Shown piece after piece: positions 1 to 64,000 of a stretch of 64,000 nt of DNA. Positions within the stretch are counted from its first letter, which is position 1, and every line of letters starts with the position of its first letter. The position numbers were made by a program, and so were the translations under genes. The stretch spans positions 88,294 through 152,293 of the forward strand of contig MHOA01000001.1 of the NCBI GenBank assembly GCA_001821765.1. Direction: 5' to 3'. A model generated the notes under the pieces. It did not search any database. It was given only the letters and a program-made list of their open reading frames with translations, and was not told where the DNA came from. This stretch comes from Candidatus Ryanbacteria bacterium RIFCSPLOWO2_12_FULL_44_26 (GTDB lineage Bacteria > Patescibacteriota > Minisyncoccia > Ryanbacterales > HO2-45-13).

Positions 1-407
1 GAATTGTCGTTCCCCCAAGTGTCCGCAGCGGAGAGATGATTCGTCTTTCCGGTAAAGGTGAGGCAATTGCTCGCGGCGACTATGGAGATTTATATGTCAA
101 AGTCCATGTACTGCCTCACAAGGTTTTTCGGCGTGAGAACGATGATATTCACATGCAGCTTATTGTTCCTCTTTCTCAGGCGATGATCGGAGGCGAACAA
201 GAGATTGAAACGCTTGATGGCAAGATTAAAATAAAAATTCCTCACGGGACCCAAACAGGAGACATGCTGCGCGTTCGCGGCAAGGGCTTTGTCCGTGAAG
301 GTGATGACCGTGGAGATCTCATTATCAATGTGATTGTAAGAATGCCGAAGCGCGTCAGCAAAAAACTCCGCGCTATTGCAGAGGAAATACACCGTGAAGG
401 GTATTAA
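1..407 (+). CDS. dnaJ: DnaJ co-chaperone, C-terminal domain fragment (5' end lies outside window)
   Basis: Reading frame open to window edge; C-terminal substrate-binding beta-domain sequence (DLYVKVHVLPH..FRRENDD..GKIKIKIPHGTQTGDMLRVRGKG) typical of DnaJ CTD. Confidence 0.7.
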   Translation, partial: IVVPPSVRSGEMIRLSGKGEAIARGDYGDLYVKVHVLPHKVFRRENDDIHMQLIVPLSQAMIGGEQEIETLDGKIKIKIPHGTQTGDMLRVRGKGFVREGDDRGDLIINVIVRMPKRVSKKLRAIAEEIHREGY

Positions 408-413
408 ACAAAT

Positions 414-866
414 ATGATCCCGGATGTGTCAATTGACGTATTGCTTTATATTTTCTTAACAGGCGTGTTTTTTCTTTTAGGAATACAAAAGGATGCGGTA
501 AGGATTGTTGCAGCAATATTGTCAGCATGTGTGGTCTTGCTTCTTTGGCTGACTTTTCCGGTTTCAGCATTTATTAAAAACACTATTCCACAAATGCTGC
601 TGTTTCTTATTATTTTGGTATTATTATATGCCGCATTTATGAAAGTGAGATTATTTGGCGAGTTCCAAAGGCAATTAGTGCCTGTGTTGTTTCTTTCGCC
701 TCTCGCGGCTGGATTATTATTATCTGGTTTTGTATCATTGATGCCGGTACATGAGTTATTGAAACTATCTCCGCTCGGCAGCGTCATATTTGGCGGCTTT
801 TATGCGTTATTTGCATGGGTAGTTGCATCTGTTGGGGGTATTGTGATATTTTCTCAAACAAAGTAA
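414..866 (+). CDS. hypothetical multi-pass membrane protein
   Basis: 150-aa ORF, 4-5 hydrophobic helices, no recognisable motif. Confidence 0.45.
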   Translation: MIPDVSIDVLLYIFLTGVFFLLGIQKDAVRIVAAILSACVVLLLWLTFPVSAFIKNTIPQMLLFLIILVLLYAAFMKVRLFGEFQRQLVPVLFLSPLAAGLLLSGFVSLMPVHELLKLSPLGSVIFGGFYALFAWVVASVGGIVIFSQTK

Positions 867-957
867 TTTATTAAACAGTTGCAGTTGATGGCTTTTTTCC
901 TGTCTTGTTTGCGTGTGATTGCTGGAGCAAGTTGCATGTCATGCGAAATAAACTTGA

Positions 958-1030
958 CCGCCCGTAGCTCAGTTGGTAGAGCAGCAGCCTTTTAAGCTGA
1001 TGGTCGTAGGTTCGATTCCTACCGGGCGGA
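958..1030 (+). tRNA. tRNA-Lys (anticodon UUU)
   Basis: 73-nt cloverleaf: acceptor CCGCCCG/CGGGCGG, D-arm GCTC-AGTTGGTA-GAGC, anticodon loop CTTTTAA, T-arm GTAGG-TTCGATT-CCTAC, discriminator A; CCA not encoded. Confidence 0.9.
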
Positions 1031-1207
1031 CACTTTAGAAAAGCGCAAGCCAGAGGAAGCCGCCTCGCGGAGTTTATCCTGACGAAGGAAGGACTCGGCG
1101 GCCATTTCGTATTGAATTTTGGGGGCAAAAACGAATTTGCTGGAGGACTCCATGAGAAGCATTGAACGAAGTGTTGCAGTAACTGGTTGAATGTGCTCCA
1201 CGCTGGC

Positions 1208-1236
1208 TTGACAGGATAGATGTAATATGCTACACT
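1208..1236 (+). promoter_or_regulatory. near-consensus sigma70-type promoter (TTGACA-N17-TGcTACACT)
   Basis: TTGACA at 1208-1213, 17-nt spacer, extended -10 TGcTACACT at 1228-1236; reads toward hairpin and lipoprotein gene. Confidence 0.5.
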
Positions 1237-1324
1237 ATGGTGCATAATTTGAGGTGTAGATTTGCCCTTAAATTAGCGAAAATAGCTCTTTGATAAGGCG
1301 GGAAAAGGAGAAAAACAGAAAATC

Positions 1325-1410
1325 GTTTAGGTTTACCCGGTGAGTAGCGCATTGGACATCTGATTTAGATATCTAGTGCGCTACTCATATCGGGTAGAAA
1401 AAACCTAAAC
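1325..1410 (+). repeat. 85-nt imperfect inverted repeat (26-nt arms, nested palindrome TAGATATCTA in loop)
   Basis: Left arm GTTTAGGTTTACCCGGTGAGTAGCGC pairs with right arm GCGCTACTCAtaTCGGGTagaaAAACCTAAAC; ends 4 nt before the SD of the 1427 ORF. Confidence 0.7.
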
Positions 1411-1426
1411 CCAAAAGGAGGTCTGT

Positions 1427-1903
1427 ATGAAGTACGCATTGAGTATCATCGGTCTGGTCTGTTTGGTTGCGGCGGTGGGCTGCAACAATCAAACGCCTGC
1501 CTCGGTTTCCAGCGGGGTCGTCGCGGTCGCTCAGAATGAGCGCTATCGCTTCAATGCGGAGATTGCTTCTCTCAACAAAGCACTGAATGAATTCCGCGAG
1601 TACCGTGAGTACCTTGAGAACGATCCCAGATTCCTTTTCTACCTGATGGACCGCGATCTGGACGCCGTCGAGCAGGGTCGAGAGGCGCGCGGTAGTTTCA
1701 GCGACTACTTCGTACCCAACGCGGCCAAGGCGCTTAAGGCCGGTGCCGCAAGGAAAGACATCGCGACTCGAATCGACCGGGTGATCGCTCTTGCGGAGAA
1801 GGAAATCTACTTGTCCAGTCTCGTGGCTCAACTCATGAAGGAAGGCGGGTCGGCGGCTGTCCGATCCTACGCTGACGAGTGGATTCGAGGAAGCCAAAAG
1901 TAA
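1427..1903 (+). CDS. putative lipoprotein, GC-rich (foreign-looking) gene
   Basis: Strong SD AAGGAGG (1415-1421) with 5-nt spacer; signal peptide with lipobox AAVGC; about 57% GC versus about 40% flanks; followed by terminator. Confidence 0.6.
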   Translation: MKYALSIIGLVCLVAAVGCNNQTPASVSSGVVAVAQNERYRFNAEIASLNKALNEFREYREYLENDPRFLFYLMDRDLDAVEQGREARGSFSDYFVPNAAKALKAGAARKDIATRIDRVIALAEKEIYLSSLVAQLMKEGGSAAVRSYADEWIRGSQK

Positions 1904-1936
1904 TCCCATCAATCTCTCCCGTCAAGTTCCAGCCCA

Positions 1937-1981
1937 AGCCCTTTGCAGTAGTAACATCGCTGTAAAGGGCTTCTTTTTTTC
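1937..1981 (+). terminator. rho-independent terminator
   Basis: GCCCTTTGCAG...CTGTAAAGGGC stem followed by T9. Confidence 0.6.
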
Positions 1982-2086
1982 AATAATTTAGAAGACAAGA
2001 ATTTGCCGCCAAAGCAGTAAATTTTTCAATCCAGTTTTCATTGAAAAATTTACTGAAATGATTTATTCTTAACTCAATAAAAACTT

Positions 2087-2340
2087 GTGGTTCGGCAGAC
2101 TCACCATCCTGAGTTTATCGAAGGGAAATTATCATCAGTGCGGCTCACTTCGACTTGGTTCGGCTTTACTCACCACAAGTCGCTCAGTACAGGCCGCCGC
2201 ATTTTCGGATTTCTAGGTGGGGTTTCCCTCGTCCTTCGACTGGCTCAGGACGAAAACGGCTTGCCCGCCCGTAGTCCCGCTTCCAGCGGGACGGAGGAGG
2301 GTTCGCACTATTTTAAGAATATTGGGCTAAGAATGTAACT
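2087..2340 (+). ncRNA. GC-rich structured non-coding segment (candidate ncRNA or 5' leader; class unassigned)
   Basis: About 55% GC with no convincing ORF (only a GTG-start R/G/S-rich 83-aa frame); internal 19-nt direct repeat GGTTCGGCnnnACTCACCA at 2089 and 2157; multiple complementary segments (TCCTGAG/CTCAGGA; GTCCCGCT-tcca-GCGGGAC). Confidence 0.3.
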
Positions 2341-2377
2341 TTTCTAAACAGTTTGCCATATCTAAAGTAAGGCATTT

Positions 2378-2902
2378 GTGATTCTCCAGAAAGATTTTTA
2401 TAATCGTGATACTACAGCAGTTGCGAAAGAACTGCTTGGAAAATATTTGGTGCGAAAAATAGGAAACCGCATACTCGCATATTCAATTATAGAAACGGAA
2501 GCGTATGTCGGACCAAACGATAAAGCATGTCATGCGTCCAGGGGTTTTACAAAACGAACCGCAGTCATGTTCGGCCCTCCGGGGATCGCCTACATATATC
2601 TTATCTACGGCATGTACTATTGTTTAAACATTGTAACTCGTGAATCAGGATATCCGGCGGCAGTGCTTATTCGCGCTCTTGATCATCCTGAAATGACGGG
2701 ACCCGGACGGCTCACAAAATTTCTCAACATAACCGGTTCCCATAATGGAGCGGACATGACAAAACGGTATACACTTTGGATTGAAAACAGGGGAGTGATT
2801 GTCAAAAAAAATGCTATTACGGCAACACCGCGGATCGGAGTGGGTTATGCCGGCGAGTGGAGTAAAAAACCGTTTCGGTATATAATAAAAAACAGTGATT
2901 GA
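2378..2902 (+). CDS. mpg: DNA-3-methyladenine glycosylase (Mpg/AAG family)
   Basis: GTG start; ETEAYVGPNDKACHASRG..MFGPPG..YIYLIYGMYYCLN family signature. Confidence 0.8.
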   Translation: MILQKDFYNRDTTAVAKELLGKYLVRKIGNRILAYSIIETEAYVGPNDKACHASRGFTKRTAVMFGPPGIAYIYLIYGMYYCLNIVTRESGYPAAVLIRALDHPEMTGPGRLTKFLNITGSHNGADMTKRYTLWIENRGVIVKKNAITATPRIGVGYAGEWSKKPFRYIIKNSD

Positions 2903-3941
2903 CACGTTATTATTAATCATTATGTTTGCTGGCGGCATTGCTTTTGGCGCCGTTGTTGTGTATGTTCTTACCAAAAAAGGGCAGGGCCTTTCACTTATTC
3001 AAAACCAAATAAATGAAATATCACGAACACTTGATATGAAACTCGGAGAGTCATCGAAACAAATGCACGAATCAATGCAAAATCAGTATCGTGAATCTAA
3101 AAATATCATCAGAGAAGTAACGGAGCGCCTCACGCGGCTGGATGAAACCAACAAACAAATTGTTGGTTTTGCAGATCAGTTGCAGTCTCTTCAGGATATT
3201 CTGCAAAATCCTAAACAGCGCGGAGTTCTTGGAGAATATTATCTTGAAACGGTGCTCAAAAATGTACTCCCCGTATCAGCTTACGCAATGCAGTATAAAA
3301 TCGGGAAGAGCGATGATGATAAAGATCTCATTGTTGACGCCGCTATATTCGTCGCTGATAAAATTATTCCAGTCGATTCAAAGTTCTCATTGGAAAATTA
3401 CAACCGTCTTGCCGTCGAGCGTAGTCCTGTAGAGAGAGCGCGCTTGGAGAAACTTTTTAAACAGGATTTGAAAAATCGCATTGATGAGACCGCCAAGTAT
3501 GTGCGCCCGCAGGACAGTACAATGGATTTTGCTTTGATGTTTATCCCGTCGGAAGCCATCTATTACGATTTGACGATAAGTCAGGTGGGAGCCGTGAGAG
3601 TAAATACGGCAGATCTTATCCAATACGGATTAAAAAAGCGCGTTCATATCGTTTCCCCAAACTCATTTTATGCGTTTTTACAGACTATTATGCAGGGACT
3701 TCGGCAGATGCAGATTGAGCAGTCAACAAAGGAAATTCTTAAGCGGGTACAGGAGCTCAGTAGACACATCACTGTTCATGATCAGTATATGTCAAAACTC
3801 GGCAGCGCCCTTGGTACCAGTGTGAGCCATTATAACAGCGCTTACAGGGAGCTTAAAAAGGTAGATAAAGATGTGCTTAAAATAACAGGATCTTCTCCGG
3901 ATGTTGAACCTCTTACTCTTGAAAAACCAGAAGAAGTTTGA
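2895..3941 (+). CDS. rmuC: DNA recombination protein RmuC
   Basis: N-terminal TM helix, coiled coil, C-terminal RmuC nuclease-like domain (IPVDSKFSLENY..ALMFIPSEAIYYD); start overlaps mpg stop. Confidence 0.8.
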   Translation: MIDTLLLIIMFAGGIAFGAVVVYVLTKKGQGLSLIQNQINEISRTLDMKLGESSKQMHESMQNQYRESKNIIREVTERLTRLDETNKQIVGFADQLQSLQDILQNPKQRGVLGEYYLETVLKNVLPVSAYAMQYKIGKSDDDKDLIVDAAIFVADKIIPVDSKFSLENYNRLAVERSPVERARLEKLFKQDLKNRIDETAKYVRPQDSTMDFALMFIPSEAIYYDLTISQVGAVRVNTADLIQYGLKKRVHIVSPNSFYAFLQTIMQGLRQMQIEQSTKEILKRVQELSRHITVHDQYMSKLGSALGTSVSHYNSAYRELKKVDKDVLKITGSSPDVEPLTLEKPEEV

Positions 3942-3984
3942 TAGTATTTTACTGCCAATATAGTATTATCGTTTATACGTTTAT

Positions 3985-4293
3985 ATGATTGCTATCATCG
4001 AAACGGGAGGAAAACAATACATTATCAAGAGCGGCGAAAAGCTGGATGTTGAAAAGCTGCCTCAAAAGGAAGGGGACAGTATAACATTTGATAAAGTGCT
4101 TCTGACTGCAACCGACAAGGAAGTGAAAATCGGCAGGCCCTATGTTGACGGCGCTTTGGTTACGGTAACGTTGATCGGGCACGGCAAAGGAAAAAAAATC
4201 CGCATCATGCGGTATCACTCAAAAACAAGGCACAGGAGAAGAAAAGGGCACCGCCAGCTTTATAGCCGCATTGAGGTGGCAAACATAAAATGA
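3985..4293 (+). CDS. rplU: 50S ribosomal protein L21
   Basis: MIAIIETGGKQY.. N-terminus and basic C-terminus typical of bL21. Confidence 0.9.
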   Translation: MIAIIETGGKQYIIKSGEKLDVEKLPQKEGDSITFDKVLLTATDKEVKIGRPYVDGALVTVTLIGHGKGKKIRIMRYHSKTRHRRRKGHRQLYSRIEVANIK

Positions 4294-4300
4294 TTATACG

Positions 4301-4332
4301 GAAAGCGTCCAGATAATGACGCTCCGTTTTTA
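4301..4332. terminator. probable bidirectional terminator between rplU and recR
   Basis: AGCGTC-cagataat-GACGCT hairpin followed by T-run. Confidence 0.4.
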
Positions 4333-4962
4333 TTTCCTGTTTTTAAGAGCAAACTTAATTGTTTCAGGATCTGCATATTCTAATTCTGAACCCGTTGAGA
4401 GGCCTCTTCCAAGCCTTTGGAATTGAATTTCGTTTTTTTTGATAAACGGCTCCAAAACACGCTCAAGATACAACGCCGTTGCGTCTCCTTCAGGCGTTGC
4501 TGAAACGGCCACAATAATTTCTATGGGTTTTTTAAGATTTCTGTTATTCATGAGCGTTTCTATGCGTTCATACAGCCCTTTCACGCGTTTATGTACCAAC
4601 CCTTCCTTTTTCTCATCTAAAATAAGCCCTCCAAGCAGATGATAGGCTCCTTGGAAATATCCTGATCGTTCGATATTTTCTAAATCCTGATCTTTTTCAA
4701 TAACGAGAATAGGGTGTCCTGATTGGAGGTTTTTACAAGACGTACATATGTCAATATCTTGTGTTTTTTCTATGGCACGTCCGCACACATTACACCGCTG
4801 GACGCTTTTTTTAAGATCAGCAAGAACTGCGGCCAGACTATCAGTTGATTCTTTATCCCAATCAAGCAACGCATAGGCGAAACGCGCAGCTTGTCTTGGA
4901 CCAATGCCCGGCAAACGGACAAGATATCCAATTAATTTTTGGATGTTCAGCGGAGTTGCCAT
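4330..4962 (-). CDS. recR: recombination protein RecR
   Basis: HhH motif LPGIGPRQAARFAYALL, C4 zinc finger CNVCGR..CTSC, Toprim domain. Confidence 0.9.
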   Translation of the reverse strand: MATPLNIQKLIGYLVRLPGIGPRQAARFAYALLDWDKESTDSLAAVLADLKKSVQRCNVCGRAIEKTQDIDICTSCKNLQSGHPILVIEKDQDLENIERSGYFQGAYHLLGGLILDEKKEGLVHKRVKGLYERIETLMNNRNLKKPIEIIVAVSATPEGDATALYLERVLEPFIKKNEIQFQRLGRGLSTGSELEYADPETIKFALKNRK

Positions 4963-4967
4963 ACGAA

Positions 4968-6359
4968 TTACATAGTAACCGGTTCTTCCACTGCTTGATC
5001 AACATCGGGCGGTTCTGCGATGTCTCCCATGTATTTTTCTACCGGGGAGAATTTGACTTTTTTTTCGTTAAAGTAAAGGTACACTCTTCCGGTGGGACCG
5101 TTTCGGTGTTTTTCAATCAGGATTTCTGCGATATTTTCTCTGGCTCCTTCACGTTTGGCTTTATCTTCCCGGTAAATAAATATTACAACATCGGCATCTT
5201 GTTCTATTGAACCGGATTCTCTTAAGTCTGAAAGGCGAGGGATAGGAGGATGTCGCTGTTCCACAAGCCGTGAAAGCTGTGAAATCGCAAGCACCGGCAC
5301 ATCAAGTTCTTTTGCGAGGGATTTTAAAGATCGGGAAAACTCGCTTACTTCCTGAACCCGATTTTCTGTTCTTTTTCTTCCTTCCATAAGCTGCAGATAA
5401 TCCACAACGATGAGCCCCAAACCATGCTCTGCCTTTAGTCTTCTTGACATAGCACGTATTTCTAAAATGGTATTTGACGCCGCATCATCAATAAAAATAG
5501 GCGCTTTGGAAAGCTTCTCTAAAGCGTCTCGAATGCGGGTGAAATCGTCTGAATCTTCTCTTAGTCTTCCTGTTCTAAGGTTCCATAGATCAACATTTGA
5601 TTCAGCGGCAATGAAACGATCTATAAGCTGCTGGACAGACATTTCCAAACTGAAGATTCCAACAGTAATGTTGTTATGCACCGCAACATTTCTGGCTATA
5701 TCAAGCGCAAGTGCCGTTTTTCCTAAAGAAGGCCTGGCGGCGAGCACAATAAGATCAGACGGCTGAAGACCGGAAAGAATATTATCTAACTCCGGGAAGC
5801 CCGTTGGAACACCGCGTATTGCTCCTTTACCGCGGTGCAGAAAATCAATTCTCTCCCAAGCTTCGGTCAGCGCATCTTTCACTTTGATAAACCTTTGTTT
5901 CAACGAACTTTGCGAGATTTTAAATATCTTTTTTTCCGCATCGTCCAGCAACGCTTCTACATCTCCTTCCTCCTGATACCCCAGATTATTGATTTGATGT
6001 GAAGCCTCAATAAGATCTCTAAGTACTTTTTTCTTTTTCACAATATCTGCATAATGGTGGATATGTGAAGCAGTTGCCACGCTATTTACCAGAGACGTTA
6101 GATAACTTGCATCTCCGACATCTTTGAGCAGGTTTTGTTCTTTGAGGCGTCCGGAAACAGAAACAATATCAACGGGACTGTTCTTATTGAAGAGATCGAG
6201 CATTGCGCCATAGATGATGCCGTGATCTTTGCGGTAGAAATCTTCCGGACGCAACATATCAGCCACTCGTTCAATGATGTCAGCGGCAATCATAATTGAA
6301 CCGAGAACAGCCATTTCCGCTTCCGCATTGTGCGGAGGCACTTTTATAAGCTCGGTCAT
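4968..6359 (-). CDS. dnaB: replicative DNA helicase DnaB
   Basis: N-terminal DnaB domain (NAEAEMAVLGSIMI), Walker A GKTALALD, RecA-like core. Confidence 0.9.
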   Translation of the reverse strand: MTELIKVPPHNAEAEMAVLGSIMIAADIIERVADMLRPEDFYRKDHGIIYGAMLDLFNKNSPVDIVSVSGRLKEQNLLKDVGDASYLTSLVNSVATASHIHHYADIVKKKKVLRDLIEASHQINNLGYQEEGDVEALLDDAEKKIFKISQSSLKQRFIKVKDALTEAWERIDFLHRGKGAIRGVPTGFPELDNILSGLQPSDLIVLAARPSLGKTALALDIARNVAVHNNITVGIFSLEMSVQQLIDRFIAAESNVDLWNLRTGRLREDSDDFTRIRDALEKLSKAPIFIDDAASNTILEIRAMSRRLKAEHGLGLIVVDYLQLMEGRKRTENRVQEVSEFSRSLKSLAKELDVPVLAISQLSRLVEQRHPPIPRLSDLRESGSIEQDADVVIFIYREDKAKREGARENIAEILIEKHRNGPTGRVYLYFNEKKVKFSPVEKYMGDIAEPPDVDQAVEEPVTM

Positions 6360-6415
6360 GATTTTATGCTATCCGATCGCAACGGGTGTTTCAAGGGCGT
6401 TGGAGGAAAAGCATT

Positions 6416-7831
6416 TTATATCTTGTGGAAACGCTTGACGTTTTCAATCGTTATTGAACCAGCGCGGATATGGTATCCTTTTTTTGTGTCACGTAAGCTC
6501 CAGCCCATTTTTTCGATGACGCTGCGTATTTTGTCTGCTTCTTTCCATTGTTTCCGTTTTCTTAGTGATTCCCTTTCTTTTGCAAGTTCCCGTATCTTTT
6601 TTGGTATGCGGAGTGTTTTTTTGCTTTCTTTATATAGCGAAAGACCGAATACATGATCCGCCCAAAGCAGCAGATCTTTTGTGGCTTCATTGCGATGTAT
6701 CAGTTTCCAAATATGCGCAAGCGCCTTGGGTGTGTGCAGATTGTTTTCAAGGCAGCTTTGGATTTTTTGCTTGTGAATGTGCTGGGCCTTTCCGGCCGGC
6801 GCCTCTTTTAGATATGCAATGAGCCCTAATCGCGCGGCTCGCGCCGCGTCCAACGCTTCCAAGTGAAACAATAATGGGCTTCTCCAGTGTACAGTCAGTG
6901 TTAAATATCTAAAATCAAGAGGACTATATCCATACGCAGTGAGATCTTTTAGCAGCACGGCGTTTCCTTTTGATTTTCCCATTCGGATTTTATTTTTTTC
7001 TTTCAGCATTAAAAGGTTTGGATGGAGCCAGTAACGAACAAATTGTTTTCCGGTGGCAGCTTCACTTTGTGCAATTTCGTTTGTATGATGAATCGGCACA
7101 TGATCGATGCCGCCAATGTGTATATCAAAGCTGTCTCCGAGATATTTCATGCTCATAGCAGAACATTCAATATGCCAACCGGGAAAACCTGTTCCCCATG
7201 GCGATTTCCATTCCATTTGCCTTTTCCTGCCGCTTTCCAAGGATGGAGAAAATTTCCACAACGCAAAATCATTGATTGATTTTTTATCTTTTATACTTAC
7301 TCGCGCTCCCGCTTTAACACCTTTCACATTCATTCCGGCAAGTATGCCATATTTTTTGAATGTCCTTGTATTAAAATAAATGCCATCGTTTGTCTTATAC
7401 GTATATCCTTTTTGTTGAAGCTGTTTAATAAGTGTTATTTGTTCTTTAATATGCTCGCTTGCCCGCGGGAATGCGTCTGGCTGAAGGATATTTAATGCTT
7501 TTATATCTTTTTTAAATTCCTGTTCGTAGAATCTGGCGATTGTATGCGCAGATTTGTTTTTTTTGCGGGCTTCCTGCTCAATTTTGTCTTCCCCCGTGTC
7601 AGCGTCTGAAGTGAGATGTCCCACATCGGTTATGTTTATCACCTGTTTAACGCGATATTCCATTATAAGAAGCGTTCGTTTTACTAAATCCTGAAAAATA
7701 TATGTCCGGAGGTTTCCTAAATGAGAATGTTGATATACGGTTGGGCCGCAAGTGTACATTCCCACTGTTCTTTTTTTTAGAGATTTGAACGCTTCTATTT
7801 TTTTTGTCAGGGTGTTATAGAAACGTAGCAT
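6416..7831 (-). CDS. cysS: cysteinyl-tRNA synthetase
   Basis: MYTCGPTVY, HLGNLRTY, KMGKSKGN class I motifs. Confidence 0.9.
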   Translation of the reverse strand: MLRFYNTLTKKIEAFKSLKKRTVGMYTCGPTVYQHSHLGNLRTYIFQDLVKRTLLIMEYRVKQVINITDVGHLTSDADTGEDKIEQEARKKNKSAHTIARFYEQEFKKDIKALNILQPDAFPRASEHIKEQITLIKQLQQKGYTYKTNDGIYFNTRTFKKYGILAGMNVKGVKAGARVSIKDKKSINDFALWKFSPSLESGRKRQMEWKSPWGTGFPGWHIECSAMSMKYLGDSFDIHIGGIDHVPIHHTNEIAQSEAATGKQFVRYWLHPNLLMLKEKNKIRMGKSKGNAVLLKDLTAYGYSPLDFRYLTLTVHWRSPLLFHLEALDAARAARLGLIAYLKEAPAGKAQHIHKQKIQSCLENNLHTPKALAHIWKLIHRNEATKDLLLWADHVFGLSLYKESKKTLRIPKKIRELAKERESLRKRKQWKEADKIRSVIEKMGWSLRDTKKGYHIRAGSITIENVKRFHKI

Positions 7832-7917
7832 GCTTACTAAACCCGCGAGCCGCGCGCGAGCGATTTATTCAATTAAGCGCCCGAGAACGGCCGCTCTAGT
7901 TTCTAAGTAAACTTTCT

Positions 7918-8844
7918 TCAAAGCCAGTGTCTCGATTTGAAATATCCAAACATAAACAGCACTCCAAATATCATAATTCCAAATATTATCCAGAAGTCAT
8001 TCTGGTTTCCCGCAAACGGCAGCCATCTCGTGTTCATTCCAAAAATGCTTGCTATTAATGTCAACGGAAAAGTGATAAAAGCCATAATGGTGAGCCGACG
8101 CATGATTTCATTACTGCGTGATGATAGCAGCGATTCGTTGGTGTTGTTTAACGCTTCGAGGGTATCTTTGTGATTTTCAAGCGCGTCCCATACTCTTACA
8201 TATTCACCGGTGATGTCGGAAAGGTAAGGACCCATGTGGTTTTCAAAAAATATTTTTCCTCTTTCCTTAAGTGAATTAAGCACCGTTTGTTGAGGTTTTA
8301 AAGCTTTTCTATAATCAAGCAGTTCATAACGCAGGCTTGAAATGGCTTCAACGATTTCTTCTGCGTTGTGTTTTTTTTGAAGCAACGCTTCTACCTTTTC
8401 GATTTCAACCGCAAATTTATCGAGTTCTTCAAGTACCATTGTGAACAGTTCAGAGATTATATAGTGAAGAATGTAGCCGCTATTTGAACCGAAATTTTGT
8501 TTACACAACGATTCGTTGCCTGTCAGTTTATTATAAAGCTTTTTTAAAACTGCCACCTCTCCGTAGTGGGTGGTTGTTAAATATGTCTTTCCGATAATAA
8601 AGTCGATTTCATGCGTTGAGGTATGACGTTCTCCCCGTTTGGCGCGAATAGGGAAATGTAAAACCAGAAACATTTGTTCGTCATACATCTCAATCCTCGG
8701 ACGATATGTAGGAAGCAGCAGCTCTTCTGCAACAAGCGGATGAAGGTTGTGTATGCGCTTTAGAGCCGTTATATCCTTTTTGGATGGATTTTGAATATCA
8801 ACCCACGTTAGCCCATTGCATGTAAGTTTTTGCATTGCCTCCAT
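7918..8844 (-). CDS. corA: CorA-family magnesium/cobalt transporter
   Basis: C-terminal two TM helices with FGMNTRWLP (GMN motif). Confidence 0.8.
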   Translation of the reverse strand: MEAMQKLTCNGLTWVDIQNPSKKDITALKRIHNLHPLVAEELLLPTYRPRIEMYDEQMFLVLHFPIRAKRGERHTSTHEIDFIIGKTYLTTTHYGEVAVLKKLYNKLTGNESLCKQNFGSNSGYILHYIISELFTMVLEELDKFAVEIEKVEALLQKKHNAEEIVEAISSLRYELLDYRKALKPQQTVLNSLKERGKIFFENHMGPYLSDITGEYVRVWDALENHKDTLEALNNTNESLLSSRSNEIMRRLTIMAFITFPLTLIASIFGMNTRWLPFAGNQNDFWIIFGIMIFGVLFMFGYFKSRHWL

Positions 8845-8864
8845 TATACTTTATAATAGATTTG

Positions 8865-10076
8865 ATGAGAAGCAGGAATATCAGCGTTGTGCTGCTTGCG
8901 CTTCTGTTTATAGGAGCTTCTTTTATTTTGGGTGCATATGTGGGATACCAGCAGCGTCCGTATGTGGATTTGGTAAGAAATATTCTTAATATAAAGGAAA
9001 CAGCCATCGCGGAGCCTGTGGAGGTTGATTTTGGGCCGTTTTGGAAAGCGTGGCACTTGATTGAAACAAAATATGTCGCCGGTGAAGAAATAGACCGCCA
9101 GGATCTTTTGTGGGGAGCGATTTCAGGTCTTTCGAGTGCCGTTGGCGATCCCTATACGGTATTTTTTCCTCCCGAAGAGAATGAATATTTTGAAAGCGAG
9201 GTAAAAGGTGTGTTTGGAGGAATAGGCGCTGAGATTGGAATTCGCAAGAACAATCTTGTTATTATTTCTCCCCTTGAGGATTCTCCTGCAAAGCGTGCGG
9301 GATTGAAAGCAGGAGATAGAGTATTGGAGATTGACGGTGAAAATACATCTGGCATGACATTGGATGAGGCCGTACGCCGCATACGCGGAGAAAAAGGAAC
9401 GGTAGTTGTACTGACGGTTTTTGGAGAGGAAGAAGAAGAGCCGAAGGAAATAGGCATCACCAGAGATATCATTAACGTTCCGGTTCTAAAAACTGAGCAC
9501 GATGAAGAAAAAAATATTTTTATCATCAAGCTTTTTAGTTTTTCAGCCCGATCGGGCCAGGAATTTAGAAACGCTATAAGGGAGTTTATTCTTTCCGGCG
9601 CTGATAAACTGATATTAGATTTGCGGAATAACCCCGGGGGATTTTTGGATTCAGCGATTGATATTGCGAGTTGGTTTCTGCCGAAAGGAGAGATTGTTGC
9701 GGTTGAGGAATTTCGAGACAGGGACCCGGTTGAATACCGAAGCAATGGATATGCTGTTGTACGAGGATTGAAAATGGTGGTGCTGGTAAATCAAGGATCA
9801 GCTTCTGCTTCAGAAATCGTTGCTGGAGCCCTGCAGGATCATGGAATTGCCACTATCATGGGAGAGAAAACATTTGGCAAGGGTTCGGTACAAGAGTTAA
9901 ACAACATTACTCAAGATACGTCTCTTAAAATTACCATAGCGCGCTGGCTTACCCCCACCGGAAGATCAATTTCCAAAGAGGGGCTTGAACCGGATATCAT
10001 TATTACAAAAGAAGAGACAGAAAATCCAGAAGATGATATTTTTATGATAAAAGCAAAGGAGTTTCTGTTACAATAG
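8865..10076 (+). CDS. ctpA: carboxy-terminal processing peptidase (S41, Ctp)
   Basis: N-terminal anchor, PDZ domain ([18 protein letters not shown]), S41 catalytic region ([17 protein letters not shown]); start taken at second Met to avoid overlap with divergent corA start. Confidence 0.8.
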
Positions 10077-10081
10077 GTTAT

Positions 10082-10531
10082 ATGAAAGTTATTTTGTTGC
10101 AAGATGTTGCTAAAACTGGCAAACGCGGAGAAGTAAAGAATGTTTCTTCGGGGTTTGCGCGCAATTTTCTTATTCCTAAGAAGCTTGCGAAGCCAGCAAC
10201 GCCCGCAAATATAAAGGCTTTGGAAAGAATGAAAAAAGATTTGAAGCAGCGGGCATCAAAGGAACAGAAAGCGACCGGCGAAATAGTGAAGAAACTTGAG
10301 GGATATATCGTGGAATTTTCCAGAAAGGCGGCTGAGAGCGGTGCATTATACGCAGCCATTGATGCCGCGGCGGTTGCTGAAAAACTAAGAGCAGAGGGTT
10401 TTTTAAATGTTGAAGAAAAACTTATTTTTCTTGAGAGTCCAATTAAAAAAATCGGAACATTTTCTGCTATGGCGAAGTTTGCCGACGGACTTGAAGCGAC
10501 ATTTACCATTAATGTGAAAAAAGCCCAATGA
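10082..10531 (+). CDS. rplI: 50S ribosomal protein L9
   Basis: [36 protein letters not shown]. Confidence 0.85.
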
Positions 10532-12165
10532 GTACGAAATATATTTTTGTTGTTGGAGGGGTCATGTCCGGTATAGGGAAAGGTGTCGCCACATCATCAA
10601 TAGGTAAAATTCTTCAATCTCGTGGGTGGAAGGTTTCTGCGATGAAAATAGATCCTTATATTAATGTTGATGCCGGTACAATGAATCCCATAGAACATGG
10701 TGAAGTTTTTGTAACTGAAGACGGGCTGGAATGTGATCAAGATATCGGCAACTATGAGCGCTTTTTTGGGGTGCCAATGCATCGGGTTAATTATATGACC
10801 ACTGGCGCTGTCTACCAGACTGTGATCAATAAGGAGCGTAATTTACAATACGGCGGCAAATGCGTTGAGGTGGTTCCTCACATACCGGAAGAAATCATTC
10901 GGCGTATCAAAACCGCAGCGCGTCATGACAAAGCTGATATTTTAATGGTGGAAATAGGCGGAACAGTGGGGGAATATCAAAATATGCTGTTTCTTGAGGC
11001 AGCTCGTATGATGCATCTTCGAACTCCCCATGATGTGCTTTTTGTTATGGTCAGTTATCTGCCGGTTCCAGAAAAAATTGGCGAGATGAAAACAAAACCG
11101 ACACAGTATGCGGTGCGAACGCTTAATAGTGCCGGGATTCAGCCGGATCTTATTATTGCCCGCGGCGAAACCCCAATTGATAAGCCGCGGAAGCAGAAAA
11201 TTTCAGTTTTTTGCAATCTTTCTGATCAAGACATTATTTCAGCTCCTGATATTACCACTATCTATGAAGTCCCTCTTAATTTTGAGAAAGATAAACTTGG
11301 GGACAGAATTCAGGACAAACTAAAACTTAAAAGGCGCAAAAAAGACCTCCATGACTGGGGAAAGCTCATTCGTTCTATAAAACGCAGCAGAAAACAGGTG
11401 CGCATTGGAATTGTTGGAAAGTACTTTGCAACCGGTAATTTTTCTCTTACAGATTCTTATATTTCAGTTCTCGAAGCTCTCAAACATGCATCATGGGCTG
11501 AAAGGCATATTCCGGAACTGGTGTGGCTGAATGCAGAATTGTATGAAAAAAACAGGAAGATACTCAAAAACCTGCAAGACTTCGACGGTATAGTTGTCCC
11601 CGGCGGCTTTGGTAAACGGGGATCAGAAGGGAAAATCAATGTAATTGAATATTGCCGCAAGGAACGGATCCCGATTTTAGGGCTTTGTTATGGAATGCAG
11701 CTTATGGTTGTTGAATTTGCAAGGCATATAGCAAAAATGAAGAACGCTCATTCAATAGAGTCTGACAGCAAAACTCCTTATCCGGTCATTGATGTTATGG
11801 CTGAACAAAAAAGCAATATTAAGGAGAAGCATTTGGGAGGGACCATGCGTCTTGGGAGTTATAGCTGTAAGGTTATAAAAGGAACAGTAGCTGAAAAAGC
11901 GTATCAAAAAACAATGGTGCAAGAGCGGCACCGCCACCGTTATGAGGTAAATAATAAACATATAGATCGGCTTCAACGCAAAGGCCTCGTTGTGTCAGGC
12001 ATTAATCCAGAGCGGAAGCTAGTAGAAATAATAGAGATAACTGATCATCCTTTTTTTCTTGGAACGCAATTTCATCCAGAGTTTACGTCTTTGCCGCTTC
12101 AACCCCATCCGATCTTTTTGGCATTTCTCAAATCTATTATTAAGAAGCGGCGAAACGCATCTTGA
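10528..12165 (+). CDS. pyrG: CTP synthase
   Basis: N-terminal synthetase domain [20 protein letters not shown]-terminal GATase (GLCYGMQ, HPEF). Confidence 0.95.
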
Positions 12166-12269
12166 CGGGAATTTGCTTTTTTTTCTGCGTTATTGTATGA
12201 TATGTTTTGCGTGTGTTTATTTATTTATCTTTTATAAATTTTTAGGAGTTACTATTATCACCACATGAT

Positions 12270-12473
12270 ATGAACGATCAGCAGACAGTAAAGACTGGAG
12301 ACATCGTTGAGATATCTGTTGACGGCAAGTATACAGAGACCATCGAGATAGACAGTTATAAACTTCTATCGCATCTTTTAATGGGTAAGAAAGTCAACGA
12401 TGAAGAAAAAATGGATTTAGGCCTTGGAGCTCCCAGAACCGTGAAAATTTTAAAGATCAGATCCAAAAAATAA
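12270..12473 (+). CDS. hypothetical small protein (67 aa)
   Basis: ORF with upstream AGGAG; no recognisable domain. Confidence 0.4.
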   Translation: MNDQQTVKTGDIVEISVDGKYTETIEIDSYKLLSHLLMGKKVNDEEKMDLGLGAPRTVKILKIRSKK

Positions 12474-12495
12474 TAATAGTGATCGGTGAACGGAT

Positions 12496-12536
12496 TTAAA
12501 AAACCGCTCAAGCTTTTAGGGCAAGAGCGGTTTTTG
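12496..12536. terminator. bidirectional rho-independent terminator
   Basis: A8-CCGCTC...GAGCGG-T5 between convergent genes. Confidence 0.55.
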
Positions 12537-12578
12537 TTCGGCAAATCGGCAAGTCCGACCTCCCGAATCTTTTAATGG

Positions 12579-14843
12579 CTACAGCGTCTCCCGTCTAAGG
12601 AATCTGAATATTTTTGCCAGTTCCGGAAGCCAAGGTCGGTCAAAGTGCGCAAGGAGCGCGGGAAGCAGGATCAAATCTCCAAAAAGAGCATACAGCATTG
12701 TTACACTAAGGAGCCGGGAAAATGTGTGGTATGGAATCAGGTCTGCCATATTCATTGCGAGAAATCCGGCGACAACGGCGACGGTGCTGGTCACAATCGG
12801 GAATGCGAGCTCTTGGATGGTTTTTTTTACTGCTTGTTCAGGAAGAAAACCGCTCTTTCTGTGATGCGTATATTGTGCGAGAAAATGTCCCGTATCATCC
12901 ACAACAAGACCAAGCGCAATGGCGCTGACGATGGAACTGCCAATATCAAGATCAATCTCAAATATTCCAAGCAGAGCCAAGCTTCCGAGCACCGGCAGGG
13001 CGTTTACGACAATGGCAAAAGCGGCGAGTTTTATAGACCGAGTCAGCACTACGAACGTGACAAACACCAGCATTATTCCGGTCGCAAGTGACCGCATATT
13101 TTCTTTGGCAATTTGAATGCCTGCACGGAAGAATTGTGCGACTCTGCCTGTAAGAACAGCGTCAATCCTGTTTTCTTGCGCGAAACTTTTTACAGCTCTA
13201 TCAAATTTGCTGAAATCGTCCGAATTTCGAAAAGGCGTTTGGAGAAGCACTGTCAGGCTTGTTCGATCGTGGCTGATGTACGGTTCAATGTCGTCATCTT
13301 CAAATAACAGGAGGAACTGCGATACCCCCTCTTTCTTTTTCGGAAATTCTTCAGGCATATCCTCGTCGGCGCTGAAAGCCAGGCTCAATTGCCGCAATTG
13401 ATCGTAGAAGTTTGAAGCCCTCAACCCCGGGATGAGTATTTTTTGTTTTTCAACAAATGCATGGACAGTATTCTGTACTTTTGGCTCAACAGCGATTTCT
13501 TGGTGGATATTATCAAACACCGTAAGCGGGATAACGTATGTTCCAAAAATTTCTTTTACCCGATCAAACTGTAAATGGACAGGATTGTTTTCCTTAAGGT
13601 AATCAATCGGTCCGTAGTTTACCTTGAGTTTTCCAATCCCCAATGCGCTAACGGCAGTCAAGATGGCAATCAGCACTATCGTTTGTCGGCCAGTAAGCAT
13701 AAACAAATGCCGATTTCCGTCATTCGGTATCTTGTCTTCATCATCCTTTTTCCTAAACGCAAGCACAGGAAAGGTGAGTGTTATAGTGACAAAAAGACAT
13801 GCCAGAATCCCAAATGTCCCCAGAAATCCGAATTGCCTGACAGCGGGAATGCCGCTTATTCCGGTGGTGCCAAAGCCGATCATAGTTGTAATCACAGCAA
13901 ACGCAAACGGCCGTAGTGCAGATGCCGGAAGCCATCCAAAAAACATGTTTCCGCCGCGCTTCGCATAGCCGAACGCATGAATCGTAAATGCAGCCCCCAG
14001 AGGAATCAGCAGGTTGACCATAAGAACATTGACCGGATTTTGCGGGATGCCAACGATAACCATCAGCGCAAAAGTAAGCGCCGTTGTTGAAATTCCCGTA
14101 GCTCCTGCGAGGATGCCGACCAATACAGATCTTGTCTGTATCCAAACAACCGCCATCATGATAAACACCACGATCGGCAGTATCATTGAAGCGCGGTCTG
14201 TTGCGCGGGAAAGTTCAGCGCTGACATTCAGCTCGCCGCTTTGAAGCAAATCTCCGCCGTTACAGTCTGAAGAAACTCCATCACAAAACCCTCTGCGAAA
14301 GGCACTGCGGTGTTTTTCCAAAACAGCCTTTACTCCGTCACTTACTGTCAGCGCGTCAGTCTTTTTTTCAGCAACTATATATATCGCAACCGCTGTTGCT
14401 TCAGCGTTAATGAGCAGGTTTTTGTATGGGACATACGCAACAGCCAGCTCACAGCGCTTTTGAGCATCAGCGGAAACGTCTGGAAAATTCTTTACCTCAA
14501 CGGTATTGCCTCTACCGGCAATATAGTTAGCGTTTGTAAGAGAGATGACCCTGTCAACGCCCGACAAACGCTCAAGATCGTCTGAAAGGAGCGTAAGACG
14601 CTTCCATCCTTCTTCTGTGCAAAGCGCATTTCCGGTCGCGACAACGATATTTCCAGCGTCGCTCGGAAATTCCTCAAGATATCTCTCGTAGTACCGCGCA
14701 CTTACATCACCCCTCGGAAGAAGGGCAGTGTAGTCGTCATCGGTGGTGAGATGTTTGAGAAATGGTACACTGACCGTAAATACCAACGTGAAAAACGCAA
14801 TGGCGCTTTTGCGGCCAAAGGCACGCATCATCCATTCCTTCAT
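12579..14843 (-). CDS. MMPL/RND-superfamily membrane transporter (lipid/exporter type)
   Basis: 754 aa, two 6-TM bundles each preceded by a large loop, typical MMPL/SSD architecture. Confidence 0.6.
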   Translation of the reverse strand: MKEWMMRAFGRKSAIAFFTLVFTVSVPFLKHLTTDDDYTALLPRGDVSARYYERYLEEFPSDAGNIVVATGNALCTEEGWKRLTLLSDDLERLSGVDRVISLTNANYIAGRGNTVEVKNFPDVSADAQKRCELAVAYVPYKNLLINAEATAVAIYIVAEKKTDALTVSDGVKAVLEKHRSAFRRGFCDGVSSDCNGGDLLQSGELNVSAELSRATDRASMILPIVVFIMMAVVWIQTRSVLVGILAGATGISTTALTFALMVIVGIPQNPVNVLMVNLLIPLGAAFTIHAFGYAKRGGNMFFGWLPASALRPFAFAVITTMIGFGTTGISGIPAVRQFGFLGTFGILACLFVTITLTFPVLAFRKKDDEDKIPNDGNRHLFMLTGRQTIVLIAILTAVSALGIGKLKVNYGPIDYLKENNPVHLQFDRVKEIFGTYVIPLTVFDNIHQEIAVEPKVQNTVHAFVEKQKILIPGLRASNFYDQLRQLSLAFSADEDMPEEFPKKKEGVSQFLLLFEDDDIEPYISHDRTSLTVLLQTPFRNSDDFSKFDRAVKSFAQENRIDAVLTGRVAQFFRAGIQIAKENMRSLATGIMLVFVTFVVLTRSIKLAAFAIVVNALPVLGSLALLGIFEIDLDIGSSIVSAIALGLVVDDTGHFLAQYTHHRKSGFLPEQAVKKTIQELAFPIVTSTVAVVAGFLAMNMADLIPYHTFSRLLSVTMLYALFGDLILLPALLAHFDRPWLPELAKIFRFLRRETL

Positions 14844-14952
14844 GTTCCTTCTCCTTTGTCAAAGAGAAACGTAAATCTATGTTGAAAGTACTACAAATAT
14901 ATCGTTTTGTCAATTAAATGAGTGGTATATAATTGTTATAAGAGCGTTTTTC

Positions 14953-15004
<52 letters not shown>

Positions 15005-15011
15005 TTAGTAG

Positions 15012-15695
15012 ATGGCATTATTATCGTATAAATTTTTTAGAAATTTTCTTGCAGTCGTTGCTTTTTATCTAAGCTATATTCTTTTGCGTCCGTTTTTTAA
15101 AATTATTTTCTCTGTAAAAGTTACTTTTCCGGAAAATTTTAGGGAAAAAATACAATTTCCGGTCATTTTTGTTACAAATCACAAGACCCATTTTGACCCT
15201 TGGATTTTTGCGGCAATGATGCCTTTTGTCTATCTTCGCGGAATCGTGCCGATCCGCTATATGGCGACTACTCGGTTCAAACACTTTTTTATGAAATTTC
15301 TTTACAGGATTGGAGTTATTAAAACTATATATTTTATTTATAACGTGCTTACTATTACTGATAAAGAAACTATTGAAGAAAAACTGACGCCATACATTAA
15401 AGCTCTTCAAAGTAACCAGACGGTCATGCTTTTCCCGGAAGGGGGATTGTTCCGTCATGATGCGGTAGGAGAATTCAAAAGAGGTGCGGTATATCTTCAT
15501 GCAATGAGCGGTATGCCAATTTTGCCGGCTTCTATTCGATTTTCCGGAAATGGCTTAAGAAAAAAATGCCATGTTCATTTTGGAAATCCCCTTATGATCC
15601 CTATTAATTTAAAAAGCGGGGGAGACGCCGTGCAAGCCGATGCATTAAAACATCTTCGGGAAATCATTGTTGGGTTGTATGAATATGCGGAATAA
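15012..15695 (+). CDS. lysophospholipid acyltransferase (PlsC/LPLAT family)
   Basis: HX4D motif NHKTHFD, FPEGG motif, N-terminal TM. Confidence 0.75.
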   Translation: MALLSYKFFRNFLAVVAFYLSYILLRPFFKIIFSVKVTFPENFREKIQFPVIFVTNHKTHFDPWIFAAMMPFVYLRGIVPIRYMATTRFKHFFMKFLYRIGVIKTIYFIYNVLTITDKETIEEKLTPYIKALQSNQTVMLFPEGGLFRHDAVGEFKRGAVYLHAMSGMPILPASIRFSGNGLRKKCHVHFGNPLMIPINLKSGGDAVQADALKHLREIIVGLYEYAE

Positions 15696-15769
15696 AAGCT
15701 TTTTGCAGTATATGATTTTTTAATAAAATCTATGGTAAAATAAGTGGTGTATGAGATTAGACTTGAAAA

Positions 15770-16474
15770 ATGCTCAACACAACTTTTTGGAAAAAGTATT
15801 TTGAGGTTTATGATTTACTTAATGAACTGATACCGTACCGGGAGTTATTAGACAAGATTTGTGAAGAGTTGGATGTAAAAAATGGTGATTTGGTTTTGGA
15901 TGCTGGTGCCGGAACAGGCAATCTTGGAGTTGAAATAGAAAAAAGAGACGGAAGAGTTGTTGGATTCGATTTGTCACCAGAAGGGTTGGGAATACATAAA
16001 AAGAAAACTCCATTTGCTGAACTGGTAATAGGAGATTTGTCTCGCCCACTACCTTTTGAGAATAATTATTTTGATAAAATTTGCTCAAATAATACGATTT
16101 ATACAATTCCCAGAAAATACAGAGAAGATATATTTAGAGAATTTTACCGTGTACTAAAACCGAGAGGGAAGGTGGTTGTTTCTAATATTACCCTAGGATT
16201 TAACCCATTCAAGATATATTTAACCCATATAAAACAGAGTTTTAGAAAAATTGGCATAATGAACACCATGTTAAAGGTTATTAAATTGGCGATTCCAACT
16301 ATTAAAATATTTTATTATAATCACCTAATTCAGAAAGAAGACAGAAGCGGACGTTATGATTTCTTTGAAGTTGATGAACAAAAGGATTTATTGAGAAAAA
16401 CAGGTTTCACAAATATTTCTGAAAATAAAAGTGTCTATGTCGGACAAGCTGTTCTCAACACAGCAATTAAATAG
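15770..16474 (+). CDS. class I SAM-dependent methyltransferase
   Basis: Motif I VLDAGAGTGNLG, motif post-I, LKPRGKVVV. Confidence 0.75.
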   Translation: MLNTTFWKKYFEVYDLLNELIPYRELLDKICEELDVKNGDLVLDAGAGTGNLGVEIEKRDGRVVGFDLSPEGLGIHKKKTPFAELVIGDLSRPLPFENNYFDKICSNNTIYTIPRKYREDIFREFYRVLKPRGKVVVSNITLGFNPFKIYLTHIKQSFRKIGIMNTMLKVIKLAIPTIKIFYYNHLIQKEDRSGRYDFFEVDEQKDLLRKTGFTNISENKSVYVGQAVLNTAIK

Positions 16475-16511
16475 TAAAAATCTAGTAGGTTAAAAAATAT
16501 AAGAACCTTTT

Positions 16512-17144
16512 ATGTGGAAACTAGTATTCTATACTAAAATATTGCTTCTCAAAATTTGGCTCTCATTTAAGGGCTATGAGTTATTTGTTCGTGACTATAA
16601 CTCGACACCTTCGGAAGTGTTTATTTTTAGAAAAAAAATATACCAAGTAGAAAACTATTTTGGAGATAATATTAAAATTGAAGATGTATGGAAAGATAAA
16701 TATGACGAGAAAAGTTTTCACGTTTATGTTAAAAATAAAAATTCAGTTATCGGCGCTTCTCGGCTAACATACATAGCGCCATTACCAATCACAGATGTGT
16801 TTAATGTTCACTCACTTAATAATAGTGTTGGTGAATTTTCTCGTTTGGTAATTGAAACGGATTTACGAGGCAACAGAAGGTTAATTCTTATAGCTTTGAC
16901 TTACGGGATGCTAAAAGCTAGTAGAAAAATTGGTATTAGACAGTGGGTAGCATTTATGCCATTAAAATTTAAAAATTCCCTTGAAAGGCTCGGAGTGAAA
17001 TTTTCTGAAATATCCCAACAAGCGTTGACAAATTATCATATCCAAAATCGTTCCATCTTATCTGGCTACTTTAAAAATGATATCAGACCGTATATCATAA
17101 AGACAAAATCTCTAAAAAGAGGTTTTGCGGGAATATTTAAGTAA
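16512..17144 (+). CDS. GNAT-fold N-acyltransferase of the autoinducer-synthase / N-acyl amino acid synthase superfamily (putative)
   Basis: About 210 aa; GEFSRLVIE...RGNRRL block resembling the E-x-SR-F/L-AV core of LuxI/N-acyl amino acid synthase-like enzymes. Confidence 0.4.
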   Translation: MWKLVFYTKILLLKIWLSFKGYELFVRDYNSTPSEVFIFRKKIYQVENYFGDNIKIEDVWKDKYDEKSFHVYVKNKNSVIGASRLTYIAPLPITDVFNVHSLNNSVGEFSRLVIETDLRGNRRLILIALTYGMLKASRKIGIRQWVAFMPLKFKNSLERLGVKFSEISQQALTNYHIQNRSILSGYFKNDIRPYIIKTKSLKRGFAGIFK

Positions 17145-17170
17145 ATTTATATCTTAAAAACACTAGCTGG

Positions 17171-18829
17171 ATGTTAAGTGTTGCCAACAATATTTTACTG
17201 ACTGTTGTTTTCATCAACTTTATTCTTGGTTTCGCGGTTCTCAGAAGAAACTGGAAAAATCCCACTAACCTTGCTTATTTACTGCTTACGTTTTCCATAA
17301 TATTATGGGCTATTTCTCTTTTCTTTTTTAGGGCAGCAAATAGCATTGATAATATTCTCATTATTGGGAAAATTGTCTACACAATCCCTCCATTCATTCC
17401 ATTCTTTTTTCTTCTGTTTGTTTATTCACTAGTTGGATCAAAAATTTCTTTACTAAAACTAGCAGTCTTTCTCTTACTTCCAACCATACTTATTTCTGTT
17501 ATTAGTCTGGAAACTTCGTTAGTAATAGCTGGCGCCGTGATAGAAAGAGGGATTAACCAGCTGCACTTTGGTTCTTTTTACTTTTTATATCTTTCTTATC
17601 TTACGCTTTATTTTTTAATAGGATTTATAACTTTATTCAAACGGTATCGTACTGAAAACAATCTGATTAAAAAAGCTCAATATAGACTTATACTCATTGG
17701 AGTAACTACTGCAATAGTGGTAGGGCTTTTTGCTAATGGATATTTCCTAACAACTTTTGCGTTTCAATATAACTGGGTTGGGCCAATAGGGACGGTATTT
17801 ATGGTAACACTCTTCGCTTACGCTATTGTCCAATATCGTTTATTTAACATTAAAGTAATTTCTGTTCAGATATTTGGCGGAGCTTTAGCTGGCGTACTTT
17901 TAGTAAAGTTATTATCCTCTCAAGGTCCCAGCGATTTTACCTTTAATAGTATAATATTTATTGGAGCAGTTGTTATAACTATTCTTCTAATAAGAGGAGT
18001 ACTCAAAGAAGTGGAAACAAGAGAAAAAATACAGGAACTGGCGGGGAAACTAGAAGCAGCAAATGCAGAACTTCGGCAACTGGATAAAGCAAAGTCAGAA
18101 TTTATTGATATTGCTTCTCATCAATTGCGCACTCCGCTCTCTATTATGAAAGGGTACTTGTCAATGCTGAATGAAGGTACGTTTGGGAAGTTGTCTATAA
18201 AATTGAAAGATCCGTTAAATAAAATCTATATTTCAAACGAGCGCCTTATTACGCTTGTCGCGGATTTGCTTGATCTTTCGCGAATTGAGCGAAAAAAACT
18301 GCAATATTCATTTGAACATATGCAAGTTTCCAATGTTATTCACTCAATTGTGATAGATTTTAAACAAACAGCCAGACAAAAAGGTCTGGCACTGCATTGG
18401 AGAAAACCAAAAAAACTGCCGCTTGTCTATGCCGACCCGCAAAAGCTGCGTCAAGTGTTTTTAAATATTATTGACAATGCAGTAAAGTACACAAACAAGG
18501 GATCAATTGATATTTCATTAAAACAAGACGGTGATTTTATTGTTTTTTCCGCAAAAGACACCGGTATTGGGTTAACAGAGAAAGAAGCACAGCGGCTTTT
18601 TCAGAAATTCGTTCGGGGAGAAGAAATGAAACGGGCAAAAACACAGGGCATGGGGCTTGGGATGTATGTGGCAAAATTGATTATTCAGGATCACCGGGGA
18701 GCAATTTGGGCGGAATCTCCCGGAAAGGGAAAGGGGAGTATCTTTTTCGTAAGACTGCCAATAGCAAAATCCGAAAACAAAGAAGACGAAAATGAAAAAC
18801 AAATGGAAGAATTTATTAAGAATATCTAA
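17171..18829 (+). CDS. sensor histidine kinase with N-terminal multi-TM (about 7 helices) sensor domain
   Basis: H-box ASHQLRTPL, N-box IIDNAVKYT, G-boxes DTGIGL / GMGLGM; no response regulator adjacent. Confidence 0.85.
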   Translation: MLSVANNILLTVVFINFILGFAVLRRNWKNPTNLAYLLLTFSIILWAISLFFFRAANSIDNILIIGKIVYTIPPFIPFFFLLFVYSLVGSKISLLKLAVFLLLPTILISVISLETSLVIAGAVIERGINQLHFGSFYFLYLSYLTLYFLIGFITLFKRYRTENNLIKKAQYRLILIGVTTAIVVGLFANGYFLTTFAFQYNWVGPIGTVFMVTLFAYAIVQYRLFNIKVISVQIFGGALAGVLLVKLLSSQGPSDFTFNSIIFIGAVVITILLIRGVLKEVETREKIQELAGKLEAANAELRQLDKAKSEFIDIASHQLRTPLSIMKGYLSMLNEGTFGKLSIKLKDPLNKIYISNERLITLVADLLDLSRIERKKLQYSFEHMQVSNVIHSIVIDFKQTARQKGLALHWRKPKKLPLVYADPQKLRQVFLNIIDNAVKYTNKGSIDISLKQDGDFIVFSAKDTGIGLTEKEAQRLFQKFVRGEEMKRAKTQGMGLGMYVAKLIIQDHRGAIWAESPGKGKGSIFFVRLPIAKSENKEDENEKQMEEFIKNI

Positions 18830-18986
18830 AAAAACAAAACATTCCATTATTCTTGGGAATATTGGGATATTTTTAAATATCCATATAGTTTAAAACCAAT
18901 CTTGACGCAATAACGCATCAGTGATATTTTTTGTAGAAGCTTAGGCAGTTCATTGTCAATTGAATAACGGGGAAAAGGAGAAGTTC

Positions 18987-29558: not shown

Positions 29559-30888
29559 GAAAACAAAACGCATCCCCAAGGTCCTTGTTTTTGGATTGGG
29601 AAGACACGGCGGCGGACTTGGAACGCTGGATTTTTTTGTTTCTCTTGGATGGCGTGTAAGTATTTTGGAGCAAATGCCCCGCGTTGCTTTTTCCGATGTT
29701 ATAAAAAAGTTTCGCGGAAAGCACATAAAATGGAATTTTAAAACTTATGGTAAAAGAAATCTTTCGGGTATTGATCTTGTTATTAAAAACCCAGCCGTTC
29801 CATTAGATCATTCCATCATCACTTTGGCAAAAAAAGCGGGCATACCAGTCACTAACGATGCTGATATCATGATGACACTGATACCTAAAGAGAGAATTAT
29901 CGGCATAACCGGAACCAAAGGTAAAACAACAACTGCTGCGTTGACTGCTCATCTGCTGAAGTCTCTATATAAAACAACATTTGTTGGAATCCCCGGAATT
30001 CCTTTTTTTCATGTGTTGTCTGAAAAGAAAATGCCGCAGTGGATTGTTGCAGAATTTTCAAGTTTTGATCTTGATCTTGTAACACAAAGTCCGGGAGTTG
30101 CGCTGATCACTTCGTGTTTTCCGGACCATTTAAATCGCTACCGGGACTTCGCTTCTTATCGAAAATCCAAAGCGCATATTTTTCAATTTCAAGATGATTC
30201 AGGCGTTCTTTTCCTGCCGAAAGGAGATAGAAACAACAGCTTCTTTACCGGAAAAGCCCCGGCCCGTGTTGCATATTTTGATAAGGGTCGGTTCGCACAT
30301 CACAAAACGACGCCTTGGAATATCCATCCAATAACTTTTGCCGGAGCTTTCGCCATTGCTTCATACCTTCGTATCCCAAAACGGATTTATGGAAAGCGCC
30401 TGAAAAGTTTTCATAAACCAGAAGGGAGGATGGAAGTTGTGATGAGGAAAAAAGGAATAGTATTTATCAACGACACAACCGCTACAAACCCTCGTGCCGC
30501 CGTCTTTTCAATAACGACTGTGTATAAAGAAAGAAAAAAGAAAAAGGGGGATCTTATTGTCATCGCCGGAGGAGAAGATAAGCGGTTCCCAGCTTCAGAG
30601 GTGCTCCGATTTGCTGATATACTGCGCCGTCATGCTAAGGCAGTCATTTTACTGCCCGGCAGTTTTACAAAGCGCTTATCACCCCACTTACGGAATCATA
30701 AAAACATTACCTATGCCTCATCAATGGCAAAAGCAGTTAAAGAAACATTGCGTTCTGCGAAACAGCATGATGCTGTTTTGTTGAGCCCCGGTGCAGCGAG
30801 CTTTAATCTTTTTACAGACGAGTTTGAACGAGGCAGGGTTTTTAAACATTTCGTCAATCAGGCGTCTATCCAGCGGTCGGATATATGA
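29470..30888 (+). CDS. murD: UDP-N-acetylmuramoylalanine--D-glutamate ligase
   Basis: N-terminal Rossmann KVLVFGLGRHGGG, Mur ligase P-loop GITGTKGKTTT; true start uncertain (ORF overlaps upstream gene by 88 nt; an in-frame TTG at 29530 preceded by GAGGAG is an alternative). Confidence 0.85.
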   Translation: MSECLSMELQLYKKEYIEERLKERFFAGHKKTKRIPKVLVFGLGRHGGGLGTLDFFVSLGWRVSILEQMPRVAFSDVIKKFRGKHIKWNFKTYGKRNLSGIDLVIKNPAVPLDHSIITLAKKAGIPVTNDADIMMTLIPKERIIGITGTKGKTTTAALTAHLLKSLYKTTFVGIPGIPFFHVLSEKKMPQWIVAEFSSFDLDLVTQSPGVALITSCFPDHLNRYRDFASYRKSKAHIFQFQDDSGVLFLPKGDRNNSFFTGKAPARVAYFDKGRFAHHKTTPWNIHPITFAGAFAIASYLRIPKRIYGKRLKSFHKPEGRMEVVMRKKGIVFINDTTATNPRAAVFSITTVYKERKKKKGDLIVIAGGEDKRFPASEVLRFADILRRHAKAVILLPGSFTKRLSPHLRNHKNITYASSMAKAVKETLRSAKQHDAVLLSPGAASFNLFTDEFERGRVFKHFVNQASIQRSDI

Positions 30889-30967
30889 AATATGTAAAAT
30901 GAAAAATATATAAAAACAGGTTTTAGTTTTAGACCGTATTTAGCAGCAGATATGTTATAATGAACAT

Positions 30968-32071
30968 ATGCAGCGCAGGAGGTCTAAACACGTCGATTAT
31001 GTATTTGTTATTATTGGGGGATTCCTTCTTGTCGCAGGACTTTTTATCCTTACCTCGGCTTCTTTTGGCCTTGCTGAATTAAAATTCGACACCCCTTATT
31101 TTTACATAAGCCGTCAATTGACTGCCGTGGCTATCGGACTTGGCGCAATGTTCATTGCCTCCAAGATTCACTATCGCTTCTGGAGAAAGGCGGCTTTGCC
31201 GATTTTGATTTTTAGTGTTGGTTTGCTGCTTATTTTATTTATTCCGAAACTCGGTACGGATTATAATAAGGGGGCTGTTCGATGGTTAAGTATTGGCCCT
31301 ATTTCCTTTCAGCCGGTTGAACTTGTAAAAATCGCTTTTATTATTTACATTGCGGCATGGCTTGATGCAAAAAAGAAAGAAATAAAAAGTTTTTCACACG
31401 GATTTATCCCATTTATTTTTATTGTTTCATTTGTTGGTTTGTTTCTCGTTCTACAGCCAAACATCAGTTCTTTTATTATTATAGCCGGCGCTTCCTTGAT
31501 ACTATATTTTATCGGCGGAGGCAAATCCGCACAGATTGCCGGCGCAGTGCTGCTTGGAGGATTATTGATTGTTGGTTTTATGTATGTTGTGGATTACAAC
31601 TTCACCCGCTTATTGGTTTTCTTGCATCCAGAATCTGATCCGCTTGGAAGCGGGTATCAAATCAAACAGTCGCTTATCGCGATTGGCTCCGGTGGCATTC
31701 TTGGAAAAGGGTTTGGTCTTTCTGAATTGAAGTATAAGCATTTGCCAGAACCAGTAGGGGATTCTATATTTGCCGTTTTCTCTGAAGAACTTGGATTTAC
31801 CGGCAATCTGACACTGATTATTCTATTTTTATTTTTTTTCTGGCGTGGTATGCTGATTGCAGTACGCGCTCCAGACAGGTTTGGACAATTACTGGCTGCC
31901 GGCATTATGCTGATCATTCTTTTGCAAGTTGTGGTAAACATTGGCTCTTTTACCGGTCTTCTGCCCATTACCGGAATACCTTTGCCATTTATAAGTTATG
32001 GACGCTCAGCAATGGTCGCATTACTTGGTAGCTTGGGCATACTTCTTAATATTTCCCGCTATGCGGTATGA
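30968..32071 (+). CDS. ftsW: SEDS-family peptidoglycan glycosyltransferase, FtsW by context
   Basis: 10 TM SEDS fold; located between murD and murG. Confidence 0.8.
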   Translation: MQRRRSKHVDYVFVIIGGFLLVAGLFILTSASFGLAELKFDTPYFYISRQLTAVAIGLGAMFIASKIHYRFWRKAALPILIFSVGLLLILFIPKLGTDYNKGAVRWLSIGPISFQPVELVKIAFIIYIAAWLDAKKKEIKSFSHGFIPFIFIVSFVGLFLVLQPNISSFIIIAGASLILYFIGGGKSAQIAGAVLLGGLLIVGFMYVVDYNFTRLLVFLHPESDPLGSGYQIKQSLIAIGSGGILGKGFGLSELKYKHLPEPVGDSIFAVFSEELGFTGNLTLIILFLFFFWRGMLIAVRAPDRFGQLLAAGIMLIILLQVVVNIGSFTGLLPITGIPLPFISYGRSAMVALLGSLGILLNISRYAV

Positions 32072-32132
32072 AACGGTTGTGCAGACGTAACTGGAAAAGC
32101 GCCGTCTATTATTGAGGCATCTTTAGAAGATT

Positions 32133-33263
32133 ATGAAAATTACATTGCTTGGCGGCGGGACAGGTGGTCATTTTTATCCGCTCATTGCAATAGCTCGTGA
32201 ACTGAAAAATATAAAAAACGAAGAACACATTGTTCAGATGAATATTACACTTGCCGGTGATATATATCCGGGTGAAGAACTTTTACGAAGTGAGGAAATG
32301 TCGTTTAGAAGGGTCAGCGCAGGAAAATTCCGACGCTATTTTTCACTGCTCAACATGCTTGATATTTTTAAAACATTGTTGGGTATTTTTAAAGAATTTT
32401 GGCATTATACTACAGACCCTCCCGATATTATTTTTTCAAAAGGAGGTTATGCAAGCTTCCCTTCACTTGTTGCCGCGCGTCTTTATAAAATACCGGTGAT
32501 TATTCATGAATCAGATGCCGTTCCCGGTATTGTAAACAAATGGACTGCGCGATTTGCCGAACGAGTTGCTATCGCATTTCCTGAAGCTGTTGAATATTTT
32601 CCAAAAGAAAAAACAGCCCTCGTCGGCAATCCAATAAGAAGGTCACTGCTCGGCGGCAGTATTGAAGAAGCGCTTGATATATTCAATCTTGAAGAGGGTA
32701 TTCCGACAATCCTTATTCTTGGCGGTTCACAAGGCGCTGAAGCGTTAAATAACACTGTTCTTTCAGCTCTTGGAGATCTTCTGGTTTCTGTGCAGATAAT
32801 CCACCAAGCGGGACCGAAACTTTATAAAGCGGTTGCTAATGAAGCAATGGTGATCCTTGACCGTCTTGATAAGAATATAAAAAACCGTTATCACGTATAT
32901 CCGTTTCTTTATGAAGCAGAACTTCGTAATGCCGCTTATATCAGTGATGTCATTGTTTCAAGGGCGGGAGCCGGCGGAATATTTGAAATAGCTGCATGGG
33001 GTAAACCGTCTATTATCATACCGCTCCCGTCTTCAGCAGGAGATCATCAGCGGGAAAACGCATATAGTTATGCGCGCAGCGGCGCTTGCGAAATTCTTGA
33101 GCAAAATAATCTTACAACACACCTTTTCCAGAGCCATATTATGAAAATTGTTGATAATAAGGAAGTTGCAGAAAAAATGAAAAGAGGCGCCCAATCCTTC
33201 GCTAAGATTGATGCGGCAAAGCGGGTGGCCAAGGAGATTGTCCGTTTAGGCACGCACGAGTAA
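32133..33263 (+). CDS. murG: undecaprenyldiphospho-muramoylpentapeptide beta-N-acetylglucosaminyltransferase
   Basis: LLGGGTGGHFYPLIAIA N-terminus; GT28 C-terminal domain. Confidence 0.9.
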   Translation: MKITLLGGGTGGHFYPLIAIARELKNIKNEEHIVQMNITLAGDIYPGEELLRSEEMSFRRVSAGKFRRYFSLLNMLDIFKTLLGIFKEFWHYTTDPPDIIFSKGGYASFPSLVAARLYKIPVIIHESDAVPGIVNKWTARFAERVAIAFPEAVEYFPKEKTALVGNPIRRSLLGGSIEEALDIFNLEEGIPTILILGGSQGAEALNNTVLSALGDLLVSVQIIHQAGPKLYKAVANEAMVILDRLDKNIKNRYHVYPFLYEAELRNAAYISDVIVSRAGAGGIFEIAAWGKPSIIIPLPSSAGDHQRENAYSYARSGACEILEQNNLTTHLFQSHIMKIVDNKEVAEKMKRGAQSFAKIDAAKRVAKEIVRLGTHE

Positions 33264-33290
33264 GCATCAAAAGCACAATAAAGCATCAAC

Positions 33291-34781
33291 ATGATGACCG
33301 AACCGAATTCCTTACATTTCGAGAATGTTCGCGTTCGTATTGCTCCCTCACCAAGCGGTTTTTTACATATCGGGACTGCGAGAACGGCGCTTTTTAATTG
33401 GTTGTTTGCGAAAAAACACAACGGAAGCTTCATTTTGCGTTTTGAAGATACCGACAGAGAACGATCAAAAAAAGAGTTTGAGTATAACATCAGAGAAGGG
33501 CTTGAGTGGCTCGGAATAACATGGGATGAAGAGTATCGGCAGTCGGAACGGCCTGCGGTTTATCAAACATACTTGGAAAAACTATTGAGTGGCGGCTGGA
33601 TTTACCGTTGCCCGCACAGAATTGAACAAAGCAACACTCCCCACATCTGTCCTTTCAGGGATCAAGACGAGACGGAAGAAGGGATCTTTCGATTTAAAAA
33701 CAACGAAAAAAAGACGATAACATTTAATGATATGGTGCGCGGAGCAGTTTCTTTCAACCCAAAAGACCTTGGAGATTTTTCAATTGCTGTGGATTTCTCA
33801 AGACCGTTATTTATTTTTGCCGGTGTTGTAGATGATAAAGAAATGCATATTTCTCACGTTATAAGAGGAGAGGATCATCTCTCAAACACACCAAAACAGA
33901 TATTGGTGGGGCGGGCGCTTGGATTTCCTGAGCCGAAGTGGGCGCACATCCCGCTTATTCTTGAAAAAAACCGCTCCAAACTTTCAAAGCGCGATGGAGC
34001 GACGTCAATTCTTGACTATCGGGAAATGGGCTATTTGCCCAACGCGCTTTTGAATTTTATGGCGCTGATGGGATGGCATCCGCTGGATGATACAAAAGAA
34101 ATAATCTCTCCAAAAGAATTGATAGCGGAATTCTCTGTAGAGCGCATCCAAAAAGGGGGAGCGGTTTTTAACATAGATAAACTAAATTGGATGAACAAGC
34201 AGTACATAAACAATTTAACGGATAAAGAAACAGCACAGTTGTTCATTCCTCATCTGATGAACGCCGGTCTCATAAAACCGGAGATTAAAAACATTCAGTT
34301 TCCTGCGGCATACGGCGGATACACGCCAACGGAAACATATGTCGCTAAAGATGGAAAATCTGTGCGGCTTGACTATATCATACAAATAGCTGCGCTGGAA
34401 AAGCCCAGAATTGAGAAACTTTCTGACATCACTGTATTTGGCGATTTCTTTTTTTGTAAACCGCAATATGATCTTGAGTTGCTTTCATGGAAAGGTGTAC
34501 AACCGCTGGAAGATATCCGTAGAAAACTTGACATAACAATAAATTTATTGGATAAGCTTGAAAACAAAAATTTCACAAAAAATGAACTGGAAGGCGCTTT
34601 GATACCCATAGCCGAAAAGGAAGGGAAAGGAGAGCTATTATGGCCCTTAAGAGCCGCTTTATCGGGCAAAAAGGCCTCTCCGGGGCCGTTTGAGATTATG
34701 GAAATATTGGGCAAGGAAACGACCATAGAGCGTCTTAAAGAAGCTAAAAAACGTCTATTGGAACATGTTGAAAAGATATAA
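33291..34781 (+). CDS. gltX: glutamyl-tRNA synthetase
   Basis: HIGH-type HIGTARTALFNW, KMSK-type KLSKR. Confidence 0.9.
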   Translation: MMTEPNSLHFENVRVRIAPSPSGFLHIGTARTALFNWLFAKKHNGSFILRFEDTDRERSKKEFEYNIREGLEWLGITWDEEYRQSERPAVYQTYLEKLLSGGWIYRCPHRIEQSNTPHICPFRDQDETEEGIFRFKNNEKKTITFNDMVRGAVSFNPKDLGDFSIAVDFSRPLFIFAGVVDDKEMHISHVIRGEDHLSNTPKQILVGRALGFPEPKWAHIPLILEKNRSKLSKRDGATSILDYREMGYLPNALLNFMALMGWHPLDDTKEIISPKELIAEFSVERIQKGGAVFNIDKLNWMNKQYINNLTDKETAQLFIPHLMNAGLIKPEIKNIQFPAAYGGYTPTETYVAKDGKSVRLDYIIQIAALEKPRIEKLSDITVFGDFFFCKPQYDLELLSWKGVQPLEDIRRKLDITINLLDKLENKNFTKNELEGALIPIAEKEGKGELLWPLRAALSGKKASPGPFEIMEILGKETTIERLKEAKKRLLEHVEKI

Positions 34782-36027
34782 ATTTGCTGTTCTTTTTGCG
34801 CTTTTACTATTTTTACCGATGTCATCGCTTCAGTCGTCAACTATTGATGAACTGAAAGACAAAATACAAGATCGAGAAAAGCAGATTTCAGATATTGAAT
34901 CGGAAATCGCTTCCTATCAAAAGACGCTTGATGAGACAGAAAAAAAGGCGAGCACGCTGAATAATGAAATTATCATCCGCGACACAAGAATAAAAAAGAT
35001 TAACGCTGATATCCGTCTTACCGAATCCAACATTAAAAAGGCTGAACTGGTCATTGAAACACTCATCCTTGAAATTTTAGATAAAGAACAAAAAATAACT
35101 GACAGGAAAGCTACGCTTGCCGAGCTAATAAGAACGATACACGAATTAGAAGGGGAGACATTAATTGAGATTTTTCTTGCAAATGAACAAATCTCTGATT
35201 TTTTCGGAGATGTTGAATATCTCCAAAACCTTGATTCGGCGATTCAAGCGAACCTGATGAATCTTAAGGATTTAAAAACGATTCTTGAGAATGAAAAAGA
35301 GTTGAATGAACGTGAGAAATCGAAATTAAGCACGCTAAGGAGCGACTTTTCGGCGAGAAAAACAATTGAAGAAAATATTAAAAAAGATAAAGCGGCATTG
35401 CTTAAAAAAACACAGCAGGAAGAAGCAAAATATCAACAGCTGCTGGATGAACGAGAAAAGGCGCGGGCAGAGATTATTGCGGAAATAAATGAAATTGAAG
35501 AACAATTGCGGTTGCTTATTGATCCTTCTCAATTACCGCCGAAAGGGACAAAGGTGCTGGCATGGCCGGTTGAAGACCCATTTATCACTCAAGGATACGG
35601 CTATACCGTGTTTGCTGTTAAACGATCAGACATCTATCAGGGAAAAGGACATAATGGAATTGATTTCCGAGCCAGCATTGGAACACCTATTCTTGCAGTT
35701 GCTGATGGCGTTGTTGTTGATACGGGAAATACTGATCTTACTTGTCTAGGCGGATCATATGGAAAATGGATTGTTATAAAACATAGTAACAACCTTGCAA
35801 CCGTTTATGCGCACCTTTCTCTTATAAATGTTAAAAAAGGACAGGAAGTAAAAAAGGGAGAAAGCATCGCTTACAGCGGAGATTCCGGCTATACGTTAGG
35901 ACCTCATCTTCATTTTACCGTCTATGCCGCAAATACGCTTCGTTTTGCGCCGTCTCCAAGCGGGAGATGCCGATATCAGCCCTATGGAGGCCCGATAGAT
36001 CCATTAGATTACCTTCCGTCAATTTAA
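34765..36027 (+). CDS. M23 family peptidase with N-terminal coiled coil (EnvC/NlpD-like)
   Basis: Signal peptide, long coiled coil, C-terminal HNGIDFRA...GPHLHF M23 motifs. Confidence 0.8.
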   Translation: MLKRYKFAVLFALLLFLPMSSLQSSTIDELKDKIQDREKQISDIESEIASYQKTLDETEKKASTLNNEIIIRDTRIKKINADIRLTESNIKKAELVIETLILEILDKEQKITDRKATLAELIRTIHELEGETLIEIFLANEQISDFFGDVEYLQNLDSAIQANLMNLKDLKTILENEKELNEREKSKLSTLRSDFSARKTIEENIKKDKAALLKKTQQEEAKYQQLLDEREKARAEIIAEINEIEEQLRLLIDPSQLPPKGTKVLAWPVEDPFITQGYGYTVFAVKRSDIYQGKGHNGIDFRASIGTPILAVADGVVVDTGNTDLTCLGGSYGKWIVIKHSNNLATVYAHLSLINVKKGQEVKKGESIAYSGDSGYTLGPHLHFTVYAANTLRFAPSPSGRCRYQPYGGPIDPLDYLPSI

Positions 36028-36066
36028 TTGGAATTTATTTGAGCCGTGTAATATAATATAAGCGAT

Positions 36067-36351
36067 ATGATTCGTTTGCTGATAATATTTGTATTAGTTG
36101 TTGTTTTACTAAGTCTGCTTGGGGTAAATATTGTTTCATTGTTAAATAACAAAACCTTGCGTGACAATTTTAGTTTTATTTGGAACTGGACAAAACATAT
36201 CTGGATTACATATCTTAAAGCGCCCGTTGCGCGTGCGGCAATTTTTATCTGGGAAGAGGGAATAAAGCCGGTTTTTCAGCTGCTCAAAGACCGCAATAAT
36301 GCGAGTAACGAAGGGGATGCGCGCATAGGACGCACTATATCCATTACTTGA
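36067..36351 (+). CDS. hypothetical small membrane protein
   Basis: 94 aa, one N-terminal TM. Confidence 0.4.
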   Translation: MIRLLIIFVLVVVLLSLLGVNIVSLLNNKTLRDNFSFIWNWTKHIWITYLKAPVARAAIFIWEEGIKPVFQLLKDRNNASNEGDARIGRTISIT

Positions 36352-36359
36352 AGTTTTGA

Positions 36360-36660
36360 AGTTCAGTCTGCTTATAGGTCGCCAAAGGTATATTGTGCGA
36401 CCTAGGCGATGAGGGGTTTCCTAGGATGCGCCACGATTCACGATCTCGCTGCGGCGAGGGTTCCGACACCTCCCTCCCCGCCTGTGGGTGAGTTTGTCGA
36501 GCAGTGAGAGAAGTTCCCTCGAGCCGCGCCCTGTAAAGGGTGGAGGGAGGACGCCGAGTTTGCGTTTTGGAGTCGGCGGTGCTCGCCGACTAGAAAAACT
36601 CGACGCCCTTCCACAAAGGAAAGGCCGGTACGCTGATAGCGTACCGGCCTTTTTTACTTC
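36360..36660 (+). ncRNA. GC-rich structured RNA candidate ending in an intrinsic terminator (class unassigned)
   Basis: About 60% GC island with no credible ORF; helices AGGTCGC...GCGACCT, CCTCCCTCC...GGAGGGAGG, GAGTCGGCG...CGCCGACT; 12-bp GC hairpin plus T6 at 36623-36655. Confidence 0.35.
36620..36656 (+). terminator. strong rho-independent terminator
   Basis: GGCCGGTACGCT-gat-AGCGTACCGGCC followed by T6. Confidence 0.7.
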
Positions 36661-36687
36661 AGTCACAGTCAAGCGATGTGTCGGAAA

Positions 36688-36729
36688 TAAAAAAAGCTTG
36701 TTGATACTGTGATCACAAGCTTTTTTTGG
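36688..36729. terminator. bidirectional terminator
   Basis: A7-AAGCTTGT...ACAAGCTT-T7. Confidence 0.6.
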
Positions 36730-36744
36730 TATGGCTCCTCTTCT

Positions 36745-37044
36745 TTACCGCGCTATTACGCAGTACTCCCTTACGGCTCGTAAGGCCATATTGAAATGAC
36801 GCTGGTCAAAATCATCCGGGAACCGCTGTTTCAGCTCCATACAAAGATCCTCTGTTTTCACTTCCCCAGCCACAAGTACGCGCTCTAGAAGTGCTGTTTT
36901 GTAGAATGTGATGGGATAGATACGCATCTGATGTGTGAGATCCCGATGATCTTCAAGCAGGCACTGATACTCATTCAGTTTTCTTTTTGCTCTGTTTATT
37001 CCCCTACTGCTCTTTGGAAGCAAATACGTCAAAATTCCCCCCAT
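36745..37044 (-). CDS. hypothetical protein (99 aa)
   Basis: ORF with terminator downstream; no recognisable motif. Confidence 0.45.
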   Translation of the reverse strand: MGGILTYLLPKSSRGINRAKRKLNEYQCLLEDHRDLTHQMRIYPITFYKTALLERVLVAGEVKTEDLCMELKQRFPDDFDQRHFNMALRAVREYCVIAR

Positions 37045-37347
37045 TCTCGCAAATGCGATTTTTGTTTCGGTGAAAGTTTAACACAATATCTGTTTTCTGT
37101 CAATCAAGGAACATACACAACACAAGAAAAAGCAGGAAGCAACAAAACGACACGACAATCGTCTCAAGCGTACTTTTCCTCCCCTGTTGGTCTGATAAAG
37201 AACATATAAGAAACTGATACCGTCGTCAACATTACAGTTTCTGTGAATAATTGATTAGCGGCTTATCTCTACGTTAAATAGAATATAAAAAGAAATGAGC
37301 TTGCTGAGCAGGTTTTTTTCTTTTTTCCAACACGGTACAATGTTTCT

Positions 37348-38511
37348 ATGCGAACGAGTTATTCGGCGTTGGATACATACAAACAGTGCCCTAAAAAATA
37401 TAAATTTCAGCAAATTGACAAAATAAAAATTCCAAAGACAAAGGAAGCCGTTTTTGGCACGCTCGTGCATGAATCGTTAAAATTCATGTTTTCCCGAGAC
37501 CCTCTCTTCCCTACTCTTGAAGAAGTGCTGGCATCTTTTAGAGAAAAATTGGCCGAATCTCCAATAAAAAATGAGGATAAAGAACGATATGGGGAAGCCG
37601 GAATGGAAATGCTTAGAAAATTTTGGAAGAAAAATCCCCCATGGAACTTTAACGTGATAGACACTGAATCAAGGTTTGAAGTGACATTAGACGACAACAC
37701 GAACAAAACCACACATGTGCTCGCGGGAATCATTGACCGCATTGACACGCCGTCTGAAAGCACTTATGAAGTAATTGATTATAAAACCTCAAGAAAACTC
37801 CCGTCTCAAAAATATGTTGATGAAGATTTACAGCTTTCTTTATATCACTTAGCCATCACAAAACGCTGGCCCCACACAGATCCGGACTATATTATTCTTT
37901 CTCTTTATTACCTGAAAGCCGGTGAAAAACTTTCCACTAAAAGGAGCGGCGGGGCATTAAAAACGACTGAAGAAAAAGTTCTGGAAAAGATTCATGCCAT
38001 TGAAGAAAAAATAAAGAGTGACGATTTCCCGCCAAAACCTTCTGCTCTTTGCAATTGGTGCGGCTACAGACCTATTTGTCCCGCGTGGAAACATCTTTAT
38101 CAAAAGAAAAAAGACGCAAGCCCGCAAGATATAGAAATAGAAAGGGTCATTGACGATTTTTTGGAGCTGAAACAAAAATCAGAGGAAGATAAAAAAAAGA
38201 TTGCCGAACTTGCTGACAAAATAAATGTATATATGGATTTAGAAAAGGTTGAACGTTTATTTGGCAAAAAAAATATTATTTCACGCAGCATTCAGGAACG
38301 CACTGAATGGAGCATAGATGAAGTAAAAGAAATTCTCCAACCGCTTGGCCTATGGGAGGAAATTCTTAGCGCCGATATAAAAAAATTAAACGCGCTTTTT
38401 TCAAAACTCCCCGCACAAACCAGAAAAAAGCTTCAAGAAAAAGCCATAAAACTGAAGCGGTTTACCGCGCTTAAAGTTTTAAAAAAGAAAGTCTCGCCGC
38501 CTGACGAATAG
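37348..38511 (+). CDS. PD-(D/E)XK nuclease, RecB/Cas4-like with Fe-S Cys cluster and helical C-terminal extension
   Basis: N-terminal YSALDTYKQCPKKYKF, IDRID..VIDYKT core, C-terminal CNWCGYRPICPAW (C..CxxCx5C). Confidence 0.7.
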   Translation: MRTSYSALDTYKQCPKKYKFQQIDKIKIPKTKEAVFGTLVHESLKFMFSRDPLFPTLEEVLASFREKLAESPIKNEDKERYGEAGMEMLRKFWKKNPPWNFNVIDTESRFEVTLDDNTNKTTHVLAGIIDRIDTPSESTYEVIDYKTSRKLPSQKYVDEDLQLSLYHLAITKRWPHTDPDYIILSLYYLKAGEKLSTKRSGGALKTTEEKVLEKIHAIEEKIKSDDFPPKPSALCNWCGYRPICPAWKHLYQKKKDASPQDIEIERVIDDFLELKQKSEEDKKKIAELADKINVYMDLEKVERLFGKKNIISRSIQERTEWSIDEVKEILQPLGLWEEILSADIKKLNALFSKLPAQTRKKLQEKAIKLKRFTALKVLKKKVSPPDE

Positions 38512-38524
38512 TGCATACGCTGTT

Positions 38525-38875
38525 TTATTTACAAAGTTTAGACAATTCGTAACCGGCTTTTTCAGCCTCCGCAACGGATGCAAAATAAAGGCGATTTTCC
38601 TCTTTAATGCGGTTTGCCGCATTGCAGAATTTAGGATAATACTTCGTTCCGTTTTTGCTTACTATATAAAACATATCACTCCCCTGCTCTTCTATATGAG
38701 GAATCTTTATGCTAAAAGCGTTTTCTTCTATGCTGATGGGGTAAACACCGTCGTCTTTCAAAAGCAACTGTAATGCGCCAAAAATCAATACTGAAACCAG
38801 TACGCTTACGAACATGATGAATACTTCATCGCGTTTGAGCAAGCCCTTTACTTTTTCTATGATTTTTTGTATCAT
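38525..38875 (-). CDS. hypothetical membrane-anchored protein with Ada-N-like metal-binding-domain remnant
   Basis: N-terminal TM; FYIVSKNGTKYYPKFC...FASVAEAEKAGYELSKLCK resembles Ada_Zn_binding pattern. Confidence 0.35.
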   Translation of the reverse strand: MIQKIIEKVKGLLKRDEVFIMFVSVLVSVLIFGALQLLLKDDGVYPISIEENAFSIKIPHIEEQGSDMFYIVSKNGTKYYPKFCNAANRIKEENRLYFASVAEAEKAGYELSKLCK

Positions 38876-38962
38876 AGTTATATTATAGTATTATGAACGG
38901 GGCGGGCTTTTTGTAAAGAACCGGCCGCTCCAAATCGGTCTAAGCTGAATTTTTTTAAAATT

Positions 38963-39235
38963 ATGGCACATACAAAATCCGGCGGATCAACAGCAAATGT
39001 CCGCGATTCTAAACCGAAATATCTTGGTGTGAAGCTTTATGACGGCCAGCCCGCAAAATCCGGTTCAATTATCGTGCGCCAGCGCGGAACAAAATTTATC
39101 CCCGGCAAAAACGTTCGTGTAGGAAAAGATCATACGCTTTACGCTGTAAAAGAAGGAAAAGTCCAATTCAGCAAAAAAAGAAAAACCAGATTTGATGGTT
39201 CGGTTTTAAACAAAAAGATTATACATATTATTTAA
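38963..39235 (+). CDS. rpmA: 50S ribosomal protein L27
   Basis: [24 protein letters not shown]. Confidence 0.9.
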
Positions 39236-39298
39236 TATCGTCCGATAAAATACCTGCGGCTGTTTTTATACTCCAAGTTCCTGTTTTTTGATAAATAT

Positions 39299-39333
39299 TA
39301 AAAAAACCAGCTTTTGAGATTATCGCAAGCTGG
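39299..39333 (-). terminator. rho-independent terminator for the 39377-39613 gene
   Basis: On minus strand CCAGCTTGCGATAATCTCAAAAGCTGG followed by T7. Confidence 0.5.
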
Positions 39334-39376
39334 TAAGTATGGGATCAGAAGCTTTATACAAAACAACAGTTCTCTT

Positions 39377-39613
39377 TCACTCGTCGATCTGGACGTTATA
39401 TCTTCTGGCCATAACCAGTAAATATCTGTCTTCATCTCCGTGATAGCTGTCCTCAATCACCTGTATCGGATCCTTGTCGTCATTGAACATTTTCTCATAA
39501 ATAACAGCAAAGATTTCTTTTCTTTTCTCTTCACTTAACAACTTTTTCATTATTTTTCGCCGATCTTGTTTGTCATGCACTTCTTCCCTCCTTGAATTTC
39601 CCATGAAGCACAA
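39377..39613 (-). CDS. hypothetical small protein (78 aa)
   Basis: ORF plus terminator; charged, no motif. Confidence 0.4.
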   Translation of the reverse strand: MCFMGNSRREEVHDKQDRRKIMKKLLSEEKRKEIFAVIYEKMFNDDKDPIQVIEDSYHGDEDRYLLVMARRYNVQIDE

Positions 39614-39797
39614 TAATACACAAGAACTGCTTCTAGTGTTTTTATACTAGTAACCTTGATATATGTCAATAGTAATATGGTGACAGGAAACCATCTTACT
39701 TCTTATTAAACAGCATTATTGATGCTGTAAAGAGGCATATGGATGTCGCGAAATGGGTGATCATTTCATGAAAACACTGAAAAAAACATTGTATACT

Positions 39798-40283
39798 TCA
39801 TGATAAACGCGCATCCCAATCTTTTAAAAATTTACTGCTTGACCACTCTTTATCTAAACCCACGCCGGTTACAATCCTGATGTTATGGATTTTACACGTA
39901 TTCCACTCCGGAATTGTCTGTTCGTCCACCCTATCCCCTCCTTTTGTAAAAACATCCGGCCTGATCATTTCAAGGGCTTTACATATGGTCTGATCATTTT
40001 CTATCTCAAATGGGACAACAAAATCCACCCCTTTAACGGAGCTTACTACCAAACAGCGCGTGTGCAAATCCTGAAACGGTTTTCCTTTTTTTGCGGAAAG
40101 AAATGCGTCTCCATTAACCACCACGACCAGCGTATCGCCGTGCCGCTTGCTTTCCTGAAGATAGCTGATATGGCCCGGATGTATGGGATCAAATCCGCCG
40201 CTTGCAACAACAATTTTCCCCAAACGATCCCGTCGGAAATGTAAATCATCAATGCCAATGATTTCTCCTCCTAGAGACGGCAT
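39798..40283 (-). CDS. nucleotidyltransferase, RfaE/HldE domain II-like (heptose-1-phosphate adenylyltransferase-like)
   Basis: ASGGFDPIHPGH (H-x-G-H), VVVNGDAFLSAKKGKP, VDFVVPFE, TKGGD. Confidence 0.6.
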   Translation of the reverse strand: MPSLGGEIIGIDDLHFRRDRLGKIVVASGGFDPIHPGHISYLQESKRHGDTLVVVVNGDAFLSAKKGKPFQDLHTRCLVVSSVKGVDFVVPFEIENDQTICKALEMIRPDVFTKGGDRVDEQTIPEWNTCKIHNIRIVTGVGLDKEWSSSKFLKDWDARLS

Positions 40284-40353
40284 ATCCCAACAATAGCTGC
40301 TTATGTATTCAATGGCAAGCCCGCGCTATCTGTATGAATGCGCTTCATACATG

Positions 40354-41257
40354 TTATTGAACATATGTCAGCCATTTTTTATATGCCTTCCTCTCCCCTT
40401 TTACAATTTCTTCAAAATATGTTTTTACTCTTAACGTAACCGGACCGATGTTACCGTTATTGATAATTTTTTTGTCTATTTTTCCAACCGGCGTCACCTC
40501 CGCAGCAGTGCCCGTAAGAAAACATTCGTCGGCTTTATAGCAATCCTTCAGGTGAAACTTTTTTTCTCTTGCGCGTATTTTTAAATCTTTTGCAATTTGT
40601 ATAACGGCATTTCTTGTAATACCCGGCAAAATGTTGCCGAGGGGCGGAGTGCATAAGACGCCGTTTCGCACTATAAAAATGTTTTCTCCGGAACCTTCCG
40701 CCACAAAACCTTGTTGGGTAAGCAGCAATGCCTCATCATAACCGGCTTTTCTCGCTTCAAGGTGGGCTAAAACAGAATTGACATACGGTCCGCTTATTTT
40801 CGCGTTTGGGTTAAAAGACATCGGACTAAAACGCCTTATGTTTGCTGTTTTTATCTTTACTATCTGTTTCTTTAAATACTTTCCCCATGGAAGCACTATG
40901 ACTGCCAGATGCACTTTTGTTTTTTTTAGGATGAACTCCAAGAGCGCTTTTACCATAGAACATAATGGGTCTTATGTAGCCGGTTTGCAGTTTTTGGGCT
41001 TTTACGGTATCAATAACAGCTTTTTTGATACTTGAAGCTATCCATCTTGGTTTCATCCCAAAGGAATGGGCAGAATATATAAGACGCTTTATATGTTCGT
41101 CCAGCCGAAACACCGCGCTTCCGCTTTTGGTTTTATAAAATCTGATTCCTTCAAATGCCGCCGTCCCGTAGTGTAACGAATGGCTAAGCAAACTGATTCT
41201 TGCTTTGCTTTCTGGTCTTAATGTTCCATCAATCCAGATCATAAATATGTATTGCAA
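40354..41257 (-). pseudogene. ilvE: branched-chain amino acid aminotransferase split by a single-base frameshift in a homopolymer
   Basis: ORF 40826-41257 = BCAT N-terminus (GTAAFEGIRFY..RLDEHIKRL); ORF 40354-40956 = BCAT C-terminus (EGSGENIF..ILPGITR..TGTAAEV); frames differ by 1 across an A8 run (plus-strand T8 at 40920-40927); removing one base restores ..GVHPKKTKVHLAVIVLPWGKYL.. colinear with E. coli IlvE. Confidence 0.7.
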
Positions 41258-41276
41258 ATTTTATGCTAAACATTCT

Positions 41277-41996
41277 TTACGAACAGGTCGTCTTGCCCGC
41301 AAAAGGGGCTCCAAGCGCGGTATCGGCGCTGTCCACATCCCCATCGCCATCCCAGTCAGCATCAATACATTGAGGAAAAGCAGTCAAATCTGCACCCTCA
41401 CATGTTGTACGAAAATCGTTTAACTCTTGAACAGTAATATTTCCATCATGATCATTATTCTTATCCATCATAAGGTTTTGGTGAGTAAACACCCAGTACG
41501 GCCGCAAGGGGTTTTCCAATACTCCCCGCAGTAAATATCCCCTGCCGTCTTTACAGGGTTTATACATGTAATAGTGTGTTTTAGCGCCAGCGCCTGATGG
41601 ATCGGTCGGTAACTTGCTGATATATCCAGCATCAACCAACGGTTGCAAGTTGCTTGAAGAATACCAATAATCTCCGGGGGACGGGCCTGCGCTACTCCCC
41701 GGCCCTAAAGGACCAATGTCGCAATGGTCACCGACAGTAGATGATCGAAACCAGCCGAGGCTTGAGTCACAGTAATAATAGGGTTGGGTAAAGTTGCTGA
41801 AGGGGTAGTTATTTTGATCATTGTGATAAAATTCCAGTGCTTTTCGTATCTCTCTAAGATCTAAAATTCTTCTTGTGTCTCTTGCTTTTGACCGGAAACC
41901 GCTTACCGAAGGCGTAATAATGCTCGCCAACAAGGCAAGGATCGTTATAACAATTAACAATTCCAACAATGTAAATCCGTCCTCCTTTTTTTGCAT
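41277..41996 (-). CDS. type IV pilin-like protein (prepilin N-terminus) with C-terminal EF-hand/dockerin-like Ca-binding module
   Basis: MQKKEDG^FTLLELLIVITILA class III signal; C-terminus DKNNDHDGNITVQELNDF...DADWDGDGDVDSADTALGAPFAGKTTCS. Confidence 0.75.
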   Translation of the reverse strand: MQKKEDGFTLLELLIVITILALLASIITPSVSGFRSKARDTRRILDLREIRKALEFYHNDQNNYPFSNFTQPYYYCDSSLGWFRSSTVGDHCDIGPLGPGSSAGPSPGDYWYSSSNLQPLVDAGYISKLPTDPSGAGAKTHYYMYKPCKDGRGYLLRGVLENPLRPYWVFTHQNLMMDKNNDHDGNITVQELNDFRTTCEGADLTAFPQCIDADWDGDGDVDSADTALGAPFAGKTTCS

Positions 41997-42221
41997 TAAA
42001 TAAAATGAAGAAACAGCAAACCTATCTCTTTCACGCTAAAACCGGCCATGACAAGATAAGACATTGCCGAATAAGATGGGTATCCATATTTTAAGTATAT
42101 TCTTTACATAGCCCTTAAGCGAATGAAACCGCACTTCACATTGCTTATGAGAAGACAATATGTTGACGCACACAGGAATTGAGCCCGTGTTTCTGTTATC
42201 CGTCCATTACATTGAATCCTG

Positions 42222-42293
42222 TGACCCCTAGGGGAGTCGAACCCCTGTTTCATCCGTGAGAGGGATGCGTCCTAACCACTAGACGAAAGGGCC
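42222..42293 (-). tRNA. tRNA-Glu (anticodon CUC)
   Basis: Minus-strand cloverleaf GGCCCUU-UC-GUCU..AGGAC-G-CAUCC-CUCUCAC-GGAUG..AGGGG-UUCGACU-CCCCU-AGGGGUC-A. Confidence 0.85.
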
Positions 42294-42444
42294 ATACATT
42301 GAACGGATAAACGGATGCGCCATCAACATTTCTCACTTGGTGAAAATAAAAATGATTTTGTTTTAAGAGATTTTGAAAGAGGAGTAAACTACTACAGTAT
42401 AAAATATACACGCTTTTCTCCCAGATTTCAAATTTGAACATTAT

Positions 42445-43191
42445 TTACGAACATGTTGCCTTACCCGCAAAAGGGGCTCCAAGCGCGGTATCGGCAATGT
42501 CCACATCCCCATCACCGTCCCAGTCCGCATGAATGCATTCAGGGAAAGTGGATAAATTTGCCCCCTCACATGTTTTATAAGCAGTTAACTCTCCAGCAGT
42601 AATCGTTCCGTTATTATCCTTATCCATCATAAGGTTTTGGTGAGTAAACACCCAGTGCGGCCGTAAGGGATTTTCCAATACTCCCCGCAGTAAATATCCC
42701 CTGCCGTCTTTGCAGGGTTTATACATGTAATAGTGTGTTTTAGCGCCAGCGCCTGATGGATCGGTCGGTAACCTGCTGATATGTCCATTAACAACCAACG
42801 GTTGCAGGTTGCTCGTTGAATACCAATAATCGCCGGGGACTGGTTGGCCAGGATTAGACCCCGGCCCTAAAGGACCGATATAGCAATGATCAGAGGGAGA
42901 ATTTGATTGAAACCAGCCAAGGCTTGAGTCACAGTAACCATTTGGTGCAGTAAAGTTGCTGAAGGGGTAGCCACCAACGTCCACATTGTAAATTTCCAAA
43001 GCACGCCGTATTTGCATAAGGTCTGTAATTCTTCTGGCATTGCGCCCTTCCTGAAACCTTTTCAGCGGATTTAACGTGACAAAGATCATCCCTGCGATAA
43101 TGGCAGTAATTGAAATCACTATTAACACCTCAAGAAGCGTAAAGCCTTTTTTGCCGATAAAAAGGCGAAACCTATCAATGAATCTAAGCAT
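42445..43191 (-). CDS. type IV pilin-like protein, paralog of 41277-41996
   Basis: MLRFIDRFRLFIGKKG^FTLLEVLIV; canonical EF-hand loop DKDNNGTITAGE plus DADWDGDGDVDIADTALGAPFAGKATCS; start chosen at internal Met to abut murF stop. Confidence 0.75.
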   Translation of the reverse strand: MLRFIDRFRLFIGKKGFTLLEVLIVISITAIIAGMIFVTLNPLKRFQEGRNARRITDLMQIRRALEIYNVDVGGYPFSNFTAPNGYCDSSLGWFQSNSPSDHCYIGPLGPGSNPGQPVPGDYWYSTSNLQPLVVNGHISRLPTDPSGAGAKTHYYMYKPCKDGRGYLLRGVLENPLRPHWVFTHQNLMMDKDNNGTITAGELTAYKTCEGANLSTFPECIHADWDGDGDVDIADTALGAPFAGKATCS

Positions 43192-44500
43192 GAATGTGTA
43201 GGTTCTTTTTTTTCCAATAAGACTCCTGACGCACAAGAAGCGTTTCTGCTTGTGTATGATCCGCCATAACCGCTTCAGTTATTTTTTCCATCCTCATCGC
43301 CTGTGAACCCTTAATGAGCACAATCGTCCCCCTGCTTATCAGTTCATGGAGTTTTTTCCCGGCCTCGTTGGAATTTGAAAATTCAAAAATCTTTTCTTTA
43401 TCCATTCCCGCTGTAATTGCTCCTTCCGCTATAAACTTGGCGCGCGTTCCCACAACAAGCAATAAAGAACAAACAGTGCCCGCTTTTACGCCAATTGCGC
43501 GATGTTCCTGCACGGTGTATTTACCTATCTCCAACATATCCCCAAGCACCGCTATTTTTGCGTGAGTCGGCAGTTCCTCAAGCACTTCCAGAGCAGCTTT
43601 CATAGAAAGTGGCGAAGCATTATACGTGTCATCTAAAATGATGGAATGTTTCATACCCTCAATGAGTTTTAAACGTCCCGGAGACGCTTCATAATGGGAA
43701 AGCGCTTCTCCGATTTCAAGAAGATTTATGTTCCGTGAAATACCCGTAGCCGCCGCAGCCAGCGCGGCATAGACATGTTGTTTTCCTATAACTCCCGAGA
43801 TGCGTATAGGCAAAACATTTCCTTTATAGATAAGTTTGAACGTGATTCCCAAAGGAATCAAATGCCCTTCCTCTTTTTTTAAAGTAACCGCATAATTTGA
43901 AGCCTGTACGTGAGCTTTTTCATCAAAACCATACGTTAAAACAATTGCCGGCGTCTTATCCGCCAGCCCACGCACCGCAGGATCATCAAAATTGAGAATG
44001 GCATACCCATACATATCAAGCGGCCGCAAAATCTTTGATTTTTCATCAATGACTTCCTGCGGGCTCTGAAAGTATTCAACATGCACCGGAACCTCCCCAA
44101 TTGCTGTTATAACCGCAGTAGAAGGACGAATAATTTTAAGCAACATGTCAAGATTTCCGGGACGATCAATGCCCATCTCCAGCACAAATATTTCGGGATA
44201 TGGTTTAAAAGAGAACGCTCTTATCAGTCCCGCAAAAATATTTATAAACCATCCCATCGGCGAGCGAAAAGGGCTTGGGAGGCCTAACATTGCCAAAGGG
44301 ACTCCGATTTCACTATTATAGCTTTTTGGGCTTTTCGCGACTTTATAGCGGCTTTTTAATACCGTATAAATCGCCTCTTTCGCGGATGTTTTCCCCACAC
44401 TTCCGGTCACACCGATAATTGAAGGCTTAAACCGAAAAAGCACTATTTTCATTTCAATGTGCAAGATCCACAAAATAATTTTCTTAAAGATTTTTATCAT
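43184..44500 (-). CDS. murF: UDP-N-acetylmuramoyl-tripeptide--D-alanyl-D-alanine ligase
   Basis: GVTGSVGKTS P-loop, SYNSEIGVPLAML MurF hallmark. Confidence 0.8.
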   Translation of the reverse strand: MIKIFKKIILWILHIEMKIVLFRFKPSIIGVTGSVGKTSAKEAIYTVLKSRYKVAKSPKSYNSEIGVPLAMLGLPSPFRSPMGWFINIFAGLIRAFSFKPYPEIFVLEMGIDRPGNLDMLLKIIRPSTAVITAIGEVPVHVEYFQSPQEVIDEKSKILRPLDMYGYAILNFDDPAVRGLADKTPAIVLTYGFDEKAHVQASNYAVTLKKEEGHLIPLGITFKLIYKGNVLPIRISGVIGKQHVYAALAAAATGISRNINLLEIGEALSHYEASPGRLKLIEGMKHSIILDDTYNASPLSMKAALEVLEELPTHAKIAVLGDMLEIGKYTVQEHRAIGVKAGTVCSLLLVVGTRAKFIAEGAITAGMDKEKIFEFSNSNEAGKKLHELISRGTIVLIKGSQAMRMEKITEAVMADHTQAETLLVRQESYWKKKNLHIHA

Positions 44501-46191
44501 AATCTGTCAGGCGGAATTTCATAATATGAAAGCACGAATTGCATAAGTTCCCTGAAGGGCTCTGTGAGCGACTGGGAAGCATACCGTACGCCAACCGGCC
44601 TTTCAATATACATGTATATAAATACATGTGGATCAAAGGCGGGAGCAAAACCAACAAAAGAATGGATAAAATCTTCAGAATATCCTCTTGATTCCTTTAA
44701 TGGAACTTGCGCCGTGCCTGTTTTCGCAGCAACAGAGTATCCGGGTATTGCCGCTTTACCGTCATACAGTTTTTCATCAACAATATCCACCATCATCCGC
44801 GTAACAGTACGGGCAGCTTCTTCTGAAATAACCCTTCTTTTTATTTCCATAGAAGAATGATGCGTCTTATCTTCAGGTGTTTGTATTTTCTCCACAACAT
44901 ACGGTTTTAGCAAATTTCCTCCATTGGCAACCGCAGAGAGAGCCATGGTGATTCCTATTGGGGATACACTAATCCCCTGCCCAAAGGAAGCCGTCGCGTA
45001 CTCAATAGAACGGGGAGAATTGAGATTTTGGATATTGCCAGCAACTTCTCCCATAAGATCAATGCCCGTTTTTTCTCCAAGTCCAAACGCTCTGACATAT
45101 TCTCTAAATGTTTCCTTTCCCAATGCTTGCGCGACAAATACAGCGCCGGTATTGAGCGAATTCAACAATACCTGCCTTATATCAATATACCCTCTGCCTT
45201 TCGCGTCAAAGTTTTTTATTATATAATCATCAATTTCTATTTTCCCTGCATCAAAATATGTCGTATCCGGCGTAATGACCCCCTTATCAATACCTGCGGC
45301 AATGGTGATTGGTTTAAAAACCGATCCCATCTCAAAAATATGCTGTGTAAGCGGATTTACAAAAACACCGACATTTTCCGTATCATAATACTCATTGGGG
45401 TTATATGTTGGGTAAGCTGCCATGGCGATAATCCTGCCGGTCGTGGGATTAAGGACAATGATGCCTCCTCTTTCCGATTCCCATTTTTGAAGTGTTTGTT
45501 CCAGGATATATTCAGCAGTGGTCTGTACGGCAATATCAATGGTCAATATTAAGTCTCCCCCGCCGCTTTTATAGGTAATGGGGTTTTTAAAAAACGAAGC
45601 AATGCCGCCGTTGTTGCGGCTCATATTGAGCGCTGAACCATTCATGCTTAGCAAACTGTCATAGTACTGTTCAACGCCATATCTTCCTTTCATGCCTTCT
45701 TCACCGGAACCCACAAAGCCGAGTACGTGCGCCGCGAGCGATTCTCCCGGATAATAGCGAAGATTTTCTGTAATAAATACAATGCCCTCCGGAGCGTCCT
45801 TTTCAACCAATGCTTTTGTTTCAGCGTTTACCCTCCGCAGAATAATCTCAAACGGATCATCCTTCAAGGCTTTTTTATAAAACACGTCTTTATCAATCTT
45901 AAAAAAATTACTGAGATGAGCATATACTCTATCGGGATCTTTTACTGCCCGGGCATTAATGGCAAGCACGTAGAAAGGCTTTTCAGTTGCCGCAAGAAAA
46001 AGAGCGTCTTTGCTTTGAAAATAAATTCGTCCCCGTTCTTTTAAGGGACTGTGTTGTTCCTGCTGTTGATTATGAGAAAGTGCCTTGTATTGCTCTTTGT
46101 GTAAAACCTGCAAGTATACAAGGCGGCCCAGAATGACGACGAACACCAGTAAGAAAATCCACTGAATGATGTTAATCCGTGCCGGTCTCAT
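44497..46191 (-). CDS. ftsI: penicillin-binding protein (FtsI-type transpeptidase)
   Basis: SVFK, SLN, KTGTAQ; N-terminal TM; dcw operon position. Confidence 0.85.
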   Translation of the reverse strand: MRPARINIIQWIFLLVFVVILGRLVYLQVLHKEQYKALSHNQQQEQHSPLKERGRIYFQSKDALFLAATEKPFYVLAINARAVKDPDRVYAHLSNFFKIDKDVFYKKALKDDPFEIILRRVNAETKALVEKDAPEGIVFITENLRYYPGESLAAHVLGFVGSGEEGMKGRYGVEQYYDSLLSMNGSALNMSRNNGGIASFFKNPITYKSGGGDLILTIDIAVQTTAEYILEQTLQKWESERGGIIVLNPTTGRIIAMAAYPTYNPNEYYDTENVGVFVNPLTQHIFEMGSVFKPITIAAGIDKGVITPDTTYFDAGKIEIDDYIIKNFDAKGRGYIDIRQVLLNSLNTGAVFVAQALGKETFREYVRAFGLGEKTGIDLMGEVAGNIQNLNSPRSIEYATASFGQGISVSPIGITMALSAVANGGNLLKPYVVEKIQTPEDKTHHSSMEIKRRVISEEAARTVTRMMVDIVDEKLYDGKAAIPGYSVAAKTGTAQVPLKESRGYSEDFIHSFVGFAPAFDPHVFIYMYIERPVGVRYASQSLTEPFRELMQFVLSYYEIPPDRL

Positions 46192-46237
46192 TTATATTTA
46201 AACCTTTTTAAAAGAAAAAAATAAGAAAAAAGCAGGT

Positions 46238-46549
46238 TCAATTTGAAGATTCGGAAAGAAAACCGAATCTATGCGTTCTTCTCACAAATACTGGTTTTGT
46301 TTCCTGCACAAGGTCTGTGTTTTTAAGATATATCGTGGTTTTTGTTGTTGATAATTCAATATATTCAGCTTCAGCGGCGGTTGACACCAACGATGTTTCA
46401 TGTAAGACCGATTTTTTTTCTTTTAAGTCTAAAGCGATCACCATCCCTTGTTGTATTTGAAACAACCATAACATGATCAGCACAATAATGAGAATAATTC
46501 CCGTGAGCGTTTTCGCCGGTATGATGCGCTTTTTCATAGTCGTTCCCAT
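46238..46549 (-). CDS. ftsL: FtsL-like small membrane division protein
   Basis: 103 aa, single TM, position between rsmH and ftsI. Confidence 0.5.
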   Translation of the reverse strand: MGTTMKKRIIPAKTLTGIILIIVLIMLWLFQIQQGMVIALDLKEKKSVLHETSLVSTAAEAEYIELSTTKTTIYLKNTDLVQETKPVFVRRTHRFGFLSESSN

Positions 46550-47433
46550 ACTCGAAGCAACGCCGAGCGCGCCCTTGCGTTTATCATGACCTCGCTCCTA
46601 GTTGGCCGTTTTGCATGCTTCGTAATTATTTTTCCAAAAGCATTTTTTTCGTACTCTTTAAATGTTTCTTTCACTATTCTATGTTCAAGCGAATGAAATG
46701 AAATGACTACTACTCTTCCTCCTTTACCAACGACATGACATGCGGCTTGAAGTCCTTGGCGAAGGTTTTCCAGTTCTTTGTTGACTTTTATTCGAAGCGC
46801 CTGAAATGTTTTGGTTGCAAAGTAAATTTTTTTTCTTTTATACCATTGAGGCACGGCTTCTTTGATAATATCCACCAGATCAAACGTGGTTTGAATATTT
46901 CCTTTTTTCCTCGCATGACAAATAGCTTTTGCGATCTGCGGGGCAAATTGTTCTTCCCCATATGTTTTCAAAATTGTTTTGATTGTCTGATAGTCTGAAG
47001 AATTTACAATATCCGCAGCCATCATATCAATGTCTTTTGAAAAACGCATATCAAGCGGCTCATTTTTCTTAAATGAAAACCCTCTTTGAGATCGCTCAAC
47101 ATGAAAAGAACTTAACCCTAAATCAAACAATATGCCCTTTATGGGTTGGATTCCATATTTCTTGATAATGCTTTTCATATGTATATAGTTATTGTTTTCG
47201 ATAATTAAATTGTCGTTTTCCGGAATGAACGGGATAATGCTTTCATCTTGTTCAATACCCAATACTTTTCCATTTGGCTTTATTTTTTCTAAAATTATTC
47301 TTGCATGCCCGCCGCCGTCAATGGTCGCATCTATAAAATTTTCATTTGGTTTGGGGTCTAAAAAATAAATAACTTCTTTTTGCATTACCGGCGTATGAAG
47401 CTCGTCTTGCACAACACTCACATTCAACCACAT
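46534..47433 (-). CDS. rsmH: 16S rRNA (cytosine1402-N4)-methyltransferase
   Basis: HTPVMQKEV..FIDATIDGGGH. Confidence 0.9.
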   Translation of the reverse strand: MWLNVSVVQDELHTPVMQKEVIYFLDPKPNENFIDATIDGGGHARIILEKIKPNGKVLGIEQDESIIPFIPENDNLIIENNNYIHMKSIIKKYGIQPIKGILFDLGLSSFHVERSQRGFSFKKNEPLDMRFSKDIDMMAADIVNSSDYQTIKTILKTYGEEQFAPQIAKAICHARKKGNIQTTFDLVDIIKEAVPQWYKRKKIYFATKTFQALRIKVNKELENLRQGLQAACHVVGKGGRVVVISFHSLEHRIVKETFKEYEKNAFGKIITKHAKRPTRSEVMINARARSALLRVWERL

Positions 47434-47438
47434 CTACA

Positions 47439-47873
47439 CTAATACAGGCCCTGTTGGCCAAGTTCTTCGGCAAGCTCATCGGCTCTTTTTTCTGAAGTGG
47501 AGTTATACTGATTCCATTTTTCCTCATCCCAGATCTCCGCTCTTGTATAAACACCGGTAATGACAACTTTTTTGTTAAGACTGGCATAATTTTTTAAATG
47601 TTCAGGAATAAGGATTCTTCCTAAACTGTCAATTTCAGATTCCCCTGCCCCGGAAAGCATTATTCGCACAAATTGACGAATCTTGGGTTGACCAATTGAA
47701 AGATGACTTAGTTTCTGTGCTATGGCTTGCCATTCTTCAATGGAATATATGAATAAACACTGATCAAGGCCTCTTGTGATGATTATTCTGTCTCCCAGTA
47801 CTTTTCGCATTTTTGCCGGAATAGAAACTCTTCTTTTCTTATCAATACTGTGTTTGTATTCTCCAATAAGCAT
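47439..47873 (-). CDS. mraZ: transcriptional regulator MraZ
   Basis: Two DxxxR-type repeats (SIDKKRRVSIP / LDSLGRILIP). Confidence 0.85.
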   Translation of the reverse strand: MLIGEYKHSIDKKRRVSIPAKMRKVLGDRIIITRGLDQCLFIYSIEEWQAIAQKLSHLSIGQPKIRQFVRIMLSGAGESEIDSLGRILIPEHLKNYASLNKKVVITGVYTRAEIWDEEKWNQYNSTSEKRADELAEELGQQGLY

Positions 47874-47940
47874 GTCCGTGTTTTTAGACCGATAATGAGC
47901 ATTTCATTTCTGGGAAGGTGAAATTTGCCTCATATCTTGA

Positions 47941-48000
47941 CTTATCCACTTTATCCACAGATTTATCCACAATTTACCACTTTATTAACATTGTAAACCA
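47941..48000 (-). promoter_or_regulatory. MraZ operator-like direct repeats upstream of mraZ
   Basis: On the mraZ strand GTGGTAAATT-GTGGATAAATCT-GTGGATAAA-GTGGATAAG: four GTGG(A/T)TAA repeats at about 10-nt pitch, 70-130 nt upstream of the start. Confidence 0.5.
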
Positions 48001-48170
48001 CTTTTTAAACATTTGTAAAGTGTTTTTATATAAATAAAAAACGCCATAGAATAAGGAATTCTATGACGTTTATCCACATGGGTTCCTTTCCTGCCATAAA
48101 GGAACCAATATCTCGCTTTATGAGCAGTCAATATAAAAAGAAAACCCTTATGAGATGTATGGGTTGCATA

Positions 48171-49649
48171 TCATAAGGGTTTGAGCGTTGGGAAAAGGAT
48201 TACATCACGAATGTTATGCGTATCGGTTAAAAGCTGCACCAAACGGTCTACACCCAAGCCAAAACCAGCTGTCGGCGGCATGCCGTATTCAAGTGTTTCT
48301 ATGTAATCTTCATCCATTCTGGAAACTTCTTCATCGCCCTCTTTAAACATCTGCTCTTGTTTTATAAGGCGGCTACGCTGTTCTATGGGATCGTTAATCT
48401 CGGCGTATGCATTGATCAGTTCTATGCCTCCTGCGATAAGCTGGAACCTCAACGCTGTTTCGGGAAATTGACCGGACATTTTCGCAAAGGGAGATATATC
48501 TATCGGATGGTTTGTGATAAATGTCGGCTCAATAAGATGCTTTCTTACGACTTTTTTAAAAATCTCATCTAATATCTTCCCTCTTGAATAGACTCGGTTC
48601 ATCTCAACGCCAAACTGCTTTGAAACAAGAAGAAGTTCTTCAGTATTCATATGTTCAATGTTCGGCAGAAGGGCGTATCGTTTAATCGATTCAGAAAATG
48701 TCATCGTCCGAAACGGTTTTTTAAACGTAATAGTCTTGCCGTCAAACACAATGCTGTTTTTCTTTTTCACTTCTTTTACCGCCGCCATTATCATCTTTTC
48801 CATAAGAACTTTTAATGATTCATAGTGTTCAAATGCCATATAACCCTCCAGCATAGTAAATTCCGGCGAATGAAGAACATCAATTCCCTCATTGCGAAAG
48901 CATTTCCCTATTTCATACACACGGCGAAGATTTCCAACCATAAGCCGCTTTAAATACAGCTCCGGCGCAACACGAAGATATAAATCCATATCAAGGGCAT
49001 GGTGATGAGTGGTGAACGGGCGCGCGAGGGCGCCTCCATAGAGAGGCTGAAGAATCGGCGTTTCGACTTCATAAAAGCCATTGCCATCTAAAAAATCTCT
49101 TAGCGATTTTATAATTTTTGTTCGCTCTAGAAACCTTTCACGGCTCTCTTTATTCATTAAAAGATCAAGGGCTCTTTTTCTAAACCGTTCTTCAACATTT
49201 TGAATTCCATGCCACTTTTCGGGGAGAGGCCTTACACTTTTTGCAAGCGGCCACCAATCAGTTACCAACAGCGTCTTCTCTTTTTTTTTAGTGGTAAATA
49301 ATAAACCGCTCACACCTACAAAATCTCCGATATCAATGGAGTCGGTAAAAAGTTCATGTAATCGCTCACCCAAAGTATTCTTTTTTATATAACATTGAAG
49401 ACGAACTTCGCTATCTTCAAGATCAAAAAAAACAGAACCGCCATGAGTTCGGATACTGCGAATTCTGCCGGCAATACTTAATTTTTTTTTCTGCTTTTTT
49501 AATTTCGTAAAATGGAAAAGAACCTCTCCAATATCATGAGTACGGTTTACATTAGCGGGATAAACCGAACCAAATACTTCTTTTAAGCGTGAAAGTTTCT
49601 CCAGCCTGATATTACGAATTTCTTCCAGAGACATAATAGAAACGATCAA
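48171..49649 (-). CDS. lysS: lysyl-tRNA synthetase (class II)
   Basis: YLRVAPELYLKRLMVG, FRNEGIDVLHSPEFTMLE, motif 3 GLGVDRL. Confidence 0.9.
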   Translation of the reverse strand: MIVSIMSLEEIRNIRLEKLSRLKEVFGSVYPANVNRTHDIGEVLFHFTKLKKQKKKLSIAGRIRSIRTHGGSVFFDLEDSEVRLQCYIKKNTLGERLHELFTDSIDIGDFVGVSGLLFTTKKKEKTLLVTDWWPLAKSVRPLPEKWHGIQNVEERFRKRALDLLMNKESRERFLERTKIIKSLRDFLDGNGFYEVETPILQPLYGGALARPFTTHHHALDMDLYLRVAPELYLKRLMVGNLRRVYEIGKCFRNEGIDVLHSPEFTMLEGYMAFEHYESLKVLMEKMIMAAVKEVKKKNSIVFDGKTITFKKPFRTMTFSESIKRYALLPNIEHMNTEELLLVSKQFGVEMNRVYSRGKILDEIFKKVVRKHLIEPTFITNHPIDISPFAKMSGQFPETALRFQLIAGGIELINAYAEINDPIEQRSRLIKQEQMFKEGDEEVSRMDEDYIETLEYGMPPTAGFGLGVDRLVQLLTDTHNIRDVILFPTLKPL

Positions 49650-49652
49650 TCA

Positions 49653-50171
49653 TCAACAGATGTCAACAATGGAATACTCAATGTTCCCTTTTGGAGTTCT
49701 CACAACAACGGTATCTTTTTTTATCTTGCCCAAGAACGCTTTTCCAAACGGCGATTCATTTGAAACCTTGCCGGTAGCGATATCGACTTCGTGCGTTCCG
49801 ACAATTGTATAACGCTCAAGTCCCATCTTACTGCTTACAATAACAGTGCTGCCAACTCCAACTCTGTCTGCAGGGGGCGGTTTTTTTATAATCGTAGCGC
49901 GAGATAAAAAATCTTCCAGTTGCGCTATTTTTGCTTCATTAATGGTATGTTCCTCTTTTGCCTGATTATATTCAGCGTTTTCTGATAAATCCCCGAGACT
50001 TTTTGCAAACTTCAGCTTCTGCGCTATTTCCACGCGACGCTCGTTTTTTAGTTCTTCCAGCTCCTGCCGTAATGCTTCATACCCCTCTTTTGAAATATAT
50101 TCTTCTTCTTCAGAGGCATATTCTTGTTGTTTTCGTTTCTTTTGTGCCATAGTAGTATTTAATTCGGACAT
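49653..50171 (-). CDS. greA: transcription elongation factor GreA
   Basis: Coiled-coil N-domain with LSENAEY, FKBP-like C-domain. Confidence 0.85.
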   Translation of the reverse strand: MSELNTTMAQKKRKQQEYASEEEEYISKEGYEALRQELEELKNERRVEIAQKLKFAKSLGDLSENAEYNQAKEEHTINEAKIAQLEDFLSRATIIKKPPPADRVGVGSTVIVSSKMGLERYTIVGTHEVDIATGKVSNESPFGKAFLGKIKKDTVVVRTPKGNIEYSIVDIC

Positions 50172-50268
50172 TATACTTTATTGGAATTACAAGGTCAATT
50201 ATACCATATATACTTCGTACACATCGCCTTTTTCATGGAAATTATGAATTCCCTTTATACACATCCAA

Positions 50269-52005
50269 TTAATCTGTCAGTTCAGCAATTCCTCCGTGTT
50301 CCGAAATCCAGTTCAAAAGCTGCAACGCGACAAAGACGCTTCCGACCTGATTTTCACTTGGTCCTGCTTCTAAAAATACCACCATACCAAGTTTCGGCTC
50401 TTGGGAAGGCGCAAACCCCACGAGCCAGGAATGGGTACGATTTTTCTCTGCTGCCTGTGCTGTACCGGTTTTTACAGCAACAGGAATCTCTTGAGAGCCG
50501 AGAGCACTTGCCGTACCTTCAAGAGCCGCGAGTTTTAACCCTTCATGAACAATTTTTAGTTCATCTTTGTTTAAATGTAACAAAACGGGAGTGCCTGTCC
50601 ATTCCTTTATGGCCGTCATATCATCATCTACTACCTTTTTTAGAAGATGCAGTGTTGGTAAATACTCACCGTTTGCTAATCCTCCAATAGCACGAGCGGC
50701 TTGAATGGGCGTAGCCAAAACATCTCCTTGACCAATACTAACGTGATACGTATCTCCAATTCGCCAAATTGGATCGCTCGGATGCAAAAACTGTTTCTCA
50801 TCAGGTCCGGGCACAACGCTTGTTTTCTCTCCGGCAAGATCAATGCCGGTAACAGACCCGAAACCGAATCGGTACAGCCATTCGCGTATTTTCTTAATCC
50901 CCAACCCCTTCACATCACCAAATCCGCCGCCAATGGCGTAAAAATATACATTTGATGAAACAGCGAGCGCGCGCCGCATATCAACAAAACCGTGAGCGCG
51001 CCAATCTTTAAAAACAGTACTCCTGCCGGGATAATATGGATCAGGAATCGATATTGAGCCAGAACTAAAGATCTGTTTATTTGCAGTTATAATATTTTCA
51101 GTCAAAGCGGCAACAGCAATGTACGGTTTTATTGCGGATCCCGGCGGATAGTTTCCCGCAATGGCTCTGTTAAAAAAAGGATTGCTTGGGTTTTCGAGAA
51201 GCTTCTTGAATTCTTCTGAAGAAATTCCTCCCGAAAAAAGATTGACATTAAAGCTTGGGATACTTATAAGGGCAAACACCTCTCCGGAAACAACATCAAA
51301 GACAATCAAAGCGCCACCCTGAAATCCCCGTTCCGCAGCAGTTTTTGACAATGCTTCATATGCAAATTTTTGGAATTCTGCATCTAAAGTAAGCACAATA
51401 CTTTTCCCGGGCACAGCATCACGAATAATCCCTTCAGATACCACAATGCCATCAGCATCAACTTCTTGGAGTTGTTCTCCGAGTTCTCCTCTGAGATATT
51501 CGTCGTAAAAATATTCAACACCATCCCGCCCAACTGCCGAAAAATTATAAAGCTCTAAATCTTTTTCCACGTCCTCTAATGCCGGAAGGCCAACAAACCC
51601 TATCACATGAGAAAACGCGACGTCATCGTGTATGGTCCGTTGTATTTCATTCTCATGCGACACCCATCGATTTTCAACTATAATACGGCCTTTTCTGTCA
51701 TAGATAAGACCTCGCGGCGGAGAAAACACTGTTTTCTGGATGCTGTTTGACGCCGCCCTCTTTGCGTATGCCTCTCCTTGCAACAGAGTAAGCCACGATA
51801 CACGAGTCAACAAAAAAACAAGCAAAAAAATGATAAAGGTAAAGAATAGAAAGAATGAAAACCTTGAAAACGGCTTTTCCAGTATTGAGGCGGGTTTGGC
51901 CTCATCAATTGAGCCGTGCAATGAAGCATCCACCAACACTTCATCAAAGGCAATGTGGAGATTTAACTTCCCGCGTTTATTCTTTCTTGTTGAAAATGGA
52001 AACAC
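50269..52005 (-). CDS. mrdA: penicillin-binding protein 2 (elongasome transpeptidase)
   Basis: SAIK, SSN, KTGTAQ; downstream of mreBCD. Confidence 0.8.
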   Translation of the reverse strand: MFPFSTRKNKRGKLNLHIAFDEVLVDASLHGSIDEAKPASILEKPFSRFSFFLFFTFIIFLLVFLLTRVSWLTLLQGEAYAKRAASNSIQKTVFSPPRGLIYDRKGRIIVENRWVSHENEIQRTIHDDVAFSHVIGFVGLPALEDVEKDLELYNFSAVGRDGVEYFYDEYLRGELGEQLQEVDADGIVVSEGIIRDAVPGKSIVLTLDAEFQKFAYEALSKTAAERGFQGGALIVFDVVSGEVFALISIPSFNVNLFSGGISSEEFKKLLENPSNPFFNRAIAGNYPPGSAIKPYIAVAALTENIITANKQIFSSGSISIPDPYYPGRSTVFKDWRAHGFVDMRRALAVSSNVYFYAIGGGFGDVKGLGIKKIREWLYRFGFGSVTGIDLAGEKTSVVPGPDEKQFLHPSDPIWRIGDTYHVSIGQGDVLATPIQAARAIGGLANGEYLPTLHLLKKVVDDDMTAIKEWTGTPVLLHLNKDELKIVHEGLKLAALEGTASALGSQEIPVAVKTGTAQAAEKNRTHSWLVGFAPSQEPKLGMVVFLEAGPSENQVGSVFVALQLLNWISEHGGIAELTD

Positions 52006-52402
52006 GGAAAAAGCTGTTGCTCAATAACAATAAAAGCAAGAAAAGCAGAAGGAGTAAAGTATATTCAATTGCCATAACGCCCCCTCTGACCGCGACCGTC
52101 AAAAAATTGCCGGGCAAGGGACCCAACACAAGGACCATCACTGCAATTGTTTTTACGAAAACATAACACCACACACCAAAAAGAAAAATGAAAACGTTAT
52201 GCAAAACATATCTTTGCCCAATGATTGTACAAGCTTTATAGGCCGCCATAAGCCCAACAGTAATGCTTAGCACCTCGACACCAAACGGAAATGGTGAAAG
52301 TGTTTCTAAAAAAAACGCCGCAATAACCGTTAATATAATTACTATGCTCTTTTTCACACGCCCCGCCAGAATATAAATGACGATCGGCATTAAAGCAAAC
52401 AT
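51977..52402 (-). CDS. mreD: rod shape-determining protein MreD (putative)
   Basis: 141-aa polytopic membrane protein between mreC and mrdA. Confidence 0.5.
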   Translation of the reverse strand: MFALMPIVIYILAGRVKKSIVIILTVIAAFFLETLSPFPFGVEVLSITVGLMAAYKACTIIGQRYVLHNVFIFLFGVWCYVFVKTIAVMVLVLGPLPGNFLTVAVRGGVMAIEYTLLLLLFLLLLLLSNSFFRVSIFNKKE

Positions 52403-52406
52403 AATG

Positions 52407-53165
52407 CTATTTTCCTATAAATACTTCCTTAATAATGTCTGCATTAATCGGACTTCTCACCAGTAATTCCAAAAACGGGGTTGTAACTTCATCTTTTATA
52501 GATACAACTTCACCGATAATGAAACTATCAGCTATATTGTTCACCACGATCTCGCCGATATCTACTGTAACGCCTCGAGGCACTTTTGTGATATAAAAAC
52601 CAGCTCCCTTCCCTTCAAGTATCACCGGAACCCCCGGGCCGGCAAGGATGCCGTTCATTTCCGTAAAAGGAGCAAAAGCGAATTTCACTGTACTGGAATG
52701 ACCGCTGGTGTCCTGTATGAAACCTAAAAGCGCGTTTTTATAAAAAACAATATTTCCGCTGGAGACGCCATCAGTATGTCCTTTGTTTAGAAGAGCTGTG
52801 TGAGCAAAGCTGTCAAGACGCTTGAACATCACAGAAGCTGGAATAACATCGTGTGTTATCTGTAGAGTGGATACTTCAGCATCAAGAGATTGATATTCGC
52901 TTATTCTAACTTCATCTCTCATACTTTTAATTTTTAAATAAGTGTTTTCTTTTTTAAGCTCAATAATCCCACTGCGCTTTCCAGCACCAAGCAGGGAAAA
53001 TTGCTCAATAATCCCAGACCATACATATCCAGCGCCAACAAGAGGGGTGGAAAGAAACGTAAGCGCTAAGGAGCGCATAGGCGCAAGAATATTGATGATG
53101 AAACTGAAAAGAAGCGCCGCTATAAAAAAACCAAAAAAGATTCTGATATTTTTGGGCCGCCCCAT
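52407..53165 (-). CDS. mreC: rod shape-determining protein MreC
   Basis: N-terminal TM, coiled coil, C-terminal beta domain; follows mreB. Confidence 0.7.
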   Translation of the reverse strand: MGRPKNIRIFFGFFIAALLFSFIINILAPMRSLALTFLSTPLVGAGYVWSGIIEQFSLLGAGKRSGIIELKKENTYLKIKSMRDEVRISEYQSLDAEVSTLQITHDVIPASVMFKRLDSFAHTALLNKGHTDGVSSGNIVFYKNALLGFIQDTSGHSSTVKFAFAPFTEMNGILAGPGVPVILEGKGAGFYITKVPRGVTVDIGEIVVNNIADSFIIGEVVSIKDEVTTPFLELLVRSPINADIIKEVFIGK

Positions 53166-53177
53166 ATATCACACGTA

Positions 53178-54233
53178 TTATGTAAACGAGACCTCTTCAG
53201 AAGTTTCGTCAATTAAGACATTTTTTAAATGGTCAATATCTTCCAAAACAATCCCTGTCCCTCTCACAACAGCTGTTACCGGATCATCAGCAACATGTAC
53301 TGGAATTCTTGTTTCTCTCTCAAAAAGTATATCAAGTCCGCGCAGCTGCGATCCTCCTCCCACCAACACAATGCCCCTGTGTATGATATCGGCCACCAGC
53401 TCCGGCGGGGTAACTTCGATTGTTTCTTTGACTGATTTTACCAATGCATGCACTGAATTTTTAAGCGCTTCCCTGACATCCGCGTCCGTCACAAGCACTT
53501 CCCTTGGAAGGCCGGAAATGAGATCCCGTCCGCGCATTGTTGCCTCCAGTTCTTCACTCTGGGTAACCGCGGAACCAATGGCAATTTTCAGATCTTCAGC
53601 AGTTCGTTCTCCTATAACGATCTTAAATTCGTTTCTTGCAAAATCTATAATATCCGCATTCATTCGATCTCCGGCAACGCGGAGATTTTTTGAAGCAACA
53701 ATGCCGCCAAGGGATATCACCGCTATATCACTCGTACCCCCCCCAATATCAACAATCATATTGCCAACAGGTTCCTGGACTTCAAGTCTCACGCCAATTG
53801 CTGCCGCCATGGGTTCGTCGATCAAAAACACTTGCCGAGCGCCAGCTGATTTTGCCGCATCAATAACTGCTTTGCGCTCTACTTCTGTAATGCCGGACGG
53901 CACGCCAATAACAACGCGCGGACGCGCCAGCCGCCGGACATAACTGCCATGCACTTTATGTATAAAATGCATAATCATTTCCTCCGTTATTTCAAAATCA
54001 GAAATCACACCTTCTATCAGTGGCCTGTGGGCGACGATGTGTGATGGAGTTCTGCCAACCATTCGTTTTGCATCAGACCCAACCGCAACGACTTTGCCGG
54101 TTTTTTGATTCACAGCAACCACAGAAGGCTCATTAATAACAATTCCACGACCAGCAACGTATACCAGTGTATTAGCGGTCCCGAGGTCAATGCCTATGTC
54201 GTTTGAAAAAATACTAAATAACGAATTAAACAT
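53178..54233 (-). CDS. mreB: rod shape-determining protein MreB
   Basis: IGIDLGTANTLVYV, actin-fold phosphate motifs DIGGGTSD, GGGS. Confidence 0.9.
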   Translation of the reverse strand: MFNSLFSIFSNDIGIDLGTANTLVYVAGRGIVINEPSVVAVNQKTGKVVAVGSDAKRMVGRTPSHIVAHRPLIEGVISDFEITEEMIMHFIHKVHGSYVRRLARPRVVIGVPSGITEVERKAVIDAAKSAGARQVFLIDEPMAAAIGVRLEVQEPVGNMIVDIGGGTSDIAVISLGGIVASKNLRVAGDRMNADIIDFARNEFKIVIGERTAEDLKIAIGSAVTQSEELEATMRGRDLISGLPREVLVTDADVREALKNSVHALVKSVKETIEVTPPELVADIIHRGIVLVGGGSQLRGLDILFERETRIPVHVADDPVTAVVRGTGIVLEDIDHLKNVLIDETSEEVSFT

Positions 54234-54237
54234 ATTG

Positions 54238-55494
54238 TTATTTTTTTAGTAAAACTTCAAACAGCTCCTGCTCGGACAACAACCGTATAGTATCTTCCGA
54301 TCTTTTCTTTATCTCTACCTTCCCTGCTGTGGTCGTCCGCTCCGAAACAACGGCTCTTATAGGAATTCCAATCAAATCAGCGTCTGCAAATTTTTCACCC
54401 GCAGTACGATCAGAGCGATCATCATAAAGAATACTCACCCCCATATCAACAATCCTTTCATACAGTGTCTTGGAGAACTCTGCCGCTTTGCCTGCATCGG
54501 CAAGGGAAAGAAGATGCACTTGGAATGGAGCAATTTGCTGGGGCCATATAATACCCCGTTCATCATGATGCACCTCAACGACAGTTCCCATAATACGCGA
54601 TGATCCAATACCATAACATCCCATCAGTATCTCGCCTTTTGCCCCGTCTTTTAACAAGACGGAAAGATCAAACGGTTTGGAATACTTCGTGTATAACTTA
54701 AATATATTTCCGACCTCCGTGCTCTTCCGGACCGCCCACTTTTTCCCTTCATGTTCAACGATAGATCCGACTTCCTTAGACCTTAGATGTTGCGGCATAA
54801 GCTCACCATTGAACGCCTCGCCGCTATCCGCAACAAAAATGACATCTTCCCCTGTGGGCACCACAACTTGAAATTCATCAGAATATTTTGAGAATGTGCC
54901 CCCAGAAGCCTTCACTCGCAATGTTTTCAGGCCAAGCCTTAAGAAAAGCCGCGTATAGACATCTGCTACCAGTTCATAGTATGTATGAAGCGACTCCTCG
55001 CTTATATGAAAGCTGTACAAGTCTTTCATGCGAAATTCTCTTCCCCTCAGCAACCCGGACTTTGCCCGAGGTTCATCCCGAAACTTTGTCTGAATCTGAT
55101 ATAACGCGAACGGGAAATCTTTATAAGAAAGGGGGGAGCGTTGAACAAGCGGAACAATAGATTCCTCGTGTGTTGGGGCAAGCGCGAATTCTTTATCAAA
55201 ATGAGAAACCACTTTAAACAACGCATCAAACCCGTGAAATCGCCCCGTTTTCTCCCAATATTCCTTTGGATGCAGCGCGGGCATGAGCACTTCGTTGGCG
55301 CCGAGTTTGTTCATTTCCTCCCTTATAATGTTTTCAATATTTACAAGCGTTCTTAAGCCAAGCGGAAGATATTGATACGCTCCCGCCATCAGCTTATGAA
55401 TAAATCCCGCGCGTGAAAGCAGTTTTGCATTTATTGAAATTTCATCTTTCGGATCCTCATGAAGCGTTTTGGCGAACAATTTCGACTGCAACAT
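54238..55494 (-). CDS. proS: prolyl-tRNA synthetase (short form without editing insertion)
   Basis: N-terminus SHQLMxRAG-like (LLSRAGFIHKLMAGAYQYLPLG), motif 2 FRDE..R, motif 3 region. Confidence 0.85.
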   Translation of the reverse strand: MLQSKLFAKTLHEDPKDEISINAKLLSRAGFIHKLMAGAYQYLPLGLRTLVNIENIIREEMNKLGANEVLMPALHPKEYWEKTGRFHGFDALFKVVSHFDKEFALAPTHEESIVPLVQRSPLSYKDFPFALYQIQTKFRDEPRAKSGLLRGREFRMKDLYSFHISEESLHTYYELVADVYTRLFLRLGLKTLRVKASGGTFSKYSDEFQVVVPTGEDVIFVADSGEAFNGELMPQHLRSKEVGSIVEHEGKKWAVRKSTEVGNIFKLYTKYSKPFDLSVLLKDGAKGEILMGCYGIGSSRIMGTVVEVHHDERGIIWPQQIAPFQVHLLSLADAGKAAEFSKTLYERIVDMGVSILYDDRSDRTAGEKFADADLIGIPIRAVVSERTTTAGKVEIKKRSEDTIRLLSEQELFEVLLKK

Positions 55495-55563
55495 AGGCGT
55501 ATGGTAGCACCGAAAATTGAAAAAATCAAAACCGCCCCTAGGCTAAATTAAAAAACGGTCTGC

Positions 55564-56649
55564 TTACAAAAAGCGTACAACATCCCAATAGGTCACAATC
55601 AGCAACAACCCAATCAGCACAATAAAGCCAATAGAGTGAATAATTCTGGGAATATGAGGCGCAAGCGGCGCCCCCCTTATTTTCTCTATAAGAATGAAAA
55701 ACAACCTTCCCCCATCAAGCGCCGGAATAGGAAGGACATTTAAGACGGCCAGGTTGACAGAAAGCAACGCTACCAACTGAAATAGATACGAAAGCCCGAG
55801 ACGCTCTGTATCTACAACGATTGTTGCTATTCCAACAGGGCCAGCAATCCCGCCATCAATGGGCGAACCACCAAACAACGACAGGAAAAATGTGCCCAGA
55901 AACCGAACAATAGCGCCCAAACTGACAAGCGTTGTCTTTAAGCCTAAAAACAACGCTTCATACCATGGCGCACTAACCAAACCGGTCTGCAGCATAGCAA
56001 TACCAATAGCGCCTTCACCTTGAGGCGGATTTTCTCTGGGGACTATCAGAACATTTTCTATTTCTTTACCGCGTTTAATTACTACTGTTATTTCTTCCCC
56101 TTTATGCGCATCAATAAAATCCTGAACCTGCTTCATTGAATGTATGAAGACGCGCTGGTCTTTTGCTGAAAACGCATATATAACGTCACCAAACATAAGC
56201 CCATGTTCTGCGGCCGGCGAATGAGGAAACACTTCAACGACACGCACCACAATATCGCGAACACCTGCGGGTAAAGGGGTATCATCTTGAATAATAATCG
56301 GGCTTCCCAGCCAATGTACCAACGAAAATAGCATAAAGGCCGTAATAACGTTTGCAACGACTCCCGCCACGATAATGAATGAGCGTTTTCCGGCTGACTG
56401 CGCTGCAAAACTTCTTGGCCCTCCCGCTATGTCTTCCTCTCCTTCTAAACGAACAAATCCGCCAAGGGGGAGCAAATTAAGAGAATACAATGTCTCGCCT
56501 TTCTTGACGCCGAAAAGCCTCGGAGGAAACCCGAAGCCAAACTCCTCTACTTGCACACCGCTTTTCTTCGCAACGATAAAATGCCCAAACTCGTGGGTAA
56601 GAACAAGCAGAGAAAATACCACAAGGAAAAGAAAAACAGCAAACAACAT
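55564..56649 (-). CDS. rseP: site-2 protease RseP (M50 zinc metalloprotease with PDZ)
   Basis: HEFGHF in TM1, PDZ, LDGG motif. Confidence 0.8.
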   Translation of the reverse strand: MLFAVFLFLVVFSLLVLTHEFGHFIVAKKSGVQVEEFGFGFPPRLFGVKKGETLYSLNLLPLGGFVRLEGEEDIAGGPRSFAAQSAGKRSFIIVAGVVANVITAFMLFSLVHWLGSPIIIQDDTPLPAGVRDIVVRVVEVFPHSPAAEHGLMFGDVIYAFSAKDQRVFIHSMKQVQDFIDAHKGEEITVVIKRGKEIENVLIVPRENPPQGEGAIGIAMLQTGLVSAPWYEALFLGLKTTLVSLGAIVRFLGTFFLSLFGGSPIDGGIAGPVGIATIVVDTERLGLSYLFQLVALLSVNLAVLNVLPIPALDGGRLFFILIEKIRGAPLAPHIPRIIHSIGFIVLIGLLLIVTYWDVVRFL

Positions 56650-56657
56650 AATTAATA

Positions 56658-57209
56658 CTATCCTTCTATTTCTCTCATTTTTTGAGATTCGATATTGTTG
56701 ATGGCATCGGAATATTCATCAATAATTTTTTGGAGCTCTTTATGAAGACGGAACTTTTCATCCTCCGAAATCTCTTTATTTCTTTCAGCGGTCTGGATAA
56801 GATTTTTTGCCTTATCTCTCTTTTGACGCACTTTGACACGAGCATCCTCAATTTTTTTTCCCAATACCTTCATAAATTCCTCCCTTCGCTCACTGGTAAG
56901 AGAAGGAAGTATGAGAAGAATTCTCCCCTCCTGCACCGCAGGCAACATACCGAGATTCGCTTCCTTCAAAGCATGTTGAATCGGATCAAGCAGCGCTTTA
57001 TCCCAAGGCTGGATAAAAATTGTTTTAGGATCAGGCGTAGAAATGGAGGCAACATGCTTTAACTCTGAAACATTTTCATACGCCTTTACTTTTATATTTT
57101 CGACTAATGCAGGCGTTGCACGACCGGCGCGGAGAGATCCAATATCTTTGAGAAGATATTGTACAATATCTTCTAACTCCCCCTTTACATGGCTTAGCAT
57201 ATCTTGCAT
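56658..57209 (-). CDS. frr: ribosome recycling factor
   Basis: LRAGRATPALVENIKVKAY, ISTPDPKT. Confidence 0.9.
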   Translation of the reverse strand: MQDMLSHVKGELEDIVQYLLKDIGSLRAGRATPALVENIKVKAYENVSELKHVASISTPDPKTIFIQPWDKALLDPIQHALKEANLGMLPAVQEGRILLILPSLTSERREEFMKVLGKKIEDARVKVRQKRDKAKNLIQTAERNKEISEDEKFRLHKELQKIIDEYSDAINNIESQKMREIEG

Positions 57210-57220
57210 TGCAGAAATTC

Positions 57221-58024
57221 TTATAAATATTCACATGAAAACAAAAACTCCTCAAGCAAGAGTCCCGGATTCGTATTTGTATGCTCCATAATATATAACG
57301 CATGGCACGCCAGAGAAAGGCGCTTGCTGATTTGAAGAAATTCTCTGTCACCGAAACGATCAGTTGCAACATATTCATGCAGTTTTTTTTCAAACAACAT
57401 AATAAGTTCTGTCAAAAGCGTGCCTGCTTTTTCCTTGTTTTCAGACAACTTCTTCAACTGCTCAAGTCTTTCATATGAAGGCAAAGAGAGGAAAGTGTTT
57501 GCTTGCTTAAGAGCCGGACTTTTTGATTGTCCATTGAATAGAAAAAATACTTGCAGGCGGGAACGCATGACTTGAGGAACTGAAGACAGGTTGGAGGATA
57601 ATAAAATAAACAGTGTTCCTGCGGGCGGTTCTTCCAGTATTTTTAGCAGCGCTCCTGCCGCCTCGCGTGAAAGCCTATGGGCATCGGCCACATACACTAT
57701 GTTCCACCCCGATGTACGCTTTAAAAAAATATGCTTTTTCATTGTTCTGACAGCCTCAACGCCGATGGTGCTTTTCCCGTTCTCGTTTTTGAGAAACTCC
57801 ACGAAAAGTTCCGGGTTTTTACCGTATGTGCGGCACTCGTAGCATTTCCCGCAATAAGCAAGTTTACCGGCATCCTTTTTTCCTGAACAGATAAAGAACT
57901 GCATTATTGCTTGTGCGACGTGCTCTCGGTCAGCTTGAAGAGTTGAAATAAACAAGTACCCATGAGGAATGCTTGCGCTTAAAAGCTGTTTTGCTATGGT
58001 CTTTTTAAGGACTTGAGTGAGCAT
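57221..58024 (-). CDS. holB: DNA polymerase III delta' subunit
   Basis: AAA+ fold without intact P-loop (HGYLFIS), Zn module CGKCYECR, sensor motifs VYVADAHRLSREAAGALLKILEEPP, RSRLQVF. Confidence 0.65.
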   Translation of the reverse strand: MLTQVLKKTIAKQLLSASIPHGYLFISTLQADREHVAQAIMQFFICSGKKDAGKLAYCGKCYECRTYGKNPELFVEFLKNENGKSTIGVEAVRTMKKHIFLKRTSGWNIVYVADAHRLSREAAGALLKILEEPPAGTLFILLSSNLSSVPQVMRSRLQVFFLFNGQSKSPALKQANTFLSLPSYERLEQLKKLSENKEKAGTLLTELIMLFEKKLHEYVATDRFGDREFLQISKRLSLACHALYIMEHTNTNPGLLLEEFLFSCEYL

Positions 58025-58025
58025 A

Positions 58026-59048
58026 CTATCGCTTCAGCAGTATGCTCTTTTTATATGCTTCCAGATGCTCAAGCGCCGTACCACAACCTTTTGCAACACA
58101 CAACAGCGGATCATTTGCAACAGACGCTGAAACGCCGGTTGAACGGTAGACAAGCTCTTCAATATTTCTAAGAAGTGAACCGCCGCCTGTCATAACAATG
58201 CTTTCTGATATAATATCAGCCGAAAGCTCCGGCGGCGTATTCTGCAAGGTGGTTTTAATAGAACGGATGATATCATCAAGACATCCCTGAATCGCTTTTA
58301 CTACTTCGTTGGTTGAAATATCAGCACTTCGCGGGAGCCCAGTGAGAATATCCCTCCCCTTAATAGTACAGACCAACTCCTCTTTTACCGGTATTGCCGA
58401 CCCAACGGCAATCTTTATTTCCTCTGCAGTGCGCTCGCCAATGGCAAGATTGAGATGTTCTTTAATATGATCGGCAATGGCCTGATCAATTTTATCACCA
58501 GCTACTTTTACAGAATTTGATGTTACAATTCCTCCAAGAGCAATGACGGCGGAATCGGTCGTGCCTCCTCCGATATCTACCACCATATACCCTCGCGGCT
58601 CGTGGATTGGAATGCCCGCCCCGATAGCTGCAAGAATCGGCTCTTTCACCACATACGCCGATTTTGCACCGGCTTTCATAGCTGCTTCCACAACCGCCCT
58701 TCTTTCGGTTGAGGTGACTCCGGCAGGAACGGATACCATGACATCGGGTTTAATAATGTTAAAGCGTCCCAGCGACTTAGATATAAAATAATTCAACATT
58801 GCTTCAGTTACCCGATAGTCCGCTATAACACCGTTTTTTAAAGGCCGATACGCAATAATGTTCTCTGGAGTGCGCCCGATCATGATTTTTGCCTCATTAC
58901 CTACCGCAAGCACCTTCTTAGACCCCACAGAAACGGCAACGACCGATGGCTCATTAATACAGACTCCTTTTTGCGGCACAAACACGAGTGTATTTGCCGT
59001 TCCAAGATCAATGCCGAGTTTTCTGATAAATAACGCCATATTATCCAC
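58026..59048 (-). CDS. MreB-family actin homolog (second paralog)
   Basis: LGIDLGTANTLVFV, DIGGGTTD, GGGS. Confidence 0.85.
   Translation of the reverse strand: MDNMALFIRKLGIDLGTANTLVFVPQKGVCINEPSVVAVSVGSKKVLAVGNEAKIMIGRTPENIIAYRPLKNGVIADYRVTEAMLNYFISKSLGRFNIIKPDVMVSVPAGVTSTERRAVVEAAMKAGAKSAYVVKEPILAAIGAGIPIHEPRGYMVVDIGGGTTDSAVIALGGIVTSNSVKVAGDKIDQAIADHIKEHLNLAIGERTAEEIKIAVGSAIPVKEELVCTIKGRDILTGLPRSADISTNEVVKAIQGCLDDIIRSIKTTLQNTPPELSADIISESIVMTGGGSLLRNIEELVYRSTGVSASVANDPLLCVAKGCGTALEHLEAYKKSILLKR

Positions 59049-64000: not shown

Follow-up and report, generated by a model that had tools for sequence, protein, structure and literature searches.

What is the GC-rich segment that begins directly behind the tRNA-Lys(UUU) gene of this Ryanbacteria genome, and how did it come to lie there? 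CPR/Patescibacteria have tiny genomes, and proteins on their cell surface presumably serve in attachment to host cells; few mobile elements are known from them. We analyzed a stretch of 64 kb (hereafter the window, in which all coordinates are given, on the forward strand unless stated otherwise) together with related loci from other genomes (given as three-digit L numbers). We hold with moderate confidence that positions 1032 to ~2320 are a small, decayed, CIME-like integrative islet with a horizontally spreading lipoprotein cassette. A site-specific recombination event at the 3' end of tRNA-Lys(UUU) would have brought the islet in; there it would have kept att-like ends, and the integrase that catalyzed this step would since have been lost or would act in trans. 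Its cargo appears to be one autonomous cassette, comprising a strong sigma-70 promoter, a structured leader of 185 nt, a Shine-Dalgarno (SD) sequence, a lipoprotein ORF, and an intrinsic terminator. This cassette would belong to a GC3-rich clade within a small protein family restricted to Parcubacteria. The clade probably passed by horizontal transfer between Parcubacteria whose base compositions differ greatly, so that the gene would look foreign in every host. The GC-rich tail (2085–2320) may be what is left, with scars, of the element or of several elements accreted in tandem. Such an islet is an ordinary kind of element, yet it provides clear evidence of gene traffic among uncultured bacteria.

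Composition and gene content of the interval

The interval has a GC content of 49.0%, compared with 41.6% for the window, and leads the 64 kb in this respect at a scale of 1.3 kb (2 of 1254 sliding windows reach or exceed its value). Its tetranucleotide usage is likewise distant from that of the window (z = 3.0). The lipoprotein ORF has a GC3 of 0.67, roughly 5 sd above the value across 61 window ORFs (0.388 ± 0.055); the next-highest GC3 among the window's real genes is 0.52 (L21). GC, GC3, and tetranucleotide usage thus all mark the interval as compositionally atypical, as expected for a horizontally acquired islet. It is a mosaic in which three GC-rich blocks (1032–1207, 50.6%; 1427–1903, 56.2%; 2085–2305, 56.6%) alternate with AT-rich ones (1208–1426, 39.3%; 1904–2084, 34.8%). 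An earlier, sequence-only reading of this DNA had put the GC content at 50–57% throughout, which the two AT-rich blocks contradict, while its view of the segment as compositionally exceptional stands. The features listed in that reading were all located: the adjacent tRNA-Lys(UUU), a near-consensus promoter, a long inverted repeat, an SD with a 158-aa lipoprotein ORF (lipobox AAVGC), a mirror ORF on the other strand, a Rho-independent terminator, and a GC-rich non-coding tail behind it.

The core of the interval (~1205–2050) is an autonomous expression unit. A promoter scan places the sigma-70-type promoter at 1208–1236 (TTGACA-N17-TG-n-TACACT; 10 of 12 positions plus the extended-10 TG), and the promoter/leader region is 80% identical to its counterpart in L011/L012. 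At its 5' end, the leader folds into a hairpin formed by an inverted repeat (AATTTGAGG...CCTTAAATT, 1245–1275), which is conserved in L008/9, L011, and L108 and could be either an mRNA 5' stabilizer or an operator. The single-stranded motif ATAGCTCTTTGATAAG (1282–1297) is invariant in the window, L108, and L009 and present in L011; the L099 leader carries the related TTAGCTCTTT. An 86-nt hairpin of ~35 bp, recognized as an inverted repeat and by folding, occupies 1325–1410 and ends 5 nt before the SD. Not every copy has this hairpin, an optional module: L108 and L008/9 carry it, L011 and L208 lack it, and L099 has a different GC-rich insert in its place. It is conserved with little covariation. 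Transcription is predicted to start at ~1243, and the leader (1243–1440) folds at −70.9 kcal/mol (z = −7.5), and its whole length, including the hairpin, is common to the window, L108, and L008/9.

Downstream of the ORF, the Rho-independent terminator (1936–1980; stems 1936–1948/1960–1972 and a T-run) is kept in nine homologues, with compensatory changes at 8 of 14 pairs. A simple terminator scan missed it because its loop measures 11 nt. The following segment (1981–2055) consists of a spacer, CAATAATTTAGAAGACAAGAATTTGCCGCCAAAGCAGT, shared by the window, L011/12, L103, and L108, and an AT-rich perfect 16-bp hairpin (2015–2055) detected by an inverted-repeat scan.

The 158-aa ORF (1427–1903), preceded by the SD AAGGAGG at 1415–1421, is a real gene, because pairwise comparison of five homologues shows most differences at the third codon position and fewest at the second (e.g. 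0.25/0.13/0.43 for positions 1/2/3). Its product begins with a signal peptide with a lipobox (AAVG followed by C); a coiled linker leads to a C-terminal domain of ~95 aa that is helical and conserved, and the AlphaFold model is all-helical (pLDDT 85.6). The signal peptide ends in the lipobox MKYALSIIGLVCLVAAVG followed by C, from which the ORF is predicted to encode a lipoprotein; Cys and the preceding G are kept in 18 of 21 homologues, and the other three have a TM anchor instead. We infer that this helical protein is expressed abundantly and resides at the cell surface, outside the cytoplasm and anchored in the membrane. Besides the 21 homologues, a search of a library of 1.84 billion proteins found 74 clusters of the family, and profile and structure searches returned no Pfam, PHROG, NCBIfam, or fold match. 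On the reverse strand, a 175-aa ORF (1385–1912) is an exact codon mirror of the sense frame. We rejected it as an overlapping gene and consider it an artefact: its counterparts in L005, L008, L010, L099, L101, and L102 contain 1–6 stops, and the substitution pattern is wrong for an antisense frame.

The tRNA-Lys(UUU) link and the ends of the islet

The proposed integration target, on the attL side, is the tRNA-Lys(UUU) gene at 958–1031 (ARAGORN; Rfam tRNA model, 73.5 bits). The island begins at the base right after it, at the 3' end of the target, and L208 is arranged alike. Behind tRNA-Lys(UUU) (49–124), L208 carries the 3' half of the tRNA and its flank a second time, as a direct repeat, and the cassette comes immediately after. 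This repeat scores 32 against the tRNA 3' half and flank of L208 itself (null maximum 23), and positions 161–240 of L208 score 46 against window positions 1001–1048 (null maximum 23; 0 of 300 shuffles). The window's tRNA 3' flank, ACTTTAGAAAAGCGCAAG (1032–1049), is homologous to the flank of the duplicated tRNA half in L208, and the comparison of the flanks alone yields p ~0.02. In L208 the duplicate sits between tRNA and cassette and not on the far side of the latter, which counts against the integrative reading unless a step of tandem accretion is assumed.

At the right end (2278–2320), alignment to L208 suggests a degenerate tRNA-Lys T-arm plus acceptor 3' strand (CGCTTCCAGCGGGACGGA) with its flank (GTTCGCACTATTTTAAGAAT). 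We propose that this segment may be an attR-like remnant and the boundary of the shared unit. Positions 2301–2320 match the end of L103 at 19 of 20 positions, and beyond this point the two loci diverge into different genes. Against the L208 tRNA-Lys 3' half and flank, 2278–2320 scores 23, a value reached by 4 of 500 shuffles (p ~0.008, the best of several sibling tests, several of them non-significant, and uncorrected for multiple testing); the window's own att-like repeat is therefore best read as degenerate and statistically marginal. Two other candidates were set aside. A duplicate of the tRNA 5' end at 2260–2274 (CTTGCCCGCCCGTAG) is marginal (score 25; 95th percentile 22, null maximum 29) and represents a part of the tRNA that a classical att repeat would not contain, and a 19-nt inverted repeat at the edges (1025–1043/2339–2357) is at chance level and lies outside the boundary defined by L103. 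The sequence GGTTCGAnTCCnnCCGGGCGGACAnTT..AAAAGCnCAA is a candidate att core.

Searches for the machinery behind the insertion covered the Pfam content of called genes and the ORFs of the interval, and found no integrase or recombinase within ~8 kb on either side, bearing out what the sequence-only reading had stated. Its further suggestion of an integrase-less remnant at a tRNA gene gains support from L208, with its cassette next to tRNA-Lys(UUU) and its clear tRNA-half duplicate, and from the degenerate counterpart at the right end in the window, marginal as the statistics of the latter are. No integrase-bearing relative was found among ~20 homologous loci or in viral, phage, and plasmid collections, a limited search space. 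Protein and DNA queries against phage, plasmid, and IMG/VR collections returned no copy of the cassette, and 16-mer pattern matches in IMG/VR were about as numerous as estimated for chance and had no blastn relation.

The cassette might instead be mobile through uptake of DNA followed by recombination, illegitimate or facilitated by homology, at permissive sites between genes, with the tRNA-Lys adjacency and the att-like similarity being coincidental. We regard this as unlikely, though a serious alternative. It accords with the searches above, in which neither an integrase nor a carrier element was found, and with the marginal statistics of the window remnant. It also accords with the location of most other copies, which do not lie at tRNA genes: we found no tRNA-Lys-like remnants near any of the other cassettes and no tRNA 3'-end repeats downstream of the tRNAs near L005, L010, L011, L101, and L102. 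Against coincidence stand two independent genomes, that of the window and that of L208, in which the cassette lies directly 3' of tRNA-Lys(UUU) although both the tRNA sequences and the downstream genes differ. The duplicated tRNA 3' half and flank in L208 are, moreover, unambiguous, and a discrete right end is common to the window and L103.

Homologues and horizontal transfer

Close homologues (60–75% aa identity, 70–79% nt identity) were found in Parcubacteria only. Their hosts have a GC content of 33–44%, and the GC3 of the gene exceeds that of the host by 0.14–0.38 (+0.30 in the window, +0.32 in L005, +0.38 in L099 and L103, +0.24 in L101, and +0.14 in L008 and L011). The distant family members L102 and L106 are compositionally native, with an excess of merely +0.04, which identifies the GC3 excess as specific to the clade and not intrinsic to the family. 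The window gene is 79% identical at the nucleotide level to the copies in L098–100, where the host DNA has 33% GC. The homologues have different neighbors (IleRS, GreA/AsnRS, RecG, ABC transporter/GyrA, tRNA-Val, and others) at non-homologous sites. One site allows a direct comparison: the gene order ProRS-MreB-PBP2-GreA-AsnRS is common to the window and the L008/9 genome, and the GreA/AsnRS junction, occupied in L008/9 by an insert of ~2.1 kb (a toxin–antitoxin pair and the cassette), is empty in the window genome. Promoter, leader, and terminator travel with the ORF across unrelated sites, which further argues for horizontal movement. Copies thus occur in varied, non-orthologous contexts, and an orthologous site is vacant. 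That the lipoprotein module was acquired horizontally from a source richer in GC, as the sequence-only reading had suggested, is well supported by the GC3 excess, the unrelated sites, and the polymorphism at GreA/AsnRS.

Could the gene nevertheless be native and vertically inherited, its high GC resulting from amino-acid composition and selection (codon use, mRNA stability) and its varying sites from the poor synteny of CPR genomes? All family members examined exceed their hosts in GC content by at least a small margin, and GC1 and GC2 of the lipoprotein gene are raised too, so amino-acid composition contributes to the GC excess. The GC3 of L21, the runner-up in the window, also fits a native origin. 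The L102 member sits in a partly syntenic rplU-dnaB-cysS neighborhood, which suggests that the lineage may have had the family for a long time, and its identity to the window protein is similar to that of housekeeping genes. Several observations make this explanation very improbable for the window gene. The GC3 excess reaches at least +0.3 in several hosts, compared with +0.04 in L102 and L106, and the GreA/AsnRS junction, filled in another genome, is uninterrupted in this one. The lipoprotein is 63% identical to that of the L008/9 genome (MreB 59%, aaRS 46–49%, GreA 46%) but 44% identical to that of L102 (DnaB 56%), although the two genomes are roughly equidistant from the window. The 79% nucleotide identity to a gene in a 33% GC host and the conservation of non-coding flanks across unrelated sites also speak against vertical descent.

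Non-coding blocks and assembly

The first GC-rich block contains a stem-loop (GCCGCC...GGCGGC) followed by a T-rich stretch (1059–1103; sequence and fold), possibly a terminator or insulator after the tRNA, with no relatives among the fetched loci. The non-coding tail (2085–2277, assigned to neither strand) contains nested inverted repeats and two GGTTCGGC motifs (2089–2096 and 2157–2164) and ranges from 0 to 230 nt between cassette copies. It has conserved blocks collinear with the shorter tail of L103, and a weak promoter-like site (2041–2069) points into it. Its folding is only slightly more stable than expected (z = −1.6 and −2.0), it has no Rfam match, and an 83-aa ORF across 2087–2338 has no relatives. 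Among Rfam covariance models, the tRNA was the sole match, other hits having E ≥ 0.08 and lying far below gathering thresholds. Segments 1032–1207 and 2019–2340 have no relatives in ~1 Mb of fetched loci or in the rest of the window; the window's other intergenic block of high GC, at 36.4 kb, does not truly resemble them.

In an AT-rich genome, intergenic DNA of high GC content is a typical sign of structured RNA; the two non-coding blocks of this kind (1032–1207 and 2085–2305) could be genes for structured small RNAs instead of element debris, a reading compatible with an integrative islet. The nested inverted repeats, the promoter-like site, and the collinearity with L103 are consistent with it. 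We nonetheless find it highly doubtful given the modest folding z-scores (−1.6 to −2.0), the lack of an Rfam match even at E up to 5, the lack of relatives in ~1 Mb of related loci, and a tail that varies from 0 to 230 nt between copies. We also considered the GC-rich flanks as pseudo-ORFs derived from the 'LSLSKG/FDKLR' repeat, which we take to be widespread and which they seemed to resemble. This idea was dropped; the motif occurs once in the window, the 83-aa ORF (2087–2338) is without relatives, and literature searches on its strings returned nothing relevant.

The block 901–2500 is 100% identical across four independent assemblies from three different pipelines (ERZ4903125 and ERZ4903055 from ENA, GCA_001819895.1 from NCBI, and 3300002105 from JGI), which settles the earlier worry that the interval might be chimeric. 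The identical lipoprotein is present in at least four Ryanbacteria MAG records and on 36 contigs. An assembly chimera or mis-join at 1031 and/or ~2320 is extremely improbable, since the junction-spanning sequence and the protein recur in this way, and since the exact ends of two sister-strain scaffolds from other Rifle samples at 2307 (L093) and 2301 (L094), which might suggest one, are expected for an islet with a repeat or strain-variable boundary. Comparison of sister genomes through mpg yielded no relative between 93% and 60% identity; the mpg-bearing scaffolds at 99% and 93% stop at the island edge, and the relatives at 60% are without synteny. Neither these mpg relatives nor a pattern search of metagenomes provided a close relative with an empty tRNA-Lys/mpg site. 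The pattern (tRNA 3' end, ≤30 nt, TTTTAAGAATATTGGGC) had 0 matches, a result that is uninformative because its right anchor falls partly within the shared unit.

Comparison with known systems

CIMEs, which retain att-like ends after the loss of their integrase, and other elements integrating at the 3' end of tRNA-Lys offer the closest comparison, including tandem accretion at this site in Streptococcus, e.g. IME_Sag2603_tRNAlys (PMC5704250). Like a CIME, the islet lies at a tRNA-Lys 3' end, has no integrase or transfer genes, carries a small cargo, and is associated with att-like partial tRNA repeats (clear in L208, degenerate and marginal in the window) and with scars consistent with tandem accretion. 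Unlike known CIMEs, it is far smaller (1.3 kb), resides in a CPR host, and has a cargo that also occurs at non-tRNA sites; no related functional ICE or IME is known, and its repeats have degraded too far to count as functional att sites. It shares with tRNA-linked genomic islands an atypical GC, GC3, and tetranucleotide composition, tRNA adjacency, a patchy distribution, and a surface-protein cargo, but it is a single-gene islet with no mobility gene and a mosaic that includes AT-rich regulatory segments.

Phage morons are autonomous promoter–gene–terminator units of deviant composition inserted between prophage genes. The cassette resembles them in having its own promoter and terminator, a deviant composition, and, as in many morons, a small envelope lipoprotein as product. 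In contrast to morons, it lies outside any prophage, with no phage gene nearby and no phage, IMG/VR, or PHROG match. Integron cassettes are comparable as single-ORF modules found in many contexts with a structured element downstream of the ORF; the lipoprotein unit, however, has its own promoter, no IntI nearby, and no place in an array, and no attC-type core or inverse core sites were recognized on reading the interval sequence by eye. The product recalls Braun-type Lpp in its lipobox signal peptide, small size, helical coiled structure, and strong expression signals, and one homologue carries the JGI label Lpp. It differs in matching no Pfam or NCBIfam Lpp model and in having a distinct helical-bundle domain of 95 aa; CPR bacteria are generally regarded as having no outer membrane.

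Significance

With its well-defined limits, the islet gives a concrete example of recent gene exchange between Parcubacteria that differ widely in base composition, in which the moving unit is a complete expression unit for an uncharacterized family of surface lipoproteins. It points to tRNA-Lys(UUU) as an integration site among Parcubacteria. The cassette and its end motifs constitute a tractable marker for finding the vehicle or integrase, and the lipoprotein family is nominated for structural and functional study.

A broader reading, which we consider quite unlikely, is that Parcubacteria share a pool of promoter-to-terminator cassettes for surface proteins, moved between genomes by a trans-acting recombinase that would use a tRNA-Lys-like attachment sequence and conserved end motifs carried by the cassettes. 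If true, this would constitute an exchange system distinct from integrons and a means of rapid surface remodelling in episymbiotic CPR bacteria. The end motifs under such a reading would be a left hairpin (AAACCCTTGAAAAAT..GGGTTTTT) and a right end (GTTCGMACTATTTTAAGAAT). L108 harbors a second GC-rich gene for a secreted protein, which would count as a further cassette of the pool.

Results and discussion

Immediately 3′ of tRNA-Lys(UUU) (958–1031), the interval from 1032 to ~2320 holds a small integrase-less, tRNA-linked islet with moron-like cargo, a likeness drawn to phage morons. Its core (~1205–2050) is a cassette of promoter, structured leader, SD, 158-aa lipoprotein ORF (1427–1903), and terminator. 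Contigs matching the window belong to Rifle aquifer MAGs of Candidatus Ryanbacteria (Parcubacteria group, CPR), and OGZ42092.1/OGZ42093.1 together with three other Ryanbacteria records contain the same lipoprotein and mpg protein with identical sequence. A chimeric join at the interval, raised by the sequence-only reading as a point to check, is excluded for practical purposes, because four independent assemblies (ENA ERZ4903125, NCBI GCA_001819895.1, JGI 3300002105, and ENA ERZ4903055) agree at 100% identity over positions 901–2500. The same reading had noted the lack of an integrase or recombinase, and indeed no recombinase genes were found within ~8 kb either side, where the neighbours are rpoA, ribosomal protein genes, hrcA-grpE-dnaK-dnaJ, mpg, rmuC, rplU, recR, dnaB, and cysS. 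For the product of mpg (2378–2902), a 3-methyladenine glycosylase, relatives outside near-identical strains reach 60% identity at most, and its similarity to Nitrospirota proteins (53–56%) approximately equals that to other CPR bacteria.

The interval had been described as a GC-rich foreign island, a description that is partly confirmed. It is the richest 1.3-kb stretch of the 64 kb (49.0% GC vs 41.6% for the window), with a tetranucleotide distance 3 sd above the mean, but its GC is not uniform, forming a mosaic of 50.6% (1032–1207), 39.3% (promoter and leader, 1208–1426), 56.2% (ORF, 1427–1903), 34.8% (1904–2084), and 56.6% (2085–2305). GC3 of the lipoprotein ORF reaches 0.67, compared with 0.388 ± 0.055 across 61 window ORFs and 0.52 for rplU, the second-highest of the real window genes; GC1 and GC2 are also raised, with a smaller excess contributed by amino-acid composition. 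Wherever a fetched locus contained a close homologue, that gene exceeded host GC3 (L005, in a 33% GC host, +0.32; L099 and L103, +0.38; L101, +0.24; L008 and L011, +0.14), and its composition is foreign in every such host. The excess belongs to one clade and not to the whole lipoprotein family, since in the distant members L102 and L106 it is only +0.04.

Mobility is also indicated by location. Close homologues are flanked by unrelated housekeeping genes (IleRS, RecG, ABC transporter/GyrA, tRNA-Val), and copies in a 33% GC host are 79% identical in nucleotide sequence to the lipoprotein gene of the window. The clearest case is the genome represented by L008 and L009, which shares ProRS-MreB-PBP2-GreA-AsnRS with the window: GreA and AsnRS abut in the window (49656/49649), whereas the L008/L009 gap spans ~2.1 kb and contains the cassette along with an apparent RelE-like toxin-antitoxin pair. 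Protein identities point the same way, with the lipoprotein (63%) above MreB (59%), two aaRS (46–49%), and GreA (46%); relative to the L102 genome, roughly as distant from the window, the family member reaches only 44%, DnaB 56%, and L21 48%. Searches of IMG/VR, GenBank phages, and PLSDB plasmids returned no copy of the cassette. The two small ORFs (63 and 83 aa) directly upstream of the cassette inside the GreA-AsnRS gap (L009 5227–5712) look, as read from the sequence, like a RelE/ParE-type toxin and antitoxin. The same genome carries a MITE-like intergenic repeat of ~170–200 nt in at least four copies within ~12 kb, one inverted (L009 83–253 and 4923–5117; L008 5609–5809 and 7062–7233), and one copy lies directly after GreA, adjoining the inserted cassette.

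The moving unit extends beyond the ORF. Between the window and L011/12, promoter and leader share 80% identity, and the whole leader (5′ hairpin, invariant ATAGCTCTTTGATAAG, long hairpin) is common to the window, L108, and L008/9. The long hairpin, missing from L011 and L208, is an optional module; at its place L099 carries a GC-rich structured insert of ~110 nt (5770–5885) unrelated to it, and the leader is an apparent hotspot for swapping structured modules. The downstream spacer (..AAGAATTTGCCGCCAAAGC..) is common to the window, L011, L103, and L108. Collinear blocks with L103 extend across the entire tail up to GTTCG[A/C]ACTATTTTAAGAAT (window 2301–2320), beyond which the two loci part into different genes, which places the probable right boundary at ~2320. 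Scaffolds of two closely related strains stop at 2301 and 2307, consistent with a repeat or strain-variable edge. Just 5′ of the -35 box, three cassettes carry a hairpin, AAACC(C)TTGAAAAAT..GGGTTTTT (L009 5735–5760, L102 7775–7800, L108 98–123), that is present even in the 44%-identical L102 member and lacking in the window. Possible roles are insulating terminator and left-end motif. Directly 3′ of the closest flanked homologue lies a second GC-rich gene (L108 1104–1541) for a secreted protein of 145 aa, equipped with a promoter-like site and terminator of its own. After this gene comes a GGTTCGGCGGGCGG motif resembling a truncated tRNA 3′ end (score reached by 10/500 shuffles). The arrangement hints that such cassettes can stack.

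The tRNA-Lys link recurs at L208, which comes from another organism whose tRNA-Lys sequence and downstream gene are both unlike those of the window; there too, tRNA-Lys(UUU) has the cassette close by on its 3′ side. A second tRNA 3′ half with ~20 nt of flank is placed between tRNA and cassette there, matching its own tRNA region (score 32) and the tRNA-Lys 3′ half and flank of the window (score 46; null maximum 23 and 0/300 shuffles reaching the score in both cases). The right end of the window islet (CGCTTCCAGCGGGACGGA + GGAGGGTTCGCACTATTTTAAGAA) aligns to the T-arm, acceptor, and flank of the L208 tRNA (4/500 shuffles reach the score, uncorrected for multiple testing), as one of several related tests of which the others were marginal or negative; no tRNA remnants were found at the other cassette copies. 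An intact tRNA at one edge, a partial and degenerate tRNA at the opposite edge, and the lack of an integrase together are what a decayed tRNA-integrating element would look like. CIMEs keep att sites while integration and transfer genes are lost, and streptococci provide documented cases of tandem accretion at tRNA-Lys 3′ ends (PMC5704250). The same kind of tandem step would be required in L208, because its repeat sits on the tRNA side of the cassette. The proposed horizontal acquisition of an integrase-less module from a higher-GC donor is supported by GC3, the unrelated sites, and the L208 link; the donor would be a GC-richer Parcubacteria lineage or element.

The 1427–1903 ORF is a real gene, with differences among five homologues peaking at codon position 3 and lowest at position 2. 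Its mirror ORF was rejected as a gene: this exact codon mirror is open only while the sense frame avoids TTA, CTA, and TCA, and 1–6 stops interrupt the antisense frame in six of the homologues examined. In the protein, a variable coiled linker joins the lipobox (AAVG|C) to a C-terminal domain of ~95 aa that is highly conserved, and the AlphaFold model is all-helical and confident (pLDDT 85.6). Pfam, PHROG, and NCBIfam gave zero matches, and the best Foldseek hit in the PDB had E = 0.86. A profile search of 1.84 billion representatives retrieved just 74 clusters, nearly all small (71–294 aa, most ~150–180), and sources naming a host listed only Parcubacteria or unclassified bacteria. Lipidation would anchor the product to the membrane on its outer face, and a surface or envelope role is favoured. 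On one 2455-nt ENA contig, the lipoprotein (same cluster; P0145, P0216) occurs as two fragments of 85 and 62 aa, which may reflect a disrupted allele or a sequencing error.

The regulatory features read from the sequence were borne out. The promoter (1208–1236) has 10/12 consensus positions plus an extended-10 TG. The leader (1243–1440, folding z = -7.5) combines a 5′-terminal hairpin with the previously noted inverted repeat, a ~35-bp hairpin at 1325–1410. The terminator (1936–1980), missed by a simple scan because of its 11-nt loop, is kept in nine homologues with compensatory changes at 8/14 pairs. The 5′-terminal hairpin could act as mRNA stabiliser or operator, and the long hairpin, positioned directly before the SD, could influence either translation or the stability of the mRNA. 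With its strong promoter, SD, and terminator, the cassette would be self-expressing wherever inserted.

Two other stretches of the window are unusual. A strong terminator hairpin (AAAGGCCGGTACGCTGATAGCGTACCGGCCTTTTTT) closes a second GC-rich intergenic block (36360–36660, up to 66% GC per 100 nt) that lacks a credible ORF and matched no Rfam family at its gathering threshold; this block is a candidate unknown structured sRNA of ~300 nt. Nowhere in the window is the tetranucleotide signature more deviant than in a low-GC island (15000–18830, 30–37% GC), whose genes specify an acyltransferase, a SAM methyltransferase, a FeeM/LuxI-like N-acyl amino acid (autoinducer-type) synthase, and a 7TM-HisKA histidine kinase; this island may be an acquired signalling cluster.

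Follow-up and report, generated by a model that had tools for sequence, protein, structure and literature searches.

A GC-rich intergenic segment upstream of mpg in a Candidatus Ryanbacteria genome is probably a mosaic of degenerate REP-type palindromic repeats

What is the GC-rich DNA that lies between a lipoprotein gene and mpg in this Candidatus Ryanbacteria genome? In the 64 kb of DNA that were analysed (hereafter the window) its surroundings are arranged as follows: a membrane protein ORF (414-866) and a tRNA-Lys(ttt) gene (958-1031) are followed by a GC-rich spacer 3' of the tRNA (1032-1207), a lipoprotein cassette (1208-2018, with a strong promoter at 1208-1236, a 5' UTR hairpin, the lipoprotein ORF at 1427-1903 and, at 1936-1972, a hairpin that resembles a terminator), a perfect AT-rich hairpin (2015-2055), the GC-rich segment itself (2087-2340) and mpg (2378-2902; PF02245, E 4.6e-56). 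The GC content is 56% at 2101-2300 versus about 34-45% in the flanks. The original prediction was that the segment is a structured non-coding element, either a stand-alone sRNA or a 5' leader dedicated to mpg. Our analysis favors a different reading, to which we assign a probability of about 0.78, namely that positions 2083-2306 are a mosaic of degenerate REP-type short palindromic repeats, with four hairpin units and one unrelated GC hairpin.

The individual features on which the prediction was built are present in the DNA. The direct repeat reads GGTTCGGC-aga-CTCACCA at 2089-2106 and GGTTCGGC-ttta-CTCACCA at 2157-2175; the TCCTGAG/CTCAGGA complement is part of a longer match in which TCCTGAGTTTATCGAAGG (2107-2124) pairs with CCTTCGACTGGCTCAGGA (2233-2250) at 14 of 18 positions; the GC hairpin GTCCCGC-TTCCA-GCGGGAC occupies 2274-2296; the ten nucleotides CCGCCCGTAG at 2265-2274 are identical to the 5' end of tRNA-Lys(ttt); and a GTG-initiated frame of 83 amino acids is open at 2087-2338. 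Are the repeats and complements among these features parts of an RNA domain, or do they have another common source? One hairpin unit of about 29 nt occurs four times within 2083-2255 (173 nt), three times on the minus strand and once on the plus strand. Its core is TGAG-N5/6-CGAA, closed by two short complementary arms. The first copy of the direct repeat lies within one unit (a, below) and the second within another (c), and on the minus strand both read GG-TGAG-N5/6-CGAA-CC. The arms of the long-range helix are likewise explained as inverted copies of the same dispersed repeat: the TCCTGAG arm is the plus-strand unit (b) and its complement is the best-preserved minus-strand unit (d).

The best-preserved of the four is unit d (2227-2255, minus strand), which reads UUUCGUCC-UGAG-CCAGU-CGAA-GGACGAGG as RNA and CGTCC-TGAG-CCAGT-CGAA-GGACG as DNA; it has an arm of 5-6 bp, tandem G.A/A.G positions and a 5-nt loop, and its local hairpin is worth -11.3 kcal/mol. 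Unit a (2083-2111, minus strand) is AUGG-UGAG-UCUGC-CGAA-CCA. Unit c (2151-2180, minus strand) is CUUGUGG-UGAG-UAAAGC-CGAA-CCAAG, and its local hairpin (2148-2184, minus strand) has an energy of -11.8 kcal/mol and z = -3.9, with none of 200 shuffled sequences as stable. Unit b (2108-2124, plus strand) is CC-UGAG-UUUAU-CGAA-GG, and it shares the 15-mer CTGAGTTTATCGAAG with a unit of an unrelated contig (L201). Units a and b abut in opposite orientations as an inverted doublet (2083-2124), and on the plus strand this pair could form a hairpin with 12 of 13 positions paired (-11.1 kcal/mol), which is no better than those of shuffled sequences. The units are 17-30 nt long with local hairpins of -8 to -12 kcal/mol, in keeping with REP-type repeats, which are imperfect palindromes of 20-40 bp that can fold into a stem-loop.

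In the single-stranded form of the unit TGAG stands opposite CGAA as U-A, G.A, A.G and G-C, leaving a loop of 5-6 nt. Stems that continue through tandem sheared G.A pairs are stable in both RNA and DNA. The complementary strand of the unit has C/T mismatches at the tandem G.A positions; since the tandem G.A is fixed on just one of the strands, the unit may work in single-stranded form. We also considered the likeness of the CUGA...GAA core to hammerhead and K-turn motifs and set it aside: the hammerhead core CUGANGA is incomplete and the 3-nt bulge is absent.

Could such a group of motifs arise by chance in DNA of this composition? The four TGAG-N5/6-CGAA motifs lie within 2091-2247, and a looser pattern that allows N4-7 adds five matches over both strands of the remaining 64 kb. 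When the segment was shuffled with dinucleotide composition preserved, four loop motifs were present in 0 of 20,000 sequences and two or more in 3 of 20,000. The gapped direct repeat arises in 52 of 5,000 shuffles (~1%). By these counts the features are non-random. The segment can form local hairpins, but the whole-segment fold is not significant on either strand (z = -1.2 for the plus strand and -2.1 for the minus strand).

Membership in a family was measured with a covariance model (R1) built from 30 aligned units of other genomes, with no units of the window included. A search of both strands of the 64 kb with filters off placed units d, a, c and b at ranks 1-4, with 33.9, 21.5, 16.4 and 13.5 bits and E values, which come from a short calibration, of 8.5e-7, 0.002, 0.046 and 0.27 (the last marginal); the next match in the window has 11.6 bits. 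Only unit d among the four has a strong score. Pairing holds in 92.9% of the stem cells of the R1 alignment, and two-sided changes number 52 cells versus 18.8 in shuffles, a covariation that is partly circular because the seeds were selected for stems of at least 3-4 bp. The loop-proximal arm pairs alternate in this alignment between C-G and G-C and between U-A and C-G.

The same unit was found in many other places. Unit d is identical at 22 of 23 positions to IMG/VR contigs L154, L137 and L117, and a BLAST search of plasmids with the segment matched unit d only, in Sphingobium, Novosphingobium and Comamonas replicons (the best Sphingomonad plasmid matches have 96% identity over 25 nt). In these Sphingomonad and Comamonas replicons the units stand in unannotated spacers and make up the arms of inverted repeats that are long and perfect. 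A canonical 33-mer of the unit is present at 99 places in 21 plasmid records, with up to 15 in one record, and the canonical members of the family have the form (C/T)GTC-AT-CC/GG-TGAG-CTTGT-CGAA-GG/CC-AT, often in inverted doublets. Doublets arranged like a and b were also seen in L139, L117, L218 and L219; L117 has in addition a mosaic cluster of ~160 nt (4400-4570) much like that in the window and in-frame copies of the unit in an ORF (1714-3342), and L201, a contig with 34% GC, has tandem pairs of units upstream of genes. Copies lie within repair genes as well: uvrB of a Parcubacteria MAG (L048) carries an in-frame copy, and mpg of a Patescibacteria MAG (L081) carries an in-frame inverted doublet of ~80 nt that adds 26 residues which four homologues lack. 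An exact match of 16 nt to L048 was discarded, as it lies at the end of an unrelated gene.

The exact-pattern scan of IMG/VR returned chance matches mixed with clear family members (doublets, tandem pairs and an in-frame doublet). Of the loop motifs in 1.8 Mb of unrelated loci that the scan pattern had not selected, 19% are flanked by stems of 4 bp or more, versus 2-7% for control motifs of the same composition. A phage collection searched with the segment gave no match. Taken on these matches, the TGAG/CGAA family spans many bacterial phyla and phage-like contigs. Within the 64-kb window the units form a single cluster, which is low for a REP family. A search of the literature for six typical read-through peptides of the family or for its DNA consensus found no relevant paper.

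Do these observations leave a place for a dedicated RNA? Such an RNA would be an sRNA or mpg 5' leader transcribed from a promoter near 2041-2069, with the 2107-2124/2233-2250 helix enclosing a regulatory domain. A weak promoter-like site does lie at 2041-2069 (9 of 12 positions match), which leaves room for transcription into the segment; a terminator search found none between the segment and mpg; and the minimum-energy fold uses the long-range helix. Di Nocera, De Gregorio & Rocco 2013 (BMC Genomics 14:522; PMC3733652) argue moreover that REPs lying between genes of the same direction are in many cases transcribed and function as RNA; in the literature such a role as RNA hairpins is proposed but not settled. 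Against this, the arms of that helix are two inverted copies of a dispersed repeat, the fold z-scores given above are unremarkable, and in Rfam 15 no family reached its gathering threshold (a cutoff of E 10 let through one chance match of 13.8 bits to a snoRNA), in agreement with the earlier failure to match the segment to RNase P, tmRNA, SRP, 6S or common riboswitch consensus sequences.

Comparison of loci argues in the same direction. No similar DNA was found upstream of mpg in 80 other species representatives, whose mpg genes are at most 59% identical, and at homologous lipoprotein loci elsewhere the downstream spacers are unrelated and the segment 2087-2340 is not present. In a large protein database the mpg variants have 99% and 93% identity and then drop to 60%, and six long contigs are 100% identical over 860-2420; with no mpg relatives between 93% and 60% and the long contigs all identical, no locus-level covariation can therefore be obtained in support of an RNA. 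The contigs of the 99% and 93% variants begin at the edge of the segment. We consider a dedicated sRNA or leader unlikely: the repeats and complements that suggested it are copies, in both orientations, of a dispersed palindromic unit, and the segment is missing from the mpg loci of other bacteria and from the homologous lipoprotein loci.

Still less probable, indeed hardly credible, is that the GTG frame of 83 aa is a genuine gene for a small protein. The frame is open for 83 codons, and gene calls in two ENA assemblies include it. It has no Shine-Dalgarno sequence upstream, its composition is that of translated repeat DNA, and long open frames are expected in GC-rich DNA. Among 5.8 billion proteins it matches only itself and it belongs to no Pfam family, so that the search for a protein homologue, which could have overturned the original judgement that it is not a gene, upheld it. 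Reading through units b and d yields two of its peptide stretches, HHPEFIEG and LRLAQDE. We take the frame to be an artefact of GC-rich repeat DNA.

About 100 nt of the segment (2181-2226 and 2256-2306) lie outside what the repeat unit explains; what is this remaining DNA? Part of it is a GC hairpin with a GTAG just 5' of it (2271-2296), which has an energy of -19 kcal/mol in context and a z of about -2. It resembles a GTAG-tagged REP, apparently in general layout only; it was found neither by R1 nor by R2, a model of the NTS-type hairpins described below, and it had no close match in plasmids or phages. The idea that it is a decayed NTS-type hairpin was dropped because R2 misses it. At the right edge of the block (2297-2306, plus strand) stands GGGTTCGCAC, which looks like the first half of a further unit in minus orientation, truncated at AT-rich native DNA. 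Two short, independently assembled contigs start at 2301 and 2307, at this same edge.

Another part of the remainder overlaps a stretch (2251-2274, plus strand) that agrees at 19 of 24 positions with 944-967, where the bases upstream of tRNA-Lys run into its 5' end. In a comparison made post hoc, shuffled sequences reached this similarity score 4 times in 1,000 and contained the exact 10-mer 30 times in 1,000, and the stretch may be an old recombination scar or due to chance. It could be read as one of two att-like repeats (944-967 and 2251-2274) left by site-specific integration at tRNA-Lys, which would bound a lipoprotein island of 1.3 kb and make the GC-rich DNA either island DNA or a decayed tRNA. 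The lipoprotein module (1208-2018) has 58% GC in a genome of ~42% GC, and in other Parcubacteria the cassette has 70-80% DNA identity and different neighbors; in L097 a 12-nt piece of a tRNA 5' end is repeated on either side of a GIY-YIG cassette; and several independent assemblies break at the positions listed below. The geometry is atypical, however, with the intact tRNA on the left and a partial 5' copy downstream, and the body of the tRNA would therefore have to derive from the island. No integrase is present, ARAGORN and Rfam detected no tRNA or remnant at 2251-2340, every contig that has this mpg has the same arrangement, and the four repeat units would be left unexplained. No empty site turned up; a collection of metagenome contigs gave 0 hits both for such a site and for an exact 30-mer of the window, and so does not contain this genome. 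An integration scar of this kind is compatible with the identity of the repeats, and we nonetheless think it improbable as an account of the segment.

The similarity of the lipoprotein cassette to its homologues ends near 2018, and by this comparison the segment is not part of the cassette. No consensus structure was found across homologues for the 5'-UTR hairpin of the lipoprotein gene. Judged by its neighboring genes and their best homologues, the DNA comes from a Patescibacteria/Parcubacteria (CPR) genome. The window also matches contig MHNS01000006.1 (assembly GCA_001819895.1) and several independent groundwater assemblies, and breaks in several independent assemblies fall at 860, 1934, 2011, 2301 and 2307.

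If the segment is a mosaic of short palindromic repeats, are the repeats of a known kind? Di Nocera and colleagues sorted REPs into GTAG- and CGTC-tagged superfamilies (PMC3733652). In that paper CGTC REPs have an unpaired CGTC, TGTC or CCTC tag, a stem of 8-9 bp that begins with AT, loops of 4-5 nt and a tail of three nucleotides (CCA); they are mostly inverted dimers, they have copies in genes (strikingly often DNA-repair genes), they have no known transposase, and RPE-4 and RPE-6 are equated with them. Compared with this description, canonical TGAG/CGAA members are alike in having a (C/T)GTC tag, AT first stem pairs, a stem of 8-9 positions and a 5-nt loop (often CTTGT), in occurring mostly as inverted doublets and occasionally in clusters, and in lying between same-direction genes with some copies in coding regions, notably of DNA-repair genes such as uvrB. 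The closest of the published families is CGTC-2, whose Sulfurovum peptide RHSELVSGS, as back-translated in this analysis, gives CGTCATTCTGAACTTGTTTCAGGATC.

There are also differences. The TGAG/CGAA stem has two fixed non-Watson-Crick positions, and the pruning rule of that paper, which allows at most one mismatch, would therefore discard such units. The REP-encoded peptides given there match none of six typical read-through peptides of the family (RQAH, LSLSK, QAQD and others), and the hosts of the family include CPR bacteria, which lie outside that survey. The copies in the window differ further in having neither an unpaired tag nor a CCA tail. The CGTC of unit d pairs with GACG; at the position of the tag unit a has CAGG, unit b CACC and unit c CTTG. 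Unit d has nine stem positions, seven of them Watson-Crick and two G.A, around a loop of 5 nt, with no AT start and no CCA tail, and units a and b keep only the 5' AT of that layout. The inverted-dimer arrangement typical of CGTC REPs is present in the a/b doublet.

A second comparison is with the SRM hairpins (called NTS in Neisseria) that flank ssn genes (Chenal et al. 2025, Nat Commun 16:2388; PMC11893778). The Ssn nucleases, in Neisseria and in three other homologues, bind the hairpin as ssDNA and cut beside it, and the GTC-AT tag is described as crucial for recognition (PMC11893778). In common with the TGAG/CGAA family, these are repeats that form hairpins with an oriented GTCAT-type tag; inverted copies stand on the two sides of a small single-domain GIY-YIG gene, and others are dispersed over the genome; among the 30 seed units of R1, 8 carry GTCA(T/C/G). 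The published SRM pattern, HGTCWYN(0-2)YYVSBRHN(0-5)WNVSBRGN(0-2)RNCYNB, matched an NTS control but had no match on either strand of the window and none in the 30 seed units, and R2 gave only 15 bits on the L031 unit (below) and nothing in the window. The window, at a scope of 64 kb, differs also in being without an ssn gene (single-domain GIY-YIG, cd10448) by tblastn. The subtype thus appears to lie outside both published search definitions.

Is there then a nuclease that goes with the TGAG/CGAA hairpin? In a Sungiibacteriota MAG (L031) a GIY-YIG gene is bracketed by inverted units with R1 scores of 26.6 and 22.2 bits. Its product, for which NCBIfam has no family, is 64% identical to a homologue on a Planktothrix plasmid (WP_083616022.1) that is also flanked by R1-type units, and 48% identical to a homologue in an N. 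gonorrhoeae region flanked by NTS repeats. The L031 gene carries a frameshift. Units of the NTS type (R2 scores of 33-47 bits) flank the homologues in Neisseria, Azospirillum, Aeromonas and Shinella, where R1 has no match, and a search of viral contigs found no relatives of the nuclease. The type of hairpin apparently co-varies with the clade of the Ssn nuclease, a pairing that for the TGAG/CGAA subtype is seen at two loci (the CPR Sungiibacteriota locus and the Planktothrix plasmid). By analogy with the published enzymes we infer that nucleases of this clade would recognize the TGAG/CGAA subtype.

Two other repeat systems deserve comparison. The BIMEs and REPINs of Enterobacteria and Pseudomonas, which are associated with RAYTs, likewise place a mosaic of REPs in alternating orientation in one intergenic region, and their doublets can form a larger hairpin. 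They differ in that the partner of the TGAG/CGAA family would be a GIY-YIG nuclease and not an HUH Y1 transposase, in that the GTAG tag is absent from units a-d, and in being lineage-specific whereas the TGAG/CGAA family crosses phyla. Rickettsia palindromic elements are similar as in-frame gene insertions carried as extra peptide loops, as in the mpg of L081 and the uvrB of L048 (the CPR UvrB and Mpg inserts measure 26-35 aa); the copies in the window, in contrast, are intergenic, and the TGAG/CGAA unit is shorter than RPE-1.

How might the units have come to lie upstream of mpg? The mosaic of degenerate repeats suggests the following course, in which the mode of spread and any present function in the window are what we infer. 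The units would have reached this intergenic spot as DNA-level repeats; where the system is intact, in other genomes, a small Ssn-type GIY-YIG nuclease gene is bracketed by inverted units. Since their arrival they would have decayed, with loss of the 5' tag in three of the four, and today they would be at most passive hairpins in DNA or in transcripts that read from the lipoprotein gene into mpg. With the tag lost from three of four units and no ssn gene in the 64 kb, the cluster is therefore probably a decaying relic.

The locus itself is an ordinary kind of object, and its weight is small: a candidate sRNA or riboswitch, together with a spurious gene of 83 aa, drops out of the annotation of a CPR genome. 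The wider family carries more weight, as it extends the world of REPs and SRMs into small CPR genomes. Judged from the matches above, the subtype may be spread over CPR bacteria, Cyanobacteria, Proteobacteria and phage-like contigs, with in-frame copies in uvrB and mpg in CPR that extend the odd link between such repeats and DNA-repair genes. A common hairpin subtype missed by the published patterns would mean that counts of Ssn-associated repeats, and of the spurious "hypothetical proteins" to which they give rise, are probably underestimates. The apparent pairing of hairpin subtype and nuclease clade would, if correct, add a specificity pair for the ssDNA-cutting Ssn enzymes.

Tentatively, and with rather more doubt than confidence, we put forward a further proposal: that the TGAG-N5-CGAA hairpin is an undescribed subtype of SRM or CGTC REP that pairs with a distinct Ssn clade, and that the cluster upstream of mpg and a weak unit-like stretch at 1072-1098 (plus strand) bracket a mobile lipoprotein cassette. 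Such a bracketing would be like that of Neisseria, where an "NTS-gene-NTS" arrangement modulates recombination. The 1072-1098 stretch (R1 score 9.9 bits, E 2.7, not significant) belongs to the GC-rich spacer that follows tRNA-Lys, with the lipoprotein cassette between it and the cluster, and has the 9-mer GAGTTTATC in common with unit b.

The subtype of the hairpins that flank Ssn-like genes (Ssn is a family of small GIY-YIG single-stranded-DNA nucleases) shifts with the nuclease clade in the plasmid records that we compared (L224-L229: NZ_LR882964.1, NZ_CP089542.1, NZ_OZ000531.1, NZ_CP119142.1, NC_016623.1 and NZ_AP026896.1), as follows: the flanking hairpins are of the TGAG/CGAA type at the Planktothrix gene, of the NTS/CGTC type at the Neisseria, Azospirillum, Aeromonas and Shinella genes, and of a CCCGAGG type at the Spirosoma gene. 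The Planktothrix TGAG/CGAA type escapes the published pattern for the Ssn-related hairpin motif (SRM). In the Sungiibacteriota MAG locus L031 (2225-2556) an Ssn-like GIY-YIG gene, which appears to be frameshifted near codon 18, has inverted repeat units on both sides, GTCATCCTGAG...CGAAGGATC. The whole has a penicillin-binding-protein gene as one neighbor and a mur ligase-like gene as the other; this hairpin-nuclease-hairpin layout is IS-like. In the region 1197-1533 of L097 a 79-aa GIY-YIG gene is directly upstream of a tRNA gene, apparently tRNA-Glu when read by eye, and is bounded by copies of a 12-nt direct repeat, CGGCCCTATCGT, that is the tRNA 5' end. From this arrangement the cassette looks as if it had entered the tRNA gene at its 5' end and restored that gene in doing so.

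Repeat units or doublets also occur in frame inside genes, where they add 26-40 residues: in mpg in L081 (3380-3460), in uvrB in L048 (1985-2090 and 2287-2315), and in a 542-aa ORF in the IMG/VR contig L117 (2931-2980). Two of the three hosts are DNA-repair genes, which recalls the bias reported for the CGTC REPs.

A second GC-rich spacer in the window (1032-1207), immediately 3' of tRNA-Lys, contains a GCCGCC...GGCGGC inverted repeat (1058-1101) and the 9-mer GAGTTTATC that is also present in repeat unit b; its match to the unit covariance model is weak (9.9 bits). An AT-rich inverted repeat of 16 bp, perfect and with a loop of 9 nt (2015-2055), separates the lipoprotein terminator from the GC-rich segment and overlaps a weak promoter-like site (2041-2069).

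The lipoprotein cassette itself (1208-2018, 58% GC) comprises a promoter (TTGACA-17-TACACT), 5' UTR, gene and terminator. It has 70-80% DNA identity in other Parcubacteria and yet a different neighborhood each time, and is therefore probably horizontally mobile. Its 5' UTR can form a long imperfect hairpin (1325-1410), a 21-nt inverted repeat within a perfect 10-nt inverted repeat, that stops just 5' of the ribosome-binding site. This hairpin is kept only in L091 and L093, and no consensus structure was found for it across all homologues.

The metagenome contig collection gave 0 matches to an exact 30-mer of the window, yet a JGI metagenome contig (3300002105) has the locus, so that collection's negatives are unusable for this organism. 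In a variant strain (L221, ENA scaffold_371971) the alignment to the window breaks within mpg at 2733-2771, which is consistent with a 37-nt deletion; the called product there is 161 aa long and 93% identical.

Follow-up and report, generated by a model that had tools for sequence, protein, structure and literature searches.

The 64,000-nucleotide stretch of the Candidatus Ryanbacteria bacterium RIFCSPLOWO2_12_FULL_44_26 assembly that was analyzed (the window) contains a cluster of four genes encoding, in order, a PlsC-type acyltransferase, a SAM-dependent methyltransferase, a predicted N-acyl synthase, and a sensor histidine kinase (Table 1). With intergenic gaps of 74, 37, and 26 nt, the genes look like a single operon; catalytic motifs are intact in all four products. 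The divergent intergenic region preceding the cluster is the probable promoter region of the operon, and a promoter/terminator scan was uninformative. A perfect microsatellite is located in the same intergenic region, 8 nt upstream of the PlsC start. Its copy number is also 17 in four other assemblies, and one contig (L005) begins inside the repeat and has 18 copies. It may act as a switch of expression through strand slippage, or it may only mark a break in the assembly.

Table 1. Features of the four-gene module and of other parts of the window (positions counted from the first nucleotide of the window).
Feature	Position	Strand	Details
RND transporter, MMPL/HAE3 type	12579–14843	-	754 aa; divergent from module; GC 47.5%
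Divergent intergenic region	14844–15011	.	168 nt; putative operon promoter region
Perfect (AAT)17 microsatellite	14953–15004		In divergent MMPL/PlsC intergenic region
PlsC/LPLAT-type acyltransferase	15012–15695	+	227 aa; first module gene; Pfam PF01553, 54.5 bits
Class I SAM-dependent methyltransferase	15770–16474	+	234 aa; motif I VLDAGAGTG
Predicted N-acyl synthase (LuxI/FeeM-fold fatty-acyl N-acyltransferase)	16512–17144	+	210 aa; ATG start
Sensor histidine kinase, orphan	17171–18829	+	552 aa; HisKA_7TM + HisKA + HATPase_c
Cys-rich repeat protein	18960–20936	+	658 aa; thrombospondin type 3 and NHL repeats
Membrane ORF	21036–21401	-	121 aa; no family match
Class IV aminotransferase ORF	40354–40956	-	200 aa; covers profile positions 77–223 only
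Type IV pilin-like (N_methyl) proteins (two), MreB paralogues (two) and MreC, PBP2-type transpeptidases (two)	41277–43236; 52407–54233; 58026–59048	-	

A hydrophobic N-terminus, an HX4D motif (NHKTHFD), and an FPEGG block can be read from the translation of the PlsC-type protein, which scores 50 bits against TIGR00530, under the cutoff of that model. The methyltransferase, with its GxGxG motif, matches Methyltransf_25/11/31/23, UbiE, and CMAS. Among solved structures, phosphoethanolamine N-methyltransferases come closest to it (E about 1e-9), and its NCBIfam matches include carboxyl O-methyltransferases such as BioC, so that formation of a methyl ester is equally possible as N-methylation. The kinase matches PF16927 (HisKA_7TM, residues 9–227) with 64.9 bits, PF00512 with 59.7 bits, and PF02518 with 85.9 bits, and H (SHQLRTPL), N, G1, F, and G2 boxes are present in its translation. 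It has no extracytoplasmic domain; its sensor is membrane-embedded only. The original prediction described a 7TM histidine kinase directly after the synthase and without a response regulator, and this was borne out: receiver domains were absent from the ORFs of the 64-kb window in phmmer searches seeded with CheY, OmpR, and Spo0F sequences, and Pfam annotation of window ORFs ≥150 aa likewise shows none. Nor do the annotated ORFs include a LuxR-type protein, ACP, or acyl-activating enzyme, and the remaining large ORFs encode housekeeping functions only, in cell wall synthesis, replication, and translation (Pfam).

The synthase consists of a hydrophobic and basic N-terminal helix (residues 1–20) followed by a GNAT core. 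Such helices of ∼20 residues are common in the clade of relatives described below and are missing in LasI and BjaI; their composition suggests that the synthase is membrane associated. The gene was called identically and at the same position in five independent assemblies, and its start codon is backed by the nearest relative, whose N-terminus reads MWR- where the window protein has MWK-. An identical protein is on record in Candidatus Ryanbacteria MAGs (e.g., GCA_001819715.1 contig MHNJ01000007.1), and dozens of groundwater metagenome contigs carry it within a constant gene neighborhood. Both motifs from which a resemblance to acyl-homoserine-lactone (AHL) and N-acyl amino acid synthases had been drawn are found in the 210-residue product, VWKDKYDE at residues 59–66 and GEFSRLVIETDLRGNRRL at residues 107–124.

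The strongest match of the synthase is to NCBIfam TIGR03694, the PEP-CTERM/exosortase-associated acyltransferase (E 1.5e-13). The alignment covers only profile positions 8–124 of 241, and the score of 50.8 bits fails the cutoff of 111.95; the true TIGR03694 members P0097 and P0098 score 256 and 227 bits on this model. Pfam scores are just above the gathering thresholds (GA) for FeeM (PF21926; 28.9 bits, GA 27), Autoind_synth (PF00765; 25.3 bits, GA 24), and, again marginally, Acetyltransf_5 (PF13444; 23.3 bits, GA 22.4). No NCBIfam AHL-synthase model was matched at E ≤ 1, and the OlsB equivalog models were not matched. TIGR03694 is likewise the top match for all 40 aligned relatives (best E 1.2e-28), eight of which match OlsB models weakly (E about 1e-5, at most 23 bits against cutoffs of about 350). 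On the profile of the synthase family itself, true TIGR03694 members score 65–80 bits, the best AHL synthase 44 bits, and FeeM 16 bits. The synthase lies outside the TIGR03694 and OlsB equivalogs and is only a marginal member of the Pfam LuxI or FeeM families. An exhaustive HMMER search of 1.84 billion cluster representatives returned 87 clusters at E ≤ 1e-3 and 27 at E ≤ 1e-10, and a word-indexed homologue search with the window synthase returned only the protein itself. Queried with alignments, the word-indexed search gave nine hits each time. The clade is small, rare, uncharacterized, and mainly from CPR/Patescibacteria.

A phmmer search of the PDB with the single synthase sequence gave nothing meaningful, and a single-sequence AlphaFold model was discarded (pLDDT 42). 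The 40-member family profile matched the solved LuxI-type structures of BjaI (5W8A; E 1.2e-10), MesI (6WNS; E 1.8e-7), RpaI (6WN0; E 4.5e-7), and LasI (1RO5; E 1.5e-5), as well as EsaI and TofI (3P2H) at E about 1e-3. The N-acyl tyrosine synthase FeeM from soil eDNA (2G0B) was matched weakly (E 0.037). In both the solved-structure and PDB-sequence comparisons AHL synthases rank above FeeM, the sole solved N-acyl amino acid synthase, a ranking that covers no TIGR03694 or OlsB structure since none exists. The CoA-dependent LuxI-type enzymes (BjaI, MesI, RpaI) outscored the ACP-dependent ones, which is a hint of an acyl-CoA donor. The generic GNATs SACOL1063 and PA0115 also scored well. Profile searches and a confident structure model agree on a LuxI-type GNAT fold, and the protein combines a FeeM-like structure with its FeeM gathering score, so that the relatedness to LuxI and N-acyl amino acid synthases originally proposed holds. 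These data support a fatty-acyl N-acyltransferase of the LuxI/N-acyl-amino-acid-synthase branch of the GNAT superfamily, with its predicted chemistry read from family and fold.

The clade was aligned with P0097, P0098, BjaI, and LasI (the LasI sequence was verified against 1RO5). LasI residues R23, F27, W33, D44, D47, R70, E101, S103, and R104 correspond to R40, Y44, F50, D62, D65, R84, E108, S110, and R111 of the window synthase. Eight of these nine LuxI signature residues are kept, the exception being the SAM-pocket tryptophan LasI W33, which is Phe50 in the window protein and Ile in most clade members. Arg40, Asp62, Arg84, and Glu108 are invariant across the clade, the TIGR03694 members, BjaI, and LasI, and Asp65, Ser110, and Arg111 are nearly so; neither a loss of active-site residues nor a departure from the GNAT fold was found. 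Residues conserved within the clade are R40, Y44, D62, D65, R84, E108, S110, R111, R119, R180, Y186, and P193, and the C-terminal motifs W145..FMP150, R180, GYF186-187, and P193 are peculiar to it. The intervals along R40-Y44-F50-D62-D65-R84-E108 are 4/6/12/3/19/24, compared with 4/6/11/3/23/31 in LasI, so the earlier remark that the spacing departs from canonical LuxI is correct but minor.

The R..Y, D..D, R, E.SR signature and the overall GNAT core are common to the window synthase and TIGR03694. An insertion of ∼25 residues after the E-x-S-R motif in P0097 and P0098 is missing from the clade, including the window synthase, which further differs from TIGR03694 in its extra N-terminal hydrophobic helix, in its PlsC, methyltransferase, and 7TM kinase partners, and in the absence of a PEP-CTERM/exosortase context (the window contains no exosortase or PEP-CTERM genes). 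Since the signature residues are also present in true TIGR03694 N-acyl amino acid synthases, they do not discriminate these from AHL synthases and were rejected as an argument for AHL synthesis. On this alignment the classical LuxI signature is a superfamily feature that also occurs in N-acyl amino acid makers.

Gene neighborhoods were compared between the window and ten further lineages (11 in total), whose synthases are 29–42% identical to that of the window. A related-locus search with an alignment of two sequences recovered the P0002 genome only. The order PlsC, synthase, 7TM kinase is found in L015 (P0010) and L019 (P0016), and with a 7TM-GAF kinase in L007/8 (P0003). In L006 (P0002, from a MAG labelled Saccharibacteria), PlsC is followed by a synthase::methyltransferase fusion and a 7TM kinase; in L016/17 (P0007), PlsC is followed, after other genes, by synthase, methyltransferase, and 7TM kinase; and in L011/12 (P0005), PlsC, synthase, and methyltransferase run to the contig end. 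The orders are methyltransferase, synthase, 7TM kinase in L009/10 (P0004), synthase, 7TM kinase in L021 (P0029), and synthase, kinase, MTase-CYTH-HAD protein in L020 (P0013). The synthase of L013 (P0008), where the upstream region is missing, is followed by an SLH/SLT protein with no kinase downstream. With the window counted, a 7TM kinase adjoins the synthase in nine of ten informative lineages and a PlsC-type acyltransferase in seven of nine, and a methyltransferase is adjacent or fused (P0002) to the synthase in five. The kinases adjoining the synthase in L006, L007, L009, L015, L016, L019, L020, and L021 are homologous to that of the window, as are the PlsC-type proteins encoded upstream in L006, L007, L012, L015, L016, and L019, and the window methyltransferase is 42–49% identical to the synthase-adjoining enzymes of L009, L012, and L016 and to the fused one of P0002/L006. 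The methyltransferase is missing from three PlsC-synthase-kinase loci (L007, L015, L019), indicating that methylation is not obligatory. The partner set is constant across deep lineages although the surrounding genes differ. The distant 241-residue relative P0090 adjoins an asparagine-synthase-type gene and has none of the module partners.

Taken together, the PlsC-type acyltransferase, methyltransferase, synthase, and 7TM kinase genes appear from their conserved order to constitute a four-gene operon with the synthase in third place, and this gene context is the decisive evidence. The original prediction had posed a choice between a signal synthase paired with its sensor and the N-acylating step of a lipid module. 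Conserved gene order backs both the pairing and the lipid-module step, and the choice itself falls away because all four genes form one module.

The synthase::methyltransferase fusion (L006, 10001–11365) rests on one contig. The synthase and methyltransferase genes of L016 (6001–7330) overlap by 14 nt in different frames, so that a one-base error could also yield a fusion of the P0002 type, which could thus be a frameshift artefact. In L020 (5001–10654) the synthase-kinase pair is followed by an 838-residue methyltransferase-CYTH-HAD fusion and a radical SAM gene, with no PlsC, and L006 has a 131-residue ORF without a Pfam match (8892–9287) between the L21 and PlsC genes.

The module (14850–18900) has a GC content of 33%, compared with 42% for the rest of the window, and L006 exhibits the same trend (38% versus 46%). 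A horizontally acquired low-GC island was nevertheless rejected as the main explanation. L019 and L016 keep the module beside AspRS, as in the window (the L019 order is AspRS-ScpA-ScpB-S11), and the identities between window and L019 proteins in the module (kinase 38%, PlsC 36%, synthase 29%) resemble those of housekeeping proteins (AspRS 33%, ScpA 37%, ScpB 47%). The shared position and housekeeping-like divergence argue for an old module, passed on mostly by vertical inheritance within this part of the CPR; given its synteny with distant relatives, recent transfer does not account for the low GC. The L006 module has another location, following MPG-RmuC-L21. The MMPL/HAE3 transporter, which had been counted into the lipid module, is not conserved with it: the gene has normal GC and is not near the module in L006, L016, L019, or L020, and it was rejected as a module part; nothing supports its involvement in lipid export. 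In the window, the Cys-rich NHL/TSP3-repeat protein, the small membrane ORF, and MurA are inserted between kinase and AspRS; L019 has neither of the first two at that position. The NHL-repeat protein was considered as a PEP-CTERM substrate and rejected, as its ScyF match comes from the NHL repeats only and the protein ends in ...RFSCP with no PEP-CTERM tail.

A small modified lipid is the probable product of the operon, and the same cell probably senses it. We propose, with confidence and doubt about equal, that this lipid or signal is derived from an amino acid by N-acylation and methylation, perhaps in acyloxyacyl form, and that the kinase detects it. In the first step, for which family and fold argue, the synthase would move a fatty acyl chain from a thioester onto the α-amino group of an amino acid or amino acid-like amine, giving a lipoamino acid. 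Conserved adjacency and the one gene fusion point to a second step in which the methyltransferase would methylate the lipoamino acid, either forming an ester at its carboxyl group or modifying a distal amine. Conserved adjacency is also consistent with an optional third step in which the PlsC-type enzyme would place a second acyl chain on a hydroxyl, like OlsA and GlsA; alternatively, the PlsC-type gene could simply encode the phospholipid acyltransferase of the cell. Finally, the 7TM kinase, almost always co-encoded and without an extracytoplasmic domain, may detect the lipid within the membrane, or a membrane state altered by it, and signal to a response regulator encoded elsewhere.

Acyloxyacyl aminolipids are known to be made in two steps, by an N-acyltransferase and a PlsC-like O-acyltransferase, as in OlsB/OlsA, GlsB/GlsA, and OlsF (PMC11631085; PMC12971839), and OlsG provides a precedent for SAM-dependent head-group methylation (PMC12971839). 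The window resembles these systems in placing a GNAT-type N-acyltransferase (PF13444) beside a PlsC-family O-acyltransferase, together with a SAM methyltransferase of the head-group N-methyltransferase type. It differs from OlsB-type pathways in that its synthase family is small, largely confined to the CPR, and unmatched by OlsB models, and in having a sensor kinase in the operon. The acyl donor is a real problem for the proposed chemistry. The window encodes neither an ACP nor an acyl-activating enzyme, and CPR genomes reportedly have no ACP-dependent enzymes (PMC7242380). Should ACP be missing from CPR bacteria, the usual 3-hydroxyacyl-ACP of FAS II cannot be the donor, and acyl-CoA would be more plausible than acyl-ACP in such an organism. 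FeeM differs from the window synthase in having a dedicated ACP (FeeL), which the window locus does not, as well as in its operon and in its weak match to the family profile.

A different reading is that the synthase is a genuine LuxI-type AHL synthase, which would acylate the amino group of SAM, lactonize the product, and release MTA, with the 7TM kinase serving as the membrane receptor of a complete CPR quorum-sensing circuit. We consider this unlikely. The eight retained LuxI signature residues agree with AHL synthesis, but bona fide N-acyl amino acid synthases of TIGR03694 have them without exception, and the LuxI Trp position is Ile in most of the clade. [quoted passage not shown] The conserved adjacency of synthase and kinase would fit a signal-receptor pair, but AHL synthesis has no use for the PlsC and methyltransferase partners that are conserved here, nor for the fusion, and unlike the LuxI-type loci the 64-kb window contains no LuxR-type protein.

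AHL systems in the CPR have been proposed in print. Bernard et al. (2020, mSystems; PMC7567580) screened CPR and DPANN genomes for quorum-sensing genes, noted CqsS-like N-termini, and listed 18 ‘LuxI homologs adjacent to a sensory kinase’ that might each be a complete AHL system. Their Table S4 includes five Ryanbacteria MAGs with identical scores (e.g., OGZ48657.1/OGZ48658.1 of RIFCSPHIGHO2_02_FULL_45_43), as well as entries from Taylorbacteria in which an ‘HdtS’ (PlsC-type) gene lies at a distance of three genes. From genome name, identical scores, and gene order, the Ryanbacteria pair appears to be the synthase-kinase pair of the window. The pairing is already published, in silico only, and the four-gene module is not described there (PMC7567580). 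In the literature we found no account of the affinity to TIGR03694, of PlsC and methyltransferase as conserved partners, or of the fusion and the synteny. The present analysis corrects the annotation ‘LuxI homolog plus kinase’ to one closer to N-acyl amino acid synthases, and because the synthase is closer to these enzymes and has partners that AHL synthesis does not need, the claim of AHL quorum sensing in the CPR is unproven.

The product might instead be a structural membrane aminolipid of the ornithine, lysine, or glycine lipid kind, perhaps with N-methylation as in trimethylornithine lipids, with the kinase acting not on a signal but as a DesK-like sensor of membrane state that regulates lipid remodeling. 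This, too, seems improbable to us. The combination of N-acyltransferase and PlsC-type O-acyltransferase follows the OlsBA/GlsBA/OlsF logic (PMC11631085), but the OlsB equivalog models are unmatched by the window protein and its relatives fall far below their cutoffs, and the 3-hydroxyacyl donor normally comes from FAS II, which is missing in CPR bacteria. The nearest solved relatives of the methyltransferase act on head-group amines, with the OlsG precedent (PMC12971839), and the sensor domain of the kinase is solely membrane-embedded; lipids from CPR-enriched fractions were, however, reported to be all acylglycerols (PMC7242380). An ancient and syntenic module is what would be expected of a core membrane function, but a family this rare (87 of 1.84 billion cluster representatives) is not what a general membrane-lipid pathway of the CPR would lead one to expect. 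Least probable, and in our estimation very unlikely, is acylation of some other acceptor (a lipid head group, a cell-wall precursor, or a protein amine) by a synthase only loosely related to its operon neighbors: the GNAT fold accommodates varied substrates, generic members such as SACOL1063 and PA0115 have good scores as well, and cell-wall genes abound in the surroundings, but the full LuxI/NAS signature and a C-terminal half typical of long-chain acyl enzymes are conserved, and the partner set is unchanged across deep lineages while the surrounding genes differ.

The preferred reading, a modified N-acyl amino-acid lipid that is made and sensed by the products of one operon, has parallels among known signaling systems. 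LuxM/LuxN and CqsA/CqsS are pairs of a synthase and a membrane histidine-kinase receptor for hydrophobic autoinducers, LuxN being the membrane receptor for the LuxM product. The window is similar in that a multi-pass membrane kinase without a periplasmic domain is encoded directly after the putative signal synthase, but its synthase family is unrelated to LuxM and CqsA, and its kinase differs from LuxN and CqsS in having a HisKA_7TM sensor, in not being a hybrid kinase, and in having no nearby regulator. It is conceivable, though we regard it as doubtful, that the module represents a CPR signaling circuit based on a lipid and not on an AHL, in which a membrane-anchored LuxI-fold synthase, a methyltransferase, and a second acyltransferase would generate a neutral methylated N-acyl(oxyacyl) amino acid that is read inside the membrane by the co-inherited 7TM kinase. 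If so, the product would be a new class of autoinducer, through which ultra-small episymbionts unable to make their own fatty acids might sense host contact or cell density. Dependence on hosts for lipids and a very limited regulatory repertoire are ascribed to CPR/Patescibacteria; an ancient operon that joins two acyltransferases and a methyltransferase to a sensor kinase would be among the few candidate lipid- or signal-making systems in these organisms.

Two further observations concern other parts of the window. The class IV aminotransferase ORF may be N-terminally truncated or have a miscalled start. The pilin-like proteins, MreB paralogues, MreC, and PBP2-type transpeptidases listed in Table 1 make up a rich cell-shape and pilus complement for a reduced CPR genome.

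Follow-up and report, generated by a model that had tools for sequence, protein, structure and literature searches.

What does a GC-rich island without protein genes signify in the AT-richer genome of a Candidate Phyla Radiation (CPR) bacterium? The question arises from about 300 nt in a 64-kb window (the whole stretch of DNA that we analysed) of Candidatus Ryanbacteria, a member of the CPR/Parcubacteria. A first-pass annotation had flagged this island and proposed two origins for it, either a stable RNA not known before or a foreign-DNA relic. Like the housekeeping RNAs (RNase P RNA, tmRNA, SRP RNA and 6S RNA), the island is GC-rich, ORF-free and terminator-ended within an AT-richer genome, and islands of this description often prove to be RNAs. 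A block of 62% GC followed by a strong terminator in a genome of 41% GC has the classic look of a structural RNA, which counts against a relic.

The locus opens with the genes for GluRS (33291-34781) and an M23 peptidase (34765-36027), both on the + strand and placed by the ORF list and Pfam. A third + strand gene, TM94 (36067..36351), is preceded by a promoter-like site at 36028-36057, encodes a protein of 94 aa with a single TM helix at its N terminus, and is the last of the GluRS-M23-TM94 unit. Then come the island, orf99 and the gene for a PD-(D/E)XK nuclease (37348..38511, + strand; Pfam PF12705, E = 2.9e-34), which forms the right flank. According to the ORF list, an Ada-Zn-like ORF on the - strand lies 3' of the nuclease gene and is followed by the + strand gene for ribosomal protein L27.

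The compositional contrast that had drawn attention to the locus is real: 100-nt windows from 36400 to 36650 have 60-65% GC, versus a mean of 41.6% for the 64-kb window, and 59.9% of the bases in 36404-36660 are G or C. With a standard deviation of 5.7% for 150-nt windows, the island stands about 3.5 standard deviations above background. Its core, which is species-specific, occupies 36404..36616 (about 62% GC by the GC profile; + strand). The flanks were described correctly on the left, where TM94 ends; on the right, the single bidirectional terminator resolves into two separate hairpins (36620-36652 and 36689-36727). The island shares no sequence with the rest of the window, including the GC-rich island at 1031-2340, whose composition contrast it had been said to mirror.

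The dif-like site at the 5' edge

At its 5' end the island had been credited with a helix, AGGTCGC/GCGACCT (36376-82 / 36397-403). The helix is there, but it belongs to a conserved, dif-like DNA site and not to a lineage-specific RNA. The element, AGGTCGCCAAA-GGTATA-TTGTGCGACCT, fills 28 bp (36376..36403) as an imperfect palindrome of 11-6-11 architecture, with arms that are palindromic at 9/11 positions in the window and at 10/11 in the clade consensus, ATGTCGCAAAA-GGTATA-TTGTGCGACAT. Its inner 20-mer, AAAGGTATATTGTGCGACMT, occurs exactly in at least 119 metagenome contigs, 2 IMG/VR contigs and two GTDB genomes, in one copy each; altogether the inner 20 nt mark more than 120 CPR/Parcubacteria contigs, once per contig, in hosts of 28-57% GC. 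The 20-mer is identical in loci L003-L006. In L003, where the TM94 homologue is 47% identical, these 20 nt (AAAGGTATATTGTGCGACCT) come right after the TM94 stop codon, and homologues of TM94 with 33-59% identity directly precede the site in L003, L005, L006, L036, L082 and L113. The outer arm positions covary palindromically, for example as AGG...CCT versus ATG...CAT. Allowing up to 3 mismatches, we found the site once in the 64-kb window; it is likewise present once per contig in 128 loci.

A dif site is defined by two 11-bp arms around a 6-bp centre (PMC5357621). Taking as reference the E. coli dif printed in PMC3025954, GGTGCGCATAATGTATATTATGTTAAAT, we counted in-register identities of 17/28 for the window site and 18/28 for the clade consensus, the latter with a binomial P of about 1.3e-5; the motif GTATATT across the centre is common to all three. 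E. coli dif, an example of the chromosomal sites used in XerC/XerD (or single-Xer) dimer resolution, is likewise 28 bp long, has partial dyad symmetry of its half-sites, and lies at the point of GC-skew shift. Here, the GC skew of the window drops from +0.081 left of the site to -0.113 right of it, and the cumulative G-C curve has its maximum at 36581, about 200 bp away. Most genes left of the site are on the + strand, and most of those right of it on the - strand. In 21 of the 31 relatives with at least 2.5 kb on either side, the skew reverses its sign at the site, nearly always from + to -; control splits of the flanks do so in 16 of 61 cases. Of the 67 loci with a match to any flanking protein, many keep the order GluRS-M23-(TM94)-site-(PD-(D/E)XK)-Ada-like-L27.

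Conservation, architecture, likeness to E. coli dif, skew position, gene orientation and synteny are the kinds of evidence on which published in-silico dif predictions rely (PMC3025954), and on these grounds we read 36376-36403 as the clade's putative chromosomal dif/Xer site at the replication terminus. In the window itself we found no Xer recombinase among ten candidate ORFs of 300-370 aa, none of which has a Phage_integrase-family match. The literature that we searched contains no description of a dif site for the CPR/Patescibacteria, and that of the Parcubacteria is apparently undescribed. Its arms, TGTCGCAAAA / TTGTGCGACAT, differ from the proteobacterial and firmicute consensus, and their symmetry is higher (10/11), which could mean that a single recombinase acts on them.

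Terminators, folding and searches for relatives of the GC-rich block

At the other end of the island, the perfect 12-bp GC hairpin with its run of six U residues was recovered as annotated. This element, T1 (36617..36658, + strand), consists of GGCCGGTACGCT-GAT-AGCGTACCGGCC followed by TTTTTT. Its arms, 36620-36634 and 36638-36652, are 100% complementary and form a perfect 12-bp G+C-rich stem (15 bp counting A-U pairs) around the loop GAT, with T6 at 36650-36655. A T-run follows the stem on the + strand only, the - strand having TTTCCTTTG there. T1 thus shares with Rho-independent terminators a GC-rich stem-loop and a U-tract on the transcribed strand, and by sequence is the predicted intrinsic terminator of the GluRS-M23-TM94 unit. 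A simple terminator scan missed it, though stem and loop apparently lie within the limits of that scan. The second hairpin, T2 (AAAAAAAGCTTGT / ACAAGCTTTTTTT; 36689..36727), has 13-nt arms that are 100% complementary, with A/T runs on either side. It lies 18 nt past the stop codon of orf99, and is likely the terminator of that convergent gene.

The block could be a lineage-specific structured RNA: a regulatory 3' UTR of TM94, a 3'-UTR-derived sRNA, or an independent sRNA of about 250 nt. Such an RNA would span the interval from the dif edge to T1, would have arrived with an insertion at this site, and would have been kept for its function. The GC excess, the strong + strand terminator at the end of the block and the absence of a coding signal speak for this explanation. 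With a stop codon on one side and a strong terminator on the other, both on the coding strand, the block is placed like a 3'-UTR-derived sRNA or a long structured 3' UTR; it differs from these in being unusually GC-rich for its host and interrupted by a recombination site.

Folding gave a divided answer. Compared with shuffled sequences, the whole region (311 nt) reached z values of -6.5 (+ strand) and -6.9 (- strand). When the 5' palindrome and the terminator were removed, the remaining 213-nt core gave only -2.3 (+) and -2.2 (-), and 7/200 (+) and 5/200 (-) shuffles folded as well. It is the dif palindrome and the terminator that supply the value of -6.5. Elements of these two kinds, palindromic DNA sites and terminators, can mimic a 'structured RNA' signal, and the intrinsic structure of the core is marginal; the description of the island as one structured unit does not hold.

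Besides the dif palindrome, the other two helices named in the first-pass annotation are present: CCTCCCTCC/GGAGGGAGG (36469-77 / 36542-50) and GAGTCGGCG/CGCCGACT (about 36570-78 / 36584-91). Besides perfect helices of 9 bp and 8 bp, the block has a 17-nt imperfect hairpin at 36545-36612. Several perfect helices of 8-9 bp, with a core z that is still on the structured side, weigh in favour of an RNA and against a relic. Both strands of the core, however, fold alike, with no strand preference. The minimum free energy (MFE) structure of the + strand is ill-defined, with an ensemble frequency of 0.002; it leaves the CCTCCCTCC/GGAGGGAGG helix unused, and alternative pairings of G-runs with C-runs compete with it. 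Promoter scanning and inspection of the sequence gave no convincing promoter for the block: the only -10-like hexamer near the core is TATATT in the dif central region, which points towards the block and has no -35 element.

Searches for relatives were negative throughout. Across the whole window, Rfam 15 at gathering thresholds returned two tRNAs only and nothing in the island; at E<10 with permissive filters, 36000-37000 gave terminator-driven matches only, at under half the gathering score. ARAGORN found no tmRNA, and the earlier failure to assign the island to RNase P, tmRNA, SRP or 6S RNA is upheld. In lacking a credible covariance-model or ARAGORN match, in its absence from the syntenic site of relatives and in being unconserved, the island departs from the housekeeping RNAs. 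The comparative search for covarying homologues that had been proposed for it was run by blastn and nhmmer on 818 kb of dif-proximal DNA from 128 loci, and returned no homologue of the block bar three identical copies from the same species. Among the relatives recovered, even the nearest are distant (identity no higher than 69% for PD-(D/E)XK and 56% for M23), and an RNA conserved at genus level would escape this search. Since no homologue was found, no covariation can be counted. As far as these searches reach, then, the block shows neither conservation nor covariation in relatives, an outcome that the first-pass annotation had named as telling against a novel RNA. Nor was the block matched in phage and plasmid collections by blastn in distant mode. 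Of four 20/21-mers from the island, three had zero matches in IMG/VR and one had a single match (L131), a bare 20-mer inside a coding region of a phage of 67.5% GC, which we treated as chance. All population copies are invariant, 100% identical in the island, but they are identical over the whole 1.2 kb, and their invariance is for that reason uninformative. Weighing these points, we regard a lineage-specific RNA as unlikely.

A probable insertion beside the site and its possible origins

The distance from dif to the PD-(D/E)XK start codon is 944 nt in the window, versus 7-162 nt in 11 relatives (L003/4, L017, L019, L061, L071, L074, L078, L082, L108 and L113). In L003, for instance, the gene starts 35 nt past the site and the island is absent. 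The 944 nt comprise the GC-rich block, T1, T2, orf99 on the opposite strand and about 300 nt of host-like, AT-rich spacer. Every relative recovered lacks the GC-rich block at this site; in L005 and L006 the position holds small orphan-ORF inserts that differ from the one in the window. The probable insertion, about 0.9 kb long, would begin at 36404 and end near 37300, a right boundary that is approximate: the interval 37045..37347, which holds its non-coding remainder and the PD-(D/E)XK upstream region, is host-like at 40.8% GC and has no similarity to the 7-162 nt spacers of the relatives. A direct repeat, TTTTGAAGTTCAGTC / TTTTTTACTTCAGTC (12/15), brackets dif and the island; we rejected it as a target duplication because dif is ancestral here in relatives.

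The one gene that we count as part of the insertion, orf99 (36745..37044, - strand), encodes an orphan helical protein of 99 aa and has a promoter-like TTGACA-17-TAAACT with TG at 37103-37075. A word-index search found only the protein itself, and an exhaustive search found 11 remote matches (26-41% identity) with no family name. It has no Pfam match, and its AF2 model (pLDDT 72) has no PDB fold match at E<0.4. We considered a module of orf99 plus RNA and rejected it, as the homologues in L129 and L130 sit in ordinary operons with no GC-rich neighbour.

One candidate for the origin of this DNA is an IMEX (integrative mobile element exploiting Xer), decayed or miniature, that occupied 36404 to about 37300 after integration by the host's recombinases; the GC-rich block would then be element DNA, for example an attachment, replication or packaging remnant. 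Precedents have been described (PMC5357621, PMC9765430). The insert starts where the right arm of dif ends on its outer side, as DNA integrated at dif should, and the other small orphan-gene inserts of L005 and L006 take the same position. Half-sites occur in L006, where a right-arm half-site (10/11) lies inside the insert, and in L067, where an exact 14-nt half-site lies 557 bp away. The phage-type replicons L008 and L009 carry the same site; in L008 it lies beside iteron-like repeats, and the replicon encodes a ribonucleotide reductase, an exonuclease, a replication initiator and a DnaB-like helicase.

Known IMEX and dif-associated insertions include CTXphi, VGJphi, TLCphi, the Neisseria GGI, elements of Legionellales and the dif modules of Acinetobacter. 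As there, foreign-looking DNA lies directly beside dif and has no integrase of its own, related genomes are empty or differently filled at the site, and mobile replicons share it. Unlike them, the insert has no flanking second dif-like site: the best candidates in 36404-37420, including its far end, reach 15/28 overall and 11/14 in the core, both at chance level. Over all 128 loci, second dif-like sites number 7, against 6 expected from shuffled sequence. No other copy of the insert was found, with no homologue in the dif regions of relatives or in phage, plasmid and viral collections, and it amounts to only about 0.9 kb with one orphan gene. The large inserts to the right of dif in distant relatives (L068, L083, L035 and L010), which we had entertained as mobile elements, carry ordinary housekeeping genes of host GC and therefore reflect differences in gene order. 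An IMEX remnant in the strict sense is a decidedly improbable source.

That a mobile element exploiting Xer brought a functional RNA into the CPR dif site, for example an Rcd-like RNA across or out of dif that might modulate Xer recombination or division, we hold to be very improbable; if true, an RNA cargo or regulator would for the first time be linked to a dif site in the CPR.

It is extremely doubtful that the block is a decayed coding fragment that came from a donor of high GC, or an RNA of a known family so diverged that the models miss it. The block departs widely from its host in GC content, and stop-free frames of 83, 58 and 74 aa run over the island on both strands. At 62% GC, however, chance alone gives long open frames. 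The 83-aa frame had no match among 5.8 billion proteins, and four island frames had no Pfam match at E<1, as expected from their first description as artefactual ORFs. For a known family, the terminator-driven character of the Rfam matches and the negative ARAGORN result tell against it.

We give hardly any credence to the block as a functional adjunct of dif, either an accessory sequence (cf. plasmid cer and psi) or the template of an Rcd-like checkpoint RNA transcribed out of the site: it directly abuts the site, is faced by the -10-like TATATT and ends in a terminator, but the 28-bp site serves more than 120 genomes in which no such block accompanies it, no other locus compared has a downstream GC excess, the next gene begins 7-162 nt past the site in 11 relatives, a -35 element is absent, and chromosomal dif sites are not known to need accessory sequences (PMC5357621).

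A composite reading of the locus

We conclude that the 300-nt feature is probably a composite of a dif site, the GC-rich part of an insertion and a terminator, and not one RNA gene. For the GC-rich block itself, the most likely reading is a relic of foreign DNA that is passively transcribed as a 3' UTR. Of the two origins first proposed, the evidence favours the relic over a novel stable RNA because the block is absent in relatives, has no homologues, and folds only marginally once the dif palindrome and T1 are set aside. Horizontally acquired DNA is more often AT-rich, which counts against a relic.

How might such a relic have come to lie here? Xer tyrosine recombinases would resolve chromosome dimers at the 28 bp of 36376-36403, in a terminus where both replichores and convergent transcription would meet. 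Foreign DNA from a source of higher GC may have been captured in this recombination-prone region, parting dif from the PD-(D/E)XK gene that is its direct neighbour in related genomes. Xer recombinases may have integrated a circle that bore a dif site, with later decay of the second site. This is conjecture, because no second site bounds the insert, second sites occur at the rate of shuffled sequence, and the 'inserts' of distant relatives are host genes. The GluRS-M23-TM94 transcript would then read through dif as far as T1, with the block as a passive 3' UTR that has no RNA function of its own. T1 would stop this transcript short of a collision with the convergent gene that the insertion brought, and T1 and T2 together would insulate the convergent pair.

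As an RNA candidate, a single-species, unconserved and weakly structured block carries little weight. The 28-bp dif-type site, which is conserved to a very high degree and appears to mark the replication terminus across a broad set of Parcubacteria/CPR of 28-57% GC, means more. It could serve as a landmark to locate the terminus and to orient fragmentary CPR assemblies, and as a handle on whether reduced genomes use one or two Xer recombinases. A Parcubacteria dif site, with its copies on phage-like replicons, is a modest addition to a well-known kind of element; its occurrence on those replicons points to where Xer-exploiting mobile DNA of CPR hosts might occur.

The dif-type site and its place in the chromosome

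The 28-bp dif-type site, a putative Xer recombination site for chromosome-dimer resolution, lies at 36376–36403 in the window and recurs at loci L003–L128 of other genomes and metagenomes, with the consensus ATGTCGCAAAA-GGTATA-TTGTGCGACAT. More than 120 CPR/Parcubacteria contigs, spanning 28–57% GC, keep the site in a single copy per contig. It usually has the M23-peptidase gene neighbourhood on one side and that of L27 on the other, and usually coincides with a switch in GC skew. We found no prior description of this CPR/Parcubacteria site in the literature searched.

Sequences around dif

In the window, an imperfect direct repeat with 12 of 15 positions matching, TTTTGAAGTTCAGTC (36354–36368) and TTTTTTACTTCAGTC (36650–36664), encloses dif, the GC-rich block and its terminator. 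Because dif is ancestral at this position, the repeat probably arose by chance. Further downstream, the 99-residue orphan orf99 (36745–37044, minus strand) belongs to an unnamed family of small helical domains; its remote homologues include several proteins of 100–370 residues and one of 1346 residues, P0004, in which the domain is matched in 20 stretches. Some 20 nt before the start codon of the PD-(D/E)XK nuclease gene there is an imperfect hairpin with a T-run after it (AAAAAGAAATGAGCTTGCT / AGCAGGTTTTTTTCTTTTT, 37287–37325), possibly an attenuator or a relict terminator.

Two related genomes, represented by loci L005 and L006, carry a different insert from that of the window. Directly 3′ of dif, each has a minus-strand ORF of about 100 residues (3429–3764 in L005, 1365–1670 in L006), and these two are homologous; small ORFs sharing the motif 'LKLWEK...QKD.I' come next. 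In L006, where dif is at 1297, the 5′ end of the PD-(D/E)XK gene is duplicated (residues 1–40, 65% identity): the fragment, at about 2385–2504, precedes the intact gene, which begins at 4001, by 1.6 kb, and small orphan ORFs separate the two. This arrangement looks like the insertion of an element at the start of the gene, carrying or duplicating the gene's 5′ end.

A second GC-rich island beside tRNA-Lys

The window's other GC-rich island (1031–2340) adjoins tRNA-Lys (958–1031) and has no sequence in common with that at 36.4 kb. It gave no Rfam match at E<1, and neither of its two overlapping ORFs (158 and 175 residues) has a Pfam match. A 24-nt direct repeat (944–967 and 2251–2274, 79% identity) flanks the island. 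This bracketing repeat takes in the tRNA 5′ end and hints at an integrated element, here at a second classic recombination target.

Copies of the site on viral contigs

The dif-type site also occurs on two IMG/VR viral contigs, L008 (13807–13834, minus strand) and L009 (6245–6272), in both cases within long non-coding, repeat-rich, iteron-like regions. L008 carries a phage replication module comprising a ribonucleotide reductase, an exonuclease, a replication initiator and a DnaB-like helicase. The viral site could serve the phage in multimer resolution, or could be an attP through which the phage would integrate into CPR hosts by a Xer-dependent route.

Follow-up and report, generated by a model that had tools for sequence, protein, structure and literature searches.

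Coding-region homopolymers whose length sets the reading frame are well known from the phase-variable loci of Neisseria, Haemophilus and Campylobacter, and in classical contingency loci the homopolymer lies in the 5′ end of surface or restriction-modification genes. Frameshifted poly(A) genes have also been described in the AT-rich insect endosymbionts Buchnera and Blochmannia, where a single indel occurs in a poly(A) tract of a gene that is otherwise in frame and undegraded, and where many long A/T runs are found in coding regions (PMC3017870, PMC5574713). The endosymbiont frameshift counts and cases concern tracts of 9–12 bases (PMC3017870), and a run of nine As or Ts has served as the benchmark for slippage (PMC5009743). 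Such frameshifted genes were counted as intact, since slippage may restore the frame (PMC3017870, PMC5009743). However, slippage at A/T runs consists mainly of single-base insertions, deletions within runs being rare, and frame restoration by slippage was not detected in transcriptome-wide data from Buchnera (PMC5574713).

The gene described here, a frameshifted ilvE (branched-chain amino acid aminotransferase, fold type IV), lies in a 64-kb stretch of Ryanbacteria DNA (hereafter "the window", meaning the whole stretch that was analysed). As in phase-variable loci, the length of a coding-region homopolymer sets its frame, whereas here the assemblies show no length polymorphism, the gene is metabolic and the run is ordinary for the genome. 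The locus shares with Buchnera and Blochmannia the single indel in a poly(A) tract, the otherwise undegraded frame and the many long A/T runs in coding regions. It differs from the endosymbiont cases in that the tract has eight bases, in that correction would take −1 or +2 nt while single insertions dominate transcriptional slippage, and in that it comes from a groundwater CPR bacterium (41.6% G+C) that lives freely or as an episymbiont. No related lineage that shares the frameshift was found, the protein database containing no relative between 63% and 100% identity. The locus is probably best explained as a young loss-of-function frameshift that arose when replication slipped on an A7 run and then became fixed in a clonal Ryanbacteria population.

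Structure and identity of the interrupted gene

The whole frameshifted gene occupies positions 40354–41242 of the minus strand and is 889 nt long, 888 nt corresponding to 295 amino acids plus a stop codon. The extra base lies in a T8 run at exactly 40920–40927 of the plus strand, with G and A on its flanks, which is an A8 homopolymer in the mRNA sense; the plus strand around the run reads ...CACTTTTG TTTTTTTT AGGATG.... Two minus-strand ORFs overlap across this run. The upstream ORF (40826–41242) encodes 138 aa from an ATG at 41242, comprising IlvE residues 1–106 and a 32-residue out-of-frame tail, NKSASGSHSASMGKVFKETDSKDKNSKHKAF, before a TAG stop; an alternative TTG start at 41257 gives 143 aa (40826–41257). 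In the mRNA sense, its frame at the run reads CAT CCT AAA AAA AAC AAA AGT (HPKKNKS...), with 32 out-of-frame codons leading to the TAG, and the out-of-frame tail peptide of the A8 reading is NKSASGSHSASMGK. The downstream ORF (40354–40956), also on the minus strand, encodes 200 aa from an ATG at 40956 according to the ORF list and its translation. Its portion in the +1 frame (40354–40919) encodes IlvE residues 107–295, including the invariant Lys148, and gene callers begin it either at the ATG at 40956 (200 aa) or at an ATG at 40821 on the same strand (155 aa).

The downstream frame is offset by +1 relative to the upstream frame, and the two are joined by the loss of one nucleotide or the gain of two; the A7 and A10 readings each give a continuous IlvE. 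Deletion of one base yields ...FYGKSALGVHPKKTKVHLAVIVLPWGKYL... at the junction (also given as ...GVHPKKTKVHLAVIVLPWGKYL...) within a 295-aa protein, and the ancestral run was presumably A7 (AAA AAA ACA, Lys-Lys-Thr). The junction peptides of a rescued product would be ...SALGVHPK / TKVHLAVIVLPWGK, and a peptide across the junction would read GVHPKK(K)TKVHLAVIVLPWGK. The first-pass annotation had described two ORFs overlapping across the T8 run and one extra base within it; our coordinates and translations agreed with this description, and the single-base deletion reproduced the repaired junction as it had been written.

The repaired 295-aa protein matched Pfam Aminotran_4 (PF01063) over profile positions 2–223 of 223 (E = 3.6e-56) and exceeded the cut-offs of two NCBIfam IlvE equivalogs, NF005146 (356.2 bits, cut-off 279) and TIGR01122 ilvE_I (346.5 bits, cut-off 245.55). 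Solved branched-chain aminotransferases (BCATs; 4whx, 3u0g, 1wrv from Thermus and 1i1k/1a3g, IlvE of E. coli) aligned over residues 2–293 with E-values of 5e-75 to 1e-62, and the printed alignments to 4whx and 3u0g were gapless at the junction. Judged from these profile and structure matches, which lie far beyond chance, the repaired protein is IlvE, and the earlier assignment to the class IV branched-chain aminotransferases, colinear with IlvE, was borne out. A D-amino-acid transaminase, an idea that came from the position in a cell-wall cluster, was rejected: the models for that enzyme gave 118.8 against a cut-off of 277.45, whereas the IlvE equivalogs passed.

As in other members of bacterial IlvE family I (TIGR01122), the repaired protein is colinear over its full length, keeps the FEGIR and YIRP motifs together with Lys148, and retains all positions conserved in the family alignment. 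In contrast to those members, its frame is broken at codon 107, the gene stands alone in a CPR dcw cluster without ilv or leu neighbours, and its nearest homolog is only 59%–63% identical. An IlvE requires an uninterrupted frame, whereas the extra A splits this gene into products of 138/143 aa and 155/200 aa.

Independent assemblies and long homopolymers

Assemblies commonly contain errors in homopolymer length, and the remainder of ilvE is intact; both would fit a true genome with A7 in which ilvE is simply an intact gene. Against such an artefact, all eight contigs that were fetched (from three JGI metagenomes, four ENA assemblies and one NCBI bin) carried A8 with 0 mismatches to the window, and the A8 contigs went back to no fewer than seven separate JGI, ENA and NCBI records of samples or assemblies. 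The independent assemblies equalled the window base for base over approximately 20 kb each, including 28–37 long homopolymers each, and 31 of the 32 CDS runs of at least eight bases in the window were in frame. Among these comparisons, loci L006–L008, L093 and L094, from different samples and assemblers, had 0 mismatches to window positions 528–64000 over about 20 kb each.

Protein records gave the same picture. An exact-protein look-up placed the N-terminal product (138 aa) on 47 contigs and its C-terminal counterpart (155 aa) on 40. The exact repaired protein (A7 from either start codon, or A10) was absent from a collection of 15 billion proteins, and no intact allele was found in the public assemblies. 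A protein search with the C-terminal 188 residues had the split product as its sole match at 100% identity; below it, the first match was 63% identical, with no relative in between. Exact proteins of the region occurred in the Ryanbacteria bins GCA_001819715.1 (MHNJ01000007.1) and GCA_001819895.1, in aquifer or groundwater metagenomes such as JGI 3300002105, and in ENA re-assemblies; neighbouring proteins of the region were named in four NCBI Ryanbacteria records. A search of a metagenome contig collection with the site pattern carrying A6–A10 gave no match, although all eight fetched loci match that pattern; the collection evidently lacks these contigs, and this search is uninformative on A7 versus A8. 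It is almost certain that the DNA itself carries the lesion, and an artefactual eighth base is very improbable. Thus, where the first-pass annotation had weighed decay against artefact, the uniform A8, the 40–47 contigs carrying the halves and the missing intact allele speak against the latter.

All fetched contigs were identical, and in a search for diverged strains the protein cluster variants differed only at contig ends; the sampled metagenomes share an essentially clonal population. A single clonal aquifer population seems to lie behind all the assemblies, more than one of which may draw on the same reads, their agreement being a replication of sequencing, not of evolution. They are, moreover, consensus assemblies, which hide minor alleles within the reads, and homopolymers of this length are established to change length at high rates in replication. 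Both points would be compatible with a switching site, that is, a population of A7 (on) and A8 (off) cells, by phase variation or standing polymorphism, of which the assemblies show the majority allele. We nevertheless consider such switching quite improbable, given that A8 was uniform among the fetched contigs and split products were recorded on 40–47 contigs, that no assembly gave the intact protein, that a metabolic gene is concerned, with the run at codon 105, whereas the classical loci have it at the 5′ end of surface or restriction-modification genes, and that the 31 other long CDS runs showed no length differences between assemblies.

Those 31 other runs of at least eight bases lie in frame inside intact CDS of the 64-kb window, five of them having nine bases (21093–21101, 29287–29295, 49281–49289, 49482–49490 and 63579–63587). 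This amounts to approximately one run of at least eight bases per 2 kb of coding sequence, and an occasional replication-slippage event is therefore to be expected. The A8 count was 39, against 38.4 expected from dinucleotide shuffles. Since the frequency of A8 equals the dinucleotide expectation, slippery sites are abundant and the runs are unpurged, which implies many hot spots of replication and transcription slippage per genome. The coding sequence of E. coli is said to hold only one AAA_AAA_AAA (PMC5009743). Two C8/G8 runs, unusually long for G/C, were also present in intact CDS, at 23406–23413 in a class II aminoacyl-tRNA synthetase gene and at 53737–53744 in an mreB-like gene.

A split-gene scan, in which a +1 or −1 edit was made at every A/T run from six bases upwards and every G/C run from five upwards, detected no other gene in the window that was split at a run of at least eight bases; ilvE was the sole case. 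The T8 run at 43206–43213 merged two ORFs when edited and was rejected as a gene split, being the natural murF/pilin junction. The remaining merges, at runs of 6–7 bases located at adjacent gene ends and starts, are probably ordinary junctions.

Constraint on the gene and routes around the frameshift

Constraint was assessed in an alignment with 20 homologs, in which a conserved column was one identical in at least 19 of the 20 (n = 66 columns). The repaired protein had no violations at these columns, compared with 0–5 for the intact homologs in leave-one-out comparisons, and its mean identity to outgroup IlvEs (0.51) was the maximum of the clade (other members, 0.44–0.50). The residues invariant over all 21 sequences (K148, E31-G32-I33-R34, Y89-I90-R91-P92, E182 and R210) were all kept, and Lys148, being invariant and given what is generally known of this enzyme family, is presumably the catalytic PLP-binding lysine. 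Beyond the single extra base, comparison of the repaired protein with the 20 homologs revealed neither a second lesion nor accelerated substitution in ilvE. As far as this alignment can tell, no relaxed constraint is detectable in the repaired protein. Of the decay in progress proposed earlier, a genuine frameshift remains, but it is one lesion only, in a gene whose rest is unrelaxed.

A single lesion in an otherwise unrelaxed gene would therefore be either very young or leaky. The unrelaxed sequence would fit a very recent event, and it would equally fit selection maintained by some full-length product. Because a second lesion and an excess of substitutions are both lacking, we infer that the event was very recent. 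Replication slippage at one of the many long A-runs would have added one A (A7 to A8) and interrupted an otherwise perfect solitary ilvE at codon 107. Translation would then continue for 32 codons out of frame and stop, leaving the 138-aa fragment. The enzyme would be lost or nearly lost, because this fragment is without residues 107–295, including the invariant Lys148. With the A8 allele apparently fixed in a near-clonal aquifer population, the gene would represent an evolutionarily very recent event, namely a young pseudogene.

The leaky alternative holds that RNA polymerase slippage (A8 to A7 or A10), or a +1/−2 slip of tRNA-Lys, gives a minority of full-length IlvE, by which the gene stays under selection. 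This would agree with an otherwise flawless gene without rate acceleration, with the continuous IlvE obtained from both corrected run lengths, and with the ability of tRNA-Lys to move from one AAA to another, in the +1 or −2 register, and still pair perfectly, and the poly(A) frameshifts of Buchnera and Blochmannia provide a precedent (PMC3017870, PMC5009743). However, the run of eight bases is shorter than the tracts of the cited endosymbiont cases (PMC3017870) and than the benchmark of nine (PMC5009743). The predominant one-base insertion in RNA would lead into the third frame, which stops after 10 codons, and rescue would thus need the rarer −1 or +2 event, against the dominance of insertions and the lack of frame restoration in Buchnera (PMC5574713). 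Furthermore, no stimulatory signal accompanied the run. The A-site codon is AAC, a sense codon, and the fold of the downstream 100 nt was not unusual (z = −1.85). A GGAG lies 8 nt upstream of the run, whereas the Shine-Dalgarno spacing at prfB-type +1 sites is 3 nt. The frameshift was also not seen in related lineages, with the reservation that no relative lies between 63% and 100% identity. Leaky expression is, in our view, rather unlikely. The one positive argument for a rescued product at trace level is the pristine state of the gene, which a recent origin would explain equally well. It is unlikely that the A8 frameshift is tolerated instead of inactivating, in the sense that slippage of RNA polymerase or the ribosome would supply enough full-length IlvE for purifying selection.

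Programmed recoding would go further and require a conserved +1 ribosomal frameshift, or programmed transcriptional slippage, that regulates IlvE or makes two products. The A-rich slippery run at the junction and the two frames open around it are features that such a mechanism could use. In the nearest homologs, however, the loop is encoded by unrelated codons (STEGL, PTHNV) without an A-run, in a single uninterrupted ORF, and the A-run site is therefore lineage-specific and not a conserved recoding site. The A site offers neither a stop nor an obviously slow codon, no Shine-Dalgarno sequence stands at prfB-like spacing, no Rfam family matched at or around ilvE, and no exceptional structure was found, all of which makes programmed recoding extremely improbable. 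Promoter and terminator scans around ilvE revealed nothing notable. The A7 form aligned to the homologs without gaps, and TKVHLA is common to the repaired protein and one of them (P0003).

A split enzyme with cooperating halves was rejected as well. The break falls at residue 106, and the 155-aa product, which is the sole downstream product with its own ATG clear of the overlap, is without residues 107–140, including the invariant W119, Y122 and R137.

A solitary ilvE among CPR housekeeping genes

The window is a typical CPR housekeeping stretch, with a dcw cluster (mraZ, mraW, PBPs, murF, murG, ftsW, murD, murC and an mraY-like gene) together with mreBC, aminoacyl-tRNA synthetases, ribosomal proteins and replication genes. 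Other branched-chain biosynthesis genes, whose presence in the genome the first-pass annotation had proposed to check, were looked for within the 64-kb window only; no ilv or leu gene was found there, and ilvE is solitary. The closest homologs of the repaired protein (54%–63% identical, 296–301 aa) are intact, and they too are solitary, without ilv or leu neighbours, in CPR-like neighbourhoods. In genomes of this kind, therefore, a solitary ilvE appears to be normal and conserved. Because these homologs keep the gene intact, the function of ilvE is not generally dispensable there, which weakens the earlier premise that a reduced genome would have no need of it. At one close CPR-like homolog locus (L091, positions 2711–6894), the intact solitary ilvE adjoins murC/murD-like Mur ligase genes, which may be a coincidence or a recurring linkage. 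Among genome contigs, no close relatives of the repaired protein were found, the only matches being IlvE genes of at most 50% identity from unrelated phyla, and a literature search on CPR bacteria and branched-chain aminotransferases returned nothing useful.

Several short IlvE-like proteins were recorded in the course of the homolog searches: P0138 (214 aa) and P0152 (233 aa), on 27–44 kb contigs of other organisms, and P0217 (189 aa), on a 1.4-kb contig. These may be further truncated or split ilvE genes.

Other features of the window are worth recording in their own right. Two paralogous type-IV-pilin-like genes on the minus strand (41277–41996 and 42445–43236) flank a tRNA-Glu(CTC) gene (42221–42293, minus strand); the two genes encode the GFTLLE methylation motif at the N terminus and are nearly identical in their C-terminal halves, and the group is placed in the dcw cluster between murF and the broken ilvE. 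Two MreB/Mbl-family genes (53178–54233 and 58026–59048), with mreC and PBP2-like genes, make up a rod-shape machinery. A gene group at 12579–18829 encodes an MMPL-type transporter, an acyltransferase, a methyltransferase and a 7TM-HisKA sensor kinase, together with a 210-aa protein that weakly matches Autoind_synth/FeeM (N-acyl synthase-like). This group may represent a small locus for lipids or signal molecules in a CPR genome.

The enzyme family is a textbook one, as is this way of inactivating a gene, and the finding is ordinary rather than surprising. For annotation and metabolic reconstruction, ilvE of this Ryanbacteria population should be scored as frameshifted and probably non-functional, neither as two hypothetical proteins nor as an intact transaminase. 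The locus also provides a clean example of a homopolymer frameshift in a short-read MAG that can be checked without reads, through independent public assemblies and an exact-protein look-up. Leaky rescue, if it took place, would be moderately interesting with regard to the fidelity of gene expression in CPR bacteria; if the frameshift were tolerated, the poly(A) rescue of endosymbionts would extend to free-living or episymbiotic Patescibacteria and to an 8-base tract. On the preferred reading of a young loss of function, the wider point is small: the closest CPR-like homologs keep a solitary ilvE, whereas this lineage has probably just lost the gene or at least strongly turned it down, and the unpurged A8/A9 runs within genes would be ready-made sites for such losses.

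Follow-up and report, generated by a model that had tools for sequence, protein, structure and literature searches.

Tandem type IV pilins with a predicted dockerin-type calcium-loop module in a Candidatus Ryanbacteria bacterium

Results

Two neighbouring pilin genes separated by a tRNA gene

The window, the whole stretch of 64,000 nucleotides that was analysed, derives from a groundwater Candidatus Ryanbacteria (Parcubacteria/CPR) bacterium and carries two neighbouring pilin genes on its minus strand. The downstream paralog (41277..41996) is an open reading frame of 239 amino acids plus stop and the upstream paralog (42445..43191) one of 248 amino acids plus stop, taking as its start the ATG at 43191 that is used in public gene calls; the open frame of the upstream copy runs on to a TTG at 43236 (42445-43236, 263 aa). 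The two proteins share 70% identity (E 3e-123). A protein identical to the downstream copy (P0001) is present in public data from Candidatus Ryanbacteria, and UniRef labels the upstream copy an 'EF-hand domain-containing protein'.

As a class III signal peptide we counted a short leader ending in Gly, followed by Phe at +1, Glu at +5 and a hydrophobic stretch of ~20 residues. The leader comprises 7 residues in the downstream copy (MQKKEDG, then FTLLELLIV) and 16 in the upstream copy (MLRFIDRFRLFIGKKG, then FTLLEVLIV), and in both proteins the junction reads G/FTLLE, so that the mature form has Phe first and Glu fifth and continues into a hydrophobic stretch. Both also pass Pfam N_methyl (PF07963; downstream 32.6 bits, upstream 29.8, cut-off 21.2), which bears out the assignment, made in an earlier note on this DNA, to type IV pilins with class III signal peptides. 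Solved pilins and GspG match the N-terminal ~60 residues, and the pilin core is T2SS-G-like with a KLPxDP motif; the GspG family (PF08334) itself fails with 14.2 and 12.2 bits against a cut-off of 21, its match being limited to the alpha1-C region. The AF2 model of the downstream copy (pLDDT 77.9, pTM 0.73) consists of an alpha1 helix (10-61) plus a beta-sheet with strands 143-147, 154-161 and 164-170, that is, a lollipop fold of the pilin type, and a Foldseek search of the PDB with the full model returned weak matches only, to pilins (1ay2, 6t8s; E 0.1-1) and to a scaffoldin complex. Judged by their sequences, both proteins are type IV pilins.

At the end of an mraZ-mraW-ftsI-murF operon there is an 8-nt overlap between the murF stop codon and the ATG of the upstream copy, which is probably co-transcribed with this operon. 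Within the 448-nt spacer separating the two pilin genes, and on the same strand, lies a tRNA-Glu with anticodon CUC (42221..42293, minus strand; ARAGORN, and Rfam RF00005 with 60.2 bits). It had been placed exactly between the copies; between them it is, but only roughly central, starting 151 nt past the upstream stop and ending 224 nt before the downstream start. The Rfam scan of the spacer found no RNA element besides this tRNA, and a promoter and terminator scan gave counts not above those of shuffled sequence. One TTGAAA-17-TATATT site is located upstream of tRNA-Glu. A genomic island at the tRNA was considered and rejected, as the window has neither an integrase nor a second copy of the tRNA 3' end, and its composition does not shift.

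Neither a cohesin domain nor PilB/C/D/M genes were found in the window and its 10-kb flanks (84 kb in all). The idea of a pilus system encoded at the locus is accordingly not supported, nor is a functional link to an NHL/TSP3 protein, which lies 20 kb away on the opposite strand, with no cohesin found.

Direct repeats and a gene-conversion patch

Three blocks of the two genes are repeated in direct orientation at a start-to-start distance of 1159-1168 nt: a near-identical core of 226 nt at 93% identity (41454-41679 versus 42613-42838, minus strand), a second block at 85% (41269-41409 versus 42437-42577) and a third at 79% (41684-41808 versus 42846-42970). The core had been recognised before, with its second coordinate about 11 nt off. 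Synonymous divergence between the copies is mosaic: the 5' end has values of 0.4-0.6, the core of 0.05-0.1 (Fisher p = 8e-4). This suggests that the gene was duplicated long ago and that the copies later acquired a gene-conversion patch, which the near-identical core appears to represent. Within the C-terminal half, the paralogs differ most in the linker and first helix of the module (pN ~0.28), and the N-terminal helices have diverged as well.

Contigs that run from the upstream copy, or from its 3' end, across the tRNA into the downstream copy, with 99.8-100% identity, come from NCBI GCA_001819895.1, three JGI samples and four ENA assemblies, and a separate contig extends from murF through the upstream copy into the tRNA. 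Every contig read, across multiple samples, has the two copies in the same order, with 0-2 SNPs over the pilin genes and spacer. The same arrangement in independent assemblies means that the tandem paralogs are real; for a duplication created by assembly only the generic risk of repeats in metagenome assemblies could be put forward, whereas the copies differ by 30% in protein, their flanks are unique and several independent assemblies span both, so that this explanation is refuted.

A direct repeat of 226 nt at 93%, with a conversion patch showing that the copies exchange sequence, could also suggest that the pair acts as a recombination cassette, either deleting or amplifying the tRNA unit frequently or generating antigenic variation in the manner of pilE/pilS. 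We consider this highly improbable: the two-copy order with its 0-2 SNPs is kept in all contigs read and no hybrid gene occurs among them, and both copies are complete with their own signal peptides, neither being a silent cassette. Deletion or amplification of the tRNA unit, as the earlier note had predicted, is seen in no assembly, and the repeats show gene conversion instead. The shorter cluster members P0171-P0173, candidates for hybrid or recombinant alleles, turned out to be fragments of the upstream copy.

A C-terminal module with two predicted calcium loops

The module spans residues 181-248 of the upstream copy (42448..42651, minus strand), as delimited by motif scan, Pfam, calmodulin alignment and hhalign, and residues 172-239 of the downstream copy (41280..41483, minus strand). 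As canonical EF-hand loops we counted those of the form DxDxNGxIxxxE in paired hands, a pattern shown by loop 1 of the upstream module, DKDNNGTITAGE (42589-42624, minus strand). Its counterpart in the downstream module, D178-E191 (41424-41465, minus strand; DKNNDHDGNITVQE), comprises 14 residues owing to a 2-residue insertion and has Asn in place of the usual Asp. The C-terminal strings described earlier are present, but a 12-residue loop 1 is restricted to the upstream copy. Loop 2 is DWDGDGDVDIAD in the upstream module (42490-42525, minus strand) and D214-D225 in the downstream one (41322-41357, minus strand). Measured against the dockerin repeat, defined as two repeats of ~22 residues, each with a 12-residue loop carrying Asp or Asn at positions 1, 3, 5, 9 and 12 and then a helix, loop 2 (DWDGDGDVDxAD) fits fully with Asp at all five positions, while loop 1 is EF-hand-like, having Thr at position 9 and Glu at position 12. 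In the downstream module Cys199 and Cys210 bracket the linker, and Cys238 is close to the C-terminus.

Pfam thresholds are missed by both window modules. For Dockerin_1 (PF00404, cut-off 22.9) the upstream module scores 10.1 bits (E = 1) and the downstream module has no match; for EF-hand_1 the upstream module misses narrowly (24.6 bits against 25.4), with 19.8 against 30 for EF-hand_7, and the downstream module stays under both cut-offs (10.6 and 12.8 bits). The two loops of the upstream module align with a calmodulin EF-hand pair at E 3e-7, the dockerin 2y3n_B is matched at E 1.4e-11, and by sequence the window modules match calmodulin EF-hand pairs about equally well as dockerins. Comparison with 22 PF00404 proteins by hhalign gave 91% for the two window modules alone and 99.15% for the family, and 38 of the 39 matches in a search with the module profile were PF00404 proteins. 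In the fold search dockerins were the best structural matches, ranked over calmodulin-like domains, and the predicted module has a dockerin fold, the entering helix of the first EF hand being short in the model. Thus, of the two-repeat dockerin module proposed earlier, predicted fold and profile homology uphold the assignment, but the Pfam thresholds for Dockerin_1 and EF-hand_1 do not. By profile comparison and model, the C-terminus is a ~65-residue module belonging to the EF-hand superfamily, of dockerin type in both descent and predicted fold. Probably, the terminal Cys ties it back onto the pilin sheet, in which case the module would occupy the place of the disulfide-bounded D-region in classical pilins. 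The predicted disulfide pairs are C76-C92, C199-C210 and C148-C238.

Relatives of the two proteins

An exhaustive phmmer search of 1.84 billion representatives retrieved ~10 full-length relatives with the same C-terminal module, and six cysteines are conserved across the family. Dockerin_1 is passed by three of the nine relatives scanned (P0015 with 36.4, P0016 with 31.5 and P0019 with 40.4 bits, against 22.9), and two further ones reach 22.4-22.7 bits. No close relatives were found in the GTDB species genomes scanned. A profile of the pilin core yielded 2896 relatives, of which those with a named source nearly all belong to Patescibacteria/Parcubacteria lineages. The genes of relatives are orphans amid housekeeping genes, with no cohesin, pilus operon or partner gene adjoining.

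Genes of the division and wall machinery do recur beside the family, as P0015 lies directly after ftsA-ftsZ, P0021 adjoins ftsW and the upstream copy of the window follows murF. Together with the wide distribution of competence systems in CPR (PMC6744442), this might indicate subunits of a short competence-type or wall-spanning pseudopilus (endopilus) tied to neighbouring envelope and division genes, and not of a long adhesive pilus. However, P0016 and P0020 lack division or wall neighbours, competence pilins are usually small and without grafted modules, and adjacency to division genes is weak evidence in CPR genomes, which are small and dense in housekeeping genes. We therefore regard such an endopilus as very unlikely.

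Discussion

Our best explanation, to which we assign a probability of roughly 60%, is that the locus encodes two paralogous modular type IV pilins, whose dockerin-like modules would be displayed on the filament in calcium-loaded form and dock to a protein partner. Each protein would consist of three parts, namely a class III signal peptide, a T2SS-G-like core (alpha1 helix and small beta-sheet) and the ~65-residue C-terminal module, the latter built on a plan of two 12-residue calcium loops with a helix after each and a short linker between them, flanked by two conserved cysteines. The pair would have originated from an old, lineage-specific tandem duplication whose spacer carries tRNA-Glu; later, gene conversion would have homogenised the middle of the genes, while the N-terminal helices and the first module helix diverged. 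The subunits would be processed by prepilin peptidase and polymerised by a type IV pilus machine, with the genes for both at another place in the genome, and the filament would then present the calcium-loaded modules to a surface protein of the own cell or of a host, which might be cohesin-like or of another kind.

What the module does, calcium-dependent docking or plain structural stabilisation, is a matter that we infer, and the second function has its own case. The calcium loops could be purely structural, a 'clasp' stabilising the pilin C-terminus and the filament with no cohesin-like partner involved. The T2SS-G-like core, with its KLPxDP motif and weak PF08334 matches, would be in keeping with such a role; furthermore, the major subunit of T2SS endopili is stabilised through a conserved calcium site (PMC13081927). 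Likewise, no cohesin occurs in the 84 kb or beside the relatives, and the conserved cysteines suggest a module stapled to the core and not one on a free linker. Yet a full two-repeat module of ~65 residues is far larger than a structural calcium site would require, nearly all of the 120 core relatives listed, among the ~2900 found, are shorter proteins (~130-230 aa) that do without it, and the divergence of the first module helix and linker suits a diversifying surface better than a scaffold. A purely structural role is, to our judgement, possible but doubtful; were it correct, the pair would be an ordinary, lineage-specific pilin variant.

At the other end, docking could be taken further. If the pilins are major subunits, a dockerin would be displayed at every subunit, and the filament might serve as a 'pilus scaffold' that recruits cohesin-like enzymes or adhesins along its length or latches onto a cohesin-like protein of the host. 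We hold this quite unlikely; should it be true, an episymbiotic CPR bacterium would attach by cohesin-dockerin pairing with two paralog-specific specificities.

The current view is that CPR/Patescibacteria rely on pili for reaching and holding host cells, and beyond Saccharibacteria we know of very few pilins with any predicted binding chemistry. In Saccharibacteria host binding is mediated by type IV pili (PMC11623550), and across CPR both type IV pilus components and a disulfide oxidoreductase are widely distributed (PMC6744442). The 'novel CPR pilus' of a 2026 preprint (10.64898/2026.03.03.709456) is a donor-strand-exchange pilus and unrelated. For the preferred reading of a docking pilin, the module could help an ultra-small bacterium to attach to a partner, and a dockerin-type calcium module on a pilin gives a concrete, testable handle on a Parcubacteria lineage without a cultured member. 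In addition, the pair is a case of pilin paralogs evolving in concert within a reduced genome.

Comparison with known systems

Exchange of sequence between repeated pilin genes, resulting in mosaic identity, is known from Neisseria pilE/pilS. The window pair resembles it in its mosaic, but consists of two complete, expressed-type genes, its exchange homogenises a conserved core instead of diversifying a variable region, and contigs from multiple samples show no population variation. With the major pseudopilins of the T2SS (GspG/PulG) the proteins share the T2SS-G-type core and, by prediction, calcium ligands at the C-terminal end of the subunit; GspG, however, has one short loop where the window proteins have a two-repeat module. 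A Gram-negative envelope is reportedly absent from CPR bacteria (PMC6744442), in which case a T2SS would have no outer membrane to cross.

The module itself stands between two families. Like calmodulin-type EF-hand pairs (PF00036 / PF13499), the upstream module has a canonical loop and a two-loop spacing that fits a calmodulin lobe, but it falls under the Pfam cut-offs, its first entering helix is short in the model, and the protein is extracellular and cysteine-rich. Like cellulosomal type I dockerins (PF00404; PDB 2vn5_B, 2ccl_B, 2y3n), it is predicted to have tandem calcium loops with a helix after each; in contrast to them, the window modules remain below the Pfam threshold, carry Glu at position 12 of loop 1, and possess a conserved disulfide-type Cys pair in the linker plus a C-terminal Cys. 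Moreover, their fusion partner is a pilin where cellulosomal dockerins have an enzyme; no cohesin is known for them, and the organism is not cellulolytic.

To our knowledge, no pilin carrying a dockerin-like double calcium loop has been studied, and among matching titles and abstracts of a full-text literature search for dockerin and 'type IV pilin' there was no pilin-dockerin fusion. IPR002105 is presumably the dockerin repeat entry. [quoted passage not shown] The earlier impression of a type not recognised as described is thus not supported. By sequence, both window proteins fall under the modular-pilin definition, having the N_methyl motif and a dockerin/EF-hand-type C-terminal module, and the pair is a rare pilin-dockerin form, already catalogued but unstudied. 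The modular pilins of Streptococcus sanguinis likewise join an N-terminal pilin module (IPR012902 motif) to an extra binding module, a metal-dependent vWA module in PilB and a lectin module in PilC (PMC8179133). The window module differs in being small (~65 aa) and a dockerin-like double calcium loop, and since its cysteines apparently staple it to the core, it would not be a bulky domain on a linker as in S. sanguinis; the catalogue of modular pilins would thereby gain a small, disulfide-stapled module type.

A tandem pair of pilin genes

As the earlier note had proposed, two tandem minus-strand genes encode type IV pilin-like proteins, namely a downstream copy (ORF 41277-41996, 239 aa) and an upstream copy (ORF 42445-43236, 263 aa counted from TTG; 248 aa in public gene calls, which start at the ATG at 43191). 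Both score above threshold for Pfam N_methyl and have a class III signal peptide at the N-terminus (MQKKEDG/FTLLELLIV downstream, MLRFIDRFRLFIGKKG/FTLLEVLIV upstream), which among the ORFs of the window is confined to these two. The two proteins share 70% identity (E 3e-123), and their genes are direct repeats of each other in the DNA, spaced by 1159-1168 nt. Their near-identical core is real, with 226 minus-strand nt at 93% identity (41454-41679 versus 42613-42838), although the second coordinate first assigned to it was off by about 11 nt. A tRNA-Glu(CUC) on the pilin strand (42221-42293) lies within the 448-nt spacer, roughly centrally and not exactly midway as first described.

At 99.8-100% identity, contigs from NCBI, JGI samples (three) and ENA assemblies (four) extend from the upstream copy, or from its 3' end, through the tRNA into the downstream copy; the NCBI assembly compared was GCA_001819895.1, a Candidatus Ryanbacteria member of the Rifle aquifer series (RIFCSPHIGHO2_02_FULL). 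On one more contig, which differs by two SNPs, murF is linked to the upstream copy and a portion of the tRNA. Since the same arrangement recurs in contigs from all three sources, an assembly artefact was rejected, and both copies and the tRNA are real. The suggestion that recombination would delete or amplify the tRNA-containing unit found no counterpart in the assemblies, and no hybrid single-copy allele occurred among cluster members.

A probable old duplication with gene conversion

Approximate synonymous divergence in 30-codon windows reaches 0.4-0.6 in most of the first ~80 codons, drops to 0.05-0.1 at residues ~111-180, and stands at 0.25-0.39 at residues ~181-223. Codons for identical amino acids differ in 7 of 63 cases within the core versus 33 of 96 elsewhere (Fisher p = 8e-4). 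This mosaic is consistent with a core homogenised by gene conversion after an old duplication; selection acting only on the protein would not produce it. The most diverged part of the pair is the alpha1 helix, unusual among pilin paralogs. The similarity of the repeats breaks off at most ~10 nt from the stop codons and, at the other end, close to where the signal peptide is cleaved, so the duplicated unit was essentially the coding sequence; furthermore, relatives elsewhere are single-copy orphans, and thus the tandem state is lineage-specific. A genomic island was also considered and rejected, as there was no tRNA 3'-end repeat, no integrase and no compositional shift.

Pilin core and distribution

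Both proteins match solved pilins and GspG over their first ~60 residues, and the AF2 model (pLDDT 77.9, pTM 0.73) predicts an alpha1 helix of 52 residues followed by a hairpin, a three-stranded sheet and three C-terminal helices. A family profile search retrieved 2896 proteins with coverage limited to the pilin core; the 120 listed are nearly all pilins of ~130-230 aa, and those with a named source belong almost entirely to Patescibacteria/Parcubacteria lineages. When the globular part was searched exhaustively with phmmer against 1.84 billion representatives, no more than 42 matches reached E <= 1e-3, and about ten of these (P0013-P0021) were full-length, C-terminal module included. The full architecture is therefore rare. 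Six cysteines are kept across the full-length relatives (C76, C92, C148, C199, C210 and C238 in the downstream copy).

Neighbourhoods of these relatives were read from a JGI contig (sample 3300075153) and the loci L014 and L018. P0015 directly follows ftsA-ftsZ, P0021 is convergent with ftsW, and a thioredoxin-reductase-like (Pyr_redox_2) gene lies within 1.5 kb of both P0015 and P0020; such adjacency may be a coincidence of small genomes.

A dockerin-type module with two calcium-loop motifs

The C-terminal strings quoted in the earlier note are all there, but the canonical 12-residue loop is that of the upstream copy (DKDNNGTITAGE), whereas the downstream string (DKNNDHDGNITVQE) has 14 residues. 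Taken alone, the window sequences are borderline between EF-hand and dockerin. The upstream copy reaches 24.6 bits for Pfam EF-hand_1 (cut-off 25.4) and 10.1 bits for Dockerin_1 (cut-off 22.9), and the downstream copy scores lower still; a single-sequence PDB search matched the two loops to a calmodulin lobe (E 3e-7), and UniRef names the protein 'EF-hand domain-containing'. Loop 1 has the Glu of EF-hand type at position 12, and loop 2 (DWDGDGDVDxAD) is patterned like a dockerin loop, Asp occupying positions 1, 3, 5, 9 and 12.

Family-level evidence points to a dockerin. Three of nine scanned relatives with a homologous module pass Dockerin_1 (36.4, 31.5 and 40.4 bits) and two further ones reach 22.4-22.7 bits. 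A ten-module profile matched the cellulosomal dockerin 2y3n_B (1.4e-11) about as well as calmodulin (7.5e-12), and retrieved 39 of 5.8 billion proteins, 38 of them annotated PF00404. Against 22 of these dockerins, hhalign scored the family at 99.15%; restricted to the two window modules, it still reached 91% (E 1e-6, 57 columns across both loops). Thus, although both window sequences fail formal Pfam membership, the earlier reading of a dockerin-type module was essentially right: it is an EF-hand superfamily member, dockerin-type in both its descent and its predicted fold, and somewhat diverged in this lineage.

Genomic neighbourhood

The minus-strand block runs mraZ, mraW, ftsI, murF, pilin, tRNA-Glu, pilin, with the pilins at its end, and beyond them lie a frameshifted class IV aminotransferase gene and one for a cytidylyltransferase. 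The murF stop codon and the upstream pilin ATG overlap by 8 nt, which suggests co-transcription. The division/cell-wall (dcw) cluster forms two convergent halves, mraY-(amidohydrolase)-murD-ftsW-murG (26865-33263, +) and mraZ-mraW-ftsI-murF (43184-47873, -), the pilins ending the latter. The IlvE-like aminotransferase directly downstream (40354-41257, -) consists of two overlapping ORFs (40826-41257 and 40354-40956) whose frame changes in an A-rich run; the same split (calls of 138 and 155 aa) in the JGI and ENA contigs with gene calls there shows that it is genuine, whether a frameshift, a pseudogene or a programmed shift. Two short metagenome contigs leave the window sequence inside this gene (L006 beyond 40669, L005 beyond 40839), L006 running into a different allele of it, which suggests strain heterogeneity or chimeric contigs.

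Elsewhere, the region ~36000-38000 looks like a replication terminus, with a change of GC skew sign, converging gene orientation and ~1.3 kb (36028-37347) with no ORF of at least 120 aa. Two MreB paralogs stand 4 kb apart (53178-54233 and 58026-59048, both -) with mreC and a second PBP2-type transpeptidase. A low-GC patch at 16-18 kb (0.317 versus ~0.42) holds an FeeM/autoinducer-synthase-like N-acyltransferase adjoining a 7TM histidine kinase (16512-18829, +). A secreted protein (18960-20936, +, 658 aa) with NHL beta-propeller repeats, TSP3 calcium-binding repeats and one dockerin-like repeat (GDVTDDGAMNVLDVAILQRHLEGL) had been tied to the pilins; it lies 20 kb away on the opposite strand, and nothing connects them.

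A model for pilus-borne docking

Starting from what is directly supported (pilin signal, predicted pilin fold, two calcium-loop motifs, dockerin-type homology, conserved cysteines, and tandem genes with gene conversion), we propose that the pilins would be cleaved by a PilD-type peptidase and assembled by type IV pilus machinery whose genes lie elsewhere. Type IV pilus components are widespread in CPR, and so is an MdbA-like oxidoreductase for which a role in pilin folding has been proposed (PMC6744442). Three disulfides (C76-C92, C199-C210 and C148-C238) could form, the last tying the module to the sheet at the site of the D-region in classical pilins; with both loops presumably calcium-loaded, the module would be displayed on the filament and dock to a protein partner.

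A serious rival is that the module merely acts as a structural calcium clasp. A calcium site of this kind is described for T2SS endopili (PMC13081927), and no cohesin turned up in Pfam scans of the other large window ORFs or in gene tables covering 10 kb on each side. These scans and tables showed housekeeping genes only, with no PilB/C/D/M/T. However, the short core relatives among those listed lack the module, and module helix 1 and the linker diverge fastest in the C-terminal half of the paralogs, both of which speak against a purely structural role.

Comparison with known systems

Among titles and abstracts from a full-text search for dockerin and 'type IV pilin', no pilin-dockerin fusion was described. 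For the comparison below, we take IPR002105 to be the dockerin type I repeat entry. Raynaud et al. 2021 defined modular pilins, in which a functional module is grafted onto a pilin module, and their survey counted more than 1,200 such proteins in 264 architectures; its Dataset S1 holds the architecture IPR012902-IPR002105-IPR002105 in two proteins (PMC8179133). Furthermore, Saccharibacteria have two distinct type IV pili, whose minor pilins are lectin-like, and use them for host binding and motility (PMC11623550), so the general idea of a binding module carried by a pilus is not new for CPR. Thus the pair, although initially thought to represent an undescribed type of system, is no new kind: its function is putative and its architecture already catalogued, and it offers a testable lead on CPR attachment chemistry as an uncharacterised addition to the known modular pilins, with which it shares the pilin-plus-grafted-module build.
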